From an uncultured bacterium (GTDB taxonomy: Bacteria > Oederibacteriota > Oederibacteriia > Oederibacteriales > Oederibacteriaceae), in the NCBI GenBank assembly GCA_965112635.1, contig OZ218778.1, forward strand, positions 928,001-992,000: a stretch of DNA of 64,000 nucleotides, given 5' to 3'. Shown here one piece after another: positions 1 through 64,000 of the stretch (position 1 is the first letter of the stretch; every line of letters begins with the position of its first letter). The translations under genes and the position numbers were made by a program. The notes under the pieces were generated by a model, which was not told where the DNA came from, did not search any database, and worked only from the letters and a program-made list of their open reading frames with translations.

Positions 1-152
1 ACACCCTCTGCGACAACTGCCTGCTGGAGGGTTTCATGGCCAAGCAGCAGGTAATCGGCAAGGAGATCGTGGAGCGGGTCATCCAAGACCTGGGTTTTGA
101 CTGCGCGCCCGAGCCGGGTCCGGCCGCTGCTCCCCAACCGGGGACGGCTTAG
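1..152 (+). CDS. 3' end of a probable ExeA/GspA-type AAA ATPase (partial)
   Basis: My own translation gives (N)TLCDNCLLEGFMAKQQVIGKEIVERVIQDLG...TAG at 150-152, which resembles the IN.LCD.ALL C-terminal motif of ExeA-family ATPases. Confidence 0.55.
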   Translation, partial: TLCDNCLLEGFMAKQQVIGKEIVERVIQDLGFDCAPEPGPAAAPQPGTA

Positions 153-192
153 GACAGAGTTCAATCAGTCAGAAAAAGGATAAATAGAACCA

Positions 193-963
193 GTGGGAAA
201 GATCATCTCCGTAGCCAACCAAAAGGGCGGGGTCGGCAAGACGACCACGGCCATCAACCTGTCCGCCTGCCTGGCGGCCATGAAAAAAAGGACCCTTTTG
301 ATCGACCTGGACCCCCAGGGCAACGCCACCAGCGGCCTGGGGCTGGACGTGGAAAAGCTGGAGCACAGCATCTACGACTCCCTCCTGGACAAGAAGCCGA
401 TCAAGAACATCATCCAGCCTACGGAGATCACGGGGCTGGAACTCATCCCTTCGGACAAGGACCTGGCCGGGGCCGAGGTGGAGCTGGTGAGCGAACTTTC
501 CAGGGAATACCGGCTCAAGGAATGCCTCAACGACATCAAAAGCCAGTACGACTACATCCTTATCGACTGCCCTCCCTCCCTGGGACTGCTGACCATCAAC
601 GCGCTGACCGCGTCCCATTCGGTCCTCATCCCGGTGCAGTGCGAATATTACGCTCTGGAGGGCATCGGGAGGCTTTTGGGCACCGTCAGGGAGGTCAAAA
701 AGATGCTCAACCCCCTTTTAAAGATCGAGGGGGCGGTGCTGACCATGTTCGACAGCCGGACCAACTTGTCCCAGGACGTCATCGACGAGATCAGGACCAA
801 TTTTCAGGACAAGGTGTACCAGACGCTGATACCCAGGAACGTGAGGCTGAGCGAGGCGCCCAGCCACGGCAAGCCCATCATCCTTTACGACGTGAGGTCC
901 TCGGGCAGCCAGGCTTATCTGCAATTCGCCAAAGAGTTCATCGCCGGCCACGGCCAATTCTAA
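193..963 (+). CDS. parA: Chromosome partitioning ATPase ParA/Soj
   Basis: NQKGGVGKTT deviant Walker A; DLDPQGNAT, IDCPPSLG and IPRNVRLSEAPSHG motifs; GTG start. Confidence 0.97.
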   Translation: MGKIISVANQKGGVGKTTTAINLSACLAAMKKRTLLIDLDPQGNATSGLGLDVEKLEHSIYDSLLDKKPIKNIIQPTEITGLELIPSDKDLAGAEVELVSELSREYRLKECLNDIKSQYDYILIDCPPSLGLLTINALTASHSVLIPVQCEYYALEGIGRLLGTVREVKKMLNPLLKIEGAVLTMFDSRTNLSQDVIDEIRTNFQDKVYQTLIPRNVRLSEAPSHGKPIILYDVRSSGSQAYLQFAKEFIAGHGQF

Positions 964-985
964 GGAGCTAAGAGAGGGGAAGGAT

Positions 986-1855
986 ATGCCAAAAAGGGCT
1001 TTGGGCAGGGGGTTGGGAGCGCTCATCCCCACCGTATCCGTGGAAAAGGAGATCGCCTCGGCCAGACCCAGCGAGGTCAGCTTGGACTCGATCGTCCCCA
1101 ATCCTTTCCAGCCCCGGGAAGAGTTCGAGGACAGGGATTTCAACTCCCTGGTCGCGTCGGTCAAGGAGAAAGGCGTCCTGGAGCCGGTGCTGGTCAGGCC
1201 GTCCAAGGGCGGATACCAGCTCATCGCCGGTGAGCGCCGTTTCCGGGCGGCTAAAAAAGTAGGGCTAAAGTCCATCCCGGCGGTCGTCCGGGAGACCACG
1301 GACCAGGAGATGCTGATGCTGGCCCTGATCGAGAACCTCCAGCGCAGCGACCTCAACCCCATCGAGGAGGCCCTGGCCTACCAGCGGCTGATGGAAGAGT
1401 TCAAGTTCAGCCAGGAGTCCGTGGCCAGGCAGGTGGGCAAAGACCGCAGCACCATCGCCAACATGCTCAGGCTCCTGCACCTGCCCGGAGAAGTGCAGCG
1501 GATGCTCAAGGAGCGGGTCCTGTCCATGGGCCACGCCCGGGCCCTGCTGGCCCTGGAAAACTCGGAGGAGCAAAAGAACCTGGCCCGCCAGATCGTCCGC
1601 GACCAGCTCTCGGTCAGGGAAGTGGAAGAGATGATCAAGCTCAAAAAACCCGCGAGCGCCAACCACCGCCGGCCCCGGGGTAAAGGGGGCAGGCAGGACG
1701 CCCAGGTCACGGCCATGGAAGAGGAACTGCAGAGGCTGTGGGGCACCAAGGTCAAGATCAAGGCCAAGGCCCACGGCGGCGGGTCCATGGAGATCTCTTT
1801 TTATTCCCATGACGATTTCGCGAGGATCTTGGAGCTGCTCAAAGGAACCCCATGA
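986..1855 (+). CDS. parB: Chromosome partitioning protein ParB/Spo0J
   Basis: ALGRGLGAL N-terminus, PNPFQPR, IAGERRFRA and ENLQRSDLNPIEEA motifs, HTH; follows parA. Confidence 0.97.
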   Translation: MPKRALGRGLGALIPTVSVEKEIASARPSEVSLDSIVPNPFQPREEFEDRDFNSLVASVKEKGVLEPVLVRPSKGGYQLIAGERRFRAAKKVGLKSIPAVVRETTDQEMLMLALIENLQRSDLNPIEEALAYQRLMEEFKFSQESVARQVGKDRSTIANMLRLLHLPGEVQRMLKERVLSMGHARALLALENSEEQKNLARQIVRDQLSVREVEEMIKLKKPASANHRRPRGKGGRQDAQVTAMEEELQRLWGTKVKIKAKAHGGGSMEISFYSHDDFARILELLKGTP

Positions 1856-2787
1856 ACTCTTTTTTCTCACCCATGAAAAAATACTTTCCCTGCCTGATCT
1901 GCCTTATCGGCCTAGGCTGCTTGATGCTGGCCATCCTGCCGTGCTACAGCCAGACCGCGGACCAGGATTTCACGGCTCTCAAGACCATGGACAGGGGAGG
2001 GGGCCAACCCAGCGACATCATTGCCAAAGCCAATGCTTTTATCCAGGCCTACCCGGACAATTCCTATGTCCCCGAAGCCGAAGTCATCAAAACCAAGGCG
2101 CAGCTCAAAGACCCGGCTGCGTCCCAGGATAACGCCGCGGTCAAGAGCTGGCTGGACGAGGCAGACCAGTCCCTGGACCAGGTCTTTCAAAAATACTCCT
2201 TTATGGCGGTCACCAACGAGCTCAACGACTGGCTTTTCAGGGAGCAGGCCAAGATAGGGGATATCGCGGGCATGACCAAGACGGCCCAGAGGATGGACAG
2301 CCACGCCACGCCGAACGACAAAAAGCGTTACGCCGTCGTTTTGTCCGCCGGGGAGGCTTTTGCGGACGGACTGCCTGATTTTGACGAGAACAGCATCGAT
2401 AATATTCCCATCAGCACCAAAGCGAACAGGGGCAAAGTCCTGGTCCTGGATTTTTGGGCCACCTGGTGCGGACCCTGCAGGGCGGAGTTGCCCCATGTCA
2501 AAGACATTTATGCCAAATACCACGACCAAGGCCTGGAGATCATCGGTATCAGCGGCGACAATATGCCCCTTAAAGACCTTTCAGACTGGCTGCAACAGAA
2601 CGGTATCGTATGGAAGCAGTTCTGCGACCAGCAAGCCTGGCATAGCAAGCTCTTTCAGCTCTACGGGGTCCCCTATATCCCCTATACCATCGTGATAGAC
2701 CGCAGGGGAAACCTGGCGGGGCTGGACATGCGCGGCCGGGAACTGGAAGAGCGGGTAGTCCGGCTCATCGCCCAAAAAGCCGAGTAA
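1852..2787 (+). CDS. Exported TlpA/ResA-family thiol-disulfide oxidoreductase
   Basis: Hydrophobic N-terminus; C-terminal LDFWATWCGPC thioredoxin motif. Confidence 0.85.
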   Translation: MNSFFSPMKKYFPCLICLIGLGCLMLAILPCYSQTADQDFTALKTMDRGGGQPSDIIAKANAFIQAYPDNSYVPEAEVIKTKAQLKDPAASQDNAAVKSWLDEADQSLDQVFQKYSFMAVTNELNDWLFREQAKIGDIAGMTKTAQRMDSHATPNDKKRYAVVLSAGEAFADGLPDFDENSIDNIPISTKANRGKVLVLDFWATWCGPCRAELPHVKDIYAKYHDQGLEIIGISGDNMPLKDLSDWLQQNGIVWKQFCDQQAWHSKLFQLYGVPYIPYTIVIDRRGNLAGLDMRGRELEERVVRLIAQKAE

Positions 2788-3276
2788 ATGCAAGCAGCGC
2801 TCTCTCAGGATGCCGGGTTCATGGCCCAAGCCCTGGCCCAGGCCCGGCTGGCCGCCAAAAGAAATGAAGTGCCGGTCGGCGCGGTCCTGGTCAAGGACGG
2901 CAAAGTGCTCAGCCGGGCCCATAACCTCAAGGAAACCAAGGCTAATTCCCTGGCCCACGCGGAGCTTTTAGCCCTGCAAAAAGCCCACGAGAAGCTCAAG
3001 AACTGGCGTTTGACCGGATGCACCCTGTATGTCACTTTGGAACCCTGCGCCATGTGCAGCGGAGCCCTGATGGAAGCCAGGGTGGAACGGGTGGTCTTTG
3101 GGGCCAAGGACCCCAAGGCGGGCGCCGCAGGCTCGGCCCTGGACCTTTTTACCCTCGACCCTTTGAACGCCAGGGTAAAAGTCACGCCTGGGGTGCTCAG
3201 CGGGAAGTGCCAGAAGATATTAAAAGATTTTTTTAAGAAACTTAGAAGTTCAGTGAGAAAAAGAAAGGGAGGCTAG
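2788..3276 (+). CDS. tadA: tRNA adenosine(34) deaminase
   Basis: EVPVGAV, AHAE, TLEPCAMC and GAKDPKAGA motifs. Confidence 0.93.
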   Translation: MQAALSQDAGFMAQALAQARLAAKRNEVPVGAVLVKDGKVLSRAHNLKETKANSLAHAELLALQKAHEKLKNWRLTGCTLYVTLEPCAMCSGALMEARVERVVFGAKDPKAGAAGSALDLFTLDPLNARVKVTPGVLSGKCQKILKDFFKKLRSSVRKRKGG

Positions 3277-3279
3277 GAC

Positions 3280-5265
3280 ATGAAAATATCTTTGCGGGTC
3301 CCTCTGCTGGTCTGGCTGGACGACGGCCATTGCGCGGAATTGCTCACCCGGCTGGAGCGTTACCGCGAGACCGTCAAGGAGCTGGCGCTTTTCACGGGCA
3401 TGACGCACCCGGCCCTGCCGGAAAAGGTCATGATGGAGCGGGCCAAGAGGCTCAACGAGGTGATCCCCTTGTTCAAAAGGGCGGGACTTACGACCGGCAT
3501 CAACCACCTGGCCACTTTGGGTCATTTGCCGGAAAACCTTCCCAATTCCCTGAGCGAGCCCTGGCAGCGCATGGTCAACCTGGACGGGGTGGTCGGCGAC
3601 GGCGTCTACTGCAGCGCGGACCCCATGATGCAGCAGTATATCAGCCGGGTTTACGCCAGCCTGGCCCGGACCAAACCGGATTTCATCTGGATCGATGACG
3701 ATGTCAGGCTCGAAGGACACGGGGTCGGCATGGCCATGTCCTGTTTTTGCGAGCGGTGCCTGGCTGATTTTTCCAGCCAGACCAACAAGACCTGGACGCG
3801 GAAGGGTTTACAAGACGCCTTTACGGGAGGCGGCCGGGCAGAACGACTGGCCCTGCGGAAAAAATGGCTGGAGCACAACCGCCGCTATCTCGATGACCTT
3901 TTCCGTTTGATACGCACTGCCGTGGACACCGTGGATACCGGCCTTGTCCTCGGTTACATGACTTGCGATTTCACCTACAGCGGCATGGATTTTGAGCGCT
4001 GGTTCCAGACCCTGGCCGGCAAGCAGGGTAATGAGGTCAAAAACCGGCCTGGCGGAGGTTTTTATTCCGACGATATGCCGGTCGGGTTCATGGCCAAGGC
4101 GCATGTGACCGGCCGTCAGGTGGCGGCCCTGCCGGAGAGCGTGGCCGACATCCAGTACGAGCTGGAGAATTTCCCTTACCAGCGTTTGCAAAAAAGCTCG
4201 GCTGTTTTCCTGGCCGAGATCACGGCAGCCCTGGGCGTGGGCTGCACAGGCGTGGCCCTCAACTGCCTGGGCTATCCGGAGCAGATGGCCGAACTCGAGC
4301 CGTATTTTCAGTCCGTGCAGGAGCACCGGCCTTTTTTGGAGCGCTATACGGATCTGGTAGGCCAAAGCCCCTGCGAAGGCCTGTGGTTCGCCAGCCACAA
4401 GGACCGCTGCGCCAGTCTGATGCCGGACGCTGACTGGCTGCAAGCGCCTTTGTTCGGGAGCGACCTGGTCCCGGGCACGCCTTTATCGGAAATAGGCCTG
4501 CCTTTCGCTTACAAGAGCGCTAAAGCGGCCGTTACGGTCCTGATGGGTGACCAGGTGTTGTCCTTTTCCAAGGAGGAGCTTAGTCAAATGCTCGGGGCCG
4601 GTGTTTTGATGGATGGAGCGGCCCTTACGCGGGTGCAGGAAGCGGGTCTGGGAGAGCTTACAGGGTTTAAAGTCAAGGAAACCAAGGTCAGGGATGTTGT
4701 CGAGCGGTATGTGAGCGACCCCCTGGCCGCCAGGTTCTCGGGCTGGCAGCGGGACTGCCGTCAGTCCTTTTGGCCGCAGACCGCGTATATTTTAGAACCG
4801 CTTTCCAGCAAGGCCCGCGTTCTCTCCGAAGCCGTGGATTACACGCCTGTGGCCAGCGGGCCGGTGAGCGGGATATTTGAGAATAGTTCAGGAGGGCGGG
4901 TGGGTATTTTAGGCTACTACCCCTGGAACTCCATGTATTCGCTGGCCTGGACCTCGGTCCTTAAATCTTTGTGTTGCTGGCTTTCCCAGGACACCCTGCC
5001 GGCCTATGTGGAGTCGTACCATAAGGTCGGAGTATGGTGCCGCAGGACAAAAAACAGTGAGCCGGCCGTCCTGCTCATCAACCTGTCTTTGGACGAGGCC
5101 AAGGATATAGACCTGATGGTCAAAGGGTCTTTCCAGAAAGTGACCCTCATCAGCCCCGGAGCGCAGGACAAAGCGGTCAGAGGTAACCTAGACAACGGCT
5201 ACACCAGGGTCAAGATCCCCAGCCTCAGTCCCTTTAATGCCGCTATATTTGTGGCAAAATCTTAA
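3280..5265 (+). CDS. Hypothetical protein, probably a glycoside-hydrolase-like TIM barrel with a C-terminal class I GATase-like domain
   Basis: 661 aa; DFIWIDDDVR and CFCERC motifs recall GH-like barrels; family not resolved. Confidence 0.45.
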   Translation: MKISLRVPLLVWLDDGHCAELLTRLERYRETVKELALFTGMTHPALPEKVMMERAKRLNEVIPLFKRAGLTTGINHLATLGHLPENLPNSLSEPWQRMVNLDGVVGDGVYCSADPMMQQYISRVYASLARTKPDFIWIDDDVRLEGHGVGMAMSCFCERCLADFSSQTNKTWTRKGLQDAFTGGGRAERLALRKKWLEHNRRYLDDLFRLIRTAVDTVDTGLVLGYMTCDFTYSGMDFERWFQTLAGKQGNEVKNRPGGGFYSDDMPVGFMAKAHVTGRQVAALPESVADIQYELENFPYQRLQKSSAVFLAEITAALGVGCTGVALNCLGYPEQMAELEPYFQSVQEHRPFLERYTDLVGQSPCEGLWFASHKDRCASLMPDADWLQAPLFGSDLVPGTPLSEIGLPFAYKSAKAAVTVLMGDQVLSFSKEELSQMLGAGVLMDGAALTRVQEAGLGELTGFKVKETKVRDVVERYVSDPLAARFSGWQRDCRQSFWPQTAYILEPLSSKARVLSEAVDYTPVASGPVSGIFENSSGGRVGILGYYPWNSMYSLAWTSVLKSLCCWLSQDTLPAYVESYHKVGVWCRRTKNSEPAVLLINLSLDEAKDIDLMVKGSFQKVTLISPGAQDKAVRGNLDNGYTRVKIPSLSPFNAAIFVAKS

Positions 5266-5301
5266 TTACCGAATGACGCTTTGGGAAAGGAGCTTTTTTT
5301 A

Positions 5302-6576
5302 ATGAGCCAGTCAGCGTGGCAGGTCACCAAAGAAGAAAGGGAATACCTGAAAAACCTGGCGGCCAAGCAGGCCGCATACGCCAAGCTGCCGGTCATGGCC
5401 AAACGCAAGCAGCAGTGGACAGACCTCAACGACTTTAACGCCATCGTCAAACCGCCCATTGTCATCGAGACCTGGACCTTTGACCGGGATTTTATGCCAG
5501 GGTCAGTTTTCCGCTGCACCACGGAAACGGGCCGGGACATCGAGGGCCAGCTTTTAAAGCATATCCGCAACTACGAGCTTATCGGAGACGACAAAGTCAT
5601 GCCCGACACCTTTGACATCAGCTGGTTCGCGGATATAGACCAGTTCGGTATTGAGATACCGCGGGAAACCCTGCCGGACAGCCAGGGCGTGGAAACAGGC
5701 TACCGCTGGGACCATCCCATCAAGGATATTGAAAAGGATTTTGGCAAGCTCAAGCCCGTCACCTGCAAAGTGGACAGGGAAAAAACAAGGGCATGGCAGG
5801 CTTTTGTCCAGGAGATCGTGGGGGACTCCCTAGCGGTCCGGATCCGGACCTGGCCCTACGGGGCCACCATGCTGACCAATAGCGTCATCATGCTCATGGG
5901 CATGGAAAGATTTTTCACGGCCATGACCGACAACCCCGAGGCCGTGCACCGCCTGATGGCTTATTTGCGGGACAACTGCCTTTTTTCCATGCGCTGGGCG
6001 GAAAAAGAGGGGCTCCTGAGGGCCAACAGCGGGAACCAGGACAGTTTTGGCTCCAGCTACAACTTCACCCGCAGGCTGCCTCCGGACACGGAGGATGTAG
6101 CGGTCAAATTAAACCAGATGTGGGGAGCGGCCAACAGCCAGGAAACAGTCGGGATATCGCCCTCCATGTTCGGCGAATTTTGCTTTCCCTACTACGAAAA
6201 AGTGTGCGAGCCTTTGGGGCTCCTGTATTACGGCTGCTGCGAGCCGGTGCATGTCCACTGGGCCTACATCAGCCGTTTGCCCCACCTGACCAAGGTGTCC
6301 ATCTCCAAATGGTGCAACCAGCGTTTCGTGGCGGACGCGGTGAGGGGCAAGAACATCGTCATGTCCCGCAAGCCCGACCCCAACCTTTTGGGCGTCAACC
6401 CCAAGCTCGACGAAGAGGCCTGGAGCGCTCATATCCGGGAGACTTTGGAGCTCACCCAGGGCGTGCCCCTGGAAATCCTGGTCAGGGATGTTTATACGGT
6501 GCACGGCGACCTTACTAAGCCCAAGAGGGCCGTGGAACTGGCCAGGCAGGAGATAGAAAAGCACTGGAGACCGTAG
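5302..6576 (+). CDS. Uroporphyrinogen decarboxylase/methyltransferase-like barrel protein
   Basis: SQETVGISPSMFGEFCFPYY and YYGCCEP motifs; AAGGAG RBS before ATG 5302. Confidence 0.65.
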   Translation: MSQSAWQVTKEEREYLKNLAAKQAAYAKLPVMAKRKQQWTDLNDFNAIVKPPIVIETWTFDRDFMPGSVFRCTTETGRDIEGQLLKHIRNYELIGDDKVMPDTFDISWFADIDQFGIEIPRETLPDSQGVETGYRWDHPIKDIEKDFGKLKPVTCKVDREKTRAWQAFVQEIVGDSLAVRIRTWPYGATMLTNSVIMLMGMERFFTAMTDNPEAVHRLMAYLRDNCLFSMRWAEKEGLLRANSGNQDSFGSSYNFTRRLPPDTEDVAVKLNQMWGAANSQETVGISPSMFGEFCFPYYEKVCEPLGLLYYGCCEPVHVHWAYISRLPHLTKVSISKWCNQRFVADAVRGKNIVMSRKPDPNLLGVNPKLDEEAWSAHIRETLELTQGVPLEILVRDVYTVHGDLTKPKRAVELARQEIEKHWRP

Positions 6577-6645
6577 CATCTTTGGGTCAGGTTTGCCTCT
6601 TAGGATCGAGTGGTTTATGGCTCCCACAATTTATGACAAGTGTAT

Positions 6646-6700
6646 GCCGAAGCACCCTTGGCTTCGGTGCGGGTCTCGCTGGCATGAAGCCAGCGGCCCC
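6646..6700. repeat. Two adjacent GC-rich hairpins (REP-like or terminator-like)
   Basis: CCGAAGC-n7-GCTTCGG and CGCTGGC-n5-GCCAGCG in the gap between convergent genes. Confidence 0.5.
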
Positions 6701-6990
6701 GTGACAACCACCCTGGCTTCCTTTTCCGCAATTTTATCCAGGAGGGTTTTTAGCCCTGCATTTCATCCCTAGAATCAGTAAATCTGTAATCCTGGATTTG
6801 TAACTTTTACGTTTGCGTAAATGTGAAAGTGACAATTTTCAACGTCTTGGCAGGTAGCGCTAGAGCAGGGAAAAGATCAGAGGAAAATCTTGACATGTGA
6901 CTTTCAAAAAATGAAGGTTCAGTAATAAACCTGAATATTTAAATTTATTTACTTATTATCTAAGTCGCACTAACTATTAAAAATTAATTT

Positions 6991-7839
6991 TTACCAGAGA
7001 AGACCCACGTTTACATTGACTGTACTGAAGGAACCCGTTTTCATTAAATAATCAACATAGAAGTTACTACTTACAGTATCAATTTGTCTTATAACAAAAT
7101 TAAGATTTAAAAGTAGACTTAAACTATCGTTTAGCTTAAAAGCATATCCGCCGCCTAAAAGAATTCCTAGGCCTGAACCATTCGCCTGATAATTTGAATA
7201 GGTATCTTGAGCCAAAATTGATGCTAATCCTAAATCTCCCCTAAAAAATAAACCGCTGCCTATTTGTTCAAGAGGAAAATACATAGCGCTGAAAGAGTAC
7301 AAATATTGAAATAAATATAAGTGTTCGCCTGTAATAGAACTGTTATAACTATCACCTGTTCCGTTGATAATAAATCCAAGTAGCCACTGTTTTTCATCAC
7401 CTACAGGCCAATAGAAGCCTAAAAAATCTAAGCTCACAGGTAGGTCTTGTGAAGCACCCGGAACTTGCTTTACAAGATTAAGTGTGTTTTGTGTGTTTGA
7501 AGGGTATCCTACACCACTTAACCCAAGACCTAATAGGTTTGCATACCATCCTTTTTCCCAGAATTCTCTTTTTCGGTTCATTGATGAACCTGCCAAGTTT
7601 GTTACTGATCTCTTATTTTGGTTTACGCTGGCAACAGGTTTCCCATTAAGAGTACTAATGTCATTCCATTCGATTTGAAAGACCCTGTCTTCTGTGGTTT
7701 TGATTCTGACATACTCATTCAATTGAATATCTTGGATATTTCCAGATATAACTTCCCCGTCTTTTTTTATTATTTCTGCACCAAATGCAAAAGTTATATT
7801 TAATAAAATGACAAAAATAATAACCAAACATTTCTTCAT
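6991..7839 (-). CDS. AT-rich exported protein, probably an outer-membrane beta-barrel
   Basis: Signal peptide; alternating beta-strand pattern (GLGILLGGGYAF, LSLLLNLNF); ends in aromatic W; much lower GC than its flanks. Confidence 0.6.
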   Translation of the reverse strand: MKKCLVIIFVILLNITFAFGAEIIKKDGEVISGNIQDIQLNEYVRIKTTEDRVFQIEWNDISTLNGKPVASVNQNKRSVTNLAGSSMNRKREFWEKGWYANLLGLGLSGVGYPSNTQNTLNLVKQVPGASQDLPVSLDFLGFYWPVGDEKQWLLGFIINGTGDSYNSSITGEHLYLFQYLYSFSAMYFPLEQIGSGLFFRGDLGLASILAQDTYSNYQANGSGLGILLGGGYAFKLNDSLSLLLNLNFVIRQIDTVSSNFYVDYLMKTGSFSTVNVNVGLLW

Positions 7840-7972
7840 TTCCCCCCCCCGTTATTCCTATTTAAAGGCTAAAAGATATTATAGCTTGCCTGTAGTGTTC
7901 ACGTAATTCTTTCCGGTACAAAGTGTTAGGCAGGGGCCCCGCCTCCCAAAATTCCGCAATTTTTTCGCCTGA

Positions 7973-8209
7973 TTATTTGCCGATATTTTTTAAAGCCTCC
8001 CTCACTGCCTCGCATTGGTCCTGCCTGACCATCAGCACCGCCGGGCCCATCAGGACAGACCACTGGCTCAGGTATTCACCGGTAAAGTAATAGGTCTGGC
8101 CTTCCCGCAGACCGATGCTTTCCAGCATGGATTTGATGAGGGCGATTTCAGCGGCATTGGTGGTGGCTAATACCTTCTCAAATCTTTCTTCCGCCTCAGC
8201 AGAGGACAA
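7973..8209 (-). CDS. DUF2007-like small protein
   Basis: EIALIKSMLE...V.....E.VREAL pattern; GGAGG RBS with TTG start. Confidence 0.6.
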   Translation of the reverse strand: MSSAEAEERFEKVLATTNAAEIALIKSMLESIGLREGQTYYFTGEYLSQWSVLMGPAVLMVRQDQCEAVREALKNIGK

Positions 8210-8306
8210 GGCAAACCTCCTCAGTCGAACTGTAAAGTTGTATCTTCAAGCTTGCGTGCCAGCATACTTCAGCGAGATGCCGAAAGAAAAGGGAATTCGG
8301 CACCAA

Positions 8307-8894
8307 TTATTTGGCCTGTTCTTTCAGATAATTGGGCAGAAGGGACTCCAGGGCGCTTTTTTCCGTGTCTATTTTGGCGAGGGCCTCGGTGAATTCAAAA
8401 TCCTCCTCGTCCAGGGGCCAGACAATGATGGTGCTTTTTGTGGTGGAAAAGGTCTGGCCGTTGGAGCTCACGATCTTCCTGTCAGAGGGCAAGAAAAGGT
8501 AAATTTCGTCCTGGATGACCATAAAGCGGTAGTCCTTGCCGAAGGACAGAAGGATATTGGTCTTGTCCGGCTTGTTTTTGAAATCCAGGAGCGTGTAGGT
8601 CACCTTGCCGGATAAGCCCTTATTTTCCTGGTATAAGGAGCGCGACACTTCTTTAAACAATGTTGGAACGCTCTCTTCTTTATGGGACCGCAGTTCGTCC
8701 TTGAGCTTGGTCCAGTCCGCTGAGACGCTGTAGTCCTTGTTGTCCGGTTCTTTCATGGAGCAGAGGTCGTGGAAGGTCAGCTTCAGGGTGCCGGTCTTGT
8801 CGTCAAAAAGGAACGATTCGCTTTTATAGATGACGCAGCCGGAAAGGGAAAAAACAACCAGAAGCCCCAAAAGCACGATCTTTAACTTGTTCAT
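8307..8894 (-). CDS. Lipoprotein of unknown function
   Basis: AAGGAGG RBS before ATG 8894; lipobox LSGC after a hydrophobic stretch. Confidence 0.75.
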   Translation of the reverse strand: MNKLKIVLLGLLVVFSLSGCVIYKSESFLFDDKTGTLKLTFHDLCSMKEPDNKDYSVSADWTKLKDELRSHKEESVPTLFKEVSRSLYQENKGLSGKVTYTLLDFKNKPDKTNILLSFGKDYRFMVIQDEIYLFLPSDRKIVSSNGQTFSTTKSTIIVWPLDEEDFEFTEALAKIDTEKSALESLLPNYLKEQAK

Positions 8895-9000
8895 ATCTGC
8901 CTCCTTAAAATTTAGTATCGGTAATTTTAACCCCTGGCTGGAGCAGTTGCAAGAAGGCAAGTCTAGCCAGGAACAGGGCCCAGCCTTACGCGCTAAAGTG

Positions 9001-9708
9001 TCAAAAAGGAACAGCCAAAATGGTTGAGGAATAGAAATAAGAGGTGTTTTTGTCACTGCAGATCTGGCTAAGGTTATATTGGGCATAGGCGTGGCCTACG
9101 GCATAGCCCAGGGCAGCCCCAAAGACAACATCAGAAAGATAGTGGACATTGACAGCCAGACGGCAAACGCCGGTATAGCCCGCCAGCAGGAGGGTCGGCA
9201 CCCCGACCCAGGGGCCGTAAAAGTCCATGAGGCTGGCGGCGGAAGCGAACATGATGGAAGTATGGCCGGAAGGGAAAGAGGTCAGGCTGCCGTGGTCAGG
9301 CCGGTCACGCCGAAAAAGCACTTTCAAGACTTCGGTATAAATGCCGGTGGCGGCCAAAGTTTCCAGGTGGGTCTGGCCGGCTCTTTGGTCATAGGAATGG
9401 TCGCCCCAAGCTCCGGCGCAAAGGGTGCCCAGGCCAGTAATACCGCCGGCTATTCCTGTGCCCAGATAGTCGTTGCCGACGGTTTCCCAGCCTCCCAGCC
9501 GGTTGTGGCCTTTGAAATAATCTTCCACAGATTTGTCCAAATACAGGGCTCCGACTGCGGCGGCTGTCCCGGTACCCAGGATAATGAGATCGTCCTGGCT
9601 CACCAGATACTTGGAGCCGTTCCAAAAATGGTTCCACTCAGTCTCGGCCCGCAAACCCCGGCTGGTGAACAAGACTATAAGGATGAGCAATAGTTTGGTT
9701 AATTTCAT
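9001..9708 (-). CDS. PAP2-family phosphatase
   Basis: KxxxRxxRP, SFPSGH and CRLAVNVHYLSDV motifs. Confidence 0.88.
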   Translation of the reverse strand: MKLTKLLLILIVLFTSRGLRAETEWNHFWNGSKYLVSQDDLIILGTGTAAAVGALYLDKSVEDYFKGHNRLGGWETVGNDYLGTGIAGGITGLGTLCAGAWGDHSYDQRAGQTHLETLAATGIYTEVLKVLFRRDRPDHGSLTSFPSGHTSIMFASAASLMDFYGPWVGVPTLLLAGYTGVCRLAVNVHYLSDVVFGAALGYAVGHAYAQYNLSQICSDKNTSYFYSSTILAVPF

Positions 9709-9754
9709 GAGGACATCTTACAACATTTAGGAGGGTTGTTTACAGCCGGCCAAT

Positions 9755-11362
9755 TCAATTGATAATCGTGAGTTTTTGGCGCATCTTCAGATGGGAGGAC
9801 CGGACAAAGTAAAAGTACATGCCCGTAGCCACCACCTTGCCGCTGCTGTCCTTGCCGTCCCATCTGGCCCATCCCTCGGTGGCATGGATGCCCGCGACCG
9901 GGACCGTGGCCACTGTTTCACCCACGAGATTGACCACGTAGATGACCACATCGTTGGCCGGTTCAGGCGGGAAAGCAAAGGTCACATAGTTTTGCTTGTC
10001 GAAATCAACCGGGTTGGGATAGCTGTAGGTCTGCTGGGGCGGGGTGGGCACGGTCGTGGGGGTGTTGGTGATGGTGCCTGTCGGCGTTATCGTGCTGGTT
10101 GACATAGGTGTGGGAGGCGTCACGACCATAGTGGCTGTGCTGGTCGGAAGCGGCGGCGGAGTCGCGGAAGCGGTGGCTGTGTTGGTGCTGGTCGAGCCTG
10201 GCGGGACCGTGGAAGTATCGGTGACCGTGCAAGTGTTCGTGCTGGTGAACATCACAGGCGGGGTAGGGGTGGAGGTGGGGCCGCCTGGAGTAGGCGAAGA
10301 GGTCGGAGTGCCGGTCAGGCATCCCCAGGTGCCGTCCCAGGGAACGCCTTGCAAGCCGAGGTTATAAAGACATTGAACCTCTGCGGGACTAAGAGATTCA
10401 TTGTTCCATAGGATAAATTCAGCGACACCCAGGGTACAGCCTAATTCAGCGCCCCCGCCGAGCCACTCCCCGATCTCCCATCCGTCCGAATCCTGTCCTG
10501 CAACAAAATTGTTTATCTGGAATCCTCCGGACCAGGCATAACCAGCCGGGGGGTTGGGAGCGGTCTGGTACTGCGCTTCAACGCCGTTGAAATAAAATTT
10601 AAATAATCCAGCCGTAGGGTCCGCGCTGACCACGATATGGACCCAGTGCCCTCCAGCCGCCACGTAATAGGGCAGAGGAGCTTTGGGGGAGTAGGCGTGA
10701 GCGCCTCCCAAGCCTCCTCCGATGTCCTCCGTATACCACCTGCCGGGATCGCCAAAATCATGGATCCTTCCGTCCATAGGGCCGGAACGGAGAAGGGCCA
10801 TATCACCCTGTTCCTCTACATAAGCGGGGTTTCCTCCGCTATTTTGAGTTTGGAGAAGATACCAGATGGAGATGGCGAATTGGTTCATGGTCCCTCCGGA
10901 AGCGCCGACCAGGACCGTGTCCAATCCGGGAAAGTGGACCCAGTTGTACGGAGCGGGATCAGTAGAGCTGCTGGCAGAGTGGACCGCCAGGGCATGCGGG
11001 CCGACCGGCGTGTTGATCCCAGGGTTCAAGCCGTTATTATTGACCAGGGTGCCGAAGGTCGCCCACCCGCTCTCATTGACCATCGGGTCGGTTTCGGTGG
11101 CCCCATTGTAATTTTTAAAAGGAATCATGGTGCTCTGATCGACCCCTGAAGTGGCCGTGGCATCATAACCTCTCAGGTTGGCGGGAACGGTCTGACCGGG
11201 AGCTTGATTGGCGGAAAAAGTCCCGGAGCTTTCATTGAAATGCCAGATGCCGATGACCGTGGCGCGGACAGGGATAGATTGGAATAAAAAACAGAATAGC
11301 AATATCCCCAGTCCTAATGCCAGAGGGGTTGGTTTGTAAGTTTTTGTTCCGGGCATGGTCAT
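9755..11362 (-). CDS. Secreted protein with a LamG/concanavalin-like domain, Thr/Pro-rich linker and C-terminal FlgD-Ig-like domain
   Basis: Signal peptide; WHFNE..G and WVHIVV..FYFNG motifs; TPT/TAT repeats; YPNP...WDGKD..G..VATGMYFY tail. Confidence 0.7.
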   Translation of the reverse strand: MTMPGTKTYKPTPLALGLGILLFCFLFQSIPVRATVIGIWHFNESSGTFSANQAPGQTVPANLRGYDATATSGVDQSTMIPFKNYNGATETDPMVNESGWATFGTLVNNNGLNPGINTPVGPHALAVHSASSSTDPAPYNWVHFPGLDTVLVGASGGTMNQFAISIWYLLQTQNSGGNPAYVEEQGDMALLRSGPMDGRIHDFGDPGRWYTEDIGGGLGGAHAYSPKAPLPYYVAAGGHWVHIVVSADPTAGLFKFYFNGVEAQYQTAPNPPAGYAWSGGFQINNFVAGQDSDGWEIGEWLGGGAELGCTLGVAEFILWNNESLSPAEVQCLYNLGLQGVPWDGTWGCLTGTPTSSPTPGGPTSTPTPPVMFTSTNTCTVTDTSTVPPGSTSTNTATASATPPPLPTSTATMVVTPPTPMSTSTITPTGTITNTPTTVPTPPQQTYSYPNPVDFDKQNYVTFAFPPEPANDVVIYVVNLVGETVATVPVAGIHATEGWARWDGKDSSGKVVATGMYFYFVRSSHLKMRQKLTIIN

Positions 11363-11498
11363 AAAGGCTCCACCCTTTCCTACCTATTAGTCTATTAAAA
11401 CAGGAAAAAGTTGCAATCAAAGTGACTATTTTTCAAAAAATATTATTTACAGGGAAAGTGCAGAGGAAAACACCCAAAAAGCCTTTAAAAATGACTTT

Positions 11499-12812
11499 TT
11501 ATTTAAGGAAAAAAACGGGAATGACCCTTTTGTCACCGGATTTGAGGTTGTCCAGGGCCACGGGTGGCAGGGGGACCTGAACGCCATCAAGAAGTTGGAG
11601 GCTCAGGCCCAGATTTACCGACCCGGCAGGGACCAAGACCCTGGCCAGGTGGAAACGGGCCGGCAAGACCCTCCAGGAGCGCGTGTCCGCGGTCTCGGAC
11701 GCCAGTGTGTAAACATTGGTAATAAATGAGAACAGCGGATTATTGACCGCCTTGTCCACTTCCTGGGAGGCCAGATATTTGGCAGTGGCCCGGGCAATAG
11801 CCTTGGCGCTGATAAAGCCGATGCGCTGTTCCAGATTTTTAACGGCGATCTCCGCGATGTCCTCGGCAGGCCGGCTCTGTCCCAGGAGCGTGCCGCCGTT
11901 ATAGACGCTGAGGAACTTCACCCGATAGGGCCGCTTCACGAATTTGGGGAAGGCCACCTTGAGCAGGTAGGGATGGCCCTGGCTATCCTTGATCCAGACA
12001 TCAAGGCTGGTAGAGATCTTAAAAGGCGCCAGGCCGTCGTAAACGACGAAAAGCACCTCGGCCTTGGCCTGGTTATCCTGGAGGCTGGTGAAAGATGAGG
12101 TGTCCGTGTCTTTGAGATACTCCTTGACCTGGTCTCCCATGCCCAAAGGCGTGCCCGTGCGCCAGAGGTCCTCCAGGAGAAAGTCAGGGCGGCCGGTCTT
12201 GAATTCGCCTTGGTACTTGGCATAGGCCTTAAAGCTGTTCTTGTAGTCGATGAAGGCGTCGTTAGTGTTGCGGCCGGCCTCATAGGCGAATGCGGACAGG
12301 TAGCGGGCCAGGGCGTCCTCTGCGAACACGGCTTTTTTGCCGTACTTGTCCGAGAGGAGGTTGAGTTTATTGTTGACCTTGCGGGCCTCCACCTGGCTGT
12401 TGATCCAATCGCCCAGGTAGAGGTAGTTAAGGCACTTAAGGACGTTGATGTAAACCTGCTCGAAATCCTCGCCGGAGTACGGCAGGGTGAGGTCGTTGCT
12501 GAGCATGGCCGTGACCTCGCCTGTGACGCTCTTGGTGTAAAGCTGGTCGATCAAGATGTCCGCAGCGTCAAGGGCCTTGTTGCTCCTGGCGAAGTCCCCC
12601 TGCATCTGCAGAAGGGAGCCCATGTCCAGGTCATAGAGCAGTTTGCTCGGGCCCTCGTAATTCTTTGCCGATCTTTCTATGTCCGCCACGCCGTCCGCGT
12701 AGCGGTCCGACACGATCTCGGAGTCCAGCTGAGCATAGTAGTTGATCCCGGCGCATCCCGCGGCGGCTATCAGGGCCGCCAGCAGGATGATCCGGAACTT
12801 GTTTTTTAACAT
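11499..12812 (-). CDS. COG3014-like TPR lipoprotein, commonly encoded next to lpoB
   Basis: Lipobox AAAGC; PYSGEDFE, VEARK and ETADTRSW..LP motifs. Confidence 0.75.
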   Translation of the reverse strand: MLKNKFRIILLAALIAAAGCAGINYYAQLDSEIVSDRYADGVADIERSAKNYEGPSKLLYDLDMGSLLQMQGDFARSNKALDAADILIDQLYTKSVTGEVTAMLSNDLTLPYSGEDFEQVYINVLKCLNYLYLGDWINSQVEARKVNNKLNLLSDKYGKKAVFAEDALARYLSAFAYEAGRNTNDAFIDYKNSFKAYAKYQGEFKTGRPDFLLEDLWRTGTPLGMGDQVKEYLKDTDTSSFTSLQDNQAKAEVLFVVYDGLAPFKISTSLDVWIKDSQGHPYLLKVAFPKFVKRPYRVKFLSVYNGGTLLGQSRPAEDIAEIAVKNLEQRIGFISAKAIARATAKYLASQEVDKAVNNPLFSFITNVYTLASETADTRSWRVLPARFHLARVLVPAGSVNLGLSLQLLDGVQVPLPPVALDNLKSGDKRVIPVFFLK

Positions 12813-12819
12813 TGTTATT

Positions 12820-13422
12820 TTAGAAACCCATACCGCTCTTCTCAATGATCTTCTTGATCTTTTTCTGGCCCAACCAGACTTTGGTATTGGTGGCCATATC
12901 GGTCAGGGTCATATCCACCTGGTAATAAACGGCCTTGGTGCCTTCCTTCTGGTCGGTCACTGAGGAGATGATCCCCTGCATCATGTAATCAGCACCGATC
13001 TCTTGCTTGAAAGCCTTTTTGGTCGCATCCGAAGCATAATCCTGCTGGTCCGTGCGCTCGTCGCGGACTTCCTGGCGCTGATCTTTATTGGACACGAAGG
13101 TCACCTGGCCGGAGTTGGTCAGGTCGCGTTCAATATCGCCCTGGAACACATCAATAGCGATATGCTCGTCCGTTTTATTGACTATCGTGCCCACGATGAC
13201 CGTCGGGTTCTTGCCGCTAGCCTTCATAAAATTGGTCAGCCACGGGTAGGTCAGGGCTTCTTTGACCATTTCCTCGGATACAAGGTGCGAATCCGTGTCG
13301 TTCCAGCGTCCGGACAAGTCGGTGATGGTGTTCTCATTTACTCGCTGTACCGCGGTGCCGCCGCAGCTTATCAAGCTGCCGGCCACCACAACGATAAACA
13401 TTAGCAAAATTACCTTTCTCAT
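12820..13422 (-). CDS. lpoB: Penicillin-binding protein activator LpoB-like lipoprotein
   Basis: Lipobox LISC; DLSGRWNDTDS, NKTDEHI and GADYMMQG..S..D...YYQV motifs. Confidence 0.8.
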   Translation of the reverse strand: MRKVILLMFIVVVAGSLISCGGTAVQRVNENTITDLSGRWNDTDSHLVSEEMVKEALTYPWLTNFMKASGKNPTVIVGTIVNKTDEHIAIDVFQGDIERDLTNSGQVTFVSNKDQRQEVRDERTDQQDYASDATKKAFKQEIGADYMMQGIISSVTDQKEGTKAVYYQVDMTLTDMATNTKVWLGQKKIKKIIEKSGMGF

Positions 13423-13460
13423 CGATTCCTCCTTTATTAAATAGGTTTATTCCAGGCTGT

Positions 13461-14024
13461 TCAGAACCTGAAGTGCATGGCTAATTGGGCATTGGCAGCG
13501 TCCACTTTATCGGTAATATTCGTGGGGCTGTCAAAAGGATCGACCGAGTTATCCGCAAACCTGACATAAGTGACCCCAGCACTGATACCCCAGCCATGCG
13601 CAAAAGTATAATCCAGGCCGGCATCCGCGTGCCAAGCCAAAACATTGCAGTTCGAATTAATATAATAGTAGGTCAACCCGGCGCCTAGATAGGGGGACAG
13701 TTCGGTGGGCAAAAGATACCCGCGGAACTGGGCATTGATCGACGTCCCATCCAGGAAAGATCCGACACCCATACCCACGGAAAAATAAGGATTAGGCGCC
13801 TTGTCGAATTCAACACCGAGAACGTCCGGAAGACCGACGACCAGCGAAAAATCATTAGGGAACATCTCCCGGGGGCTATAAGACTGCATTTTTTGATTGA
13901 CCATATTGGTCACCGTCATATCCGGCGTATAGACCGGAGTGGGCGAGGCCGTATCGGCCCAGACCACGGCTTGCGGCAGGACCAGCAAGCCCACACAAAA
14001 AAGCCAGATCATTTTCTTTACCAT
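13461..14024 (-). CDS. Small outer-membrane beta-barrel-like protein
   Basis: Signal peptide; SPYLGAGLTY and AGLDYTF strands; C-terminal F. Confidence 0.6.
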   Translation of the reverse strand: MVKKMIWLFCVGLLVLPQAVVWADTASPTPVYTPDMTVTNMVNQKMQSYSPREMFPNDFSLVVGLPDVLGVEFDKAPNPYFSVGMGVGSFLDGTSINAQFRGYLLPTELSPYLGAGLTYYYINSNCNVLAWHADAGLDYTFAHGWGISAGVTYVRFADNSVDPFDSPTNITDKVDAANAQLAMHFRF

Positions 14025-14045
14025 TTTCTAACCTCCTCCTTTTAT

Positions 14046-14570
14046 TTACTTCTGGGCTTCCGCAGGCAGCGGTTTGTTGGGTATCAAGGCAATAGGGCCT
14101 TTCAAAGCTTTGACCTGAAAGGCGAACTTTTTATCCAGTGATTTGATCTGCCTTTTAATGTTCACGACCTCATTCACATTGGTAGTGCTAGTGCCCACCA
14201 CGTCAACCAGCTCCTGGACCAGGCTGTGTTTTTCCCAGATAAAATCCTTGATCTTTTTCAAGCGGACCACATCCTCCGGCACCGTGCTGGTGTACATGAC
14301 CGTCCAGGCAGCCACCTCGTCCAGCAGTTCTTGCCCATCCACGAGACTGTCATTGGCCTCATAGGCGATCAGAGCGCCGTCGGTCACGAAGGTTTCGCGC
14401 ACCTCGCGCAACCCTTTATTGATCAGGTCCGCGGATTGATTATACGCGTTCACGATCCGTTCGTTAAAGGAGTTTTCAGGGACGTTTTCGGCCATTTCGG
14501 CGAACAGCGGAAACGCCGATCCCAAAACAGCCAGCATAACGATGACCCATAAACACTTAATCTTAAGCAT
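14046..14570 (-). CDS. Secreted hypothetical protein
   Basis: Signal peptide; strong RBS (AAGGAGGTG); lies within the operon. Confidence 0.6.
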   Translation of the reverse strand: MLKIKCLWVIVMLAVLGSAFPLFAEMAENVPENSFNERIVNAYNQSADLINKGLREVRETFVTDGALIAYEANDSLVDGQELLDEVAAWTVMYTSTVPEDVVRLKKIKDFIWEKHSLVQELVDVVGTSTTNVNEVVNIKRQIKSLDKKFAFQVKALKGPIALIPNKPLPAEAQK

Positions 14571-14594
14571 TTGTTCACCTCCTTAAATGGTATT

Positions 14595-15587
14595 TTACAG
14601 TATTTGCTCCTGAGAAGGAACATCCCTGGTGATCTGTTCTCTGATCTTTTGGGATCTTTCCAAAAAACCACGCGATTCACGGGTCCTGCCCAGATCCTGG
14701 CACAACGCGGAGAGTTGAGACAACACCACGGATTTATCGTAGGTCCGCAGGATATTTTCAGAGCTGTCGCGCAGGGCCACGATCTGCCGCAGGGAAGCGT
14801 CGCCAGCAGGCCCCAAAATGGGGCCCGGGACCGGAGCGCCCCGTTCCGCTTCAAAGATATCCAAGGCCCTTTTCAGGGCGGACTCGGCTTCGGGATATTT
14901 TTTTTGGGCCAGATAGATGATGCCCAGGTTGGTCAGCGCGTGCGCGACGTTGGGATGCGACGGAGACCAGAGCATCTCGGCCTGGTCCACGGCAGTCTGG
15001 GCAAGGCCGAGAGCTTGCGGAAGATCGCCCTGTTGATAGGACCGGTACGCTTTGATGTTCAGATCGAACCATTGTTTCTGGGTCTGGTAGGCCTGGTTCA
15101 AAAGCGGGGCCATGGTATTGGACGCGCCGCCTTTTTGCTGCAGCAGGGTGGCTATTTCTAGCTTGACCTGGTTATCGTTGTTCTTCAGCGATTGGATCAG
15201 AGAAAAGAGCACCTGGTCGGCTTGAGCCGAGGCAAGCTTTACCGGGGGGTTTGCCACGGGTACAAAGGGGAACCAGCCGGCGCCGACGAAAAATCCTATG
15301 ACCAGGCAAAGGGCGGCCGCAGTCGCGGCCCAGCCCCACTGGGGCACCAACGGCCTGGTTTGGCCTGGCCTGAGGCGGACCATGACCTTGTCCGCGAACC
15401 AGTTCGGGGCCCTGTGCATCGAGGTCCGGCCAACTCCTTGTGTGACTTTTTTCAGGAAAAGCAGGTAATCCCTGCAAACAGGGTCCTGTTCCAGCTGCTT
15501 GGTTACAGCGGCCCGGTCAGCTTTGGAAAGGGTGCCGTCCAGATAGGTTTCAAGTCTCTCGGCCAATTCAAAGGATATTCGTTGCAT
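14595..15587 (-). CDS. Anti-sigma factor with one TM helix and a periplasmic TPR domain
   Basis: LETYLDGTL...LEQDPVC anti-sigma N-domain, TM helix, HPNVAHALTNLG TPR; follows the ECF sigma gene. Confidence 0.75.
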   Translation of the reverse strand: MQRISFELAERLETYLDGTLSKADRAAVTKQLEQDPVCRDYLLFLKKVTQGVGRTSMHRAPNWFADKVMVRLRPGQTRPLVPQWGWAATAAALCLVIGFFVGAGWFPFVPVANPPVKLASAQADQVLFSLIQSLKNNDNQVKLEIATLLQQKGGASNTMAPLLNQAYQTQKQWFDLNIKAYRSYQQGDLPQALGLAQTAVDQAEMLWSPSHPNVAHALTNLGIIYLAQKKYPEAESALKRALDIFEAERGAPVPGPILGPAGDASLRQIVALRDSSENILRTYDKSVVLSQLSALCQDLGRTRESRGFLERSQKIREQITRDVPSQEQIL

Positions 15588-15628
15588 GGTTACCTCCTAT
15601 TTCTCTTTATCCCTGGGGCAGATATTAG

Positions 15629-16228
15629 TTACGGCCTTGTATTCAAAGAACTTTTGTACTTGTCCCATAGCCGTATTTTAGCCCTGTAGATCCGGACCTT
15701 AACTTTGGCCAGTGAAATCCCCAAAATCTGGGCGATTTCGTCATAGGCCAGCCCTTTGAAATGCCTCAAAATAAAGGGGTATTTCAGGGAATCCGGCAGA
15801 AAACCGACCAGTTGCTGTGCCAGGGCTACTGATCTTTTGCGGTCCACCTGCTCTTCCACCGAAGGGCCGGGATCGGGGAAATCCTGGGGCGTATCCTCAT
15901 CCCAACCCGGCCTGGAATGGTCCAGGGAAAAAAAACGGACTATTTTTTTGCGCCGGAGTTTTTTCCGGCACAGGTTCAAAGCGATGGTATAAAGCCAGTT
16001 GGAAAGTTTGAACTCCGTTTTGTAGCGGGACAGGTTGCGGTAGAACTGCAAAAAAGTTTCCTGGGCCGCGTCCTCAGCGTCCTGGGCGTTAGCCAGAACA
16101 CGGAAGCAAAGGTCAAAGATATAGTCCTGGTATTTTTCCATGAGCCGGCGGAAGGCATCCTGGTCACCGGACTGGCTTTTGCGGATGAGGGTCAATTCGT
16201 GGGTTGAAGGGTCGCTCTGGGGTTCCAT
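15629..16228 (-). CDS. ECF RNA polymerase sigma-70 factor
   Basis: GDQDAFRRL, DAEDAAQETF and WLYTIALN motifs; region 4 HTH. Confidence 0.92.
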   Translation of the reverse strand: MEPQSDPSTHELTLIRKSQSGDQDAFRRLMEKYQDYIFDLCFRVLANAQDAEDAAQETFLQFYRNLSRYKTEFKLSNWLYTIALNLCRKKLRRKKIVRFFSLDHSRPGWDEDTPQDFPDPGPSVEEQVDRKRSVALAQQLVGFLPDSLKYPFILRHFKGLAYDEIAQILGISLAKVKVRIYRAKIRLWDKYKSSLNTRP

Positions 16229-16415
16229 CTTGGTCCCTTAATTATTGAATTGAGGCTTTGCGCCGAAAGGACGCGCAAAACTAAGTATTATCATATCACG
16301 GCCTTCTGGCGGGGAAAGGCTATTTATCCTTTTAAAAGGTTAGGCCCGTTGTTATAATCAACTACCAGTGAACCAGGTCAATCGTAAAATCTGCTCCTCC
16401 GGAAGACAATAACCC

Positions 16416-17150
16416 ATGGAATACAAGGTCGTTAAAGGCAGGAAAGCAATGGGCGAAGCGGCCGCCCAGCAGGCCGCCGAGTGGATCAACCACAGCGTCC
16501 AGCAGAAGGGCCGCTGCGTCTTTATCGCGGCAACCGGCGCCTCCCAGTTCGACTTTTTAGAGGCTTTGGTGGAGATCAAGGAAATTGACTGGTCCAAGAC
16601 CACGATGTTCCATCTCGACGAATACATCGGGATGCCGGCGACCCATCCAGCCAGCTTCAGGAAGTACCTTAAAGAAAGGTTCGTGGACAAGGTCCATCCC
16701 GGGATCGTCCACTTCGTGGCGGGTGACAACCCGCAGGGGGCCAGCGCGGAGTGCCAAAGGCTGGGACAACTGATCAAAAAAGTGCAGGTCGACGTGGCTT
16801 TTGTGGGGATCGGCGAGAACGGGCATCTGGCTTTTAATGACCCGCCGGCCGATTTTGAACGCCAGGACCCTTATTTTCCCGTGAAATTGGACGAGCCCTG
16901 CCGCAGGCAGCAGCTGGGCGAGGGCTGGTTTAAAAACCTGGACGAAGTCCCTCAAGAGGCCATCACCATGTCCATAGCCCAGATCATGAAGTCCACCCAT
17001 ATCCTGGCTGTGGTACCGGACCAGCGCAAGGCCCAAGCGGTCAAAAACTGCCTCACCAAACCGGTCTCCAACCTTTATCCTTCCTCCATCCTACAAAACC
17101 ATAGCCAGTGTCTCGTGTTCCTCGACGAGCAGGCGGCTTCATTATTATGA
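16416..17150 (+). CDS. nagB: Glucosamine-6-phosphate deaminase
   Basis: ATGASQ, FHLDEY and GIGENGHLAFNDPP motifs. Confidence 0.88.
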   Translation: MEYKVVKGRKAMGEAAAQQAAEWINHSVQQKGRCVFIAATGASQFDFLEALVEIKEIDWSKTTMFHLDEYIGMPATHPASFRKYLKERFVDKVHPGIVHFVAGDNPQGASAECQRLGQLIKKVQVDVAFVGIGENGHLAFNDPPADFERQDPYFPVKLDEPCRRQQLGEGWFKNLDEVPQEAITMSIAQIMKSTHILAVVPDQRKAQAVKNCLTKPVSNLYPSSILQNHSQCLVFLDEQAASLL

Positions 17151-18049
17151 ACATGCCTGGTCTGGTCGACCTGCAGGTCAACGGCTACGGCGGGGTGGAT
17201 TTTTCCAGTCCGGAGCTTAGCCTTGATAAAATCCATTTGGTCACAAAGAAATTTGAAGAGTTGGGTATCGAGTTTTTTTGCCCCACCCTCATCACCAGCC
17301 CGGCCGAAGTTTACGAAAAGAACCTGCCTTTGCTGGCCAAGGCCATGGATGATCCCTATTTAAAAAAGCATATCCTCGGCGTGCATCTGGAGGGGCCGTT
17401 CATCTCGCCCCTGGACGGCGCAAGAGGAGCCCATGAGCTCAATGATGTCAAAATGCCCAATCTCGACCTGTTCCAAAAGTTTTTTGACCTGGCCCAAGGC
17501 AAAATTGTCCTGCTGACCCTGGCTCCAGAGCTGGAGGGCGGGCTGGAACTGATATCCCGTTGCGTGAGCCTGGGAGTCAGGGTTTCCCTGGGGCACCATC
17601 TGGCGGAACAGGGGGTCATTGAACAGGCTGTCCAGGCCGGAGCCCACCTGTGCACCCATCTGGGCAACGGCCTTCCGGCCATGTTGCCCAGGCATCCCAA
17701 TCCTCTGTGGTCGCAAATGGCCCAGGTGCAGCTGACCGCGATGATCATCACGGACGGGTTTCACCTGACGCCGGAGTTCATCCAAGTCGTCCTCAAGGCC
17801 AAGGGGGCGGATAAGGTCATCGTAACCAGCGACTGCGTTTTCGCCGGAGCGATGCCAGCGGGCCGTTACGGAAAATATACTTTGGACGAAAAGGGCAAGT
17901 TCTTTTATCCGGCTGCCGGCACCTTGGCCGGCTCCAGCCGCAATATGGTAGAATGCATAAAATATCTTGATTCGTTGCACCTGTGTTCCAGTGAAGATTT
18001 GGTTAAAATGGGCAGGACCAATGCCCTTAAAATTATAGGTAAAATCTAG
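17147..18049 (+). CDS. nagA: N-acetylglucosamine-6-phosphate deacetylase
   Basis: PGLVDLQVNG, HLEGPFIS, THLGNG and DGFH motifs; ATGA overlap with nagB. Confidence 0.9.
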   Translation: MNMPGLVDLQVNGYGGVDFSSPELSLDKIHLVTKKFEELGIEFFCPTLITSPAEVYEKNLPLLAKAMDDPYLKKHILGVHLEGPFISPLDGARGAHELNDVKMPNLDLFQKFFDLAQGKIVLLTLAPELEGGLELISRCVSLGVRVSLGHHLAEQGVIEQAVQAGAHLCTHLGNGLPAMLPRHPNPLWSQMAQVQLTAMIITDGFHLTPEFIQVVLKAKGADKVIVTSDCVFAGAMPAGRYGKYTLDEKGKFFYPAAGTLAGSSRNMVECIKYLDSLHLCSSEDLVKMGRTNALKIIGKI

Positions 18050-18061
18050 GAAAGGCGAGAA

Positions 18062-19405
18062 GTGGGAAGTATCCAGGAAGCCACAGATTCATTGAAAAAA
18101 GCGGTGCAGGGAAGCGAACGTTTGAAGCTCGATGCCGGAACCCTGGCAACCTATGAAGTGGACGGCCTGCGTCCGCAAGCCGTGGTTAAACCCCTGAACA
18201 AGGAAGAGCTGTCCGCAGTCCTGAGCAGTGCCCATGCCCATCAGTTGGGCGTTATCCCGTGGGGCGGCGGGACGATGATGACCGCGGGGCAGGCCCCTAG
18301 TTCCTACGACCTGGCCATTGACCTGAAATCTATGGATCATATCGTGGACTATCCAGCCGAGGATCTGACCATCACCGTGGAAGCAGGAATCACCCTGGCT
18401 GCTTTAAATGAGAAGCTGCACCAGAACAGGCAGTTCCTTCCTTTTGACCCGCCTTTCCCGGAAAAAGCCACCATCGGCGGGCTGATCGCCTCGGGGGCGA
18501 GCGGCCCCATGCGGCTTGGTTTTGGGGGCATCAAAGATTCCCTGCTGGGGCTGCAAATGGTCCTGTCGGACGGCACCATCGCCAAGTCCGGGAGCCGGGT
18601 GGTCAAGAACGTGGCCGGGTACGATCTGGGCAAACTATTCACAGGCTCCTGGGGAACTTTGGGTGTCATTACTTCGGCCAGTTTCAAGGTCAGGCCCCTG
18701 CCGGAAAAGATCGTTGTCGTTTCCCTGGCCTGCGGGACCTGGGAAGTTGCCGTGGATTTTTTTAAGAGCTGCCGGGAATCCGCCATGGACCCCTGCGGCC
18801 TGGAACTCTTGAACCCGGCTGCGGCCCCGGAGATCGCGGGGGCACTGCCGAAAGAGATTACGCTGGTCGTGGGTCTGGCCGGGTTTCAGGAAGACGTGAC
18901 TTGGCAGCTGGAACTTCTGGCCGGCATACAGAAAAAGAGCAAAGCCGCGAACCTCAAGATATGGGAAGGGGATAGCCAAAAGACACTGATGGCCAGCCTG
19001 AGGGATTTCCCGGGAAAGTTTTCGGGTGAGACCAAGGACCAGGTGACTTTTAAGGCCAACCTTTTGCCCTCGGAAATCATTGGTTTCAGCCGCATTATAG
19101 AACAACAATCCGCCAGTGCCGGTTTGCGGCAGGTTTTGCTGCTGCACTTGGGGCTGGGGACTCTCTGCGGCAGGTTTTATTTCAACCAGGGCAAGGGCGT
19201 TGAAGCGGAGACGGAGCTTTTACTGCAGCTGCAGGAAAGGGCGTTCGCCAGTGGAGGGAATCTGGTCGTGCAGTCCGGCCCAGGATCCCTCAAACAAAGG
19301 ATCCCTGGATGGGGCAAAGCCCGGGGAGATTTTGAGCTGATGAGGCAGATCAAGGACAAGATAGACCCCAAACATCTTTTAAACCCAGGCAGGTTCATCG
19401 GATGA
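18062..19405 (+). CDS. glcE: Glycolate oxidase FAD-binding subunit (GlcE-like)
   Basis: ATIGG, RVVKNVAGYDL.KL..GS.GTLG and DP..LLNPGR motifs. Confidence 0.85.
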   Translation: MGSIQEATDSLKKAVQGSERLKLDAGTLATYEVDGLRPQAVVKPLNKEELSAVLSSAHAHQLGVIPWGGGTMMTAGQAPSSYDLAIDLKSMDHIVDYPAEDLTITVEAGITLAALNEKLHQNRQFLPFDPPFPEKATIGGLIASGASGPMRLGFGGIKDSLLGLQMVLSDGTIAKSGSRVVKNVAGYDLGKLFTGSWGTLGVITSASFKVRPLPEKIVVVSLACGTWEVAVDFFKSCRESAMDPCGLELLNPAAAPEIAGALPKEITLVVGLAGFQEDVTWQLELLAGIQKKSKAANLKIWEGDSQKTLMASLRDFPGKFSGETKDQVTFKANLLPSEIIGFSRIIEQQSASAGLRQVLLLHLGLGTLCGRFYFNQGKGVEAETELLLQLQERAFASGGNLVVQSGPGSLKQRIPGWGKARGDFELMRQIKDKIDPKHLLNPGRFIG

Positions 19406-20688
19406 GCAAAGAGACTTTTTTGTGGTCAGAGCTGATACAGGAAAAACGGTTCAGGGAGTGCGTTCACTGCGGGTTTTGCCTGGCCAGCTGCCCCACCTAC
19501 CGCCTGACCGAAAGGGAAATGGATTCTCCCCGGGGCAGGATCTACGCCATGAACGCCGTGTCCAGCGACAGGTTTGGTTTGACCTCCCCGATTGTCCGGC
19601 ATCTTGACCTGTGCCTGGGCTGCCGTGCCTGCGAAACAGCCTGTCCTTCGGGGGTCCGCTACGGCCAGATCATTGAAGCGGGCCACATCGTGGTCCAGCG
19701 CGACGCCAGACGCAACCTTATGCAAAAATTCATTCAGATGTTCTTTTTTGATTTTCTCCTGCCCTATCCGGAGAGGCTGAGACTGATGCTCTGGCCCATC
19801 CAGATCTGGAGCCGGGTGCCGATGAAATTAAAAAAGGCTGTTACTATTTTTGTTCCCGCAGCGCTGCGGCCGTTCCTGTTCCTGGCTCCTTCTCCCAAAA
19901 AGAAGGAGGCAGCCCCGGCCTTTCCCGCACTCTACACTCCCGGAAAAGCCAAAAAAAAGGTGGGGCTTTTGCGGGGCTGCGTGGCCAGCCTGTTCTTTGA
20001 CGAGACCAACAAGGCCACCGTACGGGTGCTGGCCAAGAACGGGTGCGAGGTGTTTATCCCTAAAAAGGCGGTCTGCTGCGGGGCGCTGCCTCTGCATACC
20101 GGCAACCTGGAGCTGGCCAAAAAAATGGCCAGAAGAAATATCGATGATTTCAGCGGACAGGGACTGGACGCCGTGATCGTCAACGCGGCAGGGTGCGGGG
20201 CGGCTATGAAAGAATACGACCACCTGCTGCGGGATGATCCGCAATACAAGGAAAAGGCCAAAGAATTCAGCGCCAAAGTCAAAGACATCACCGAATTCCT
20301 GGTGGACCTTCCTTTCGTGAAGCCCACAAAACCCCTTCCTTTTAAAGTGACCTATCACGAGGCCTGCCATTTGTGCCACGCCCAGGGCATCCGCAGGCAG
20401 CCCCGGGAGATCCTCCAGGCGATCCCGGGACTCACCCTGGTCGAAATGACGGACAGCGACTGGTGCTGCGGCAGCGCCGGCACTTATAACCTGCTCCAGC
20501 CGGAGATGGCGGACCAGCTGCTGGGCCAAAAGCTGGAGTCGATTTTGGCTACCCAGGCGGACTTTGTGGCCACGGGCAATCCGGGCTGCAACCTGCAGAT
20601 CAGCAAGGGTCTGGAAGAATGCGGGTCCAAGATCCAGGTGGAACATCCAGTGGTCCTGCTGGACAGGGCTTACGACTATAACCATTAG
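19402..20688 (+). CDS. glcF: Glycolate oxidase Fe-S subunit
   Basis: CVHCGFCLASCPTY, CLGCRACETACPSGV and two CCG domains. Confidence 0.9.
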   Translation: MSKETFLWSELIQEKRFRECVHCGFCLASCPTYRLTEREMDSPRGRIYAMNAVSSDRFGLTSPIVRHLDLCLGCRACETACPSGVRYGQIIEAGHIVVQRDARRNLMQKFIQMFFFDFLLPYPERLRLMLWPIQIWSRVPMKLKKAVTIFVPAALRPFLFLAPSPKKKEAAPAFPALYTPGKAKKKVGLLRGCVASLFFDETNKATVRVLAKNGCEVFIPKKAVCCGALPLHTGNLELAKKMARRNIDDFSGQGLDAVIVNAAGCGAAMKEYDHLLRDDPQYKEKAKEFSAKVKDITEFLVDLPFVKPTKPLPFKVTYHEACHLCHAQGIRRQPREILQAIPGLTLVEMTDSDWCCGSAGTYNLLQPEMADQLLGQKLESILATQADFVATGNPGCNLQISKGLEECGSKIQVEHPVVLLDRAYDYNH

Positions 20689-20772
20689 TTTTCTTCATCC
20701 AACAAACAAAAAACACACGGGAGATGGCTTACGGCATATATCCTATTTACCCTGATCTATCTTCTTTACTAT

Positions 20773-21876
20773 GTGGGGTTGGTCAAAAGCGCCATCGCCT
20801 TCGCCAATATGACCATGACCGCCCTGGTGACCATGGCTTCTAAAAGCTTTTGTTTGATGATGTGGATCTGTTTCCTGGTCTGCGGCCATTTGCTCAGCGT
20901 TTCCGGGGTCAACAGCCCGGTCCTCCTGTGGCGCGTCCTTTCGCTGGTATGGTTTGGCGTCTTCATCATCCCGGCGATTTTCTTTGTTCTCAAGTTCCTC
21001 TGGAATATTTTCCTGCGCAGGAAACGCATCGTGCCCCATATCCACAGCAGCGATATCACGGGGGAGTTCAGGCCTGTGCCCACTCCCGATCTTTTCAAGC
21101 CGCCTTTTGCGTTCCTGAGAAAGATCGGTCTGCGAAACGAGCATCATTACCCTGTTTTTTTACGGCACGAATTGTTCTTCAAGGACCTGCCCAAAGCTTT
21201 TGACGGGTTCGCCTTTATCCATTTGAGCGATCTCCATTATGTGGGGGAATTTTCAGGCGCTTATTACGCCCAGCTGGCCCGGTGGGTTCGCCAGATCAAG
21301 GCATCCACTATCCTGATGACCGGGGATTTTGTGTCCCGGGTGAGGGATATCCCAAAATGCGAAAAATGGATCAGGCAGCTCACCCGGGACCACCGCGTGA
21401 TCGGGGTTTTGGGCAATCATGATTACTGGACCCACGTGAAGACCGTCACCCAGGCCATGCGCCGGGGAGGGGTGGAGCTTCTGGTCAACCAGAGGACCTT
21501 GATCAAAAAAGGCGGCCAATCCCTGATGATCATCGGGCTGGACGACCTTTGGAAAGGCCTCAAGGCACCCGCGAGTTTGTGGGAAGGCAAGGGGTTCAAA
21601 ATAGTCCTGGCCCACACGCCGGACCAGTTAAGGGAATCCGTGGGCAAAAGCGTTGAGATGCAGTTGAGCGGGCACACCCACGCCGGGCAAATACGCTTTC
21701 CCTTGATCGGTCCTATTTTTATCCCCTCGCTTTACAGCCGTAAGTTCGACCGTGGTTTTTTTCAACTCCAGCATATACTGCTTTACGTGAGCCAGGGCAT
21801 TGGGGGCTTGCCGCCTTTCCGCCTCAACTGCAGACCCGAGATATCCACCTTTGTTCTTAGAAGAAAAAAAGCCTAG
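20773..21876 (+). CDS. Membrane-anchored metallophosphoesterase (YkuE/YaeI-like); start uncertain
   Basis: SDLH, TGD, GNHD and SGHTH motifs; N-terminal TM helices. Confidence 0.85.
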   Translation: MGLVKSAIAFANMTMTALVTMASKSFCLMMWICFLVCGHLLSVSGVNSPVLLWRVLSLVWFGVFIIPAIFFVLKFLWNIFLRRKRIVPHIHSSDITGEFRPVPTPDLFKPPFAFLRKIGLRNEHHYPVFLRHELFFKDLPKAFDGFAFIHLSDLHYVGEFSGAYYAQLARWVRQIKASTILMTGDFVSRVRDIPKCEKWIRQLTRDHRVIGVLGNHDYWTHVKTVTQAMRRGGVELLVNQRTLIKKGGQSLMIIGLDDLWKGLKAPASLWEGKGFKIVLAHTPDQLRESVGKSVEMQLSGHTHAGQIRFPLIGPIFIPSLYSRKFDRGFFQLQHILLYVSQGIGGLPPFRLNCRPEISTFVLRRKKA

Positions 21877-21884
21877 GTCCAGCG

Positions 21885-22976
21885 ATGACCCTCAACGAAC
21901 AAGTTAAGAGCCTGGCCAAACAACTTGGGTTTACGATGACCGGAGTGGTCCCTGCGGCCAAAGCAGGGCGGGACCATGCCAAAGTCCAGGCCTGGGTCGA
22001 GCAAGGGTTTTCCGCGGGCATGCAGTATATGCAGAATTTTTTCAAGCGGGCGGACCTTCTCCGAGACAAGCTATCCCCAGCCGGTCATATTATTTCCCTG
22101 GCGGTGCCTTATGGCGGAGAAGTTTTGGGCCCGCGGTCTAACCACAAGGCCGGCGCAGGACGGATTGGCCGCTATGCCCTGGGCCAAGATTACCACCAGG
22201 CCGTCCTGGCCAAGATGGAGGAGCTCCTAGGGCTCATCCGGCAAGCCTACGGCCAGCCTTTTTATGCCGCGGCTTTTGTGGACACGGCGGCGCTTTTGGA
22301 GCGCTCCCTGGCTGAACAGGCCGGGATCGGCTTTATCGGCAAGAACAATTGCCTGATCATCCCGGGACAGGGTTCCTTTTGCACTCTTTCGGAAATCGCC
22401 ACCGACCTTCCCCTGAAAGACGACCAGCCTTTAGCGCAGACGGAGAACAAAAAGTATGTGGGCTGCGGTTCCTGCGACCGGTGCGTCAAAGCCTGCCCGA
22501 CCGGCGCGTTGGCCAAACCTTACCAGTTGGACGCGGGGAAGTGCATCGCTTATCTGACCATCGAGAATAAAGGAGCCATTTCAGAGGAGTGGCGGCCCAA
22601 GATGGGGAACTGGGTCTATGGATGCGACGTGTGCCAGGAGGTTTGCCCATACAATCAAATCGGGAACCCAAGGCCAAAAGGGCAGGCTGTCTTTTTCCCG
22701 GAGGGTCCGTGGCTTGACCTCAAGACGGTCTTGGGCCTTGAGAATGAGGAAAGTTTTTCAAGATATTTTAAGGGGTCGGCGATCTTGAGGCCAAAAAGGA
22801 AAGGGCTCTTGAGGAACGCCTGCGTGGTCGCGGGGAACAGCCAGGACCTCGGCCTTGTTCCTATCCTGGAAGGCCTAAAGGAGAAAGACCCGGAACCCCT
22901 GGTCCGGGAACATGCGGTCTGGGCTTTGGGACGACTGAATGCAGGGAAAGTTCCCGGTAAGAGCTTGGAAAATTAA
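21885..22976 (+). CDS. queG: Epoxyqueuosine reductase
   Basis: RYALGQDYH, VDT..LLER, CGSCDRC..ACPT, GCDVCQEVCP and EHA.WAL motifs. Confidence 0.93.
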   Translation: MTLNEQVKSLAKQLGFTMTGVVPAAKAGRDHAKVQAWVEQGFSAGMQYMQNFFKRADLLRDKLSPAGHIISLAVPYGGEVLGPRSNHKAGAGRIGRYALGQDYHQAVLAKMEELLGLIRQAYGQPFYAAAFVDTAALLERSLAEQAGIGFIGKNNCLIIPGQGSFCTLSEIATDLPLKDDQPLAQTENKKYVGCGSCDRCVKACPTGALAKPYQLDAGKCIAYLTIENKGAISEEWRPKMGNWVYGCDVCQEVCPYNQIGNPRPKGQAVFFPEGPWLDLKTVLGLENEESFSRYFKGSAILRPKRKGLLRNACVVAGNSQDLGLVPILEGLKEKDPEPLVREHAVWALGRLNAGKVPGKSLEN

Positions 22977-23041
22977 TCCAAAAAAACAGCTCTGTTTTGA
23001 TATGATAGGCCAAGGTTTTTTATCCTACCCGGAAGGCTATT

Positions 23042-23734
23042 ATGCACGAAAGACGATTAAAAATATTTTTATTCTTATTGTTCATGCTGGTGCTTTTTTG
23101 CTTCTTTTATTTCGGGGTACCGAAATATTTGACCTTCGAGAACATCAAGAACAGCCAGGACGATCTTGTTGATTATTACGGGGACCACACCTATTTTGCC
23201 CTTCTTGTCTTTTTCATGATCTGCACCGCCTGGACCGCGTTCTCTTTCCCGGTCCCGCTTCTGCTCACCATCACCGGAGGGGCTATCTTCGGGATCGCCG
23301 TGACCGTGCCGCTGGCTGTCCTGTCCGTGGCCCTGGGCGGGACCATGGCCTTTCTTTCCTCAAGGTATATTTTTGGAAAGCTGGTCGGGGACAAGTTTGG
23401 GGGCCATTTGAAAGCTTTTGAGGAAGAGATAGAACGGAACGGGGTTTATTATCTTTTGTTCGTCAGGCTGATCCCGGGGGTCCCGTACTTTTTGGTCAAT
23501 ATCCTGGCCGGGGTCACCCGGGTCAAATCCATGACTTTTTTCTGGACGACCCTGGTCGGGCTGATCCCGCTCGTGGTCATTGAGGCCAACGCGGGCCAGC
23601 AGCTGGCCAATATTGACTCTCCCGAGGAGATCTTCACGCCGGGGATCATGATCTCTTTGGGATTGCTGGGAGTGATCTCGATCCTGCCGGTGCTCTACAG
23701 GAAAATCAAGAGGAAGAAACCCGCCGCTGCCTAG
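23042..23734 (+). CDS. TVP38/TMEM64 (DedA/VTT) membrane protein
   Basis: GGAIFG and RLIPGVPYFLVN motifs; multiple TM helices. Confidence 0.88.
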   Translation: MHERRLKIFLFLLFMLVLFCFFYFGVPKYLTFENIKNSQDDLVDYYGDHTYFALLVFFMICTAWTAFSFPVPLLLTITGGAIFGIAVTVPLAVLSVALGGTMAFLSSRYIFGKLVGDKFGGHLKAFEEEIERNGVYYLLFVRLIPGVPYFLVNILAGVTRVKSMTFFWTTLVGLIPLVVIEANAGQQLANIDSPEEIFTPGIMISLGLLGVISILPVLYRKIKRKKPAAA

Positions 23735-23753
23735 CGACTGGAACCGCTCGCCT

Positions 23754-24599
23754 TTAAACCCCGCTAAAAGCGCTGAATCCGCCATCCACCGGCACCACGA
23801 TCCCGTTGATAAAGCTCGCGCCCGGGCTGCAAAGCCAGACCAGGGTGTTGACCAGCTCCTCGGCCTCTCCGAAACGGCCTGTGGGGGTGTGGTTGATGAT
23901 GGTCTGGCCCCTTGGGGTGAGGCTGCCGTCGGGGTTGGTGAGGAGGGACCTGTTCTGTTCGCCGATGAAAAAACCGGGGGCGATGGCGTTGACCCTGATG
24001 CCCGGTCCGTATTTTTGGGCCAGGTCCGTGGAAAGCCATTTGGTGAAGTTTTCCACCGCGGCCTTGGCCGCGGAGTAGCCCACCACCCTGGTCAGGGGGC
24101 GGGACGCGTTCATCGAGGAGATGTTGACGATGCAGCCTTTTTTGGACCCTGTTTTACCCGTGGAAAAGCCGGTCAACACCGGCCCAAAGACCAGGGTGGG
24201 CAGGATGGTGCCGAACAGATTGAGCTCCACCACGTCCCTTAAAGCCTGGATCGGCACGTCAAAAATATGGCCGTCCGGAGGAAGGGTCGCAGCGGGCTTG
24301 TTGCCGCCGGCCGCGTTGACCAGGATGTCCACCTTGCCCCATTTGGCAAGGACGATGTCGCGGGCCTTTTCCAGCTGAGCTTTGTCCAGCACAGAGGCCG
24401 GGAGGGGGATGGCCTCACTGCCCTCTTTTTGTATCTCTGCGGCCACTTCGTTATAGCGGTCGATGGCCAGAAGCCCCACTTTGGCGCCGGCCAGGGCCAA
24501 TCCTTTGGCCATATGGGTGCCCAAGACGCCCGTGCTGCCGGTCACAACCGCGACCTGACCTTCTAGGCTGAACTGCTTTTTCAGAAAATCTTCCAACAT
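23754..24599 (-). CDS. SDR oxidoreductase, probably D-mannonate oxidoreductase
   Basis: TGSTGVLG, NAAGGN, YSAAK and VPVDGGFSAFSGV motifs; downstream of uxaC. Confidence 0.85.
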   Translation of the reverse strand: MLEDFLKKQFSLEGQVAVVTGSTGVLGTHMAKGLALAGAKVGLLAIDRYNEVAAEIQKEGSEAIPLPASVLDKAQLEKARDIVLAKWGKVDILVNAAGGNKPAATLPPDGHIFDVPIQALRDVVELNLFGTILPTLVFGPVLTGFSTGKTGSKKGCIVNISSMNASRPLTRVVGYSAAKAAVENFTKWLSTDLAQKYGPGIRVNAIAPGFFIGEQNRSLLTNPDGSLTPRGQTIINHTPTGRFGEAEELVNTLVWLCSPGASFINGIVVPVDGGFSAFSGV

Positions 24600-24614
24600 G
24601 GTTTTCTCCTTTTC

Positions 24615-26036
24615 TCAATCTAGGCGGTAGGCTTTTTTAGCCAGCGTGTAGGCGAAAGCTTCGGCCAGTTCAGGCGCCTGCTCCCTGTCGATAAGTCCGT
24701 GAACGACCTGTCCGGCCAGCCAGTTGCAGGTGACCCGGCGCCAGACGTCGTGACGCGCCGGGATAGAAGCGAAGGCGCGGGTGTCGTCGTTGAACCCGGC
24801 GGTGTTATAGATGCCGGCGGTCTCCACAACCTGGTCCAGGTAACGTTGCATCCCATTGACGCTGTCATGGAACCACCAGGGCGGGCCCAGGACCAGGGCC
24901 GGGTAGTGCCCGGCCAGGGTGGCCAGCTCACGGCTGTAATTGGTCTCGTCGAGGGTGAACAGGATGAGCTTTAAGCGGGTGTCCGAGCCGTAGGTGTTCA
25001 AAAGTTTATGGAGGTTGTGGGTCCATTCGACCTGGACCGGGATGTCCGCGCCCTTGTCCAAGCCAAAACGGTTATAGACGGAACGGTTGTGGTTGCGGAA
25101 ACTGCCGACATGCAGCTGCATGACCAATCCGTCCTCGCAACTCATCCGGGCGAACTCCATCAGCATGTGGGCGGTGAAGCGGGCGGCATCATCCTTTTCC
25201 AGCCTGCCTTTAAGAGCGTGCTGGAAAATGTTCTCCGCCTCCGGGTCCGACAGGCGCTCCGTATAGGGGGCCAGGGCCGCGTGGTCCGTGGCCACAGCGC
25301 CGTTTTGTTGGAAAAAGGCCCGCCGGTCCTCTATGGCTTTGATGAACTTTTTATAACTGTCCACGGCGGTCCCCGTGACTTCGCTCAAATGCTGGATATT
25401 GTTCAGCCACCCTTTCATGTCCAGGTTGACTACGGCATCCGGCCTGAAACAAGGGAGGACCCTGCCTTTGCCCAAGGCTTTTTGTATCTTCCGGTGCTCC
25501 TCCAGGGTGTCTGTGGCAGGGTCCGTGGTGCTCATGACCTCTATCTTGAACTTTTTGAACAGAGCCCTGGGACTGTAAGCGGGGCTCGCCAGTTTTTCCT
25601 GCAATTCATCATAGAGAATCCGGGCATTCTTAGGGCTGGGTTTTTCTTTGATCCCAAAAACATTAATGAGTTCGTCGGAGATCCACAGGCCGCTGGGCGT
25701 GCCGGCGAAAAGATGAAAATTTTCGGCGAAGAGCTGCCAGATGCGGCGGTGGTCGGTTTCCACCGCAGAGCCATCCTGGCTAGGGACTCCCAGGCGCTCC
25801 ATCGGGATGCCTTGGCTAAAGAGCATCCGGAAAACATAGTGGTCGGGGATGATGAACATTTGGGCCGGTGTGCCGAAGGTGGCTTTTTCAGCGGCCAAAA
25901 GGCCAGGGCTCACGTGCCCATGCGGGCTTATGATGGGAAGGGATTTTACCTTGGAATAAAGCTGGCGGGTCAGCTTGCGCTGGGACGGCTCCGGGTCAAA
26001 ACAACGGTCTGGGGAAAGCTGCCAGGTCTTTTTCAT
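24615..26036 (-). CDS. uxaC: Glucuronate isomerase
   Basis: LPIISPHGH, PDHY, LGPPWWFHDS and GFNDDTRAF.SIPARHD motifs; start placed at ATG 26036. Confidence 0.93.
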   Translation of the reverse strand: MKKTWQLSPDRCFDPEPSQRKLTRQLYSKVKSLPIISPHGHVSPGLLAAEKATFGTPAQMFIIPDHYVFRMLFSQGIPMERLGVPSQDGSAVETDHRRIWQLFAENFHLFAGTPSGLWISDELINVFGIKEKPSPKNARILYDELQEKLASPAYSPRALFKKFKIEVMSTTDPATDTLEEHRKIQKALGKGRVLPCFRPDAVVNLDMKGWLNNIQHLSEVTGTAVDSYKKFIKAIEDRRAFFQQNGAVATDHAALAPYTERLSDPEAENIFQHALKGRLEKDDAARFTAHMLMEFARMSCEDGLVMQLHVGSFRNHNRSVYNRFGLDKGADIPVQVEWTHNLHKLLNTYGSDTRLKLILFTLDETNYSRELATLAGHYPALVLGPPWWFHDSVNGMQRYLDQVVETAGIYNTAGFNDDTRAFASIPARHDVWRRVTCNWLAGQVVHGLIDREQAPELAEAFAYTLAKKAYRLD

Positions 26037-26185
26037 GAAAAGAGAATAACATTCTCCGGAATGACCTGTAAAGATGGTGTTTCTTTTCTCTTTAGACGCT
26101 GGTGGGTTTACGCCTTTTTTCATATCAGATTCAGTGCCCTATGATAGGATATTTTTATTCGTGAGCAACCCGAGAAAGGCAAAAA

Positions 26186-27067
26186 GTGCAAACCAACCCT
26201 GCTGTTTTGGAGAGGCGCTCCTGGACGCCCAGCCAGGCGTTCAGCTACTGCGAGTGGCTCACCAAACACCATTACGAGAACTTCCCGGTCGGGTCCTTTT
26301 TTATCCCCAGAGAAAAAAGGCCTTATGTCTGGAGCGTCTATGCGTTTGCCCGGATCGCTGATGATTACGCGGATGAGCTCATCTATAAAGGAAAGAGGCT
26401 GGTTAATCTACAGGAGTGGCAAAAAAAGCTGGCCCTTTGCTCCAAAGGCCAAGCCAAGCACCCGGTTTTCATAGCGCTGGGGCAGACCATCAGGAAATTC
26501 TCCCTGCCGGTATCCTTATTGCGGGACCTTTTGACCGCTTTTGAGATGGATGTGAAAAAAAAGCGATACAAAACCTTTCGGGAGGTGCTGCATTACTGCT
26601 GCTATTCAGCCAACCCCGTGGGACGGCTGGTCCTGCTCCTTTTCGGCATCAAGAACTCGAAGCTTTTCAAATATTCGGATTCCATCTGCACGGGCCTGCA
26701 ACTGGCCAATTTCTGGCAGGATGTGGGCGTGGACCTGGAAAAAGACAGGATCTACCTGCCCCAGGAGGACCTGATAAAATTCGGTTACAGCGAAAAAGAC
26801 CTTTTTAAGCGGGTGGGGGACCAGAGATTCATCCGGCTGATGCAGTTCCAGGTCGACAGGACCAGAAAGATTTTTTTGGCCGGCCGGCCTCTCCTGAAAT
26901 TTCTGAAAGGCAGGTTGAAATTTGAGATCAAGCTGACCTGGCTGGGAGGGAACAAGATATTGGATAAGGTCCAGAGGCATCCTGCTTCTGTTTTCAGCCA
27001 TCGTTCCATCATCGGCCTTTCCGACAAGATGGACATCCTTTGCAAAGCGCTGAGCCAAAAGGACTGA
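26186..27067 (+). CDS. hpnC: Hydroxysqualene synthase HpnC
   Basis: HYENFPVGS, AR.ADD.ADE, SANPVGR and LQLANFWQD motifs. Confidence 0.92.
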   Translation: MQTNPAVLERRSWTPSQAFSYCEWLTKHHYENFPVGSFFIPREKRPYVWSVYAFARIADDYADELIYKGKRLVNLQEWQKKLALCSKGQAKHPVFIALGQTIRKFSLPVSLLRDLLTAFEMDVKKKRYKTFREVLHYCCYSANPVGRLVLLLFGIKNSKLFKYSDSICTGLQLANFWQDVGVDLEKDRIYLPQEDLIKFGYSEKDLFKRVGDQRFIRLMQFQVDRTRKIFLAGRPLLKFLKGRLKFEIKLTWLGGNKILDKVQRHPASVFSHRSIIGLSDKMDILCKALSQKD

Positions 27068-27070
27068 GCA

Positions 27071-27895
27071 ATGACAGGCAACCAAGAGACCATCCGCCGC
27101 ACCAGCAATTTTTACCCTTCCTTCGGGCTCCTGCCGTCCCGGGCTCACCGGGCCCTGGGGACCCTCTATGATTTTTGCCGGGAGAGCGACGACCGAGTGG
27201 ACGCGGACCTGCCGGTCCCCAAGAGGCGGAAGCTTTTAAGGGAATGGGAAAAAGAGCTCAAACGGTGTTACCACGGTGAACCCGAGCACCCTGTCGCCAA
27301 GGCGCTGCAGTCCTTGCTGCAGGAATTTCCCATACCCCAGAAATATTTTGAGGACCTTCTGCGCGGTATGGCCATGGACCTGGACCGGAGGCGGTACCCC
27401 ACCTTTAAAGCGCTAGCCTTATATTTTTACCGGGTTGCCGGGGTCGTGGGCCTGATGTGTCTCAAGGTTTTCGGGGTCAGCGAAACCGCGGGCAGAGCCT
27501 ACGCCCTCCATCTGGCCACGGCGCTGCAGCTGACCAATATCATCCGTGATGTCAGGACCGACCTTATAATGGAAAGGATCTATTTCCCTCTGGAGGATTT
27601 CAAGCGTCTGGGTTATTCCCTGGAGGATTACCGGCAAGGCGTATGGAACAAAGAGGCGGAAAAATTCTTTTCTTTTCAAATCCAGAGGGCCAAAGGATAT
27701 TTTGAGTCAGCCCGGCATCGTTTACCCGTCCAGGAAAGGAAAAAGATCCGAGCCGCGCGGGTCATGGGGATCATTTACGAGAAGATCCTCAATAAGATCG
27801 CCAAAGACCCGCAGAGGATTTTCCGCGGAAAGGTCAGCATTTCCAAGTGGGCGAAGTTCACCGCGGTGCTGCAAGCCGTTTTCACCAGCCGTTAA
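27071..27895 (+). CDS. hpnD: Presqualene diphosphate synthase HpnD
   Basis: SNFY, YDFCRESDD, YRVAGVVG and ALQLTNIIRDV motifs. Confidence 0.9.
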   Translation: MTGNQETIRRTSNFYPSFGLLPSRAHRALGTLYDFCRESDDRVDADLPVPKRRKLLREWEKELKRCYHGEPEHPVAKALQSLLQEFPIPQKYFEDLLRGMAMDLDRRRYPTFKALALYFYRVAGVVGLMCLKVFGVSETAGRAYALHLATALQLTNIIRDVRTDLIMERIYFPLEDFKRLGYSLEDYRQGVWNKEAEKFFSFQIQRAKGYFESARHRLPVQERKKIRAARVMGIIYEKILNKIAKDPQRIFRGKVSISKWAKFTAVLQAVFTSR

Positions 27896-27938
27896 AAGAG
27901 CGCTGGATCCAGGCAACCGGTTAAGAGGAAGAGGTTAG

Positions 27939-29267
27939 ATGGCAAGAGATCCAGAAGCCATTATTGTGGGGGCGGGATTGGCCGGGCTGGCCGCCGGCGT
28001 GGACCTGGCTGAGCAGGGGATCAAGGTGCTGGTCCTGGAAAAAAGGGAGACGCTCGGGGGCCGGGCCAGTTCTTTTAAGGACCCTAAAACCGGCCAAAGC
28101 GTGGACAACGGCCAGCATCTTTTTATGGGATGCTACACCCAGACCCTGGAATTCTTTAATAAGATCCAGGCCCTGGATAAACTGGAGTTCCAGAAAACCC
28201 TTCTTTTGAACTATTTTGAGCCCGGAGGCAGACAAAGCCATCTTGCTTGTCCGAACCTTCCAGCGCCTTTACATCTGTTGTGGGGCCTGCTTAGTTTTAA
28301 GCCTCTTACTTTTTTCTCCAAAGTCGCGGTCTTCAGGGCAGGATCAAAGCTGTCCAGGGGAAACACAGGCAGCGCCAAAACCGTGAGAGAGTGGCTGGAG
28401 CAGGAAAAACAACCGCAGGCAACCAGAAAATATTTTTGGGAACCCCTGGTCCTGGCCACGCTCAATACCGGCCTGCAAAGAGCTTCAGTGAGACTTTTGG
28501 CCACGGTCCTCAAGGCGGGGGTTATGGCCGGCGGAAAATATTCCAGGCTGGGATTTGCCAGAACAGGTTTGAGCCAACTTTACGCCGAGGGCGCCAAAAA
28601 GTTCATTGAGGACAGGGGAGGACGCGTGGAAAGCAAGGCCTCGGTCCAAAACTTCGTGGTCAGCAAGAGCCGGGTCGTTGGGATTAAAATGTACGGGGGC
28701 CGAGTGCTTCCGTGCCCTGCTGTCATCAGCAGCGTGACCCCACATGACCTGCGATCCTTGCTGCCCGTTTCCCTGCAAACCTCCGGCCAGCCTTTCCACT
28801 ATCTCAAAGGTTTACACTCCTCGGCTATCCTGTCGGTGCATCTTTGGCTGGACCGGGAGGCTGTCCCGCTGGAATGGGCAGGGATGCTGGGTACCAGCGT
28901 GCAGTGGATCTTTAACAAAAAGCGTATGTTCCGGCAGGCGGAAGGGGATTATCTTTCGTTGGTCATCAGCGACGCGGACAAGTTCATGAGGATGAAGAGC
29001 AGCGACATCGCAGCGTTGGCCGTAAAAGACCTCCAAAAAGTTTTTAGCAGCGCCAGGGGAGCCAGGGTTTTGCGCCACTGGGTGGTCAAAGAACCTTTTG
29101 CGACCCTTTCCGCCGACCCCAAGGTGCAAGCGCTCAGGCCCGGATGCCGGACCAACCTAAAAAATCTTTTCCTGGCCGGCGACTGGACCGATACCGGTCT
29201 GCCAGCCACCATGGAGAGCGCAGTAAAAAGCGGCAGGATTGCGGCCAAAGCGGTCATGGACAGGTAG
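27939..29267 (+). CDS. hpnE: Hydroxysqualene dehydroxylase HpnE
   Basis: GAGLAGL, GGRASSF, DNGQHL and AGDWTDTGLPATMESAVKSG motifs. Confidence 0.92.
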   Translation: MARDPEAIIVGAGLAGLAAGVDLAEQGIKVLVLEKRETLGGRASSFKDPKTGQSVDNGQHLFMGCYTQTLEFFNKIQALDKLEFQKTLLLNYFEPGGRQSHLACPNLPAPLHLLWGLLSFKPLTFFSKVAVFRAGSKLSRGNTGSAKTVREWLEQEKQPQATRKYFWEPLVLATLNTGLQRASVRLLATVLKAGVMAGGKYSRLGFARTGLSQLYAEGAKKFIEDRGGRVESKASVQNFVVSKSRVVGIKMYGGRVLPCPAVISSVTPHDLRSLLPVSLQTSGQPFHYLKGLHSSAILSVHLWLDREAVPLEWAGMLGTSVQWIFNKKRMFRQAEGDYLSLVISDADKFMRMKSSDIAALAVKDLQKVFSSARGARVLRHWVVKEPFATLSADPKVQALRPGCRTNLKNLFLAGDWTDTGLPATMESAVKSGRIAAKAVMDR

Positions 29268-29339
29268 TTTTTTAAAATGTTAAAATATGTTAGATTATGG
29301 CTGGTTTAACATCGCTTTGTAAAGGAACAGGAGAGAACG

Positions 29340-29666
29340 TTGGCTAAAAGCACAAGACGAAGCGTTTCGAAGAGCAAGGGAGAACTGCTCAACGGGAAGA
29401 TGAGGCGGTTTTTTCTGGGCATTTTCAGGCCCCTTTATATCAAGCGGCAGATGGCCCTGCGCCGGGGAGCGTGCAAAAGGTGCGGCAACTGCTGCGCGAT
29501 CGCCTTTAGCTGCCCGTTTTTAAAGACCGCAGATGGCATCACGGCCTGCGCCATATACGGTTTTCGTCCTTCCCAGTGCGCCCTGTTCCCCATTGACGAA
29601 CGGGACCTGGCAGAAATACCCAAGGGATGCGGATTTTATTTTAAAGCCGGGAAAAAGAGGGTTTAA
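29340..29666 (+). CDS. Small Cys-rich YkgJ-like (Fe-S/Zn) protein
   Basis: C..CGNCC, CPFL and CAIY..RP.QC..FP motifs. Confidence 0.65.
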   Translation: MAKSTRRSVSKSKGELLNGKMRRFFLGIFRPLYIKRQMALRRGACKRCGNCCAIAFSCPFLKTADGITACAIYGFRPSQCALFPIDERDLAEIPKGCGFYFKAGKKRV

Positions 29667-29667
29667 C

Positions 29668-31062
29668 ATGAGGTCCAAAGCAAAATTATTAATGTTCGTT
29701 TTGGCCGTTGCCTTCAGCGGGATGGCCCTGACCAAGCCCGGAGTTTCAGTGAAGCCGCTTACCGTCAAATTCCAGGACCAGTTCGTTTATACCTCGCCGG
29801 TCGTGGCTGATCTGATGCACAACGGCTCTTTTGAGATCATCGCGGCGGGCACCCAGCAGGTCTATGTCCTGAATCCCGACCTTACGGCCCTGGACGGCTG
29901 GCCCAAGGAACTTTTGAGGACCGAGGGAGTATCCGTGTGCGGCACCCCGGCTGTCGGGGATGTCGAGGGGACCGGACACGAAGACATCGTGGCGGTCACC
30001 AAAGGGGACGGCGGGATCCTCAAAGTGTTCGTCTGGGACTACCAGGGCATCGTGGTGCCGGGATGGCCGCAGACCGTCAGGGGCATCATTGATTACGGCG
30101 CGTCGCCGGTCATCGCGGACCTGGAAGGGAACGGCAAAAAGGAGATCATTTTCACGGCGAGCCTGCCGGAAGCCAACGGTAACCCCGGCGTGGTCTATGT
30201 TTTCCAAAGCAACGGCAAGGTCTATCCAGGATGGCCCCAGCAGGTACCGCCCGTGCAGGGGAGTTCCCAGTGGCTTTCGACCCCGGCGGTAGGCCCCCTG
30301 GAAAAAGGGGATAGTCCGGCCATTATTGTCGCCACCATCAACGGCCAGGTCCTGGCGTGGGATCCTACAGGCAAACCGTTGGAGCACTGGCCTGTGCAGG
30401 CCGAGCGGGGGGACCGGTTCTACGTGGCCCCTATCCTGGCGGATATCGACAGGGACGGTTCCATGGAAATAGTGGTGGGCTCGTGCAACGACAACCAGGA
30501 AGGCAATTTTTACGTATGGCGCAGCGACGGCAGTCCGGCCAAAGGCTGGCCCCGCCGTGTCCCCAGCAACATCCAGTCCGAGGCTGCCGTGGGCGACCTG
30601 GAGGGCGACGGAGGGATAGACATCGTGTTCGGGACCAATGTCGGGTCCAGGGTCTACGCGTTCAGGGCCAACGGGCTGATGGTCAAAGGATGGCCGCAGA
30701 AAAAAGGCGAGAGTTATTTTTGCAACTATCCCATCCTGGTGGACCTCAAAGGCGAATCCAAATCCAGCGTGATCATCGGGGCCATGGACCAAAAGATATT
30801 TAATTTCCAGAGCGACGGGAACCTGGCGCCCGGCTGGCCGCAATTGCTGGGCGAACAAAATTCCAGCTTGAGGGCTCCCGCCGTTGCCACGAGGGAACAG
30901 GACCGCTATTACAGCCTGGTCTACCTGGCGAACGATAGTATCTCGCTATGGAAGATGCCCAAACCGCATTTAAAGAAAGGCAAAAAGTCAAAAACTCCTG
31001 ATTGGCCGATGTTCCGCTACTCGCCGGATCACGCGGGTGTATGGCCGCTGACCGAGAAATAG
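29668..31062 (+). CDS. Secreted FG-GAP/VCBS repeat beta-propeller
   Basis: Repeated P.(V/I)(A/G)D(L/I).G.G..EI...GWP units; signal peptide. Confidence 0.85.
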   Translation: MRSKAKLLMFVLAVAFSGMALTKPGVSVKPLTVKFQDQFVYTSPVVADLMHNGSFEIIAAGTQQVYVLNPDLTALDGWPKELLRTEGVSVCGTPAVGDVEGTGHEDIVAVTKGDGGILKVFVWDYQGIVVPGWPQTVRGIIDYGASPVIADLEGNGKKEIIFTASLPEANGNPGVVYVFQSNGKVYPGWPQQVPPVQGSSQWLSTPAVGPLEKGDSPAIIVATINGQVLAWDPTGKPLEHWPVQAERGDRFYVAPILADIDRDGSMEIVVGSCNDNQEGNFYVWRSDGSPAKGWPRRVPSNIQSEAAVGDLEGDGGIDIVFGTNVGSRVYAFRANGLMVKGWPQKKGESYFCNYPILVDLKGESKSSVIIGAMDQKIFNFQSDGNLAPGWPQLLGEQNSSLRAPAVATREQDRYYSLVYLANDSISLWKMPKPHLKKGKKSKTPDWPMFRYSPDHAGVWPLTEK

Positions 31063-31064
31063 CC

Positions 31065-31871
31065 GTGCGCCTCGGAATCTCCTCGCTATTCGCAGAAAAT
31101 CTCCCCCTCTTCGATTATTTCCCTTATTTACAAACCGCAGGGATATCCCTCCTGGAGGTCTATTGTTACGGCTATCCCTCCTCTTTGGATGAGGAGTATT
31201 GGAAAACCTTTGCCAGGAAACTCAATGAAAACAATCTCCAGGTCTATTCTTTCCATACCCCGTTTGTAAAGGATGTCTCGTCGGTCGTGGCTTCCAGCAG
31301 GGAGGAGGCAGTCCGGGATATCCAAAAGAGCCTGGTTGCGGCCAAATTTTTGGGAGCACAGTTCGTCATCGTTCACCCGGGAGTTTCCTGTGACCAAGAT
31401 GAAAGAAAAGCCAAGGAGCAGGCGAGCCTCAAGAGCTTAAAGCAAATTTATTTTGACTGCCGGGAAAAAGGGCTGAAAATGGCAGTGGAAAACATGCCGC
31501 TGGGTTATGTGGGAGGCGGGCTGGAGGGCCTGGCCCTGATCATGGAAGGGCTGCCCACGCCGGTGGGAGTGTGCCTGGACGCGGGCCATGCGTTCCTGGC
31601 CAATACCCCGCCGGAAAAGTTCGTGCAGTATTTCGGCCCAAGGCTTTACACCCTGCATTTACACGATAATAACGGCATGGAAGACCAGCATTTTTTGCCC
31701 GGAGAGGGTAAAATAAGATGGCCCGAATTTATTGAGGAGCTCAAACGAAACGGGTTCAAGGGCGTCTTGATGATGGAAGTAGGGAATTATAAGGATCCAA
31801 AGGAGATCATACGCCGGGTCAAGAGCATTGAGGACGATTTTTTGACCGGCCAAAGGGAGGTTAGGCTATGA
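31065..31871 (+). CDS. Sugar phosphate isomerase/epimerase (xylose isomerase-like TIM barrel)
   Basis: VENMP, CLDAGH and HLHDN.G.ED.H..PGEG motifs. Confidence 0.85.
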
Positions 31872-32587
31872 GACCGGACGGCAGGATGCCGGAAAAAATG
31901 AGAGAGGTCAAGATCCAGCGCGGGTTCCTGGCGCATGCGGAAGGGTCTGTATTAGTGGAGATCGGGACGACCAAAGTGATTTGCGCGGTCACGGTAGAGG
32001 AAAAGGCGCCGATGTTCCTGGAAGGCACGGGAAAAGGGTGGGTCACCGCGGAGTACGGCATGCTGCCGCGTTCCACGCAGACCCGCAGTCCCCGGGAAGC
32101 CAGCCGGGGCAAGGTAGGCGGCAGGACCCATGAGATCCAGCGTTTGATCGGCCGGTCTTTGCGCGCGGTCACGGACCTCAAGGCTGTGGGAGACCATACC
32201 CTGGTCGTGGACTGCGACGTGCTGCAGGCGGACGGGGGCACCCGCACGGCCTCCATCACCGGTTCTTTTGTGGCCCTGTATGACGCCTTCCTGTTCATGA
32301 AACAACAAGGGGTCATTAAAAAGATCCCCTTACTGGACTATGTGGCGGCCACCAGCGTGGGAATTTTGGACGGAAAAAATATTCTGGACCTGTGCTACGC
32401 CGAGGACTCCAAGGCCGAGGTGGACATGAACGTGGTGATGACCGGAAAGGGGCAGTTCGTGGAGGTGCAGGGCACCGCCGAGCGGAACCCTTTCAGCGGC
32501 GAGCAATTGCAGGCGCTCCTCAAGCTGGCTGGCAGCGGTATCCAGGAACTGGTCGGGGTCCAGAAAAAGCTGATCGGGGAGCTGTAA
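31868..32587 (+). CDS. rph: Ribonuclease PH
   Basis: [22 protein letters not shown] and [16 protein letters not shown] motifs. Confidence 0.97.
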
Positions 32588-32591
32588 GGTC

Positions 32592-33200
32592 TTGAAAAAA
32601 ACCGGTCTTGTCCTGGCCACCCGTAATAAGCACAAGGTCTCGGAGATCAAAGCCATCCTCAAGGGGTTTCCGGTCAAGGTCTTTACCACCCTGGATTTTC
32701 CCAGGCTTAAAGAGGTTAAGGAAGACGGCAAAACCCTCGAGGCGAACTCGGCCAAAAAAGCATTGAGCGTCGCCAAACAGACCGGGATGATGGCCCTGGC
32801 GGACGACACGGGGTTGTTTGTGCAGGCTTTGAAGGAAGCGCCGGGGGTCTATTCCGCCCGTTTTGCCGGGCCTGACTGCGATTACGCGAAAAACAACCAA
32901 AAACTTTTAAAGCTTTTAGGAGATCTCCCCTCTTATAAAAGAAAAGCGGTGTTCAGCTGTGTCATCACCCTGGCCTTTCCAGACGGCAAGGTCAGGTCCG
33001 TAAGGGGAGACCTCAAAGGCCGGATAGCCTTTGAGGAAAAAGGGAAGAACGGGTTTGGTTATGACCCGGTTTTCGTAGTACCCAGGTACAAGAAAACTTT
33101 TAGCCAGCTGAGCACTTCATTAAAGAACAGGGTCAGCCACCGCAGCCTGGCTTTAATGAAAATGAAAAAAGTTTTGAAGAGATTGTGCTTTTCAAGATAA
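32592..33200 (+). CDS. rdgB: Non-canonical purine NTP pyrophosphatase (RdgB/HAM1)
   Basis: ATRNKHK, ADDTGL, GFGYDPVF and SHR motifs; TTG start. Confidence 0.95.
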   Translation: MKKTGLVLATRNKHKVSEIKAILKGFPVKVFTTLDFPRLKEVKEDGKTLEANSAKKALSVAKQTGMMALADDTGLFVQALKEAPGVYSARFAGPDCDYAKNNQKLLKLLGDLPSYKRKAVFSCVITLAFPDGKVRSVRGDLKGRIAFEEKGKNGFGYDPVFVVPRYKKTFSQLSTSLKNRVSHRSLALMKMKKVLKRLCFSR

Positions 33201-33201
33201 T

Positions 33202-33299
33202 GTCGGGGCAGCACGTTGTGCGCCCCTCACCTCGGTTATTATGTTTTTTAAAGAAAGTCGGGGTCAGCACGGTGTGCGCCCCGACTCTTTGGTTATTAT
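33202..33299 (+). repeat. Two tandem ~45-bp imperfect repeats, each forming a GC hairpin (REP-like or tRNA-acceptor-like)
   Basis: GTCGGGGCAGCACGTTGTGCGCCCC..GGTTATTAT at 33202 and GTCGGGGTCAGCACGGTGTGCGCCCCGAC..GGTTATTAT at 33257. Confidence 0.75.
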
Positions 33300-33334
33300 C
33301 ATCATGCCTACGGCATGATAAACAATGGTAGAGT

Positions 33335-33373
33335 CGGGGCGTAGCGCAGTTGGCTAGCGCACCTGCTTTGGGA
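33335..33373 (+). tRNA. 5' half of tRNA-Pro(TGG), truncated at the end of the anticodon loop
   Basis: CGGGGCG TA GCGC AGTTGGCTA GCGC A CCTGC TTTGGGA; the expected GCAGG, T-arm (TTCRA) and CGCCCCG do not follow. Confidence 0.88.
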
Positions 33374-33500
33374 TTAATGATGTGCCAGTTTAGGGCTGTC
33401 TCACCCGACTAGACAAAAATCTTTGTCCTGGACAGAGAAATATAGGCCTTTGTTTGTAAGGAGATTTTGATACCTTCAAGCAGAGGCCTTTTTCTTTGTG

Positions 33501-33569
33501 ATGGGTAGTAATGGGTAGTGACGGGAAAAGATGGTAAAAAATGGAAACGAATGACACGGATATGACACG
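33501..33569 (+). repeat. 10-bp phased repeats plus a tandem ATGACACG direct repeat; putative integrase-arm/Xis binding sites
   Basis: ATGGGTAGTA ATGGGTAGTG ACGGGAAAAG ATGGTAAAAA ATGGAAACGA, then ATGACACG at 33551 and 33562. Confidence 0.55.
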
Positions 33570-33878
33570 CTAACGCACCTGACTTTATGTCATTTGCACA
33601 AGCAAAGAATTATGTAGAGAGAAAATTTATGATTATGGTGATCATAAAATGGACACCTCTTTATTTGATCCCTTACTAACCTGGAAAGGATTTACGTAAT
33701 AATTCTCTGGAATTTGGTTCATTTGGTTCTGTTGATTCATTCTTCTTGATCTATAAAGGTTTAATGAATGAATCAAACCTTGAACTAAATTTACTTGCTT
33801 ACTGCTTTGAAAAACCTCCCATTTGACAAGGCCTTATTTAGGTATTACAATGTAATAGTAGGTTAGAAAGGACTATTT

Positions 33879-34214
33879 TTGGAAAATTTATATACTTTCA
33901 TTGAAACACCTATTTTCAGCAAACAGATAGACAAGATGAGAGACAAAGGGCTCCTTCTAGCTATTCAGGAGGAACTGGCAAATAACCCGGAATGTGGAAC
34001 TTTAATCAAGGGTGGAATGAGGAAGGTAAGGATTGCTTCTCCGGCCCGTAGAGAAGGTAAAAGGGGAGGTTACCGCTCTTGGTTTTTCTTCCATAGGGGC
34101 AAAGATACTTTTTACCTGTTGTTTCTTCTGGATAAGAAGGAAGCAGGGAATTTAAGCCATGATCAAGAGAATATTGTTGAGCAAGATTTGAGGGAAGTTT
34201 TAAGGCATCTATAA
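33879..34214 (+). CDS. RelE/HigB-family toxin
   Basis: FIETPIFSK, NPECG.LI.GG.RKVR and GKRGGYR motifs; toxin-first gene order. Confidence 0.88.
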   Translation: MENLYTFIETPIFSKQIDKMRDKGLLLAIQEELANNPECGTLIKGGMRKVRIASPARREGKRGGYRSWFFFHRGKDTFYLLFLLDKKEAGNLSHDQENIVEQDLREVLRHL

Positions 34215-34230
34215 CAGACAAGGGGGAAAT

Positions 34231-34554
34231 ATGGCTAACCGTAAGATGAGTGATAAAGATTTCAATGGATTAAGAGAAAGTATTCATCAGTTTGGTGAAA
34301 TACTTAAGGGCAAAAAGCTTGCTGGAATGAGAGCCAGTATCCATCCCAAGCCTTTGACGCCAGAGGAGATACGAAAAATCAGAACAAAGGTTCTACATGT
34401 TTCTCAAGAAGATTTTGCAGGGATTGTAGGAGAAAGCCTGAGTGCTGTTCGTATGTGGGAGCAAGGGCATCGTAATCCAAGTGGTGCTGTATCGAAGATT
34501 GTTCGGTTGCTGAAAGTACATCCAGAGCGAGCACGTGAATTAATGTTAGTTTAA
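34231..34554 (+). CDS. HigA-like XRE HTH antitoxin
   Basis: SQEDFA...SAVRMWEQG.R.PSG HTH; follows the toxin. Confidence 0.87.
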   Translation: MANRKMSDKDFNGLRESIHQFGEILKGKKLAGMRASIHPKPLTPEEIRKIRTKVLHVSQEDFAGIVGESLSAVRMWEQGHRNPSGAVSKIVRLLKVHPERARELMLV

Positions 34555-34647
34555 TATTTACAGTGTTACCTGTGATCTCCTTCTAATCTACAGCAGCCGG
34601 AATGCTATTTTTATTGGACTAGCGAATGTAATAGGTACCGTATTGGG

Positions 34648-34836
34648 TTAACTATCAACCTTATCTTTTTCCTGAGTACAAGAACTTTGTTCTCTCGCCA
34701 CTGTCTTACAAACTACCTCAATAAATCTAATTAACGCAGATCCACTTTTATAAGCCTCTTCCTTACTTATTTCTACTCCATAATATTTTTTATGAATTTC
34801 CTGATACTTCGCTATATCTTCATCACTTAATATCAT
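34648..34836 (-). CDS. Small helical hypothetical protein
   Basis: 62-aa ORF with AAAGGT RBS; MILSDEDI..YQ....G.EIS.EEA pattern. Confidence 0.65.
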   Translation of the reverse strand: MILSDEDIAKYQEIHKKYYGVEISKEEAYKSGSALIRFIEVVCKTVAREQSSCTQEKDKVDS

Positions 34837-35001
34837 TTTTTACCTTTCTTAACCTAGTTTTAAGAACTAATTATGATTAAGGATAGCAAGTATTTCAAAA
34901 GGCCTTCATAATTATTCCGGTAGTATTCATAAAAACCCATGTTATACTTTACTTATAGAAAGTAAAACATTTACAATTATTGTAATACTAGGAGGTGGGC
35001 G

Positions 35002-35250
35002 ATGTCGGCGGTGAAAATATCCACTAAAGGACAGGTAGTCATACCGTACGGGCTTCGGGAAAAGTACGGATTTAAGCCGGGTGTCATGGTTGAAATCATG
35101 GACGGAGAAGGCAAAATAGTACTCTATCCCAAGTTCAAGGACCCGATTCAAAAAGGGCGGGGTATGCTGAAGGGAAATGACTCTTTACTGGAAGCCTTAA
35201 AAAGGTCAAGAGAGGAAGAGAAAAAGCGTGAAGAACGTTATTCTAGATAG
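35002..35250 (+). CDS. AbrB/MazE/SpoVT-family antitoxin (VapB)
   Basis: KISTKGQVVIP..LREKYG..PG motif; AGGAGG RBS. Confidence 0.9.
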   Translation: MSAVKISTKGQVVIPYGLREKYGFKPGVMVEIMDGEGKIVLYPKFKDPIQKGRGMLKGNDSLLEALKRSREEEKKREERYSR

Positions 35251-35629
35251 CTGGGCGTTGATCTCTTTTTTTGAAAATGATAAATATGCATTATTGGTTG
35301 AGCACATCCTCCAAAAAGCCAAAAACAAAGAGATACATGCCTCAATGTGTTCGGTCAATATGGGAGAGGTATATTATATCGTGGAAAACCGCAGGGGCGT
35401 TGATAGCGCCGAGGAAATGCTGGCGATTTTGGAACAATTACCCGTTGAAATAGTGCCCGCTGATTATCAGGTTTGCTTGGATGCCGCGAGAATCAAGGCG
35501 AGATACTCATTGCCGTACGCGGATTCTTTTGTTACTAGCTTGGCCAGGAGCAGAGAGGGACATATCTTGACCGGCGATCCAGATTTTAAAAAGGTAGAGC
35601 AAATCGTTAAAATCGATTGGTTAAAATAA
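35228..35629 (+). CDS. VapC PIN-domain toxin
   Basis: VILDSWALI, NMGEVYY, YADSF and TGDPDFK motifs; overlaps the antitoxin. Confidence 0.92.
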   Translation: MKNVILDSWALISFFENDKYALLVEHILQKAKNKEIHASMCSVNMGEVYYIVENRRGVDSAEEMLAILEQLPVEIVPADYQVCLDAARIKARYSLPYADSFVTSLARSREGHILTGDPDFKKVEQIVKIDWLK

Positions 35630-35709
35630 TATCCGCCTAGGGCGCACTTCATTGTTGGTTTATGGCTACGGCCTTTTGAATATTGTTACTCCGAAGGAGG
35701 TCATGGGCG

Positions 35710-35901
35710 GTGAGTAAATTAGCGGTAAAAAAGAAATTTGATTGCATTGATATGAAAAGGAAAGCTCAGGAGAGAATTTACAGGGATACAAAAGACATGA
35801 CCCCCAAGCAGGAAATGGAATATATCCATAAAATGGCAAGAGAGGGAAGTGCGGGGAAAATATGGAGAAAATTTGAGGGGACCTCAGTTTTAAGCAAATA
35901 A
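35710..35901 (+). CDS. Small hypothetical protein, possible orphan antitoxin
   Basis: AAGGAGG RBS with GTG; KKFDCIDMKRKAQERIY...MT..QE..Y pattern that I recall next to PIN genes. Confidence 0.55.
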   Translation: MSKLAVKKKFDCIDMKRKAQERIYRDTKDMTPKQEMEYIHKMAREGSAGKIWRKFEGTSVLSK

Positions 35902-36048
35902 AGAGAATAAGAAAAAGTACCCATGGATGATTCCCTCTGATTTGTATCTAATTTCCTTACCTTTTTAACCTGGATAATTTAACCGAAGGCCTTCATAATT
36001 ACCTTTATAAACTTTAATAAAGCCTAGAGTGTGCTAAAGGGGGTTCTT

Positions 36049-36777
36049 ATGCTGGATCAAGATCAAACCCTTCAAAAAGTTGGGAAATGGGTAAAAAAGA
36101 CTTTGGAGGAGAGAGGCATTGAGAAAGTAGCTAAATGGGATGGGCTTGAGTATTGGGCACAAGTGGAATTATACCGATCTTTGACATGTGGAGAGCTTAA
36201 GGGTTTTAAAGGTCTTGGTGGGGGAGAAGTCCGTTACTATACAAACTATTCGTACCGTTCTAAGGATAAAGCTGGAGTTAAAGGTGCTGATTTATTAGCC
36301 ATAAGCGAGGATGATAAAGAAGCATTATGGTTTGAGCTTAAAGATTTGATGCGCTTGAGAAATAGAATAATGGCAAACTGTGCGGGGGTGGGAAAGGATT
36401 TGATGGCATTGGCTGCTTTTCATGCCAAAAAAACTTTTGATGCACTAGAAAAACCAAATGTATTTGCAAAAAACAAGGGAACAGACGGAAGAATGATAGA
36501 TGTTAAAAATGTTTTTGAGAAAGGCAAAACTCACCATAATGGTTTGATCTTAGCCCTTCAGTACAATAAACCAGATCAAAATGGAGAAACAGTATCAGGT
36601 GAAACATGCCGTATGCTTATTCAATTAGCTTACGAAAATCAAATAAAAAATCAACATCTTGAAAAATATAATTTCCCTTCTTCGCCTAAGATGAACATTG
36701 ATTATCAAACGGGGCCATTCAATATTTTATTAGGCATTGTTGAGATTGGGGTTAATAAAGCCATCGAAGGAACTTAG
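36049..36777 (+). CDS. Hypothetical protein with a putative PD-(D/E)xK nuclease fold
   Basis: E.W.QVEL ... ADLLAI ... WFELK spacing. Confidence 0.5.
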   Translation: MLDQDQTLQKVGKWVKKTLEERGIEKVAKWDGLEYWAQVELYRSLTCGELKGFKGLGGGEVRYYTNYSYRSKDKAGVKGADLLAISEDDKEALWFELKDLMRLRNRIMANCAGVGKDLMALAAFHAKKTFDALEKPNVFAKNKGTDGRMIDVKNVFEKGKTHHNGLILALQYNKPDQNGETVSGETCRMLIQLAYENQIKNQHLEKYNFPSSPKMNIDYQTGPFNILLGIVEIGVNKAIEGT

Positions 36778-36779
36778 GT

Positions 36780-38219
36780 ATGGATGAAGATATTAGTCTA
36801 AAACATCAGGAAATAGCTTCAACTAGGCTTTCTCCTTCTCGTCTTGTGCAAGCTAGCATATGCCCTCACTTTGCCTACCTAGAAAAATTCGGTAACTCAA
36901 AACTAAAGATACCTGAATCCGCTGGCAATAAACGCAGAAAAGAACAGGGTAAGGTTTGGGAATCTCAGCTTGTTTCAACTATACCTGGCATTGCTGAACC
37001 GGAATGGGACATGAAAAACCTTTCTGCTGGTTTCAAAGCCACTCTTAGCCTCATGACTCAGGGAGTTCCTCATATACATGGTGCCGTACTCATGGGCTCA
37101 GCTTTGGCAGGTATCGCGGATGTGCTCAAAAAAGTCCCTGGTCATTCTAACCTGGGGGACTATGCCTATCTGCCTATTGAGATTAAAAGCCATAAAGAGG
37201 CATCTCTTACAGATATGCTCCAAGCTACTGCTTACAGTGTTCTGTTGGAGAAAGTAATTGGAACTTTTCCTAAGCAGGCAGGCATCTGGCTAAATACAGG
37301 AAAAACTTTCTACTTTGACCCGTCTGAAAAAATAGACTATTTCAACCAAACCCGTGACCAGCTTCAGGATATCTTGGATAACAAGGTTCCGACTGAACCT
37401 ATTTGGTGCAGGATTTGTGTTAACTGTTCCTGGCTGAAGTATTGTAACCAAGCTAGAAAAGATATGGATCACCTTTCCCTTCTCCCTAGCGGTGGTAAGG
37501 GTACGGTGACAAAGTTATATGACGCAGGTATTAAGACTGTTCATCAGTTAGCTAGGATGAAATGGGATGATTTAAAAGGGAAGACTGCTATCAGCGATTC
37601 ATCTCTTGAAAAGCTATGGCTTCATGCCAAGACTAGGGTTGCTGGTAAACCTCTTATGATTAAGAAGCCTGAATTTCCTACCGGTAAGCCGATTATCTTT
37701 TACGACATCGAAACCCTTGAAGATTGCGTGATCTTACATGGGATGATTGTTTTAGATAAGGACGGTGCTAAAACCTCAAAGTTTTTCTTAGCCGAATCAC
37801 CTTCAGATGAAAAGCAGGCTTGGTATGAGTTCCTTGATTTTATGGCCTCATATAAAGACTGCGTGGTTTATACCTGGACTACCTTTGAAAATGATTACGT
37901 AGAGAAATGCTGGAAGCAGTATGGCGGTAACAAAGAAGGTTACAGTAACTTAAAAGGTGGACTTACAGATCAACTTATATGGGTTAAAGAGAGCTTCGCT
38001 TTTCCTGTGAGGAGTTATTCTATCAAAGAGGTAGCTCCTGTTTTTGGCTTCCACTGGGCAGCTGAAGATGCAGGAGGCTTGAACTGTGAGGCGTGGTACG
38101 AAGAATGGCTCGAATCACATGATGAATCATTAAAACAAAAGATTTTGGATTATAACAAGGATGATGTTGTAGCTATGGTGGTGATATATGAAGGATTGCA
38201 GAAATTAAGCCACGAATAA
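36780..38219 (+). CDS. TM0106-family RecB/Cas4-like nuclease with HhH and RNase H-like domains
   Basis: GIADVL...IEIKS...LQATAY; N-terminal CPH plus C..C..C.W...C; FYDIET...YNKDDV. Confidence 0.85.
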   Translation: MDEDISLKHQEIASTRLSPSRLVQASICPHFAYLEKFGNSKLKIPESAGNKRRKEQGKVWESQLVSTIPGIAEPEWDMKNLSAGFKATLSLMTQGVPHIHGAVLMGSALAGIADVLKKVPGHSNLGDYAYLPIEIKSHKEASLTDMLQATAYSVLLEKVIGTFPKQAGIWLNTGKTFYFDPSEKIDYFNQTRDQLQDILDNKVPTEPIWCRICVNCSWLKYCNQARKDMDHLSLLPSGGKGTVTKLYDAGIKTVHQLARMKWDDLKGKTAISDSSLEKLWLHAKTRVAGKPLMIKKPEFPTGKPIIFYDIETLEDCVILHGMIVLDKDGAKTSKFFLAESPSDEKQAWYEFLDFMASYKDCVVYTWTTFENDYVEKCWKQYGGNKEGYSNLKGGLTDQLIWVKESFAFPVRSYSIKEVAPVFGFHWAAEDAGGLNCEAWYEEWLESHDESLKQKILDYNKDDVVAMVVIYEGLQKLSHE

Positions 38220-38220
38220 C

Positions 38221-38391
38221 CTAAGGTAAATTTTGATATAGCCCTTTACACCCAGATGTACCTTTTCTTTTATCTTTACATTCGGCGGCACCGGTATTCT
38301 TACAATTTTCACATAGAATCTTTTTACATTGGCTACATTTATAAGCTGTGGTTGTATTATTTCCGCAACCTTGGCATTTATAATCAGGCAT
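38221..38391 (-). CDS. Unlisted 56-aa, 8-cysteine zinc-finger protein
   Basis: My translation: MPDYKCQGCGNNTTTAYKCSQCKKILCENCKNTGAAECKDKRKGTSGCKGLYQNLP; AAGGAG RBS. Confidence 0.75.
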   Translation of the reverse strand: MPDYKCQGCGNNTTTAYKCSQCKKILCENCKNTGAAECKDKRKGTSGCKGLYQNLP

Positions 38392-38733
38392 TTTTTATTC
38401 TCCTTGTATTTTATTTATGATCTATTAATCTTACCACTTCGGCAAAGGACTTCATCAATTTGAAGATAAGAATGTTCATACCAGATGGAATCTTTTGAAT
38501 TCGCATATGGTTCCCAAAGGAATACCTATATAAATTGCTATGGCTTTAAGTTGGTTCGTGGGTGTCTGCCGGATTATCTCTAATAATGTAACTTTTTACT
38601 TACCGTTAGCTACTTCCTTAAAAACCACTCTTTCCTTACCCTTACTTTAGGGCTAGACTCTAAAGTTAAGCCATTCTAAGATTTTTATATATGAAGCTTT
38701 GGCTCTATTAAATTTAGCGGATCAGGAGCGTTT

Positions 38734-41244
38734 ATGCTAAGAGGTAGAACAAAAAAATTAAAAAACATAACGGTTGATACTTATGCCCATAAAGGGAAAA
38801 AACGCATAAATAATCCTCCAGTGGGGTTGGTTTCTAGCGCAACGGATAAACTAAATGGTCGGACAAAATACCAACATGATCCTCATATAGACCCTTTTTT
38901 GAGTTGGACAGGTAAAGCCGAAGGTATGAGTTTTGAAGTTCAAAACGTGAGCCTGCATATTCATGAAAGAATTGAACCGGAACGTATCATTAAGTCTTTT
39001 TTAAATCCGTTGAAACAGAATTCTCAGCTTTCTTTCTTTGATCAACCAGAAAATAATCCTCCATTGACAAAAGCTATTGATTTTTATCGACACGAGCAGG
39101 ATTGGACAAATCGTTTGATTGCTGGTGATTCTCTTCTGGTTATGAATTCACTTCTTAAAAAAGAAGGAATGGCTGGTAAAGTTCAAATGGTTTATATCGA
39201 TCCGCCCTATGGAATTAAATACAATTCGAACTTCCAGCCCTTTGTAAATAAGCGCGATGTTAAAGATGGGAATGACGCTGATATTCCTGCAGAACCTGAG
39301 ATGATTCAGGCCTTTCGTGATATATGGGAGATTGGCATACATAGCTATCTTACCTACCTTCGCGATCGGTTACTACTTGCTAAAGAACTGCTTCATGAAA
39401 GTGGAAGTTGTTTTGTACAGATAAGCGACGAGAATTTACACCATGTTAGGGAGATTTGTGATGAAATATTTGGCAAAGAAAATTTTATTGGTCTAATTTC
39501 CGTGACCAAAACGGCAGGTGGTCTCACTACAGCAAATAGAATTCCTTCAAGATTAGATTACTTAGTCTGGTACTCTAAAGAAATAGCTAAATTGAAATAT
39601 CATCAACTCTATTTTGAACGACCGGATGATATTGAATCTGGATTTAATCAACTTCTGTTGAAAAATGGGGCTGTACGTCGATTAACACTAGACGAGATTT
39701 CTAACCTAAACATAATTCCAAAGGGTTCAAAAATATTTAGATCGGATAGCCTTACAAAACCTGGGCCAGGTTCAAAATATACTATTGAATTAAATGGTCG
39801 AAAATACGACTCGGGTAATAGGTGGTGGGGATCGCCTAAAGAATCAATTCAGAAATTGATAGAAATTGGGCGGGTTAAACCTTTTGGTAATACGCTTAGA
39901 TATTTAAAATTTATTGATGATTTTCCTTTAAAACCTTTAAATAATCTTTGGGATGGGCTAGCTGGCGCAAAAGATATTATCTATGTTGTTCAAACTAATG
40001 ATGAAATAGTAAAAAGATGTCTTCTCATGACCACTGATCCTGGCGACCTTATTATTGACCCAACCTGTGGTTCTGGTACATCTGCTTATGTCGCTGAACA
40101 GTGGGGACGCAGATGGATTACTTGCGATACCTCTCGTGTTGCAATCACTCTTGCCAAACAAAGGCTTATGACTGCAAAGTTTGATTATTACGAGATTGCT
40201 CATCCAACAGAGGGTATTCGTAGCGGTTTTAAATATAAAATTGTACCTCATGTGACCCTTGCCTCTATTGCAAATAACGAACCTTCTAAAGAAGAAACTT
40301 TATATGACCAACCCTTTATTGAAAAGGGTAAGATTCGTGTAACGGGGCCTTTTACAGTTGAGGCAGTGCCGAGTCTCAGAGTAAAACCATTTGACGGACA
40401 TGAGCCAAAAATTGAGGCTGTGAGTGAACAGCTTAGCCGAATAGGTGAGACTGGTAAGCAGTCTGAATGGCGTGATGAGTTAAAATCTACTGGTATTCGT
40501 GCAATTGGTGGAAAAGTCATACAATTTACGCACCTCGAACCTATGGTAGCTACAAGATTTTTGCATGCTGAAGGCGAGATTATCGATTCAGATGGTGAAA
40601 ATAAGCGAGCATATATAAGCTTTGGTTCAGATTTTGGACCGCTAGAACAAAGACAGGTAGAAGAAGCTATAAAGGAAGCGCGGGTACTTAAGAATAAGCC
40701 ACACTTTGTAATTTTTGCAGCGTTTCATTTTGATCCTGAGGCAGCTAAGGATATTGACCAGATAAACTGGCCAGATGTAAAAATCCTTAAGGCTCAGATG
40801 AGTGTTGACCTTTTGACTAAAGACTTGCGTAAGAATCGTTCATCAAGTCACAGCTATTGGCTTATCGGACAGCCAGATGTAGAGGTGAGTAAGATGAGGG
40901 ACGAAAAATTTAAAGTAAAAGTGCATGGGTTTGATTATTACAATCCACTTACCGGTGAGATCGAATCTAAAGGCACAAAACATATTGCTATGTGGTTTTT
41001 GGATACGGATTATGATGAGAGAAGTCTTTATCCGGATCAAGTCTTCTTCCCGGAGAGTGACTCAAAACGAGGTTGGACAAGACTAGCAGATGCTTTGAAT
41101 GGAGAAATTAATGAGGATTTACTTGAAAAATTCTCTGGCGTTGAATCTCTGCCTTTTCTCGGTGGTGAAAATAAAAGGATAGCAGTTAAAATTATTGATA
41201 ATCGTGGAATTGAGTCTTTTGTGATTAAAAAATTGGAGAAATAA
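38734..41244 (+). CDS. Type III-like RM amino-methyltransferase (Mod), long form
   Basis: NRLIAGDSL, YIDPPYG and DPTCGSGT motifs (beta-class order). Confidence 0.92.
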   Translation: MLRGRTKKLKNITVDTYAHKGKKRINNPPVGLVSSATDKLNGRTKYQHDPHIDPFLSWTGKAEGMSFEVQNVSLHIHERIEPERIIKSFLNPLKQNSQLSFFDQPENNPPLTKAIDFYRHEQDWTNRLIAGDSLLVMNSLLKKEGMAGKVQMVYIDPPYGIKYNSNFQPFVNKRDVKDGNDADIPAEPEMIQAFRDIWEIGIHSYLTYLRDRLLLAKELLHESGSCFVQISDENLHHVREICDEIFGKENFIGLISVTKTAGGLTTANRIPSRLDYLVWYSKEIAKLKYHQLYFERPDDIESGFNQLLLKNGAVRRLTLDEISNLNIIPKGSKIFRSDSLTKPGPGSKYTIELNGRKYDSGNRWWGSPKESIQKLIEIGRVKPFGNTLRYLKFIDDFPLKPLNNLWDGLAGAKDIIYVVQTNDEIVKRCLLMTTDPGDLIIDPTCGSGTSAYVAEQWGRRWITCDTSRVAITLAKQRLMTAKFDYYEIAHPTEGIRSGFKYKIVPHVTLASIANNEPSKEETLYDQPFIEKGKIRVTGPFTVEAVPSLRVKPFDGHEPKIEAVSEQLSRIGETGKQSEWRDELKSTGIRAIGGKVIQFTHLEPMVATRFLHAEGEIIDSDGENKRAYISFGSDFGPLEQRQVEEAIKEARVLKNKPHFVIFAAFHFDPEAAKDIDQINWPDVKILKAQMSVDLLTKDLRKNRSSSHSYWLIGQPDVEVSKMRDEKFKVKVHGFDYYNPLTGEIESKGTKHIAMWFLDTDYDERSLYPDQVFFPESDSKRGWTRLADALNGEINEDLLEKFSGVESLPFLGGENKRIAVKIIDNRGIESFVIKKLEK

Positions 41245-41245
41245 A

Positions 41246-43948
41246 ATGCCAAAAAATATTGATAAATTAATTATCAATAAGCCATACGAGGAGCCACAAG
41301 AGCATTGGCTTTATATTAGAGAGACACAAGATTTTGAACTGAAGTCTGGAAGGCGGAAGTCAGGTTATTGGAGAGCAACTACAAGAAATATAACTAATTT
41401 TGACGATCCTGGTGAATTTGTTGAAATTGAATTGGTTAATAAAATCAGACCGCGAGTTAAGAAGTGGAAAGAAAATGATTATCCAAATATTACTGGTGTG
41501 ACTCGAAAGCTTTTAAGATTTTGGAATGATCATTCTTTAAGGCAACAACCTCTTTTCTGGTGTCAACTTGAGGCCATAGAAACAGCTATTTGGCTTACTG
41601 AGGCTAGCTTAGCCGAAAAGCAGGGTATAAATATTCTTAATGATGGTAGTGCATGGGAAAGGCAGTGTTTAAAACTTGCAACCGGAACTGGTAAAACTGT
41701 CATTATGGCAATGCTGATTGCTTGGCAGGCCCTTAATAAAATAGCTAATAATAAAGATTCTAGATTTTCTCGAAATATTTTAGTGGTTGCTCCTGGATTA
41801 ACAGTGCGCGATCGCTTACAGGTCTTAAAGCCGGAGAACGAGGACAATTTTTATCAGAGTTTCTTACTTGTTGATTCCACAATGTGGCAAGAGCTTTTAC
41901 AGGCTAAAATTATTGTGACTAACTGGCATACATTAGCGCCGTTTAATGAGAATTATGGTCCTAAAGTTGTTAAAAAAGGCCCAGAAAGTGAAGAAGCTTT
42001 TTTCCGTAGGGTTATTTCCGATTTTGGAAATGCTAAAAATATACTTGTTATTAACGATGAGGCTCATCATTGTCATAGGCCTTCTTCTGATGAAGATGAG
42101 GAAGAAAAAGATAAAGCAACTATATGGGTAAGCGGCATTGATCGAATCCATAACGCACGCGGCGTATTAAAGGCATACGATCTTACAGCTACGCCTTTTA
42201 AGCCTACAGGAATGAATAATTTGGGTGAACAACTTTTTACTTGGATTGTTAGCGATTTTGGACTGAATGATGCTATAGAGAGTGGACTTGTAAAAACCCC
42301 TAAAGTTGCTGTGCGGGATGATTCTAATGTGGGTCCTGATTTGAAATCAAAATTATTCCATATTTATCCCTCCGTAAAAGAGGATTTAAACCGTAGGGCT
42401 GAGCCACATGAGGGTTTACCTGATCTTGTGAGAAACGCTGTAAATATATTAGGTGGTGACTGGCTGAGAGAAAAAGAATCGTGGGAAAAGCAAAACCCTC
42501 CTAGAGAAACGCCGCCAGTTATTATTGTTATTTGCAATCGCACTGAAACAGCGGCTCGTTTGGAATATTCGCTAGAGAATGGATATTTTTCTATTAATGA
42601 ATTAAGTGACAAAAATAGATTTATTCGTATTGACCAGGATGCGTTAGATAAAATTGAATCTGGCGATGAAGATAAATTGATCGGTTCAGGAAAAGATTTG
42701 GTAAAAAAGGAACGTGATAAATTCAACACTGTTGGAAAAAAAGATCGACCAGGTGAGCAAATACAATGTGTTATTGGCGTAAACATGCTTTCGGAGGGAT
42801 GGGATGCTCGAACGGTTACTCACATCCTTGGTTTGCGTGCTTTCACAAGCCAACTTTTATGTGAGCAGGTTATAGGACGAGGTTTGCGCCGTATTTCTTA
42901 TGACGTTAATGATGATGGTTTTTATGAACCAGAATATGTGACTGTATTTGGTGTTCCTTTTACATTCCTTCCTGCTGAACAGAAAATCGGTGTGCCAAGG
43001 ATTGAGAAACCTAAAACAAAGATTGAACCTGTTGTGGATAGAAAGGAACTAAAGATTGATTGGCCTCATGTATTAAGAGTGGAATACAAACTGAGTTATT
43101 TTCTTGATCTTGATTGGAATAAATTAGAAAAACTTACCCTTTCCGCGGAAGACGCACCTACAATTGTAGAGGTTGCCCCTGTTATTGATGGTAAACCAAA
43201 ATATGACCAACTAAGTGAGATAGATTTAGAACGTCTTGCCGAAGAACATCGTTTACAACAACTAAAACTGCAGGCTGCAGTTAGACTACATGAACAATTA
43301 GGTAAAAACTGGGAGGGGGATGCCGGTAGTCATATTAGCCAACTGATGCAATTATTTGATGACTTTTTAATATCAAACAAACTTGATATTAAAGTCCCTC
43401 TATTTGCGGGTACGGAAAAGTTAAGAAATATTGTTATTGCTCTGAATGCTCAACGAATAATAAATCATATCGGCAATTTCATTCGCAGTTCTAGTAAAGA
43501 AATTCCAAATCTAGTTCTTGACCCTGTTAGACCAAAAAGAAGTACATCAACGGCTATGATCTGGTATACAACAAAACCTACACAGCCGGTGAAAAAGAGT
43601 CAAATAAGCCATATTGTTATTGATAGTGGTTGGGAAAAGGTTGGGTTTGAATTTGAGCGCAATAGGATTTCTAGTTTAATTTCTTGGGTAAAGAACGACC
43701 ACCTTGGATTTGAAATTTACTACCTTTGGCAAGGGCAAGCTAAAACTTATTATCCGGATTATATTATTAGATTTAATGCTGAACGCTACATGGTTCTTGA
43801 AATTAAAGGTCAGATAAAAGAACAGGATAAGGCAAAGTGGCAAGCTGCTAAAGAGTGGATACAGGCAGTTAATGCAAATGGTTTGTTTGGAACGTGGGAG
43901 TTCAAGGTACTAGATGATCCGAGATTGCTTTTTGAGGTTATTAAATAA
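41246..43948 (+). CDS. Type III-like restriction endonuclease/helicase (Res)
   Basis: KLATGTGKT, NDEAHH, MLSEGWD and EQVIGRGLRR motifs; C-terminal YPDY...LEIKG. Confidence 0.92.
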   Translation: MPKNIDKLIINKPYEEPQEHWLYIRETQDFELKSGRRKSGYWRATTRNITNFDDPGEFVEIELVNKIRPRVKKWKENDYPNITGVTRKLLRFWNDHSLRQQPLFWCQLEAIETAIWLTEASLAEKQGINILNDGSAWERQCLKLATGTGKTVIMAMLIAWQALNKIANNKDSRFSRNILVVAPGLTVRDRLQVLKPENEDNFYQSFLLVDSTMWQELLQAKIIVTNWHTLAPFNENYGPKVVKKGPESEEAFFRRVISDFGNAKNILVINDEAHHCHRPSSDEDEEEKDKATIWVSGIDRIHNARGVLKAYDLTATPFKPTGMNNLGEQLFTWIVSDFGLNDAIESGLVKTPKVAVRDDSNVGPDLKSKLFHIYPSVKEDLNRRAEPHEGLPDLVRNAVNILGGDWLREKESWEKQNPPRETPPVIIVICNRTETAARLEYSLENGYFSINELSDKNRFIRIDQDALDKIESGDEDKLIGSGKDLVKKERDKFNTVGKKDRPGEQIQCVIGVNMLSEGWDARTVTHILGLRAFTSQLLCEQVIGRGLRRISYDVNDDGFYEPEYVTVFGVPFTFLPAEQKIGVPRIEKPKTKIEPVVDRKELKIDWPHVLRVEYKLSYFLDLDWNKLEKLTLSAEDAPTIVEVAPVIDGKPKYDQLSEIDLERLAEEHRLQQLKLQAAVRLHEQLGKNWEGDAGSHISQLMQLFDDFLISNKLDIKVPLFAGTEKLRNIVIALNAQRIINHIGNFIRSSSKEIPNLVLDPVRPKRSTSTAMIWYTTKPTQPVKKSQISHIVIDSGWEKVGFEFERNRISSLISWVKNDHLGFEIYYLWQGQAKTYYPDYIIRFNAERYMVLEIKGQIKEQDKAKWQAAKEWIQAVNANGLFGTWEFKVLDDPRLLFEVIK

Positions 43949-43960
43949 AGAGGTGTCTAA

Positions 43961-44755
43961 GTGAGTCAATTTTTGCGCGATGAATATTTACGAAATCTTA
44001 CAATAACAGAAGATTGTTTAAAAAGAATAAACGATGATCTAGAGGAAATAATAAAAAAGCAAAATGAAACCTTAAATTTACAATTTACTGGACAGGATTT
44101 GATTGATCGGTTACTCATGCATTCATACATCATTAGATTTGATGGAAAAGGTTTTCGCTTGTTTGACTTTGAAAGTGCAATTAAATATTTTCAAGATGCT
44201 AAAAGGGTTGAACGATTTATTATTGTGGTCGATTCAATAAAAAGCATTAATCGGATTCATGGGCAAAGTATTGATTTGCGGCTAGATGCTATGGATATAA
44301 ATAACTGTTCAATTGTAGTTCAGGATGACAATGACACTTGGGTTGGTGCTACATTCAGTAGATTAAAGGAAAGATTAGATAAATATCATAATAAGAATTA
44401 CATGCTACAAAATAAATTTACTCCCTTTATACTTCAAATGGTGGGTGTTATTGTAGGCTTTTTTATAAGCTTTTGGATTGCTAGTGCAGTATCTCCTAAA
44501 TTAAATATTGATAATCCTTTTGCAGTATCATTTATTATTTTATTTATTATATTTTCAAACTGCTGGGTATGGATGTTCGACTTATCAAAAAGGATTATTA
44601 ACTATCTTTGGCCTAATATAGAATTCAAAAAGCGAGGCGAAATCCCTTGGCCTTTGAAAGGTATAATTAATTCAGTCATTGCATTATTTGTCCTCTATAT
44701 TTTTGGAATTATGCTATCAAAAGTATTGATATTCGTTAAATTGATATTGAAATAA
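43961..44755 (+). CDS. Membrane protein with a soluble N-domain and about 3 C-terminal TM helices
   Basis: Three hydrophobic segments after ~aa 155; GAGGTG RBS just after the res stop. Confidence 0.7.
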   Translation: MSQFLRDEYLRNLTITEDCLKRINDDLEEIIKKQNETLNLQFTGQDLIDRLLMHSYIIRFDGKGFRLFDFESAIKYFQDAKRVERFIIVVDSIKSINRIHGQSIDLRLDAMDINNCSIVVQDDNDTWVGATFSRLKERLDKYHNKNYMLQNKFTPFILQMVGVIVGFFISFWIASAVSPKLNIDNPFAVSFIILFIIFSNCWVWMFDLSKRIINYLWPNIEFKKRGEIPWPLKGIINSVIALFVLYIFGIMLSKVLIFVKLILK

Positions 44756-44826
44756 ACCTTATCAAATATAGTGTGGTAACAAGGTTTATGCATAGTATTT
44801 GTTGAGAATAAAAAAGGAGAAAAAAC

Positions 44827-47226
44827 ATGATCGATCCTAAAATAATTTCAATTCACAAGAAGTACTCTTTCTTGTTAAGTATGTCTGAAGATGATTTTCG
44901 CGACAAAGTTGTACGCCCTTTATTTTTGCGCATGAAACTTACTGATGGAAGGGATTTGTGTGGCGTAAATGAAAATGGAAGGGATACTCTTTTTATAGGA
45001 CAAAACAGTCTTAGGCAGGAAGAATTATATTATATACAAACAAAGAAAGGTAAATTGAATAAAACAGCAAAAGCAGCACAAAATGTGATTACTTCTATTA
45101 CACAATTAATAACTGCATTACAAACATGTTATATTTTTGTGACAAATAAAAGAAAGGTTTACCCTAGTCATGTGTTGTTGTGTGCAAGCGGAACAATTAA
45201 TGATGAGGCTCGAAAACATATATACGATACGGTTAAAGATCCGAGAGTTAAATTTTATGACAGCGATGATCTAATACCTTTAATTGACGAGTTGTATCCT
45301 GAATTATGGTTGGGTATTGATGCAGATAAATTACCTTATTTAAAAAATTTGAAAAAATGTTTAGAACAAATTAGTGAAAGTTCATTTTTAACAGATTTAG
45401 TGGCTGTAGATTCGAAATCCACAGTTGTTACAAATGAATTGTATGTTACGTTAAAACTAAATTTTTCTGAAGAAGCTACTAAGCAATATAGAGGCAAGAC
45501 GATTCATGAGCCCAAAATCGTTGAAATTCCAGCAGAGGCAATTTTAAGGAAGCCGCAAAATAATATTCTTATTTTGGGCGGACCAGGATCTGGGAAATCA
45601 ACAATTATTAAACGAATAGCTTATGTTTTGTGTGAGCAGCTTATAAAAGATAACCTTTCAGTAAATTTACCTGTTTTATTACGTGCGATTGATATCGTAG
45701 ATTCTCAAGATGATCTGATGAGCATTTGTAATAAATCAATGCAAGAAATCGCTTTATCTAGCAAACCATGCTTTTCGGTAGATGACTTACAAAACGGTAA
45801 CTTAACAATTTTAATTGATGCGCTTGATGAGGTCGCTGATGTAGATAAAATTAAAAAGATATTAAGTAAAGTTGAGGAGTTTGGCCAAAAGTTTATTAAG
45901 TGCAAGATAATTCTTACCTCTAGAGAATATACATATATTAAAAATTTAGAAGAACTGAAAAAATATGCAGAATACAGGGTAAGTAATATTGATTTTACTC
46001 AGGCAATGAAAATAATTGAGAAATTAAGCAAAAGAAAATCTTGCCCCAGAGGTGTTTTGCAGGAAACGATAAGACGGCTACAGGATATTCATGGAGTAAC
46101 CCTTAGTCCTTTGTTGGTAACAGTATTTGTAGCAACCTCAGACTATTCACGAAAAGATATACCAGCCAATATTACTGAGTTGTTTAAAAAATTCACTGAA
46201 ATGATGCTAGGAAGGTGGGATTCAACTAAGGGTCTTAGCCAACAATATCATTCCAATTTAAAGGATTTTCTTTTGAGAAGGTTGGCCTATGAAATGCATA
46301 AAGATGGAAAAGTTATTATTGATGAGAAATATTGCATAGAATTTTTTACTCAAGAATTAGAAATAAGGGGACAAAGACATAGTGATATTGCAATATTAAT
46401 ACAGGAAATATTACATCGTTCCGGTCTTTTCCGTTGTAATGAGGGAAAGGTTGAGTTTAGACATCTATTGCTACAAGAATTTTTTGCGGGAAGAGGTATC
46501 CAAAATCCTTCCGAAGTTATTGAATTGATTAAAGCACAATGGTGGCAACGTGCAATAATATTTTATTTTGGCGAAAATCCAGGTGATAGCAATACGCTGG
46601 AAAAGACAATTTCCGATTTAAATACAGTGAATGTTAATGAAAGATTTATAGCAACAGTTACATTAGGATTAGCTGTCCAGGCGTGTTATTTAATACATGT
46701 TTCCCATAAATATAACTTTTTACGTTGGATAATATTGGGATTAGCTGAAATTAAGGATGATTTACTTAAAGAAATATTAAATCAAGGGCACAAATATCCT
46801 ATTACATTATTTATTCTATATTATTTATTTGGGAGAGATTCAGTCGCATTTGATATTTTAGATAGGTGTTCACCAACCTTTTTAGAAGAAATACTCCAAG
46901 AATGCAAAAATGAAAACAGCAAAGAAACGGTCAGGTTTTGGTTTATTGTTGGATTATTTGAGTGTGGTTATTTAAAAGAGGCGCAAATACAATTAAAAAA
47001 TTTCAGGCCAAAAGATGAAAGGTTATTATTAGCTTTGCATTTGGGTTGTTGTTTGATAGAAAATGTTAAAGTAATTGATGGAGAAAAACGAATTCTAGCT
47101 CGAAAAATACGGGATGGTTTCACACCAAGAATTAACCATTTAATACTTCAGGTGAAAGATGAATATAAGTCGGATCTACTAGAAGTAAGGAAAAATAAAA
47201 TTGAGGCTATAGAATATAAGCAATAA
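44827..47226 (+). CDS. NACHT/STAND NTPase with an N-terminal restriction-endonuclease-like domain
   Basis: E..F...V.PLF ... E.G.D ... IQTK at the N-terminus; GGPGSGKS, LIDALDE, SPLL and FRH...QEFFA motifs. Confidence 0.88.
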   Translation: MIDPKIISIHKKYSFLLSMSEDDFRDKVVRPLFLRMKLTDGRDLCGVNENGRDTLFIGQNSLRQEELYYIQTKKGKLNKTAKAAQNVITSITQLITALQTCYIFVTNKRKVYPSHVLLCASGTINDEARKHIYDTVKDPRVKFYDSDDLIPLIDELYPELWLGIDADKLPYLKNLKKCLEQISESSFLTDLVAVDSKSTVVTNELYVTLKLNFSEEATKQYRGKTIHEPKIVEIPAEAILRKPQNNILILGGPGSGKSTIIKRIAYVLCEQLIKDNLSVNLPVLLRAIDIVDSQDDLMSICNKSMQEIALSSKPCFSVDDLQNGNLTILIDALDEVADVDKIKKILSKVEEFGQKFIKCKIILTSREYTYIKNLEELKKYAEYRVSNIDFTQAMKIIEKLSKRKSCPRGVLQETIRRLQDIHGVTLSPLLVTVFVATSDYSRKDIPANITELFKKFTEMMLGRWDSTKGLSQQYHSNLKDFLLRRLAYEMHKDGKVIIDEKYCIEFFTQELEIRGQRHSDIAILIQEILHRSGLFRCNEGKVEFRHLLLQEFFAGRGIQNPSEVIELIKAQWWQRAIIFYFGENPGDSNTLEKTISDLNTVNVNERFIATVTLGLAVQACYLIHVSHKYNFLRWIILGLAEIKDDLLKEILNQGHKYPITLFILYYLFGRDSVAFDILDRCSPTFLEEILQECKNENSKETVRFWFIVGLFECGYLKEAQIQLKNFRPKDERLLLALHLGCCLIENVKVIDGEKRILARKIRDGFTPRINHLILQVKDEYKSDLLEVRKNKIEAIEYKQ

Positions 47227-47594
47227 TAAATTGTAAAACTGAACGTTCTATTGCTAATGCTTTTTTGATTGCTTCGGCGTTTCTGCTCTTTTGTATCTAA
47301 TCTTTCCTGTTTTATCTTCCAAATAAAAACTCGAGTTATATCTCTTTTATTCTTATCAAATAATCCTTTGGAGATAGGGATGCCTTTTCTTACCTAAACT
47401 TCCTTTATAAATCTGTTGAGGGTCTGAGTGTCGGTATTTTAGTTACAAAGATGTTTGTGCTATTTTTGTTTTCCTTCAGTTATTAAAACCTCAATGATTC
47501 TTACCTAAATCTTACCTATATATCCGTGGATGGCCTTACCTCTAAGTTCATACAATATTTCTATGTCTAAAAAGAATAGAGAGGAGGGTTTCAA

Positions 47595-47849
47595 ATGGAT
47601 CCAAAACACAAGTTAGTTGAAAGCATTCTCATGCGCTACAAAAACAAAGTAAAAGAGTGCCGTCTAAGGGCACTTATTGATAAGCAAGAAGATCTAGCTC
47701 GTTTAACCGGAATTAACCGCAGTACTATTAACGCCTTAGAAAAAAACAGACTCTTTTTATCTTCTGCTTACGCTCTTCTGTTAGCTGAAAAATTAAACTG
47801 CAAGCTTGATGATCTTTTCGAAAAGGTAAATCAAGAAAAAACGATTTAA
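47595..47849 (+). CDS. XRE-family HTH regulator
   Basis: QEDLARLTGINRSTINALE...LA..L....DDLF; GAGGAGG RBS. Confidence 0.88.
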   Translation: MDPKHKLVESILMRYKNKVKECRLRALIDKQEDLARLTGINRSTINALEKNRLFLSSAYALLLAEKLNCKLDDLFEKVNQEKTI

Positions 47850-47861
47850 AAGGGGTTAACT

Positions 47862-49745
47862 ATGGGAACAACCCAGGTTATTAGCCGAGACTATGACATA
47901 TTCAAGAAATATGTAGGAGCTTTAAAAGAAACAAACCAGCCCGGACAAGCTATAGGATTATGCCCCTTCCATGAAGATACTATTCCTTCTCTTAGCGTAA
48001 ACAGCCTAACAGGTGAGTGGTATTGCCATTCCTGTAAAGAGGGAGGTAATCTTCTCGGATTTTACATGAAGCTAAAAACTGGTATAGATCAGGAAACGGC
48101 TGTTAAAGAAATTGAGGAGCTGTATAAAGAAAATTCAATTAAAGCTCTGGAAGGTGATCATAAAGAAATACTAGAAACTCCAAAAGCATCTTGCGCAATA
48201 ATGCAGCAAATAGCCGCTTACATCTATACAGACCTGCAAGGTAATCCTTTACGCCGCGTTATCCGATATGAACCTAAAACTTTCAGACAGCAGCACTTTA
48301 AAAATGATAAATGGGTTTGGGGTAGGGGTAATACTGAGGATGTTTTATATAACCAGCCTGAAATTGTTCAAGCTGAAACCGTATTTATTGTTGAGGGTGA
48401 GAAGGACTGTGAGAGCTTAAAGAAATTTGAATTGGTTGCTACTACCTGCATTAATGGGGCTGGTAAGTGGAAAGATTCATACAATGCACAATTTAAAGGC
48501 AAAAAGGTAATTATTCTTCCTGATAATGATGAGCCAGGTAAAGAACACGCGCTTATGGTTGCTCAGAGCGTAAAAGGGATAGCTGAATCTGTAAAGATCG
48601 TGGAATTGCCAAACCTACCTGATAAGGGTGATGTTTCAGACTGGATTGCACAAGGTGGTACTAAGGATAGCCTGCTTTTTATCGCTGAAGTAACTGATGA
48701 GTGGAAGCCTAATTCGACTACGTTCTCTGTTCCGCTTACTAATGCAGAAATATGTAAAACGGAAACAGAGGTAACCTTACCTCAGATTAAATCCTTAGAG
48801 GATTCCTTACCTAGCGATTATGAACTCATTTCTCAAAATATTCAGATTGAATGGTTAGTGGAAAAATTAATTGCAAAAAAGGCCATTACAGTTATTCATG
48901 CAAAAGGTGGCACTGGAAAAACAGGATTTATTGTTGGTTTGGCTAAGGCGGTAACTCAAGGAAATTATTTCTTAGGTCTAAAGACGCAGCAGAACAAGGT
49001 TACTTATTGCGATTTCGATAACCCGTTAGATGTACTGATCTCGAGGATCAAACAGGTAGGTGCTTCTGGGGTAAAGGTATGGCATAGATCAAATCTTGAA
49101 ATTAAACTTCCTAAAATTGATTCAGAAGGATGGGAGCAATTCAAAAGCTTACCTCAGGACAGCCTTTTAATCTTTGACACTCTTAGAGCTTCACAGAGCT
49201 TAGATGAAAACGATGGCCGACATATGGCTATTGTTATGGAAAGGTTCAGATCGCTCTGTGACGTTGGTTATACGGTAGTTCTTCTGCATCACAATCCCAA
49301 ATACAATGATCGGGTTTATAAAGGTTCTTCATCAATTTCTGACTTGGCTGATTGTGTTATCAGTTTAGAGAAAAGGAAAAAGAATAAGCCGGACGAAATC
49401 CTAGATGATAGCGACAAGGCGGGTGAGTTCTGTTTCTGGATGGGCACGGACAAAACAAGATATGCTCCTTTTCAAATATTTCTTAAATATGATCAAGAAA
49501 ACGGTTTTTCTCTTGCCACTGGTGGACCTAATGAAGATTGTCTGTTAGCTATTCAAGAAATAATTAAGAAGTTTAACGCTGAAAATAATAAGTGGCTTAA
49601 TCAAAGGGAATTGGTGGAAAAGGTTGTTCAGGAAACGGTAATTAAGAAAGCTAAGGCTTATCACTTATTAAGTGAGGGGAAAGAAAAGTATTGGTCTTTT
49701 GAGAAAGGTGAAAGTAATTCAAAGATCTATAGGGTTAAGGAATGA
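47862..49745 (+). CDS. Primase-helicase: CHC2 zinc finger, Toprim and RepA/AAA_25 helicase domains
   Basis: CPFHED..PS...WYCHSC; VEGEKD, PDND.PG and KGDVSDW; AKGGTGKT, IFDTL, LLHH and GSS motifs. Confidence 0.9.
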   Translation: MGTTQVISRDYDIFKKYVGALKETNQPGQAIGLCPFHEDTIPSLSVNSLTGEWYCHSCKEGGNLLGFYMKLKTGIDQETAVKEIEELYKENSIKALEGDHKEILETPKASCAIMQQIAAYIYTDLQGNPLRRVIRYEPKTFRQQHFKNDKWVWGRGNTEDVLYNQPEIVQAETVFIVEGEKDCESLKKFELVATTCINGAGKWKDSYNAQFKGKKVIILPDNDEPGKEHALMVAQSVKGIAESVKIVELPNLPDKGDVSDWIAQGGTKDSLLFIAEVTDEWKPNSTTFSVPLTNAEICKTETEVTLPQIKSLEDSLPSDYELISQNIQIEWLVEKLIAKKAITVIHAKGGTGKTGFIVGLAKAVTQGNYFLGLKTQQNKVTYCDFDNPLDVLISRIKQVGASGVKVWHRSNLEIKLPKIDSEGWEQFKSLPQDSLLIFDTLRASQSLDENDGRHMAIVMERFRSLCDVGYTVVLLHHNPKYNDRVYKGSSSISDLADCVISLEKRKKNKPDEILDDSDKAGEFCFWMGTDKTRYAPFQIFLKYDQENGFSLATGGPNEDCLLAIQEIIKKFNAENNKWLNQRELVEKVVQETVIKKAKAYHLLSEGKEKYWSFEKGESNSKIYRVKE

Positions 49746-49757
49746 TGAATTTTATTG

Positions 49758-49994
49758 GGTTTTCCGTTTCCGCTCCATATATAGGTGTGAAAAACCAGAA
49801 AACCATATCTCTAAAGGGAAAAGGGTGTTTTTTATTTGGTTCGTTTTTTACTGCATATCTTAAAGAGCATAAAACTTAGCTTAGGCTAAGAAAGGGGTGT
49901 TCCACAAGTCACTATGACTTGTGAACTAAGGTTTGTTGGTTTCCTAACTGTATATATGGACTCGAAACCGGAAAACCTTCTCTTCCAAGGGAAA
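49758..49994. other. Putative replication origin of the element
   Basis: Two units of GGTTT..GTTTCC / TATATA / AAACC.GAAAACC..AAGGGAAA flanking a CACAAGTCA-cta-TGACTTGTG hairpin, directly after the primase gene. Confidence 0.55.
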
Positions 49995-50086
49995 TATTGG
50001 GAAATATAAAGTTGTTGGTAAGAACCAAAGAAAATATGGTTTCTCATCAATCAGCACGGAAATACGGTTAGTAGTCAGGGTTGGTT

Positions 50087-50557
50087 ATGAAGTTACGGGA
50101 GACAGCAGGAGCTTATGGAATACCTATATTCAAATTAGAGTTAGTAAGAGATTCAACGGTCCGAATAAGGGATCGTGAAAGTATTACTAGCTCTTATGCT
50201 GCTATCAAACTGGCTAGAAAATTACTAAAGGGTTCGCATTGTGAACATCTATTTGCCTTCTTCTTAGATAACCAAAATAGGTTTATAGGACTTAGACAAT
50301 TTGAAGGAACGGTTAATCAGGTAGCCATTTATCCTCGCGAAATATTTCTTCCCGCATTGCTTTGCAATTCAACCTCGTTGATTTTGTTGCACAACCATCC
50401 TTCAGGGATTTTAAAACCAAGTAATGAAGATTTCAGGTTGAACGAATCTCTCAAAACTGTATCGAAACTATTACAACTGGCATTGTTAGATCACATCATC
50501 TTGGGAGAGGAGGGACAAAGCGAATATTACAGTTTTCATGAATCCAGAACGCTCTAG
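50087..50557 (+). CDS. RadC-like JAB domain protein
   Basis: E......LD, YPREI, HNHPSG...PS.ED and LLDHII motifs. Confidence 0.9.
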   Translation: MKLRETAGAYGIPIFKLELVRDSTVRIRDRESITSSYAAIKLARKLLKGSHCEHLFAFFLDNQNRFIGLRQFEGTVNQVAIYPREIFLPALLCNSTSLILLHNHPSGILKPSNEDFRLNESLKTVSKLLQLALLDHIILGEEGQSEYYSFHESRTL

Positions 50558-50571
50558 GAAGGAGGTGTTAA

Positions 50572-51063
50572 GTGACTGATTTAGCAGTTTTAGAAAAGGT
50601 TGAAGCTGATGAAGGGATTAAGAAAAGACCTTTACCTGATCCTAAGCAAGAACTCTCAGCAAAGGATGCTGTAGAAGGTAAGTGGTACTTTACTAAATCT
50701 CCTAACAGATCGGATTATTCGAGGGGTTTAAAAAACGAGGGGTATTTAGTCGTTAAGGTTGTTAAGAACGACATTAACGGCCTGACTGTTTACCTACCCT
50801 CTACGGATCATAATATTTCGTTACCTTTAAACCATACCTTATACCCGGCCTCGGAACCTATTGCCCAGGGTGAACCTACTCTTAAGAGGGGTAGGAAGCG
50901 TCAAGGAGGCTCACGTCGGGCAATTATCCTTAAAGGTATGAGAGAGGGTAAAACCGATGAAGAGATTTTAGAAGAGGTTCTAAAAATATTTCTGGATGCA
51001 CCTAAAGATCGCGTGAAAGGTCAGATAAGCGGTAATAGGAGTTGGATCAAAAATCATTCATAA
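50572..51063 (+). CDS. Hypothetical protein with a basic helical C-terminus
   Basis: GGAGGTG RBS with GTG start; lies within the operon. Confidence 0.65.
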   Translation: MTDLAVLEKVEADEGIKKRPLPDPKQELSAKDAVEGKWYFTKSPNRSDYSRGLKNEGYLVVKVVKNDINGLTVYLPSTDHNISLPLNHTLYPASEPIAQGEPTLKRGRKRQGGSRRAIILKGMREGKTDEEILEEVLKIFLDAPKDRVKGQISGNRSWIKNHS

Positions 51064-51078
51064 AGGAGGTGAAGGGTT

Positions 51079-51690
51079 TTGGGATACACACATTATTGGA
51101 AAAGGAAGCAAGAGATTGACTTAGCTATTATGACGGCAATCGTGGCTGATTTCAGAAAGGTACTGCCAGAGATTCAGAAGCATGTTGATCTGGCTGATGG
51201 TATGGGAGAGGGTGAGCCAATTATCAAAAATGATTGCGTGTGTTTTAACGGGAAGCATAACTGCGGACACCCGGTTAACCACGAGATAGTAATTCCTTGG
51301 CCGAGTGATGAGGCGGGAGGAGTTGCCAATCCTTTTGTAGAAAAAACTGTAAGTGATACCTGGTACGCAGGAGCCGTAATTGATAAGAGGTGTTGCGGTG
51401 GAAGTTGTGATTATGAAACTTTTGACTTCCCTAGAGTATTGGAATTAGAAAAATGGCAGAAGCCAGAACAAGGTAAATATTTTCAGTGTTGTAAAACGGC
51501 TTTCAGGCCGTATGACTTGGCGGTTATTGTTTTTCTGATAATAGCCAAACAGTATTTGAAAGATCAGTTGGTAGTAAATAGTGACGGACGCCAACAGCAT
51601 TGGTTTGACGGTCAGATGATGTGTCATACGGTTCTTGGTTATGGATTGGGATTTAAGCTGTCTGTAGAAGGAAAGGAGGTTAAAGCATAA
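51079..51690 (+). CDS. Conserved MGE hypothetical protein (MGYTHYW...CKT...PYD...SDG type)
   Basis: Motifs I recall from phage/plasmid early proteins; strong RBS. Confidence 0.7.
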   Translation: MGYTHYWKRKQEIDLAIMTAIVADFRKVLPEIQKHVDLADGMGEGEPIIKNDCVCFNGKHNCGHPVNHEIVIPWPSDEAGGVANPFVEKTVSDTWYAGAVIDKRCCGGSCDYETFDFPRVLELEKWQKPEQGKYFQCCKTAFRPYDLAVIVFLIIAKQYLKDQLVVNSDGRQQHWFDGQMMCHTVLGYGLGFKLSVEGKEVKA

Positions 51691-51904
51691 CGGTTACAAA
51701 TCTGTTTCTGAAGGATGTGGTGGAGTGATGAACTATTTAGATTTTAGAAGCGGGGCAATGCAAGCAAGGACAATTATTCCAAGAAAGCCAGGCGATCCGG
51801 TAATGAACAGGGATGAAATAGAGCAATGGATCGCAGGTGAGTATCGAAGGCATTACGATAAAAACGGTAAAGCTATAAATCTGGAAAGTAGGGAGGTGAA
51901 TAAA

Positions 51905-52282
51905 ATGGATGAATCCAAGGTTGAAAAACAGACGGATTCAGAAAAAGTTGGGAAGTTAAAGAATATTTATTACCAATCGACAGGTACTGAAACCTGGACA
52001 AAACATTGGGCTGGATTTGGAACATATACCGATGGTGTAAGGGCGATTGCTGAGACCGCCGAAGCGTTCTGGCTACTCGATGCTATTTTCAGCTATCGCA
52101 GGAAAGAACAGTTTCAGTTATGGGTACTGAATGTCGTTGATGGAAAAGCCATTCTGACTATGCAAGAAGATTCGGACTTGGAACCAGTGGTAACTCAGGA
52201 AATCAATTTTACGGATTTTCCAACAGGGAGGTGGGAGTTTTATCTAGAGAATGAGGTGCTTTGTTTACCGGACGAAAGGTAG
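51905..52282 (+). CDS. DUF6876-like protein
   Basis: YTDGV..IAE...A.WL.DAI, FQ.W.L and Q.I.FTDFP...L.LP.E motifs; GGAGGTG RBS before ATG 51905. Confidence 0.7.
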   Translation: MDESKVEKQTDSEKVGKLKNIYYQSTGTETWTKHWAGFGTYTDGVRAIAETAEAFWLLDAIFSYRRKEQFQLWVLNVVDGKAILTMQEDSDLEPVVTQEINFTDFPTGRWEFYLENEVLCLPDER

Positions 52283-52343
52283 TTAAAGAGGTAAGAAAGA
52301 TTTTAAATGGTCGGCGGACTTTAACCGCAGGGAGGATTTAAAA

Positions 52344-53156
52344 ATGTTAACAGTAGAACAGGTTTTGGATAAGGTCAGTTTTCCGGTAGGGACTGAAAGA
52401 TTGGTAACAGTAGATGGCGGGATAGTCAGAAAGACTCTTGCAGTGGTTCGAAAGGACATTAATGAGGTGGTAGGTATCGTAAGCGAGCGGTACAAGCTAA
52501 TTCCTCACGCCTTAGTTCTTGAAAAACCTTTACAGGAAATGGAAAGAAAGGGTTTTCAGTTTAAACGGGTATTGATTAAAGGCAATGGTGAGGTAGTTAT
52601 CGTTGAGGCTATGGGCACTCAAGCCTTCCACGTTAATGGAGATGAGATATTTCAGCGGGTTTTAATCGCTAACAGCTACGACTGCACAAGGGCATTACAG
52701 TTCTATGATGGAGCGTTCAGGATTGCCTGTTCAAACGGCCTGGTCGTTCCTTACCAGATGTTCCGCAACTTTAATCTAGCTCTTAGGAGAAAACACATAG
52801 GTGATATCCAAAATGATCTGGATACTATTCTCAACAGGGTAGGTGAATTTGGAAAGATATTCAGCCAGGTAATAGATTTTTATCAGAATCTTAGTGATAG
52901 GAAGGTTGATTTTGATACAGCTAAAAAACTGGTAAAGGAAGTTTATGCATCAAATAAAACAGTAACTTCTATCCTTAACTTATGGAAAGCAGGGGACGGA
53001 CATCAAGGTAAAAACTCGGCCTGGGAGCTTTATAACGGTCTGGTTCAGTTCCAGAGGGATAAGGAGAGAGGCGGTAAGGAAGACGGTTTAGCAACTAAGG
53101 TATTAAGGCATACGGATATTCAGATGAGGTTCTTAGAGCACCTAGCAAAAAACTAG
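52344..53156 (+). CDS. DUF932/DUF945-family protein
   Basis: VGIVSERYKLI, NSYD, FRIACSNG and SAWELYNG motifs. Confidence 0.8.
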   Translation: MLTVEQVLDKVSFPVGTERLVTVDGGIVRKTLAVVRKDINEVVGIVSERYKLIPHALVLEKPLQEMERKGFQFKRVLIKGNGEVVIVEAMGTQAFHVNGDEIFQRVLIANSYDCTRALQFYDGAFRIACSNGLVVPYQMFRNFNLALRRKHIGDIQNDLDTILNRVGEFGKIFSQVIDFYQNLSDRKVDFDTAKKLVKEVYASNKTVTSILNLWKAGDGHQGKNSAWELYNGLVQFQRDKERGGKEDGLATKVLRHTDIQMRFLEHLAKN

Positions 53157-53168
53157 GAGGTTTTAGAA

Positions 53169-53345
53169 ATGAACGCCTTAGACGGTAAGACCGTAAACGA
53201 TATTCAGAAGGTTATTGATTATCTTTGGCAAGATGAAGAACGGCACTACCAAGAAGAGCCGTGTAAGGGTCATATCTTTTTAGTTATGAAAAGGTTAGCT
53301 AAGAAAATAACAGCAAGAAAAAAGGCTGTGAATAAAAAGAAGTAG
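53169..53345 (+). CDS. Unlisted 58-aa hypothetical protein
   Basis: AGGAGG RBS; MNALDGKTVNDIQKVIDYLWQDEERHYQEEPCKGHIF...; fills the operon gap. Confidence 0.65.
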   Translation: MNALDGKTVNDIQKVIDYLWQDEERHYQEEPCKGHIFLVMKRLAKKITARKKAVNKKK

Positions 53346-53358
53346 AGGGGTTTGGAAT

Positions 53359-53826
53359 ATGAAACTACAGGTAACTAGGCAACTGTTTAATACTTGGATC
53401 AAGAAGCTGGGAGCTTTGGGTTGCGTTGAGTGTAAGAGGGACTTTGAAGTAAGGAGAAGGTTCTATAAGCCCTTTATACTTTCTATTGAATGCCCTTACT
53501 GCCAGAACTGCTTAATTGAGGTTGAGGACTTATGCAAAGCGGAAGATATGAATATCGGTGAAAGGGAGCTGTTTGAATTTGAGAAGGAGGTTATTAAGAA
53601 AAGGTTTAAGAAATTTACTATCCATCCTAGAGTGATCAGGTTTACAGGAATCAATAAGCTTAGCAGTCTCGCTTACGATCAAGTATTGTTTTTGGATATA
53701 AACCTTCGCATGAAATATAACCGTAAAGAAATTAAGAGAGTTATTTACTATGGGCTTCTAGATTACTTAGAATGGGAACAGCGTAAGGCAATATTTAAAA
53801 ATTATTGGCAAAGGAAGGCTTGCTAG
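53359..53826 (+). CDS. Hypothetical protein with a CxxC...CxxC zinc ribbon
   Basis: CVEC...CPYC. Confidence 0.6.
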   Translation: MKLQVTRQLFNTWIKKLGALGCVECKRDFEVRRRFYKPFILSIECPYCQNCLIEVEDLCKAEDMNIGERELFEFEKEVIKKRFKKFTIHPRVIRFTGINKLSSLAYDQVLFLDINLRMKYNRKEIKRVIYYGLLDYLEWEQRKAIFKNYWQRKAC

Positions 53827-53931
53827 CAATATGAAATTTCAAAGGGAACCATATCAAATTTAACAGTACCAAGCAGTTCTATTGATAAGGGTTTATAATC
53901 AGGTGATTATTACCTGTAAGGAGGTTTATTA

Positions 53932-54375
53932 ATGCATAGTTTAAACAAGGTTGATCTAAAAAATAATAAAAGCCAGATTATTACCACATTACTTAAGGGC
54001 TGGCTGGACCCTATGGGAAAGTTCCACAATATGGGTAAAGATGCCCATGTGAGCTGGATGCAGAAACATATGGGCATAAAGAATGTGCTTCCTCATCAAA
54101 CTGAAGTCTGGGATAAAATTATGAGAAAGGCTTATGGGGATAGCTGGGTACGTATTGGAGATTCCGGGGAAATATCTATGTATTATTCCGATCTATCTAT
54201 TTCAAATACCGATAAATATATTAAGAAAAACTTTCCAAAGAATATGTTTGTCATAGTTAATTTAGAAGATAAGCATGTTTACTGTAACCTCAAGATGGAA
54301 GATGTTTTAGCTAGTGGATTAAGGATGGCTTTGGATTTTAGCATGAGATCGAGGGAGAAGGAATTTAAGAGCTAA
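53932..54375 (+). CDS. Hypothetical protein (GW..P.G.F...H...WVRI type)
   Basis: AAGGAGG RBS; motif resembles MGE proteins. Confidence 0.6.
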   Translation: MHSLNKVDLKNNKSQIITTLLKGWLDPMGKFHNMGKDAHVSWMQKHMGIKNVLPHQTEVWDKIMRKAYGDSWVRIGDSGEISMYYSDLSISNTDKYIKKNFPKNMFVIVNLEDKHVYCNLKMEDVLASGLRMALDFSMRSREKEFKS

Positions 54376-54531
54376 GAACACCTGCCAGTTAACCTACCTG
54401 TTGTAAAAAACCAACTAAAAGTAACCTCTGACCGAATATTCTACGCAATTACAAAAGAATATTTTCACGCTGATGTTTTCAGTTTACCTATGGGCAGTAT
54501 AATTTAAAAAACATTCAAGGAGTAATGATAA

Positions 54532-54747
54532 ATGGAATTTAATAATAACCCTTACATAGCAGATCAGATCACCGCTCATCTATTTATTGTTAAAGAAGAA
54601 TTACAAATATTACTAGATGCGGAACCTTTAAATGAAAGTTACCGGGTAGGTATTTTAAGGGTAAGCCAAGCTATAACGGCTTTGGGTTTAGATCGAAAAG
54701 CTAAACTGTTAGCTGAAGAAATTATTAGGCATAGGCTTGCTTCTTAA
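54532..54747 (+). CDS. Hypothetical protein
   Basis: AAGGAG RBS; 71 aa. Confidence 0.55.
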   Translation: MEFNNNPYIADQITAHLFIVKEELQILLDAEPLNESYRVGILRVSQAITALGLDRKAKLLAEEIIRHRLAS

Positions 54748-54891
54748 GGAAACAAGCTCACAAACGACATCATTGAAAAAACATCGATTGTTGAAAGAAC
54801 CGACACTATTGAAACTTAAAAATTAATAAAGCGTTGGATTTATTGAAATGTTGAAGTATCGATAATTACGATAGGACTGGGAAGAGTAACG

Positions 54892-55158
54892 ATGAAAACT
54901 CATAATTTCATGGTAACGAAAACTGATTTAGCAACCTACCTAACAAACATAGCAAGCAGTTTGGAGATTAACGGTATGGCACTCAGGGGAATGAATGTCG
55001 AAACTTCTGATGTAGGTTCTATTGAAGGCATTGCTACTTCACTGGAAAAGACCGCTGATTTAATTAAGGGTATAAATGCTCAGCTTTGTACTTCGTGCAG
55101 AATGATAGGGGTGGAAAGCAAGGTAAGTTTGAAAAGGGTAAAAACAAATAAAGAGTAA
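54892..55158 (+). CDS. Hypothetical helical protein
   Basis: 88-aa ORF convergent with the XRE gene. Confidence 0.5.
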   Translation: MKTHNFMVTKTDLATYLTNIASSLEINGMALRGMNVETSDVGSIEGIATSLEKTADLIKGINAQLCTSCRMIGVESKVSLKRVKTNKE

Positions 55159-55159
55159 G

Positions 55160-55396
55160 TTATATCTTTTTGATTTTTATCAGCCCTTTTATAAGCTTAC
55201 TTGGATCAGCTTTGAACATCTCTGCAACCTTAAAAAGGGTTGAAAGTGAGTGTGCCCTACCAGCTTCAAGCTGCTGATAGTGTCTTACTGAGAAGCTATA
55301 ATTAAGTACATTCGTTTGTACCATCTTTCTTTTTAAACGTAACGCTCGATACCTAGTTCCTAGTTCACGAAATTCTTTAAGGTATTCATCTTTCAT
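55160..55396 (-). CDS. XRE-family HTH regulator (C-protein-like)
   Basis: ELG.R.R.LR....M.Q...RHYQQLEAG...L.TL.KVA pattern; divergent from the three-gene cluster. Confidence 0.8.
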   Translation of the reverse strand: MKDEYLKEFRELGTRYRALRLKRKMVQTNVLNYSFSVRHYQQLEAGRAHSLSTLFKVAEMFKADPSKLIKGLIKIKKI

Positions 55397-55547
55397 GGCT
55401 TTATCCCTTTCCTGTGTTTACCTAAGAGATAACGCCTTACGAGCAAAAAAACCACGAGCAGAAAGGCGCAAAAAGTATTGCGGTGGTTATTTATGGGTGA
55501 TAAGCTCAATTATTAGCACGTGCGAAATGACGCAAGGGGAGGGTAAT

Positions 55548-56264
55548 ATGGGCAAAGTGTTTATAGAGGGTTTCTATTCAGATTTCAGTACCAAGATAAA
55601 AGATTTCAAGAAGAACGAAGATCGGGCATTTGTGTTTGATCTTTGTAGGGAATTCATCTTAACAGCCAAGAAAAGTGGTAATGAATGGTATAAAAATGAA
55701 AAGGTTTACCAAGCGGTTATCTTAATAATCTATTGCTGGAACTTTGCAGCCCAGAAAACTAAGAATACAAAGAAGGGTGCAAATATATTAATTAATAAAT
55801 TATCTGTTCGTAATGCGTTAAAGAGAAACAATAAACTGTTTTCTTCGCTGGAAGGTAAGCGGTTACACGACAGTTTGACAGAAGAAGATTATAAAAATAT
55901 AACGACTATATATTCTGACTTTAAAGATATATTCGACCAAACCGGCGCATCAAAAGTCCTTAGTGTTTTTAATCCCAACATATTTGTTATGTGGGATACC
56001 GGTATTAGAAGGTATTTAAAGAAAATGTATTTTAAGGATGAGAAAGGTTCGGCTGTAAAGGTTTTTAGGGATTTTACTAATAATAAGGCAAAAATTAATT
56101 CTGATGGCATTAAAAACGGTGAAAATGTTAGGAACTATTTAAATTTCATTAAGGGATTAAAGATAGTAATTGATAAATGCCACTTAAAACAATTTGATGA
56201 GAAAAATTACCCTCTTGCAAAAAAATTAGATGAATTCCATTACGCAAAAATAATTGGGGGATAG
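55548..56264 (+). CDS. HhH-superfamily (DNA glycosylase-like) protein A
   Basis: I.CWN ... TGASKVL...NP..FVMWD ... YL.F ... LAKKLDE; GGGAGG RBS before ATG 55548. Confidence 0.6.
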   Translation: MGKVFIEGFYSDFSTKIKDFKKNEDRAFVFDLCREFILTAKKSGNEWYKNEKVYQAVILIIYCWNFAAQKTKNTKKGANILINKLSVRNALKRNNKLFSSLEGKRLHDSLTEEDYKNITTIYSDFKDIFDQTGASKVLSVFNPNIFVMWDTGIRRYLKKMYFKDEKGSAVKVFRDFTNNKAKINSDGIKNGENVRNYLNFIKGLKIVIDKCHLKQFDEKNYPLAKKLDEFHYAKIIGG

Positions 56265-56266
56265 CT

Positions 56267-57109
56267 ATGGTAGGCAGAGGGAATACGGATATGGAACTGG
56301 TGTCTAAATCATATTGTGTTGACGTTGAAATCCTTGAGAAGGATATAGCTAAGGAACTTAAAAAGTGGGAAAAAATATATAAATACTATAAAGATGCTGA
56401 TGATGTTCTTTATTCTATTGGGAAAGAAGATTTTAAAACTACAGAACATTTAGTTTCAAAGTTATGGATCATTGGTAGAAGTTACGCAACACAACTGGAC
56501 AGGCATTTCGACAAAAAGAAAGTCATTAATAATAAGCCAAAGATATTGTGGTTTGCTAAGGCAATCGGAAAGCAGGATCAGAGGGAATTATTAAACTACT
56601 TAAATAAAATTAAGAATGTTAAGAGCGTAAAACTTACCAGCAAAGTGGTAGGCGATAAAATAAAGGTCACAATTAACGATAATGAATTTAAAAAGTTGGA
56701 GTTGATATTTAAGTGTTTGGTTCTGTTTGTTGATTTGCTGGGTAAAACGGGATGGATTAGAGTAAAAAGAAACTCTTCATATTTATCATTGGTTTCCTTC
56801 TCTTCAAAAATATTACATTTTTATAATCCCTTAATTCCAATATTTGACAGTTTAGCTTCTAAAAACATCGGGAAAGCCATTAAATTAACAAAACATAAAG
56901 GTATGTCTAAAGGGTATTTGAAAATGCTGGATGATAAATTTAAAATTAGAGTTATTCAAGGAAGAAAATATATCCCTATAGGGAAAAGGTTGTTCTGGAT
57001 TGACAAGAAAAAGAAAGACTATGAAGGGTATGTTTTTAAGGTTTTTGTTCTATGTAGTGTTTTAAGAAAAAAGCCAAGACTGGTCGATTTTTATCTATAT
57101 TCAAAATAA
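56267..57109 (+). CDS. HhH-superfamily (DNA glycosylase-like) protein B
   Basis: KLWIIGRSYA..LDR ... SFSSKILHFYNP.IPIFDS ... RLVDFYLY. Confidence 0.6.
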   Translation: MVGRGNTDMELVSKSYCVDVEILEKDIAKELKKWEKIYKYYKDADDVLYSIGKEDFKTTEHLVSKLWIIGRSYATQLDRHFDKKKVINNKPKILWFAKAIGKQDQRELLNYLNKIKNVKSVKLTSKVVGDKIKVTINDNEFKKLELIFKCLVLFVDLLGKTGWIRVKRNSSYLSLVSFSSKILHFYNPLIPIFDSLASKNIGKAIKLTKHKGMSKGYLKMLDDKFKIRVIQGRKYIPIGKRLFWIDKKKKDYEGYVFKVFVLCSVLRKKPRLVDFYLYSK

Positions 57110-57125
57110 TGAGAAGGAAGATTAG

Positions 57126-57848
57126 ATGTCTAAAGGGATAACAGACAAACTAAACAAGAGTGTGGGGCTGGAACTAAATTGGGGTAGGTTAAAAGCGGCA
57201 CAAAAGGATTACCAGGAGAAATTTGCTTTATTAGATAAGAAACTTTATGAATTATGCGAGTTTAATGCCGAGTACAACCGAATTGATGGTATTGTTGCGC
57301 GATTATGGATCATTGCAAGATCTTACATGACGGGTTTGGAACGTCAGATAGATACTGGTAACAGGAGTGAGGATAATGGGAGGGCGTTGAGAGTATTTCT
57401 ACATTACTATATGAAACGCAGGTTGGATTTTAATAAAATATTGAATAAGGTTAGAAGTATTAAAAAGTTAACAAGGACATCTTTATCTGATATTTGTGAA
57501 TTTCAAAGTAATTTATTCCATTTGCTTTCACCAGTACTAAGAGAGAAAAAGTTAGGTGGTAGTAGGTCGCCTCGCTCATTCATTTCCAAATATTTCCATT
57601 TTCATAATCCTTGTATACCTATAATAGATACTGTAAGCCAAAAAAACCTAAACAAAATAGTTACTAGAAATAGATCATTTTTTAATAAGAAGTTATCAGG
57701 TTTGAGAAAAGCAATTCCACTTCAAAATATAGACAAGACTTATTACCTTCATTCTCTTAAATTATTGTTGTTTGAAGCTATAAAAGAAAAGAAAGAATTT
57801 AAGGATATAACAGTAAAGGAGTTGGATTATTTTCTCTTAACGCATTGA
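57126..57848 (+). CDS. HhH-superfamily (DNA glycosylase-like) protein C, paralog of B
   Basis: RLWIIARSY...LER ... SFISKYFHFHNP.IPIIDT ... KELDYFLL. Confidence 0.6.
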   Translation: MSKGITDKLNKSVGLELNWGRLKAAQKDYQEKFALLDKKLYELCEFNAEYNRIDGIVARLWIIARSYMTGLERQIDTGNRSEDNGRALRVFLHYYMKRRLDFNKILNKVRSIKKLTRTSLSDICEFQSNLFHLLSPVLREKKLGGSRSPRSFISKYFHFHNPCIPIIDTVSQKNLNKIVTRNRSFFNKKLSGLRKAIPLQNIDKTYYLHSLKLLLFEAIKEKKEFKDITVKELDYFLLTH

Positions 57849-58064
57849 TTTAAGTTGTCTGGCAATTCTCGCAATTATCCTATTTATTTGTTCATTCCCG
57901 ATTCCTTCACCAAGTAACCTCTCTAATAGCCTCACTTAGGAAAAACCTAAAAACAACGGGAAAGGCACGTGCAGATTAGCGTATTAAGCTGTGGTAATGG
58001 TAATGGTGAGTGATTATAATAAATGCAGAGGACGAGCAGATAAGCGTAAGGGGAGGTGATAAGC

Positions 58065-58223
58065 ATGGAAGTCAGCTTTACTTGGGTTTGCCAAAAATGC
58101 AGGCAGCAAATAACGATAGCTAATACTAATACTCCTCCTAATCAGCAATCAGGAGGGAATTGCCCAAAAGATACATCCGGAAAACATTCTTGGTCATTCG
58201 TAAGAAAGGATGAAAGGAAATAA
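58065..58223 (+). CDS. Unlisted 52-aa putative Zn-binding (C3H) microprotein
   Basis: GGAGGTGA RBS; MEVSFTWVCQKCRQQ...PP...GGNCPKDTSGKHSW... Confidence 0.65.
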   Translation: MEVSFTWVCQKCRQQITIANTNTPPNQQSGGNCPKDTSGKHSWSFVRKDERK

Positions 58224-58244
58224 AACAATAAAAGGGAGAATAAA

Positions 58245-59090
58245 GTGGACCTATATGAAATGATTAATACAAGGAATCTGGATGAAATGATTAAAGAGGC
58301 TGAAATTAAGTTTAATAATAATGATTTTGAGTCCTCATTTAGGTTATCAGCTTTATTTCTTGTTTTTGCCGAAACACCAGGGCCGGTTGTATCCGATAAA
58401 GATAGAGTAATGGCCATATCTTACGAGACACTCAGCCTAACTAAAATTACCCCTATTGATTTAAAAGAAACAGAGAAATTACTTAATAGACTCTTCAAAG
58501 ATGAGAGAAAAGATGAAGGAGGAGAATTAATTAGAAAGTTATTAACAAGCAAAATATATTTAAGACAGGCCCAAAAATGTTCTTCTTACATTTTTGTAAT
58601 GAAAGGGGAATTAGAACCTTTAGATGAACCTGATCCTTATCTCGATTTTCTAAAAAATAAATCAGTGGAAGATGTTGCCAAATATCTTATAAAAATAGTA
58701 GATACCGGTTTAAAAGTTAAATCTGACTATCTAGCATTGCTGGAAGAAAGGTGTGTTGCTGCTCGGTTTTTAGAAGATAACGCTATTTTAGAAGAAACAA
58801 AGAAAAGGATTGCTGAAATTGATCCTAATAATGGGTGGCTTAAGGCTAAAAGCAGTTCTTCTTGTTTTATTGCTACAGCTGTTTATGAATCACCTTTTGC
58901 ACCTGAAGTGATGTGGCTACGGGAATGGAGAGATCAATTTTTATTAAAACATTTATTGGGAAGGGTAAGTGTCAGAGCTTATTATTTTATTAGCCCATAT
59001 TTTGCTAATTGGATATCAAAGTCTGAACTCAAAAAAAGGGTTATACGAAAACTATTAGATAGATTAATAAATTTGTTAAAGAGGAAGTAA
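58245..59090 (+). CDS. Protein with a C-terminal CFI-box domain
   Basis: SSCFIATAVYES...EV..LR.WRD..L....GR.....YY..SP..A. Confidence 0.8.
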   Translation: MDLYEMINTRNLDEMIKEAEIKFNNNDFESSFRLSALFLVFAETPGPVVSDKDRVMAISYETLSLTKITPIDLKETEKLLNRLFKDERKDEGGELIRKLLTSKIYLRQAQKCSSYIFVMKGELEPLDEPDPYLDFLKNKSVEDVAKYLIKIVDTGLKVKSDYLALLEERCVAARFLEDNAILEETKKRIAEIDPNNGWLKAKSSSSCFIATAVYESPFAPEVMWLREWRDQFLLKHLLGRVSVRAYYFISPYFANWISKSELKKRVIRKLLDRLINLLKRK

Positions 59091-59093
59091 ATT

Positions 59094-59531
59094 ATGAAAG
59101 CTGTTGAAAACCTTTTTAAGTTATTTGGAGCTTTATTTGGGCTACTCAGAGCTTTATTTTTGGTCTTTGTTATTGCACTAGCCTTTCCTTTCATTTACTT
59201 GATAAATCAATTACCTTCTGAATGGATCGTGCTAAAAGGCGCACTTGTAGTTGGAGTTGTTATCGGTGTTATTTTTGGTTTAGTAGCTTTAACAGATCAT
59301 AAAATTAGAAGAAAAGCCCATGTAGTAAGTATTTTGGCTGCTGTTTTTACGGCAGTTATTTGTTATGTAGGTTATTACATGGGAGGGTATGGACTTGATC
59401 TTAGCCATTCTAAATCCACGGAGATATTTGGTGCTTTTCTGTTTATTTTCACTATTTTAGGAAGTTTACTAACCTGGGTTGCAAGCTTATTTTATGTTTA
59501 CCATTATGTTGAATATGAAAGATTGAGATAG
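59094..59531 (+). CDS. Four-TM membrane protein
   Basis: Four hydrophobic segments; 3 nt after the previous stop codon. Confidence 0.7.
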   Translation: MKAVENLFKLFGALFGLLRALFLVFVIALAFPFIYLINQLPSEWIVLKGALVVGVVIGVIFGLVALTDHKIRRKAHVVSILAAVFTAVICYVGYYMGGYGLDLSHSKSTEIFGAFLFIFTILGSLLTWVASLFYVYHYVEYERLR

Positions 59532-59690
59532 CTTATGAAAGAATACTAATGAAATGCAAATACTGTAATGGTGAAGACTTTGTTTTGGTTGGAAGGGATA
59601 CTGTTGAGGATTTTCAATCAAAAACTAAAGCTGTTTTTGAGGATCTGCAATGTGTTAAGTGCGGTGCAATAAACTTTGATAAGAGGAAGA

Positions 59691-61125
59691 GATTATGTCA
59701 AGTTTTCGGGTGTAAGTTGTTAAGTCCACGGGTAGTAGGTTAAGCAACATTTAGCAAGCCTTCCTGAACCAGATCACCTCCTTGAGATTTCCAGAGTTTT
59801 CTTTTAGACCAATTATCTTCCTGAGTGGTAGAAACAGACCAGACGATCTTAGCGACCTCCAATTCGGAGTGCATGGTGCCGGCAGCACGGGTGCGCCGTT
59901 TGATCTCGGCGATAAAGCGTTCGATGAGATTGCTGGAGCGGAGAGTGCGCCAGACATGCTGGGGTTCGTTCATGAAGGTGGTGAGGTTGTCGAACCTATC
60001 GAGAGCCATAGCCGTAGCTCTAGGATAGAGTTTCATCCAGCGAGCTTGGAGGCGGCCAAAGGCCTGGAGAGCCAGTTTGCGGGAATCGGCCCAATAGATA
60101 GCTTTGAAATCGTTAAGGAAGGCACCCCAGTCACGGCGAGGCATAATGGCTCTGAGGTTTCGGATCTTGTGGACCAGGCAGAGCTGGTGAGGGACAGCCA
60201 GGAGGTTTTTGACGGCCTGCTCAATGGCCTTGTGTTCATCGGAGATGACGAGCCTGAGGGTGTTGCGGTTAAGGCCTCTTTTGAGGAGGTCATTGATAAA
60301 AGCCTGCCAGGAGTCCAAGGACTCTCTATCGCCGAGAAGGAAACCCAGGACATGGCGATTGCCAAAGGAATCCATGCCTAGGGCGAGCAATAGAGCTTGT
60401 TTGGAGGTAAAACCAGGTCTTCTGACAGGCAGGTAGGCGGCGTCCAGGAGCAGGTAGGTGATGTTGGGAGGAATGGGACGATTCATCCACTGACGGATGG
60501 CTGGCTCCAAGGCGTTGGTGAGAGTGGAGACGGTGGAGTGAGAGAGCTTTGTGCCCAAAGCGGCATTTATCTCAGCGGCGGTAGAGCGAGTGGCAGCGCC
60601 TTTGAGCCAGAAGCGGATGGCGAGGAAGGAAGCCAGGCCTTTTCCAGCTTGTTTGAGGGCGGTAAGCAAGGGCGAGTGAAGGGACCCCTGGCGTAGAGCT
60701 GGTTTGTGCAGAAAAAGTCTGCCAAAAAAGCCGGGGACAGAGGTGGATTTAAAACCGTTTCTTTTAGGGCTGTTTTCAAGGCGTTCATAAGGCTGACGGC
60801 CCAAAAACTCGTCCCTTTCAGCCTCCAGTTGAATATCTAAAGCCTGGGCAATGATGGCATTGACCTCCTGGCCAATTACTTCCAGAGCGACACCGGGCTG
60901 AGCGATCTTCCTGACTTTTTCTCTGATTTTCTGGTTCGTATAAATCTCAATTCTTTGGGATAATGACTTCACGGGTGTAGACCTCCTTTTAGTTTGGGTT
61001 TGGTGACCTAGACAATCACCTAGTCTACGCCCGTGGACTTATTTTTGGGGCCGCAAGGTTAGATTGCTGCAATCTAACCTTGCCTTTCCCCTCGTTGAAG
61101 TTACACCCAGGAATGGTACACAACC
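59691..61125 (-). mobile_element. IS256-family insertion sequence, ~1435 bp
   Basis: Imperfect TIRs GATTATGTCAAGTTTTCGGGTGTAAGTT / GGTTGTGTACCATTCCTGGGTGTAACTT; 8-bp TSD GAGGAAGA at 59683-59690 and 61126-61133. Confidence 0.9.
59740..60972 (-). CDS. IS256 (Mutator-type) DDE transposase
   Basis: RNG, YLLLDA, LVISDEH, QLCLVH and RSSNLIER...EIKRR motifs. Confidence 0.93.
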   Translation of the reverse strand: MKSLSQRIEIYTNQKIREKVRKIAQPGVALEVIGQEVNAIIAQALDIQLEAERDEFLGRQPYERLENSPKRNGFKSTSVPGFFGRLFLHKPALRQGSLHSPLLTALKQAGKGLASFLAIRFWLKGAATRSTAAEINAALGTKLSHSTVSTLTNALEPAIRQWMNRPIPPNITYLLLDAAYLPVRRPGFTSKQALLLALGMDSFGNRHVLGFLLGDRESLDSWQAFINDLLKRGLNRNTLRLVISDEHKAIEQAVKNLLAVPHQLCLVHKIRNLRAIMPRRDWGAFLNDFKAIYWADSRKLALQAFGRLQARWMKLYPRATAMALDRFDNLTTFMNEPQHVWRTLRSSNLIERFIAEIKRRTRAAGTMHSELEVAKIVWSVSTTQEDNWSKRKLWKSQGGDLVQEGLLNVA

Positions 61126-61203
61126 GAGGAAGAGTGATAATGAACGGGAGTCTCCTTTTTTGGGTAGATAAACATTAAATACTTATTAGAGAAAAAGGTA
61201 ATT

Positions 61204-61860
61204 ATGTTTGATGAAGTAAAAGGAAAAGTGGGTTCAGTTAAAATTAAGAAAAATGATATTTTAAAAGACGGTCTAAAGTTGTTATCTCTATCAGGAATTA
61301 TTACTTTTAATTCGGAAGGTAAGAAGGCAGGCCAGGCTTATAAATATTACAACAGGGATGGCTCCTTTAAAGAAAAGGTAGTTTGGATATTTGACCTTAA
61401 GGGTAATGAGATTGAATGTGCTGTTTATGATAAGGATAATTCTCAGGTTGAAAGAAGGACTGAAAATATTAAAGGAAATAAAACGGAATCAGCTTTTTAT
61501 GATAAAGAAGATAAGGTTGTTCATAAAACCGCAGTTGTTAAAGATTTCAAAAATAAGCTTTTAGATGTAACTCACCTTAGTTCTGATGGTTCTATTTTAG
61601 AAAAAGAGGTTATTAAAATTGATAAGGCTGCTGTTGGCGAAAATGCAAACGCTGATAAGGATTGTGCTTTTGAACACGATGAATTTAACAATGTAAAAAG
61701 TATCCGTTTCTTTTATGAACAAGGAAATACTTCTTTAGAGCAAGAGTTTCTGTATAAGTATGACCAACAAGGTAACTGGATTGAACAGGCTGAGTATAAG
61801 GTAAAAGGGAATAACACTGAACCTGTTTCAATCACATACAGAACTATTAAGTATCTTTAG
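61204..61860 (+). CDS. YD-repeat-like beta-sheet protein
   Basis: KGKVGSVK start; repeated (F/Y)D..GN units; YKYDQQGNWIE...YRTIKY. Confidence 0.55.
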   Translation: MFDEVKGKVGSVKIKKNDILKDGLKLLSLSGIITFNSEGKKAGQAYKYYNRDGSFKEKVVWIFDLKGNEIECAVYDKDNSQVERRTENIKGNKTESAFYDKEDKVVHKTAVVKDFKNKLLDVTHLSSDGSILEKEVIKIDKAAVGENANADKDCAFEHDEFNNVKSIRFFYEQGNTSLEQEFLYKYDQQGNWIEQAEYKVKGNNTEPVSITYRTIKYL

Positions 61861-62037
61861 CGGAATTCAGATGATCTATAGTCTGATGATAAGAATACTC
61901 ATGAAAGGTGAAATTATTGAAATGCGAGCGTGCTCCTAAGGAAAACCATATAGGATTTGCTATGGCATTGAGTTGTTTTAGTAAAAGCTATTGGATTACC
62001 TTTAAAAACACAATTTCTTATTGAAGGATTAAAAAAC

Positions 62038-62865
62038 ATGAGATTACTTTCTATTAAGTTTGATAGTTTTATGCAATTTAAAGGTAAACAAGAAATAACG
62101 TTTTCTGAAAAGAATGGAATTACAGTTATTAGAGGTGGTGGCGGTAGAGGAAAAACAGGGATATATAGAGGTTTTGTTTTCGGTTTATTTGGTGAAAAAA
62201 CATTAGTTCAGGATGTAGATAAAGGCAGTGACGTTATTTTTACAAATATTTCTAGCGTTGAGGAAAACAAACAAGCAAAAGCTTCTGTTAAGGTTGCTTT
62301 CGAACATTCTGGTGACAGGTATGTAATTAAGAGAGGGTTAGCCTGTATAAAAAATGTTAATGGATATAGTGAACAAAAAGATAGTGCAGTTATGAAAATA
62401 ACATCTAAAGATGGGGAAGTTAAAATAATTAAAAGTGAAGATGCAATAGCAAGCAAAATTAATAAAATTGTCGACCGGAAATTAAAGGATTCCTTTTTTA
62501 TTGACGCAGAAAACATTGAAAAGATAAGGAAGCTACCTGAAAAGGAATTCATTACGGCACTTGCTCAGTTAGCAGTAAGGTCATCAGGCGCGTTGGAAAT
62601 GCCGTTATTTATGGATAGTCCGTTTGGGGGATTGGATGACAAGCATAGGTTAACCTTTATAAATACTATTCCGGAATATGCTTCTCAATTGATATTAACA
62701 ATAAATGCCGAGATGGGTCAAAGAGAGGCAAGTTATCTTACGAAAACCAATAAATGGGAGAAAGCTTACGATTTAATTGCTGATGGTAAGAATACGGTTA
62801 TCAAAGAAGTTGCAGTATCAGAATTTATCAGAAGTTTAGGGAAGGGAGAGGTTAAATGCCATTAA
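62038..62865 (+). CDS. DndD/Rad50-like ABC-type ATPase head lacking the coiled coil and signature motif
   Basis: F.QF.G.Q.I.F, GGGGRGKT and FFIDAE motifs, followed directly by FITAL...PLFMDSPFGGLD..HR...SQLI. Confidence 0.75.
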   Translation: MRLLSIKFDSFMQFKGKQEITFSEKNGITVIRGGGGRGKTGIYRGFVFGLFGEKTLVQDVDKGSDVIFTNISSVEENKQAKASVKVAFEHSGDRYVIKRGLACIKNVNGYSEQKDSAVMKITSKDGEVKIIKSEDAIASKINKIVDRKLKDSFFIDAENIEKIRKLPEKEFITALAQLAVRSSGALEMPLFMDSPFGGLDDKHRLTFINTIPEYASQLILTINAEMGQREASYLTKTNKWEKAYDLIADGKNTVIKEVAVSEFIRSLGKGEVKCH

Positions 62866-63623
62866 ATTGTAAACCTATAAAAAAAGCTGTTATAAATTAT
62901 TATACTCGAAGACTATTCGAAGAAAAGACGCTTGCAGATTCTTTTGTTGGATTTATAGAGCTGTTAAAGGGAAAAGATGAATATCAAATTAAAAAAGAGA
63001 TATTAATCAGAACTTCTTTACTTGGCTTAATTTTTACAAAGGATTTTTCAACTCATAGCGGAATGTGTGAGTGTGATGCACTTACAAGCTTTGTAGGAGC
63101 TATCTACACATTCAAAAATGACATTATAAAAATTAGCAATCCAGGGATGCATTCATTAGGAGAGAGAATAAAGTTAATTGGAAAACTTTTAAAATACCAA
63201 GAAAGGCCGGGACACCCAGAACGTCCAGATGCACTGTTAGATTTTTACTCTTTATTCTTGAATTATTGTTTTCCTGATTTGTTTCCTTTCTATAATGATC
63301 ATATATCGGTTGGAGCTTTGGAAATGTTTAGAACCCATCCTAAAATAGCGTCTAGATATCCTCTTATTCCAAAAATCAAAATCGAAAATTCATGCGAAAA
63401 TTATCTTAAGATATTAAAGTTCTACAATTTTCTAATAATTAATTGTTTCACGGACCTGGATGAAGTTGGAAAAGAATGTGAATCGATTTTCAAGAAGAGA
63501 GGGTTAAATATAAAACTATCGAAATTAAGGATGCTAGATAAATATTTCATAAAACAAGGTTGGGATGTATTTACAAAGAAAACTGAGAAAAAAAGGAAAT
63601 GGGTAGAATTGGTGGTTGATTAG
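62856..63623 (+). CDS. HhH-superfamily-like protein D (divergent)
   Basis: DFYSLFLNYCFPDLFPFYND ... YL.I..FY ... LRMLDKYF..QG; same motif order as proteins A-C; overlaps the ATPase by 10 nt. Confidence 0.5.
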   Translation: MPLNCKPIKKAVINYYTRRLFEEKTLADSFVGFIELLKGKDEYQIKKEILIRTSLLGLIFTKDFSTHSGMCECDALTSFVGAIYTFKNDIIKISNPGMHSLGERIKLIGKLLKYQERPGHPERPDALLDFYSLFLNYCFPDLFPFYNDHISVGALEMFRTHPKIASRYPLIPKIKIENSCENYLKILKFYNFLIINCFTDLDEVGKECESIFKKRGLNIKLSKLRMLDKYFIKQGWDVFTKKTEKKRKWVELVVD

Positions 63624-63761
63624 GTTATTCAGGCTGATAGTGGGTATTCTGACCGTTCTTTTTTAATAAAAAATAGACCCTGTATTTGGTGATATAATTA
63701 CTGTCAGTAGATACTTTTTGGCTATTGGATAAACCACATAATTATATTAGAGAAATTGTAA

Positions 63762-63843
63762 CCAACGAAAGGGCGACCCGTGGCGAAAGTCCGGGGGGCA
63801 AAGCTTCCGCCTAAATATATGGCACAGGAGCATACCGAATGGA
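63762..63843 (+). ncRNA. c-di-GMP-I (GEMM-I)-like riboswitch aptamer, divergent
   Basis: AAGGGC, P2 CCCG.GGC-GAAA-GTCCGGG, GCAAAGC, P3 GCTTCC..CCTAA..TATGG..GGAGC, TACCGAA. Confidence 0.62.
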
Positions 63844-64000
63844 TAACTTTATTTCTTTAATTACCATCTGTTTCCGTCCAATTAGATCAGTCTTTCAATC
63901 CTATGACGGTATAATGAGAAGTACTAGAAATATTTATGCTATTGAGCAAACCACATCTACATCTATCACCCAAGTTAGAAAGAGGGTGAACAAGTGGATG

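Follow-up and report, generated by a model that had tools for sequence, protein, structure and literature searches.

A 275-amino-acid open reading frame in an AT-rich defence island is probably a relic of pbeC rather than a new minimal defence system

Closest described systems and identity of the 275-aa ORF

The PbeABCD, or CxC-DndE, system has been described by Xiong et al. in 2019 (PMC6459918) and in a 2024 reappraisal from the Aravind laboratory (PMC10853773). The reappraisal presents PbeC as a CxC-type ABC ATPase and a sister of DndD, treats a DndD/CxC ATPase and DndE as an obligate pair, and describes dimerization of these ATPases via a coiled coil, with an insert of approximately 400 residues between the two lobes (PMC10853773). 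Among 17 mapped PbeC loci, we found an ORF of 691–761 aa directly upstream of pbeC in 16 and an ORF of 136–175 aa directly downstream in 15. The upstream ORF was PbeA (HKD nuclease plus SF2 helicase) in both loci that were scanned (L003 and L018, E = 1e-218 and 1e-222, respectively), and the downstream gene of ~147 aa, which overlaps pbeC by 4 nt at its start, is read here as the DndE cognate (PbeD).

The stretch of bacterial DNA analysed here (the window) is 64,000 nt long. A first-pass annotation had drawn attention to a 275-aa ORF in which an N-lobe and a C-lobe of a DndD/Rad50-type ATPase are joined directly, with no coiled coil and no ABC signature, in an intact frame that runs 10 nt into the next gene. 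These structural points were borne out. The motifs GGGGRGKT (aa 33–40) and FFIDAE (aa 153–158, in place of the F-x-F-D-G-E of PbeC relatives) are followed, after 33 residues, by MDSPFGGLD (aa 192–200), both lobes are collinear with those of the nearest relative, P0002 (670 aa), the coiled coil and the signature belong to the part that is missing in comparison with relatives, and the frame is open up to and through the overlap. The sequence SSGA (aa 182–185) was considered as a candidate signature and rejected; it aligns with a non-signature AGG/AGK stretch of relatives. The gene is present as a single copy in its own genome (2.88 Mb, one contig), and the features of the locus are listed in Table 1.

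Table 1 Coordinates of features at the 275-aa ORF and the adjacent gene.
Feature	Position	Strand	Remarks
GAAGGA, Shine-Dalgarno-like (putative)	62023..62028	+	9 nt 5' of the ATG of the 275-aa ORF; read from the sequence
275-aa ORF, probable internally deleted pbeC (CxC-type ABC ATPase) remnant	62038..62865	+	PADLOC, BLASTP; ATG start
N-lobe	62038..62526	+	Walker A GGGGRGKT; Pfam AAA_23 over aa 6–165
Deletion junction, aa ~164–170 (...RKLPEKE...)	62527..62547	+	N-lobe HSPs stop and C-lobe HSPs begin here
C-lobe	62548..62865	+	Begins at FITALAQLA (helix after the lost signature), includes Walker B/D-loop PLFMDSPFGGLD, runs to stop
Purine-rich GGGAAGGGAGAGG in 3' end of remnant (putative RBS)	62839..62851	+	GGAG 7 nt 5' of the start of the 255-aa ORF
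255-aa ORF, function not assigned	62856..63623	+	10-nt overlap with remnant (62856–62865)

The PADLOC PbeC profile PDLC02730 matched the 275-aa protein in two stretches (E = 4e-61, 205.6 bits), and Pfam AAA_23 did so with an E value of 1.3e-13, a resemblance far beyond chance. The matches to DndD were TIGR03185 (E = 1.3e-12), for which a score of 47.1 bits compares with a cut-off of 245.85, and PADLOC DndD (E = 7e-15), and the scores for NCBIfam Rad50 and SbcC were far below the cut-offs. A profile of the PbeC family matched Rad50 (E = 4.7e-12), with the family signature aligned to LSGGERA of Rad50. The assignment to the DndD/Rad50 type holds for the superfamily, but not for DndD itself; more precisely, the family is PbeC, the CxC-type ABC ATPase.

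Extent of the deletion and change in the retained lobes

Alignment with P0002 by BLASTP paired aa 1–169 of the 275-aa protein with residues 1–172 (48% identity) and aa 164–268 with residues 565–669 (52% identity), leaving P0002 residues 173–564 without a counterpart, so that ~392 residues are gone in frame. In tblastn searches with full-length relatives, N-lobe matches stopped at 62526–62547. The gap of the 275-aa protein in the family alignment covers columns 197–616, the coiled-coil insert between the lobes being absent. The signature S-x-G-Q-R-Q (columns 605–610, 97–100% conserved in relatives) and the two Cys columns of the CxC hook (invariant in 82 of 82 relatives) fall within the deleted part, with which 23 columns of at least 90% conservation were lost. 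Residues 174–568 of P0002 had no match anywhere in the 2.88-Mb genome at E values of up to 1. No repeats that would explain the deletion were found at the junction. Deletion mediated by an insertion sequence (IS) was also rejected, the nearby 1435-bp IS lying 0.9 kb upstream and retaining an intact 8-bp target duplication.

Independent homologues of ~270 aa, for which the first-pass annotation had proposed a search, were found nowhere in 5.8 billion proteins: the 564 candidates of 151–482 aa yielded the 275-aa protein itself as the sole match. All 84 PbeC relatives that we found were 588–690 aa in length. Both lobes were matched in 52 of 67 genome loci, with a spacing of at least 1162 nt, and in 46 of 79 metagenome loci, with a spacing of at least 1078 nt, and the short form with the lobes close together occurred in none of these 98 loci. 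Two metagenome loci with apparent alignments across the junction (L147 and L151) were each found to contain a full-length gene (664 and 663 aa) preceded by PbeA, and 2.9 million viral contigs contained no relatives of the family. The first-pass annotation had held that full-length homologues alone, with nearly identical flanks, would indicate a recent deletion; the homologues are indeed full length only, but none is nearly identical. With a closest relative that is 48–49% identical, the age of the deletion cannot be fixed, and nothing shows that it was recent.

The retained lobes have themselves changed. The 275-aa protein keeps G33, G36, G38, K39, and T40 of Walker A as well as D193 of Walker B, and 51 of 65 retained columns that are conserved at 90% or more; the other 14 are altered, compared with a mean of 2.5 in full-length proteins. 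Among 33 columns with at least 98% conservation, six are altered (mean of 0.18 and maximum of 5 in the others), and the near-invariant positions affected are N35G, F155I, G157A, L163I, R198G, and T222I. The W of the QW of the PbeC family is deleted in the C-lobe. Unique changes numbered 47 for the remnant and 16 for P0002 (chi-square of 15.3), with the remnant exceeding P0002 for each of 81 single outgroups (81/81). In a tree of 83 sequences, the two proteins were sisters with a support of 1.0, and their terminal branches measured 1.02, the longest of the 83, and 0.21, respectively, an approximately five-fold difference. Full neutrality of the 31 excess missense changes would predict ~2.0 nonsense changes alongside them, with a probability of ~0.13 for none, a value for which indels are not yet counted. 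By this estimate, the open frame over 275 codons is only mildly surprising.

We also obtained a structure model of the 275-aa protein with AlphaFold2. The model was a compact Rad50-like head (pLDDT of 86.7, pTM of 0.87), with confidence being lowest around the junction (pLDDT of 61–76 for residues 150–200), and a Foldseek search retrieved Rad50 heads (for example, 4ncj, 3qku, 3qkt, and 3qf7) with E values of ~1e-13 and TMq of ~0.6. Crystallized Rad50 heads likewise consist of the two lobes, N and C, connected through a short linker, but these constructs retain the signature and the coiled-coil base, both of which are missing from the 275-aa ORF.

The downstream gene and the surrounding island

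The purine-rich site near the 3' end of the remnant suggests that the 255-aa ORF may be translationally coupled to it. This ORF is a real, conserved gene: a search of 1.84 billion representatives retrieved a single homologue of its product, P0087 (250 aa, 58% identity, E = 1.8e-77), and the two proteins have identical NH2- and COOH-termini. The 255-aa protein matched no Pfam (E of up to 0.1), PADLOC, NCBIfam, or PHROG family, its own family was represented neither in the metagenome scan nor in viral contigs, and it was encoded in none of 146 PbeC loci. Descent of the gene from the DndE cognate was rejected, with an hhalign probability of 0.03% against the ~147-aa partner family. Prediction of a complex of the 275-aa and 255-aa proteins gave a score of 0.01 and a mark of 0.32, which speaks neither for nor against binding.

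The first-pass annotation had described the 255-aa gene as a fourth HhH-like gene with the A–C motif order of its upstream paralogues and Leu in place of Lys. The alignment was reproduced, albeit in weak form: DFYSLFLNYCFPDLFPFYND of the 255-aa protein aligns weakly with SFxSKYLHFHNPxIPIxD of the paralogues p240 and p280, with the Lys of the S-K motif replaced by Leu. The hhalign probability for the 255-aa family against p240/p280 was 43% with a four-sequence profile (E = 2.5e-4, collinear over 129 columns) and 0.2% with a profile of two sequences; BLASTP of the 255-aa protein against p240/p280 gave nothing significant (E = 2.4), and a search of the own genome with the p240/p280 profile (A4) matched p280 and p240 only. 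These sequence comparisons weakly suggest a remote kinship with p240/p280. No link to HhH-GPD was found for the 255-aa protein, for which neither Pfam (E values of up to 0.1) nor a sequence search of the PDB (E values of up to 10) gave a relevant match. An AlphaFold2 model of this protein from two sequences (pLDDT of 40.6) was too poor for a fold search.

For the p240/p280 family, Atlas provided the leads PF27257 (HI_0787_N) and PF19827 (DUF6308), with HI_0787_N being present on a minority of Atlas neighbours (11% for p255 and 20–34% for p240). PF19827 had no match in the own genome at E values of up to 1, the family had no relatives in viral contigs, a PDB sequence search with the p240 profile returned nothing relevant, and our literature search found no paper on DUF6308 or HI_0787.

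The island that contains the remnant is AT-rich (33% GC) and mobile, and a host IS has inserted 0.9 kb upstream of the remnant. It carries genes for a primase-helicase, RadC, DUF932, and DUF6876 proteins, together with defence genes for a Type III restriction-modification (R-M) system, a STAND NTPase, and a toxin-antitoxin pair. The usual partners of PbeC are absent from the window and the genome. A search for PbeA by tblastn found nothing in the window except the Type III res gene (E = 0.004), and in the own genome only partial, generic helicase matches were obtained (best E = 1.4e-10) with a profile that also matched 14 of 14 control genomes. No sequence resembling the DndE cognate was found by tblastn near the remnant, the sole match in the window (E = 0.026) being located ~54 kb away in a G+C-rich part. 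The neighbour genes of the window were absent from PbeC loci and those of PbeC loci were absent from the window, in which no dndABCE genes were seen. None of 40 other genomes, all of which are related at the phylum level only, matched the island. Scanning for promoters and terminators revealed no excess (8 promoter-like sites versus 12.2 expected), positions 32000–64000 had no Rfam match, and the window contained no tRNA gene.

Interpretation of the locus and comparison with known systems

Of the three origins that the first-pass annotation had offered (a minimal sensor-effector pair, a dominant-negative decoy, and an in-frame deletion relic), the last is favoured by the restriction of homologues to full-length forms, the disappearance of the partners, the approximately five times faster evolution, and the alteration of near-invariant residues; the other two gained no positive support. 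We consider it probable that the 275-aa ORF, within its AT-rich island of defence genes, is a decaying vestige of pbeC and does not represent a new minimal system. A single in-frame deletion of ~392 codons (~1.18 kb) would have fused the N-lobe, just past the D-G-E motif, to the post-signature helix of the C-lobe. The entire coiled-coil arm and the CxC hook are gone, as are the signature and ~60 conserved residues that precede it, whereas Walker A, Walker B, and the D-loop remain. ATP in ABC ATPases is sandwiched by two heads, one supplying Walker A and the other the signature. Given that both the coiled-coil dimerization surface and the signature are lost, the remnant is not expected to function as a Pbe ATPase. 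PbeA, the ~147-aa DndE-cognate gene, and the other conserved neighbours are also gone, and the island is being remodelled, with the host IS inserted nearby. Since the deletion, the remnant has changed at a rate several times that of its sister, with alteration of invariant residues, as is expected under relaxed constraint. The frame is probably open partly by chance, and it may also persist in that ribosomes translating the remnant would reach the strong putative RBS and the start of the conserved 255-aa gene, which begins within its last 10 nt. The open frame, the kept GK-T of Walker A and D193, the confidently predicted head fold, and an overlap that fits a co-translated pair count against a relic, and the fast evolution could stem from an altered function rather than from decay.

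It is unlikely, in our judgement, that the two genes form a neofunctionalized minimal module, with a head-only ATPase or nucleotide-binding protein and a 255-aa protein in the place of the DndE cognate acting as a small sensor/effector or regulator. Such a module would account for a frame that stays open with a probability of ~0.13 under neutrality, for the retention of the P-loop and Walker B in a head whose fold is predicted with confidence, and for a conserved downstream gene (58% identity to P0087) whose first 10 nt lie within the remnant, at the position taken in relatives by the start of the ~147-aa gene. No second example, however, was encountered among the proteins, the 98 loci, or the viral contigs, and the deletion took more than just the arm, with the signature and the 23 highly conserved columns also gone. 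In addition, three positions with little or no variation in the family (N35 of Walker A, R198 of the D-loop, and T222) are altered, and the 255-aa protein is absent from PbeC loci and unrelated to the ~147-aa family. We regard as quite improbable the specific proposal that a head-only, signature-less ABC ATPase swapped DndE for a fast-evolving, HI_0787_N-like 255-aa protein and became a nucleotide-sensing module without a coiled-coil dimer or an ATP sandwich.

It is very improbable that the headpiece serves as an anti-defence decoy which mimics PbeC or DndD heads and poisons the Pbe or Dnd systems of recipients. A mobile island with primase-helicase, RadC, DUF932, and DUF6876 genes would be a suitable carrier, and a shortened subunit might in principle titrate away partners, but a protein without the coiled coil, hook, and signature lacks the known dimerization surfaces (PMC10853773). 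The host genome, moreover, contains no other Pbe or Dnd ATPase to poison, relatives were absent from the viral contigs and did not recur in the proteins or loci searched, and the neighbours are defence genes rather than an anti-defence cluster. That an assembly error dropped ~1.2 kb from an intact pbeC is hardly credible, with the junction in frame and free of any collapsible repeat, the retained lobes altered at invariant sites on a five-fold longer branch, all the partner genes missing as well, and the genome assembled as one contig.

If the ORF is a relic, it matters little in itself, being a further example of defence systems gained, broken, and overwritten in mobile islands, but it cautions against equating an intact frame and Walker motifs with a working ATPase; annotation pipelines would label it "AAA family ATPase" or "DndD." Were the reading as a minimal module true, the protein would be the first natural case of a coiled-coil ABC ATPase of the DndD/PbeC/Rad50 type cut to a signature-less head, and would bear on how much machinery nucleotide sensing needs. 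The 255-aa gene and the p240/p280 paralogues, uncharacterized families gathered in the island, may merit more attention than the remnant.

With regard to known systems, the remnant most closely resembles PbeC, with which it shares both collinear lobes (48–52% identity to P0002); Walker A, Walker B, and the D-loop are present, with the family-invariant N35, G157, and R198 altered. PbeC has a coiled coil, CxC hook, signature, and DndE-cognate, PbeA, and other partners, all of which the remnant lacks. With DndD, the ATPase of DNA phosphorothioation, it shares the superfamily and the lobe architecture, but its scores are far lower than those with PbeC profiles. The predicted fold matches the heads of Rad50/SbcC, from which the remnant differs in having neither a coiled coil nor a zinc hook.

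The AT-rich defence island

The genome that contains the window is a single contig of 2,876,006 bp. G+C content is 53-60% over window bases 1-32000 and 31-44% from approximately 33300 to the window end, and the low-GC stretch extends about 7.5 kb further. The AT-rich part of the window is a mobile defence island, with the 275-aa ORF studied here and the next gene, p255, at its window-end side. No tRNA, integrase match or flanking direct repeat was found for the island, and it was matched in none of 40 other genomes, all of them related only at the phylum level. Beyond the window end, where the low-GC stretch continues, three similar ORFs of 121-128 aa lie in a row (locus L002, 3994-4359, 4540-4926 and 6164-6535); we take them to resemble STAS/anti-sigma-antagonist proteins.

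A Mutator-family insertion sequence (IS), of which the genome carries seven copies, lies 0.9 kb upstream of the 275-aa ORF. Its G+C content of approximately 55% is host-like, inside an island of 0.33 G+C, and it interrupts a small CxxC ORF (start, 59549) within the 3' end. It was rejected as the cause of the deletion in the 275-aa ORF, being a simple insertion with an intact 8-bp target duplication. The neighbouring ORF p218 contains many repeats of beta-hairpin-like YxK/DKxxK segments.

Features of the AT-rich part of the window and motifs of the 275-aa ORF
Feature	Position	Remarks
Island contents	33879-54375	RelE-like, MqsA-like and PIN toxin-antitoxin genes; RNase_H_2-domain protein
RadC, DUF6876, DUF932	within 33879-54375	Island
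Type III methylase	38734-41244	Paired with res
Type III res	41246-43948	Paired with methylase
STAND NTPase	44827-47226	Island
Primase-helicase	47862-49745	Island
p280 and p240, tandem ORFs	56267-57109 and 57126-57848 (also 55395-56264)	
p281, 281-aa ORF	58245-59090	CFI-box-CTERM domain (NCBIfam NF041770, E 6.1e-24, aa 207-275)
145-aa ORF	59094-59531	Next after the 281-aa ORF; sequence looks hydrophobic
IS, Mutator-family transposase	59691-61125	1435 bp; Pfam E 1.5e-70
p218, 218-aa ORF	61204-61860	Between IS and 275-aa ORF; Pfam matches below threshold only
275-aa ORF	62038-62865 (+)	
DNA junction of the deletion	62527-62547	
p255, 255-aa ORF	62856-63623 (+)	
Walker A GGGGRGKT	aa 33-40 of the 275-aa ORF	
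FFIDAE	aa 153-158 of the 275-aa ORF	
MDSPFGGLD	aa 192-200 of the 275-aa ORF	

Probable loss of the PbeC middle and partner genes

The first-pass annotation had described motif positions in the 275-aa ORF, the lack of a coiled coil and of a signature motif, and an overlap of 10 nt with the next gene, and every one of these details was confirmed. BLASTP aligned aa 1-169 with residues 1-172 of the nearest relative, the 670-aa protein P0002 (48%), and aa 164-268 with its residues 565-669 (52%). Alignment with 82 relatives revealed one large gap (columns 197-616), which contains 23 of the 89 columns conserved at >=90% and takes both invariant hook Cys residues, the signature S-x-G-Q-R-Q and a conserved block that precedes it. 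Because part of the conserved C-terminal block is lost as well, the arm was not cleanly excised. No repeat that would explain the deletion was found at the DNA junction, and the missing middle of PbeC, the ABC ATPase of the Pbe anti-invader system, had no match elsewhere in the same genome at E up to 1.

A search for independent homologues of ~270 aa, as the first-pass annotation had proposed, returned none: among 564 candidate proteins of 151-482 aa only the ORF itself matched, and all 84 matches among longer proteins were 588-690 aa in length. Both lobes were present in 52 of 67 loci of the genome collection, never separated by less than 1162 nt (median separation, 1238 nt), with 7 loci matching the N-lobe only, 7 the C-lobe only, and 1 assignable to neither class. 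The metagenome collection yielded 79 loci, 46 with both lobes at least 1078 nt apart, 31 with the N-lobe only (many cut by contig ends) and 2 with the C-lobe only; two that apparently aligned across the junction were full-length genes. Viral contigs contained no relative. No family of short PbeC forms was found in these searches.

We mapped the neighbourhood of 17 loci of full-length relatives. A 691-761-aa ORF lies immediately upstream of PbeC in 16 of these loci and a 136-175-aa ORF immediately downstream on the same strand in 15, and most have a ~900-1100-aa protein further upstream and a ~450-480-aa protein further downstream. In the two loci scanned, L003 and L018, the ORF upstream of PbeC was PbeA (E 1.3e-218 and 1.4e-222), described in PMC10853773 as an HKD nuclease fused to an SF2 helicase. 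The large upstream protein bears Sigma70_r4, with an additional RNA polymerase alpha-CTD-like match in L003. Full-length PbeC sits in a recurrent five-gene row (L003, L018 and 15 further loci) of the ~900-1100-aa protein, PbeA, PbeC, a ~147-aa ORF and a ~460-aa ORF, the last with a radical-SAM match below threshold (E 6.9e-4). The ~147-aa ORF received no name from Pfam or PADLOC; its identification as the DndE cognate is our reading, based on its position and on PMC10853773, which re-describes the system and reports universal pairing with such a cognate (PbeD).

According to PMC6459918, defence requires all of pbeA-D. With tblastn at E up to 1, no Pbe partner was found in the window, apart from a generic helicase similarity to Type III res and scattered weak matches (E 0.007-0.2), none of which lay near the 275-aa ORF. 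In the same genome, the PbeA profile gave only partial, generic helicase matches, and it also matched 14 of 14 control genomes. Window ORFs p218, p255, p289, p280, p240 and p281 were present in 0 of 146 PbeC loci. We consider it fairly probable that the 275-aa ORF is a pbeC remnant that has lost arm, hook, signature and partners, and, judged from its sequence, it is most likely no longer a working Pbe ATPase.

Divergence, open frame and the p255 gene

The 275-aa ORF deviates at 14 of 65 retained columns conserved at >=90%, compared with a mean of 2.48 (sd 3.56) for full-length relatives and a maximum of 21 in P0083, a divergent 588-aa relative. At columns conserved at >=98% it deviates in 6 of 33 (N35G in Walker A, F155I, G157A, L163I, R198G after Walker B, and T222I; relatives, mean 0.18, maximum 5), and the near-invariant W of 'QW' is deleted. 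With a consensus outgroup, it showed 47 unique changes versus 16 for P0002 (chi-square 15.3), and it exceeded P0002 with 81 of 81 single outgroups. In a FastTree tree built from the retained columns, the two were sisters (support 1.0) with branches of 1.02 and 0.21, respectively, the former being the longest terminal branch among 83. Relaxed constraint would account for this rate, as would a change of function. A neofunctionalised minimal pair of the ORF and p255 is a reading that we regard as unlikely.

Possible single-base changes in the ORF comprise 120 nonsense and 1850 missense; 31 neutral extra missense changes would therefore be accompanied by ~2.0 nonsense changes, so that the probability of none is ~0.13, with indels uncounted. 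That the frame is open is slightly unexpected but settles nothing. In a pbeC remnant, chance may have kept it open, or it may serve as a leader of the p255 gene that overlaps it. AlphaFold2 (83-row alignment) predicted a compact head (pLDDT 86.7, pTM 0.87), with pLDDT dropping to 61-76 near the junction (residues 150-200); a deep alignment of the family can yield a confident model that tells little about function. That the ORF serves as a decoy seems highly improbable, and that it is an assembly artefact more so still.

The sole homologue of p255 among 1.84 billion representatives was the 250-aa P0087 (58% identity, E 1.8e-77). The two are identical at the N-terminus (MPLNCKP) and C-terminus (WVELV-D), and p255 is therefore a real, conserved gene. 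Its ATG is preceded, at 7 nt, by the GGAG of a strong purine-rich site inside the end of the 275-aa ORF. No family was found for p255 in Pfam, PADLOC, NCBIfam or PHROG, and p255 has no kinship with the ~147-aa family of partners (hhalign probability, 0.03%).

The first-pass annotation had called p255 a fourth HhH-like gene. BLASTP clearly shows p280 and p240 to be paralogues (E 1e-13), and they share the motifs LWIIxRSY and SFxSKxxHFxNPxIPIxD; kinship of p289 or p255 to them was not detected by BLASTP. A two-sequence p280/p240 profile matched the p255 pair with an hhalign probability of 0.2%. Enlarged to four sequences with two homologues (homologues turned up in just 2 of the 98 other genomes of this phylum), it matched with a probability of 43% (E 2.5e-4, 129 collinear columns spanning both motifs named in that annotation), and matched p289 with 1.3%. 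Kinship of p255 to the p240/p280 family is thus possible from profile comparison, and the HhH-like label is unproven: the sole HhH-GPD signal of the group was a Pfam match in p289 below cut-off (E 0.0031). As leads only, p240 adjoins protein-atlas clusters with PF27257 HI_0787_N (34% and 20% of members) and DUF6308, and p255 adjoins unnamed clusters, one set with HI_0787_N on 11% of members. We found no paper on HI_0787_N or DUF6308, and no relative in the PDB for p255 or the p240 profile. The uncharacterised p255 and p240/p280 families are more promising loose ends than the 275-aa ORF itself.

Comparison with PbeC, DndD and Rad50

The 275-aa ORF matched Pfam AAA_23 (E 1.3e-13, aa 6-165). Its homology to PbeC (PADLOC PDLC02730, E 4e-61) falls in two stretches, the first aligning aa 1-166 with positions 1-172 of the 651-position profile. 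PADLOC DndD profiles matched much more weakly than PbeC (E 7e-15), and the NCBIfam DndD score of 47.1 bits was below the cut-off of 245.85. The predicted fold resembled Rad50 heads, which Foldseek ranked first (E ~1e-13, TMq ~0.6).
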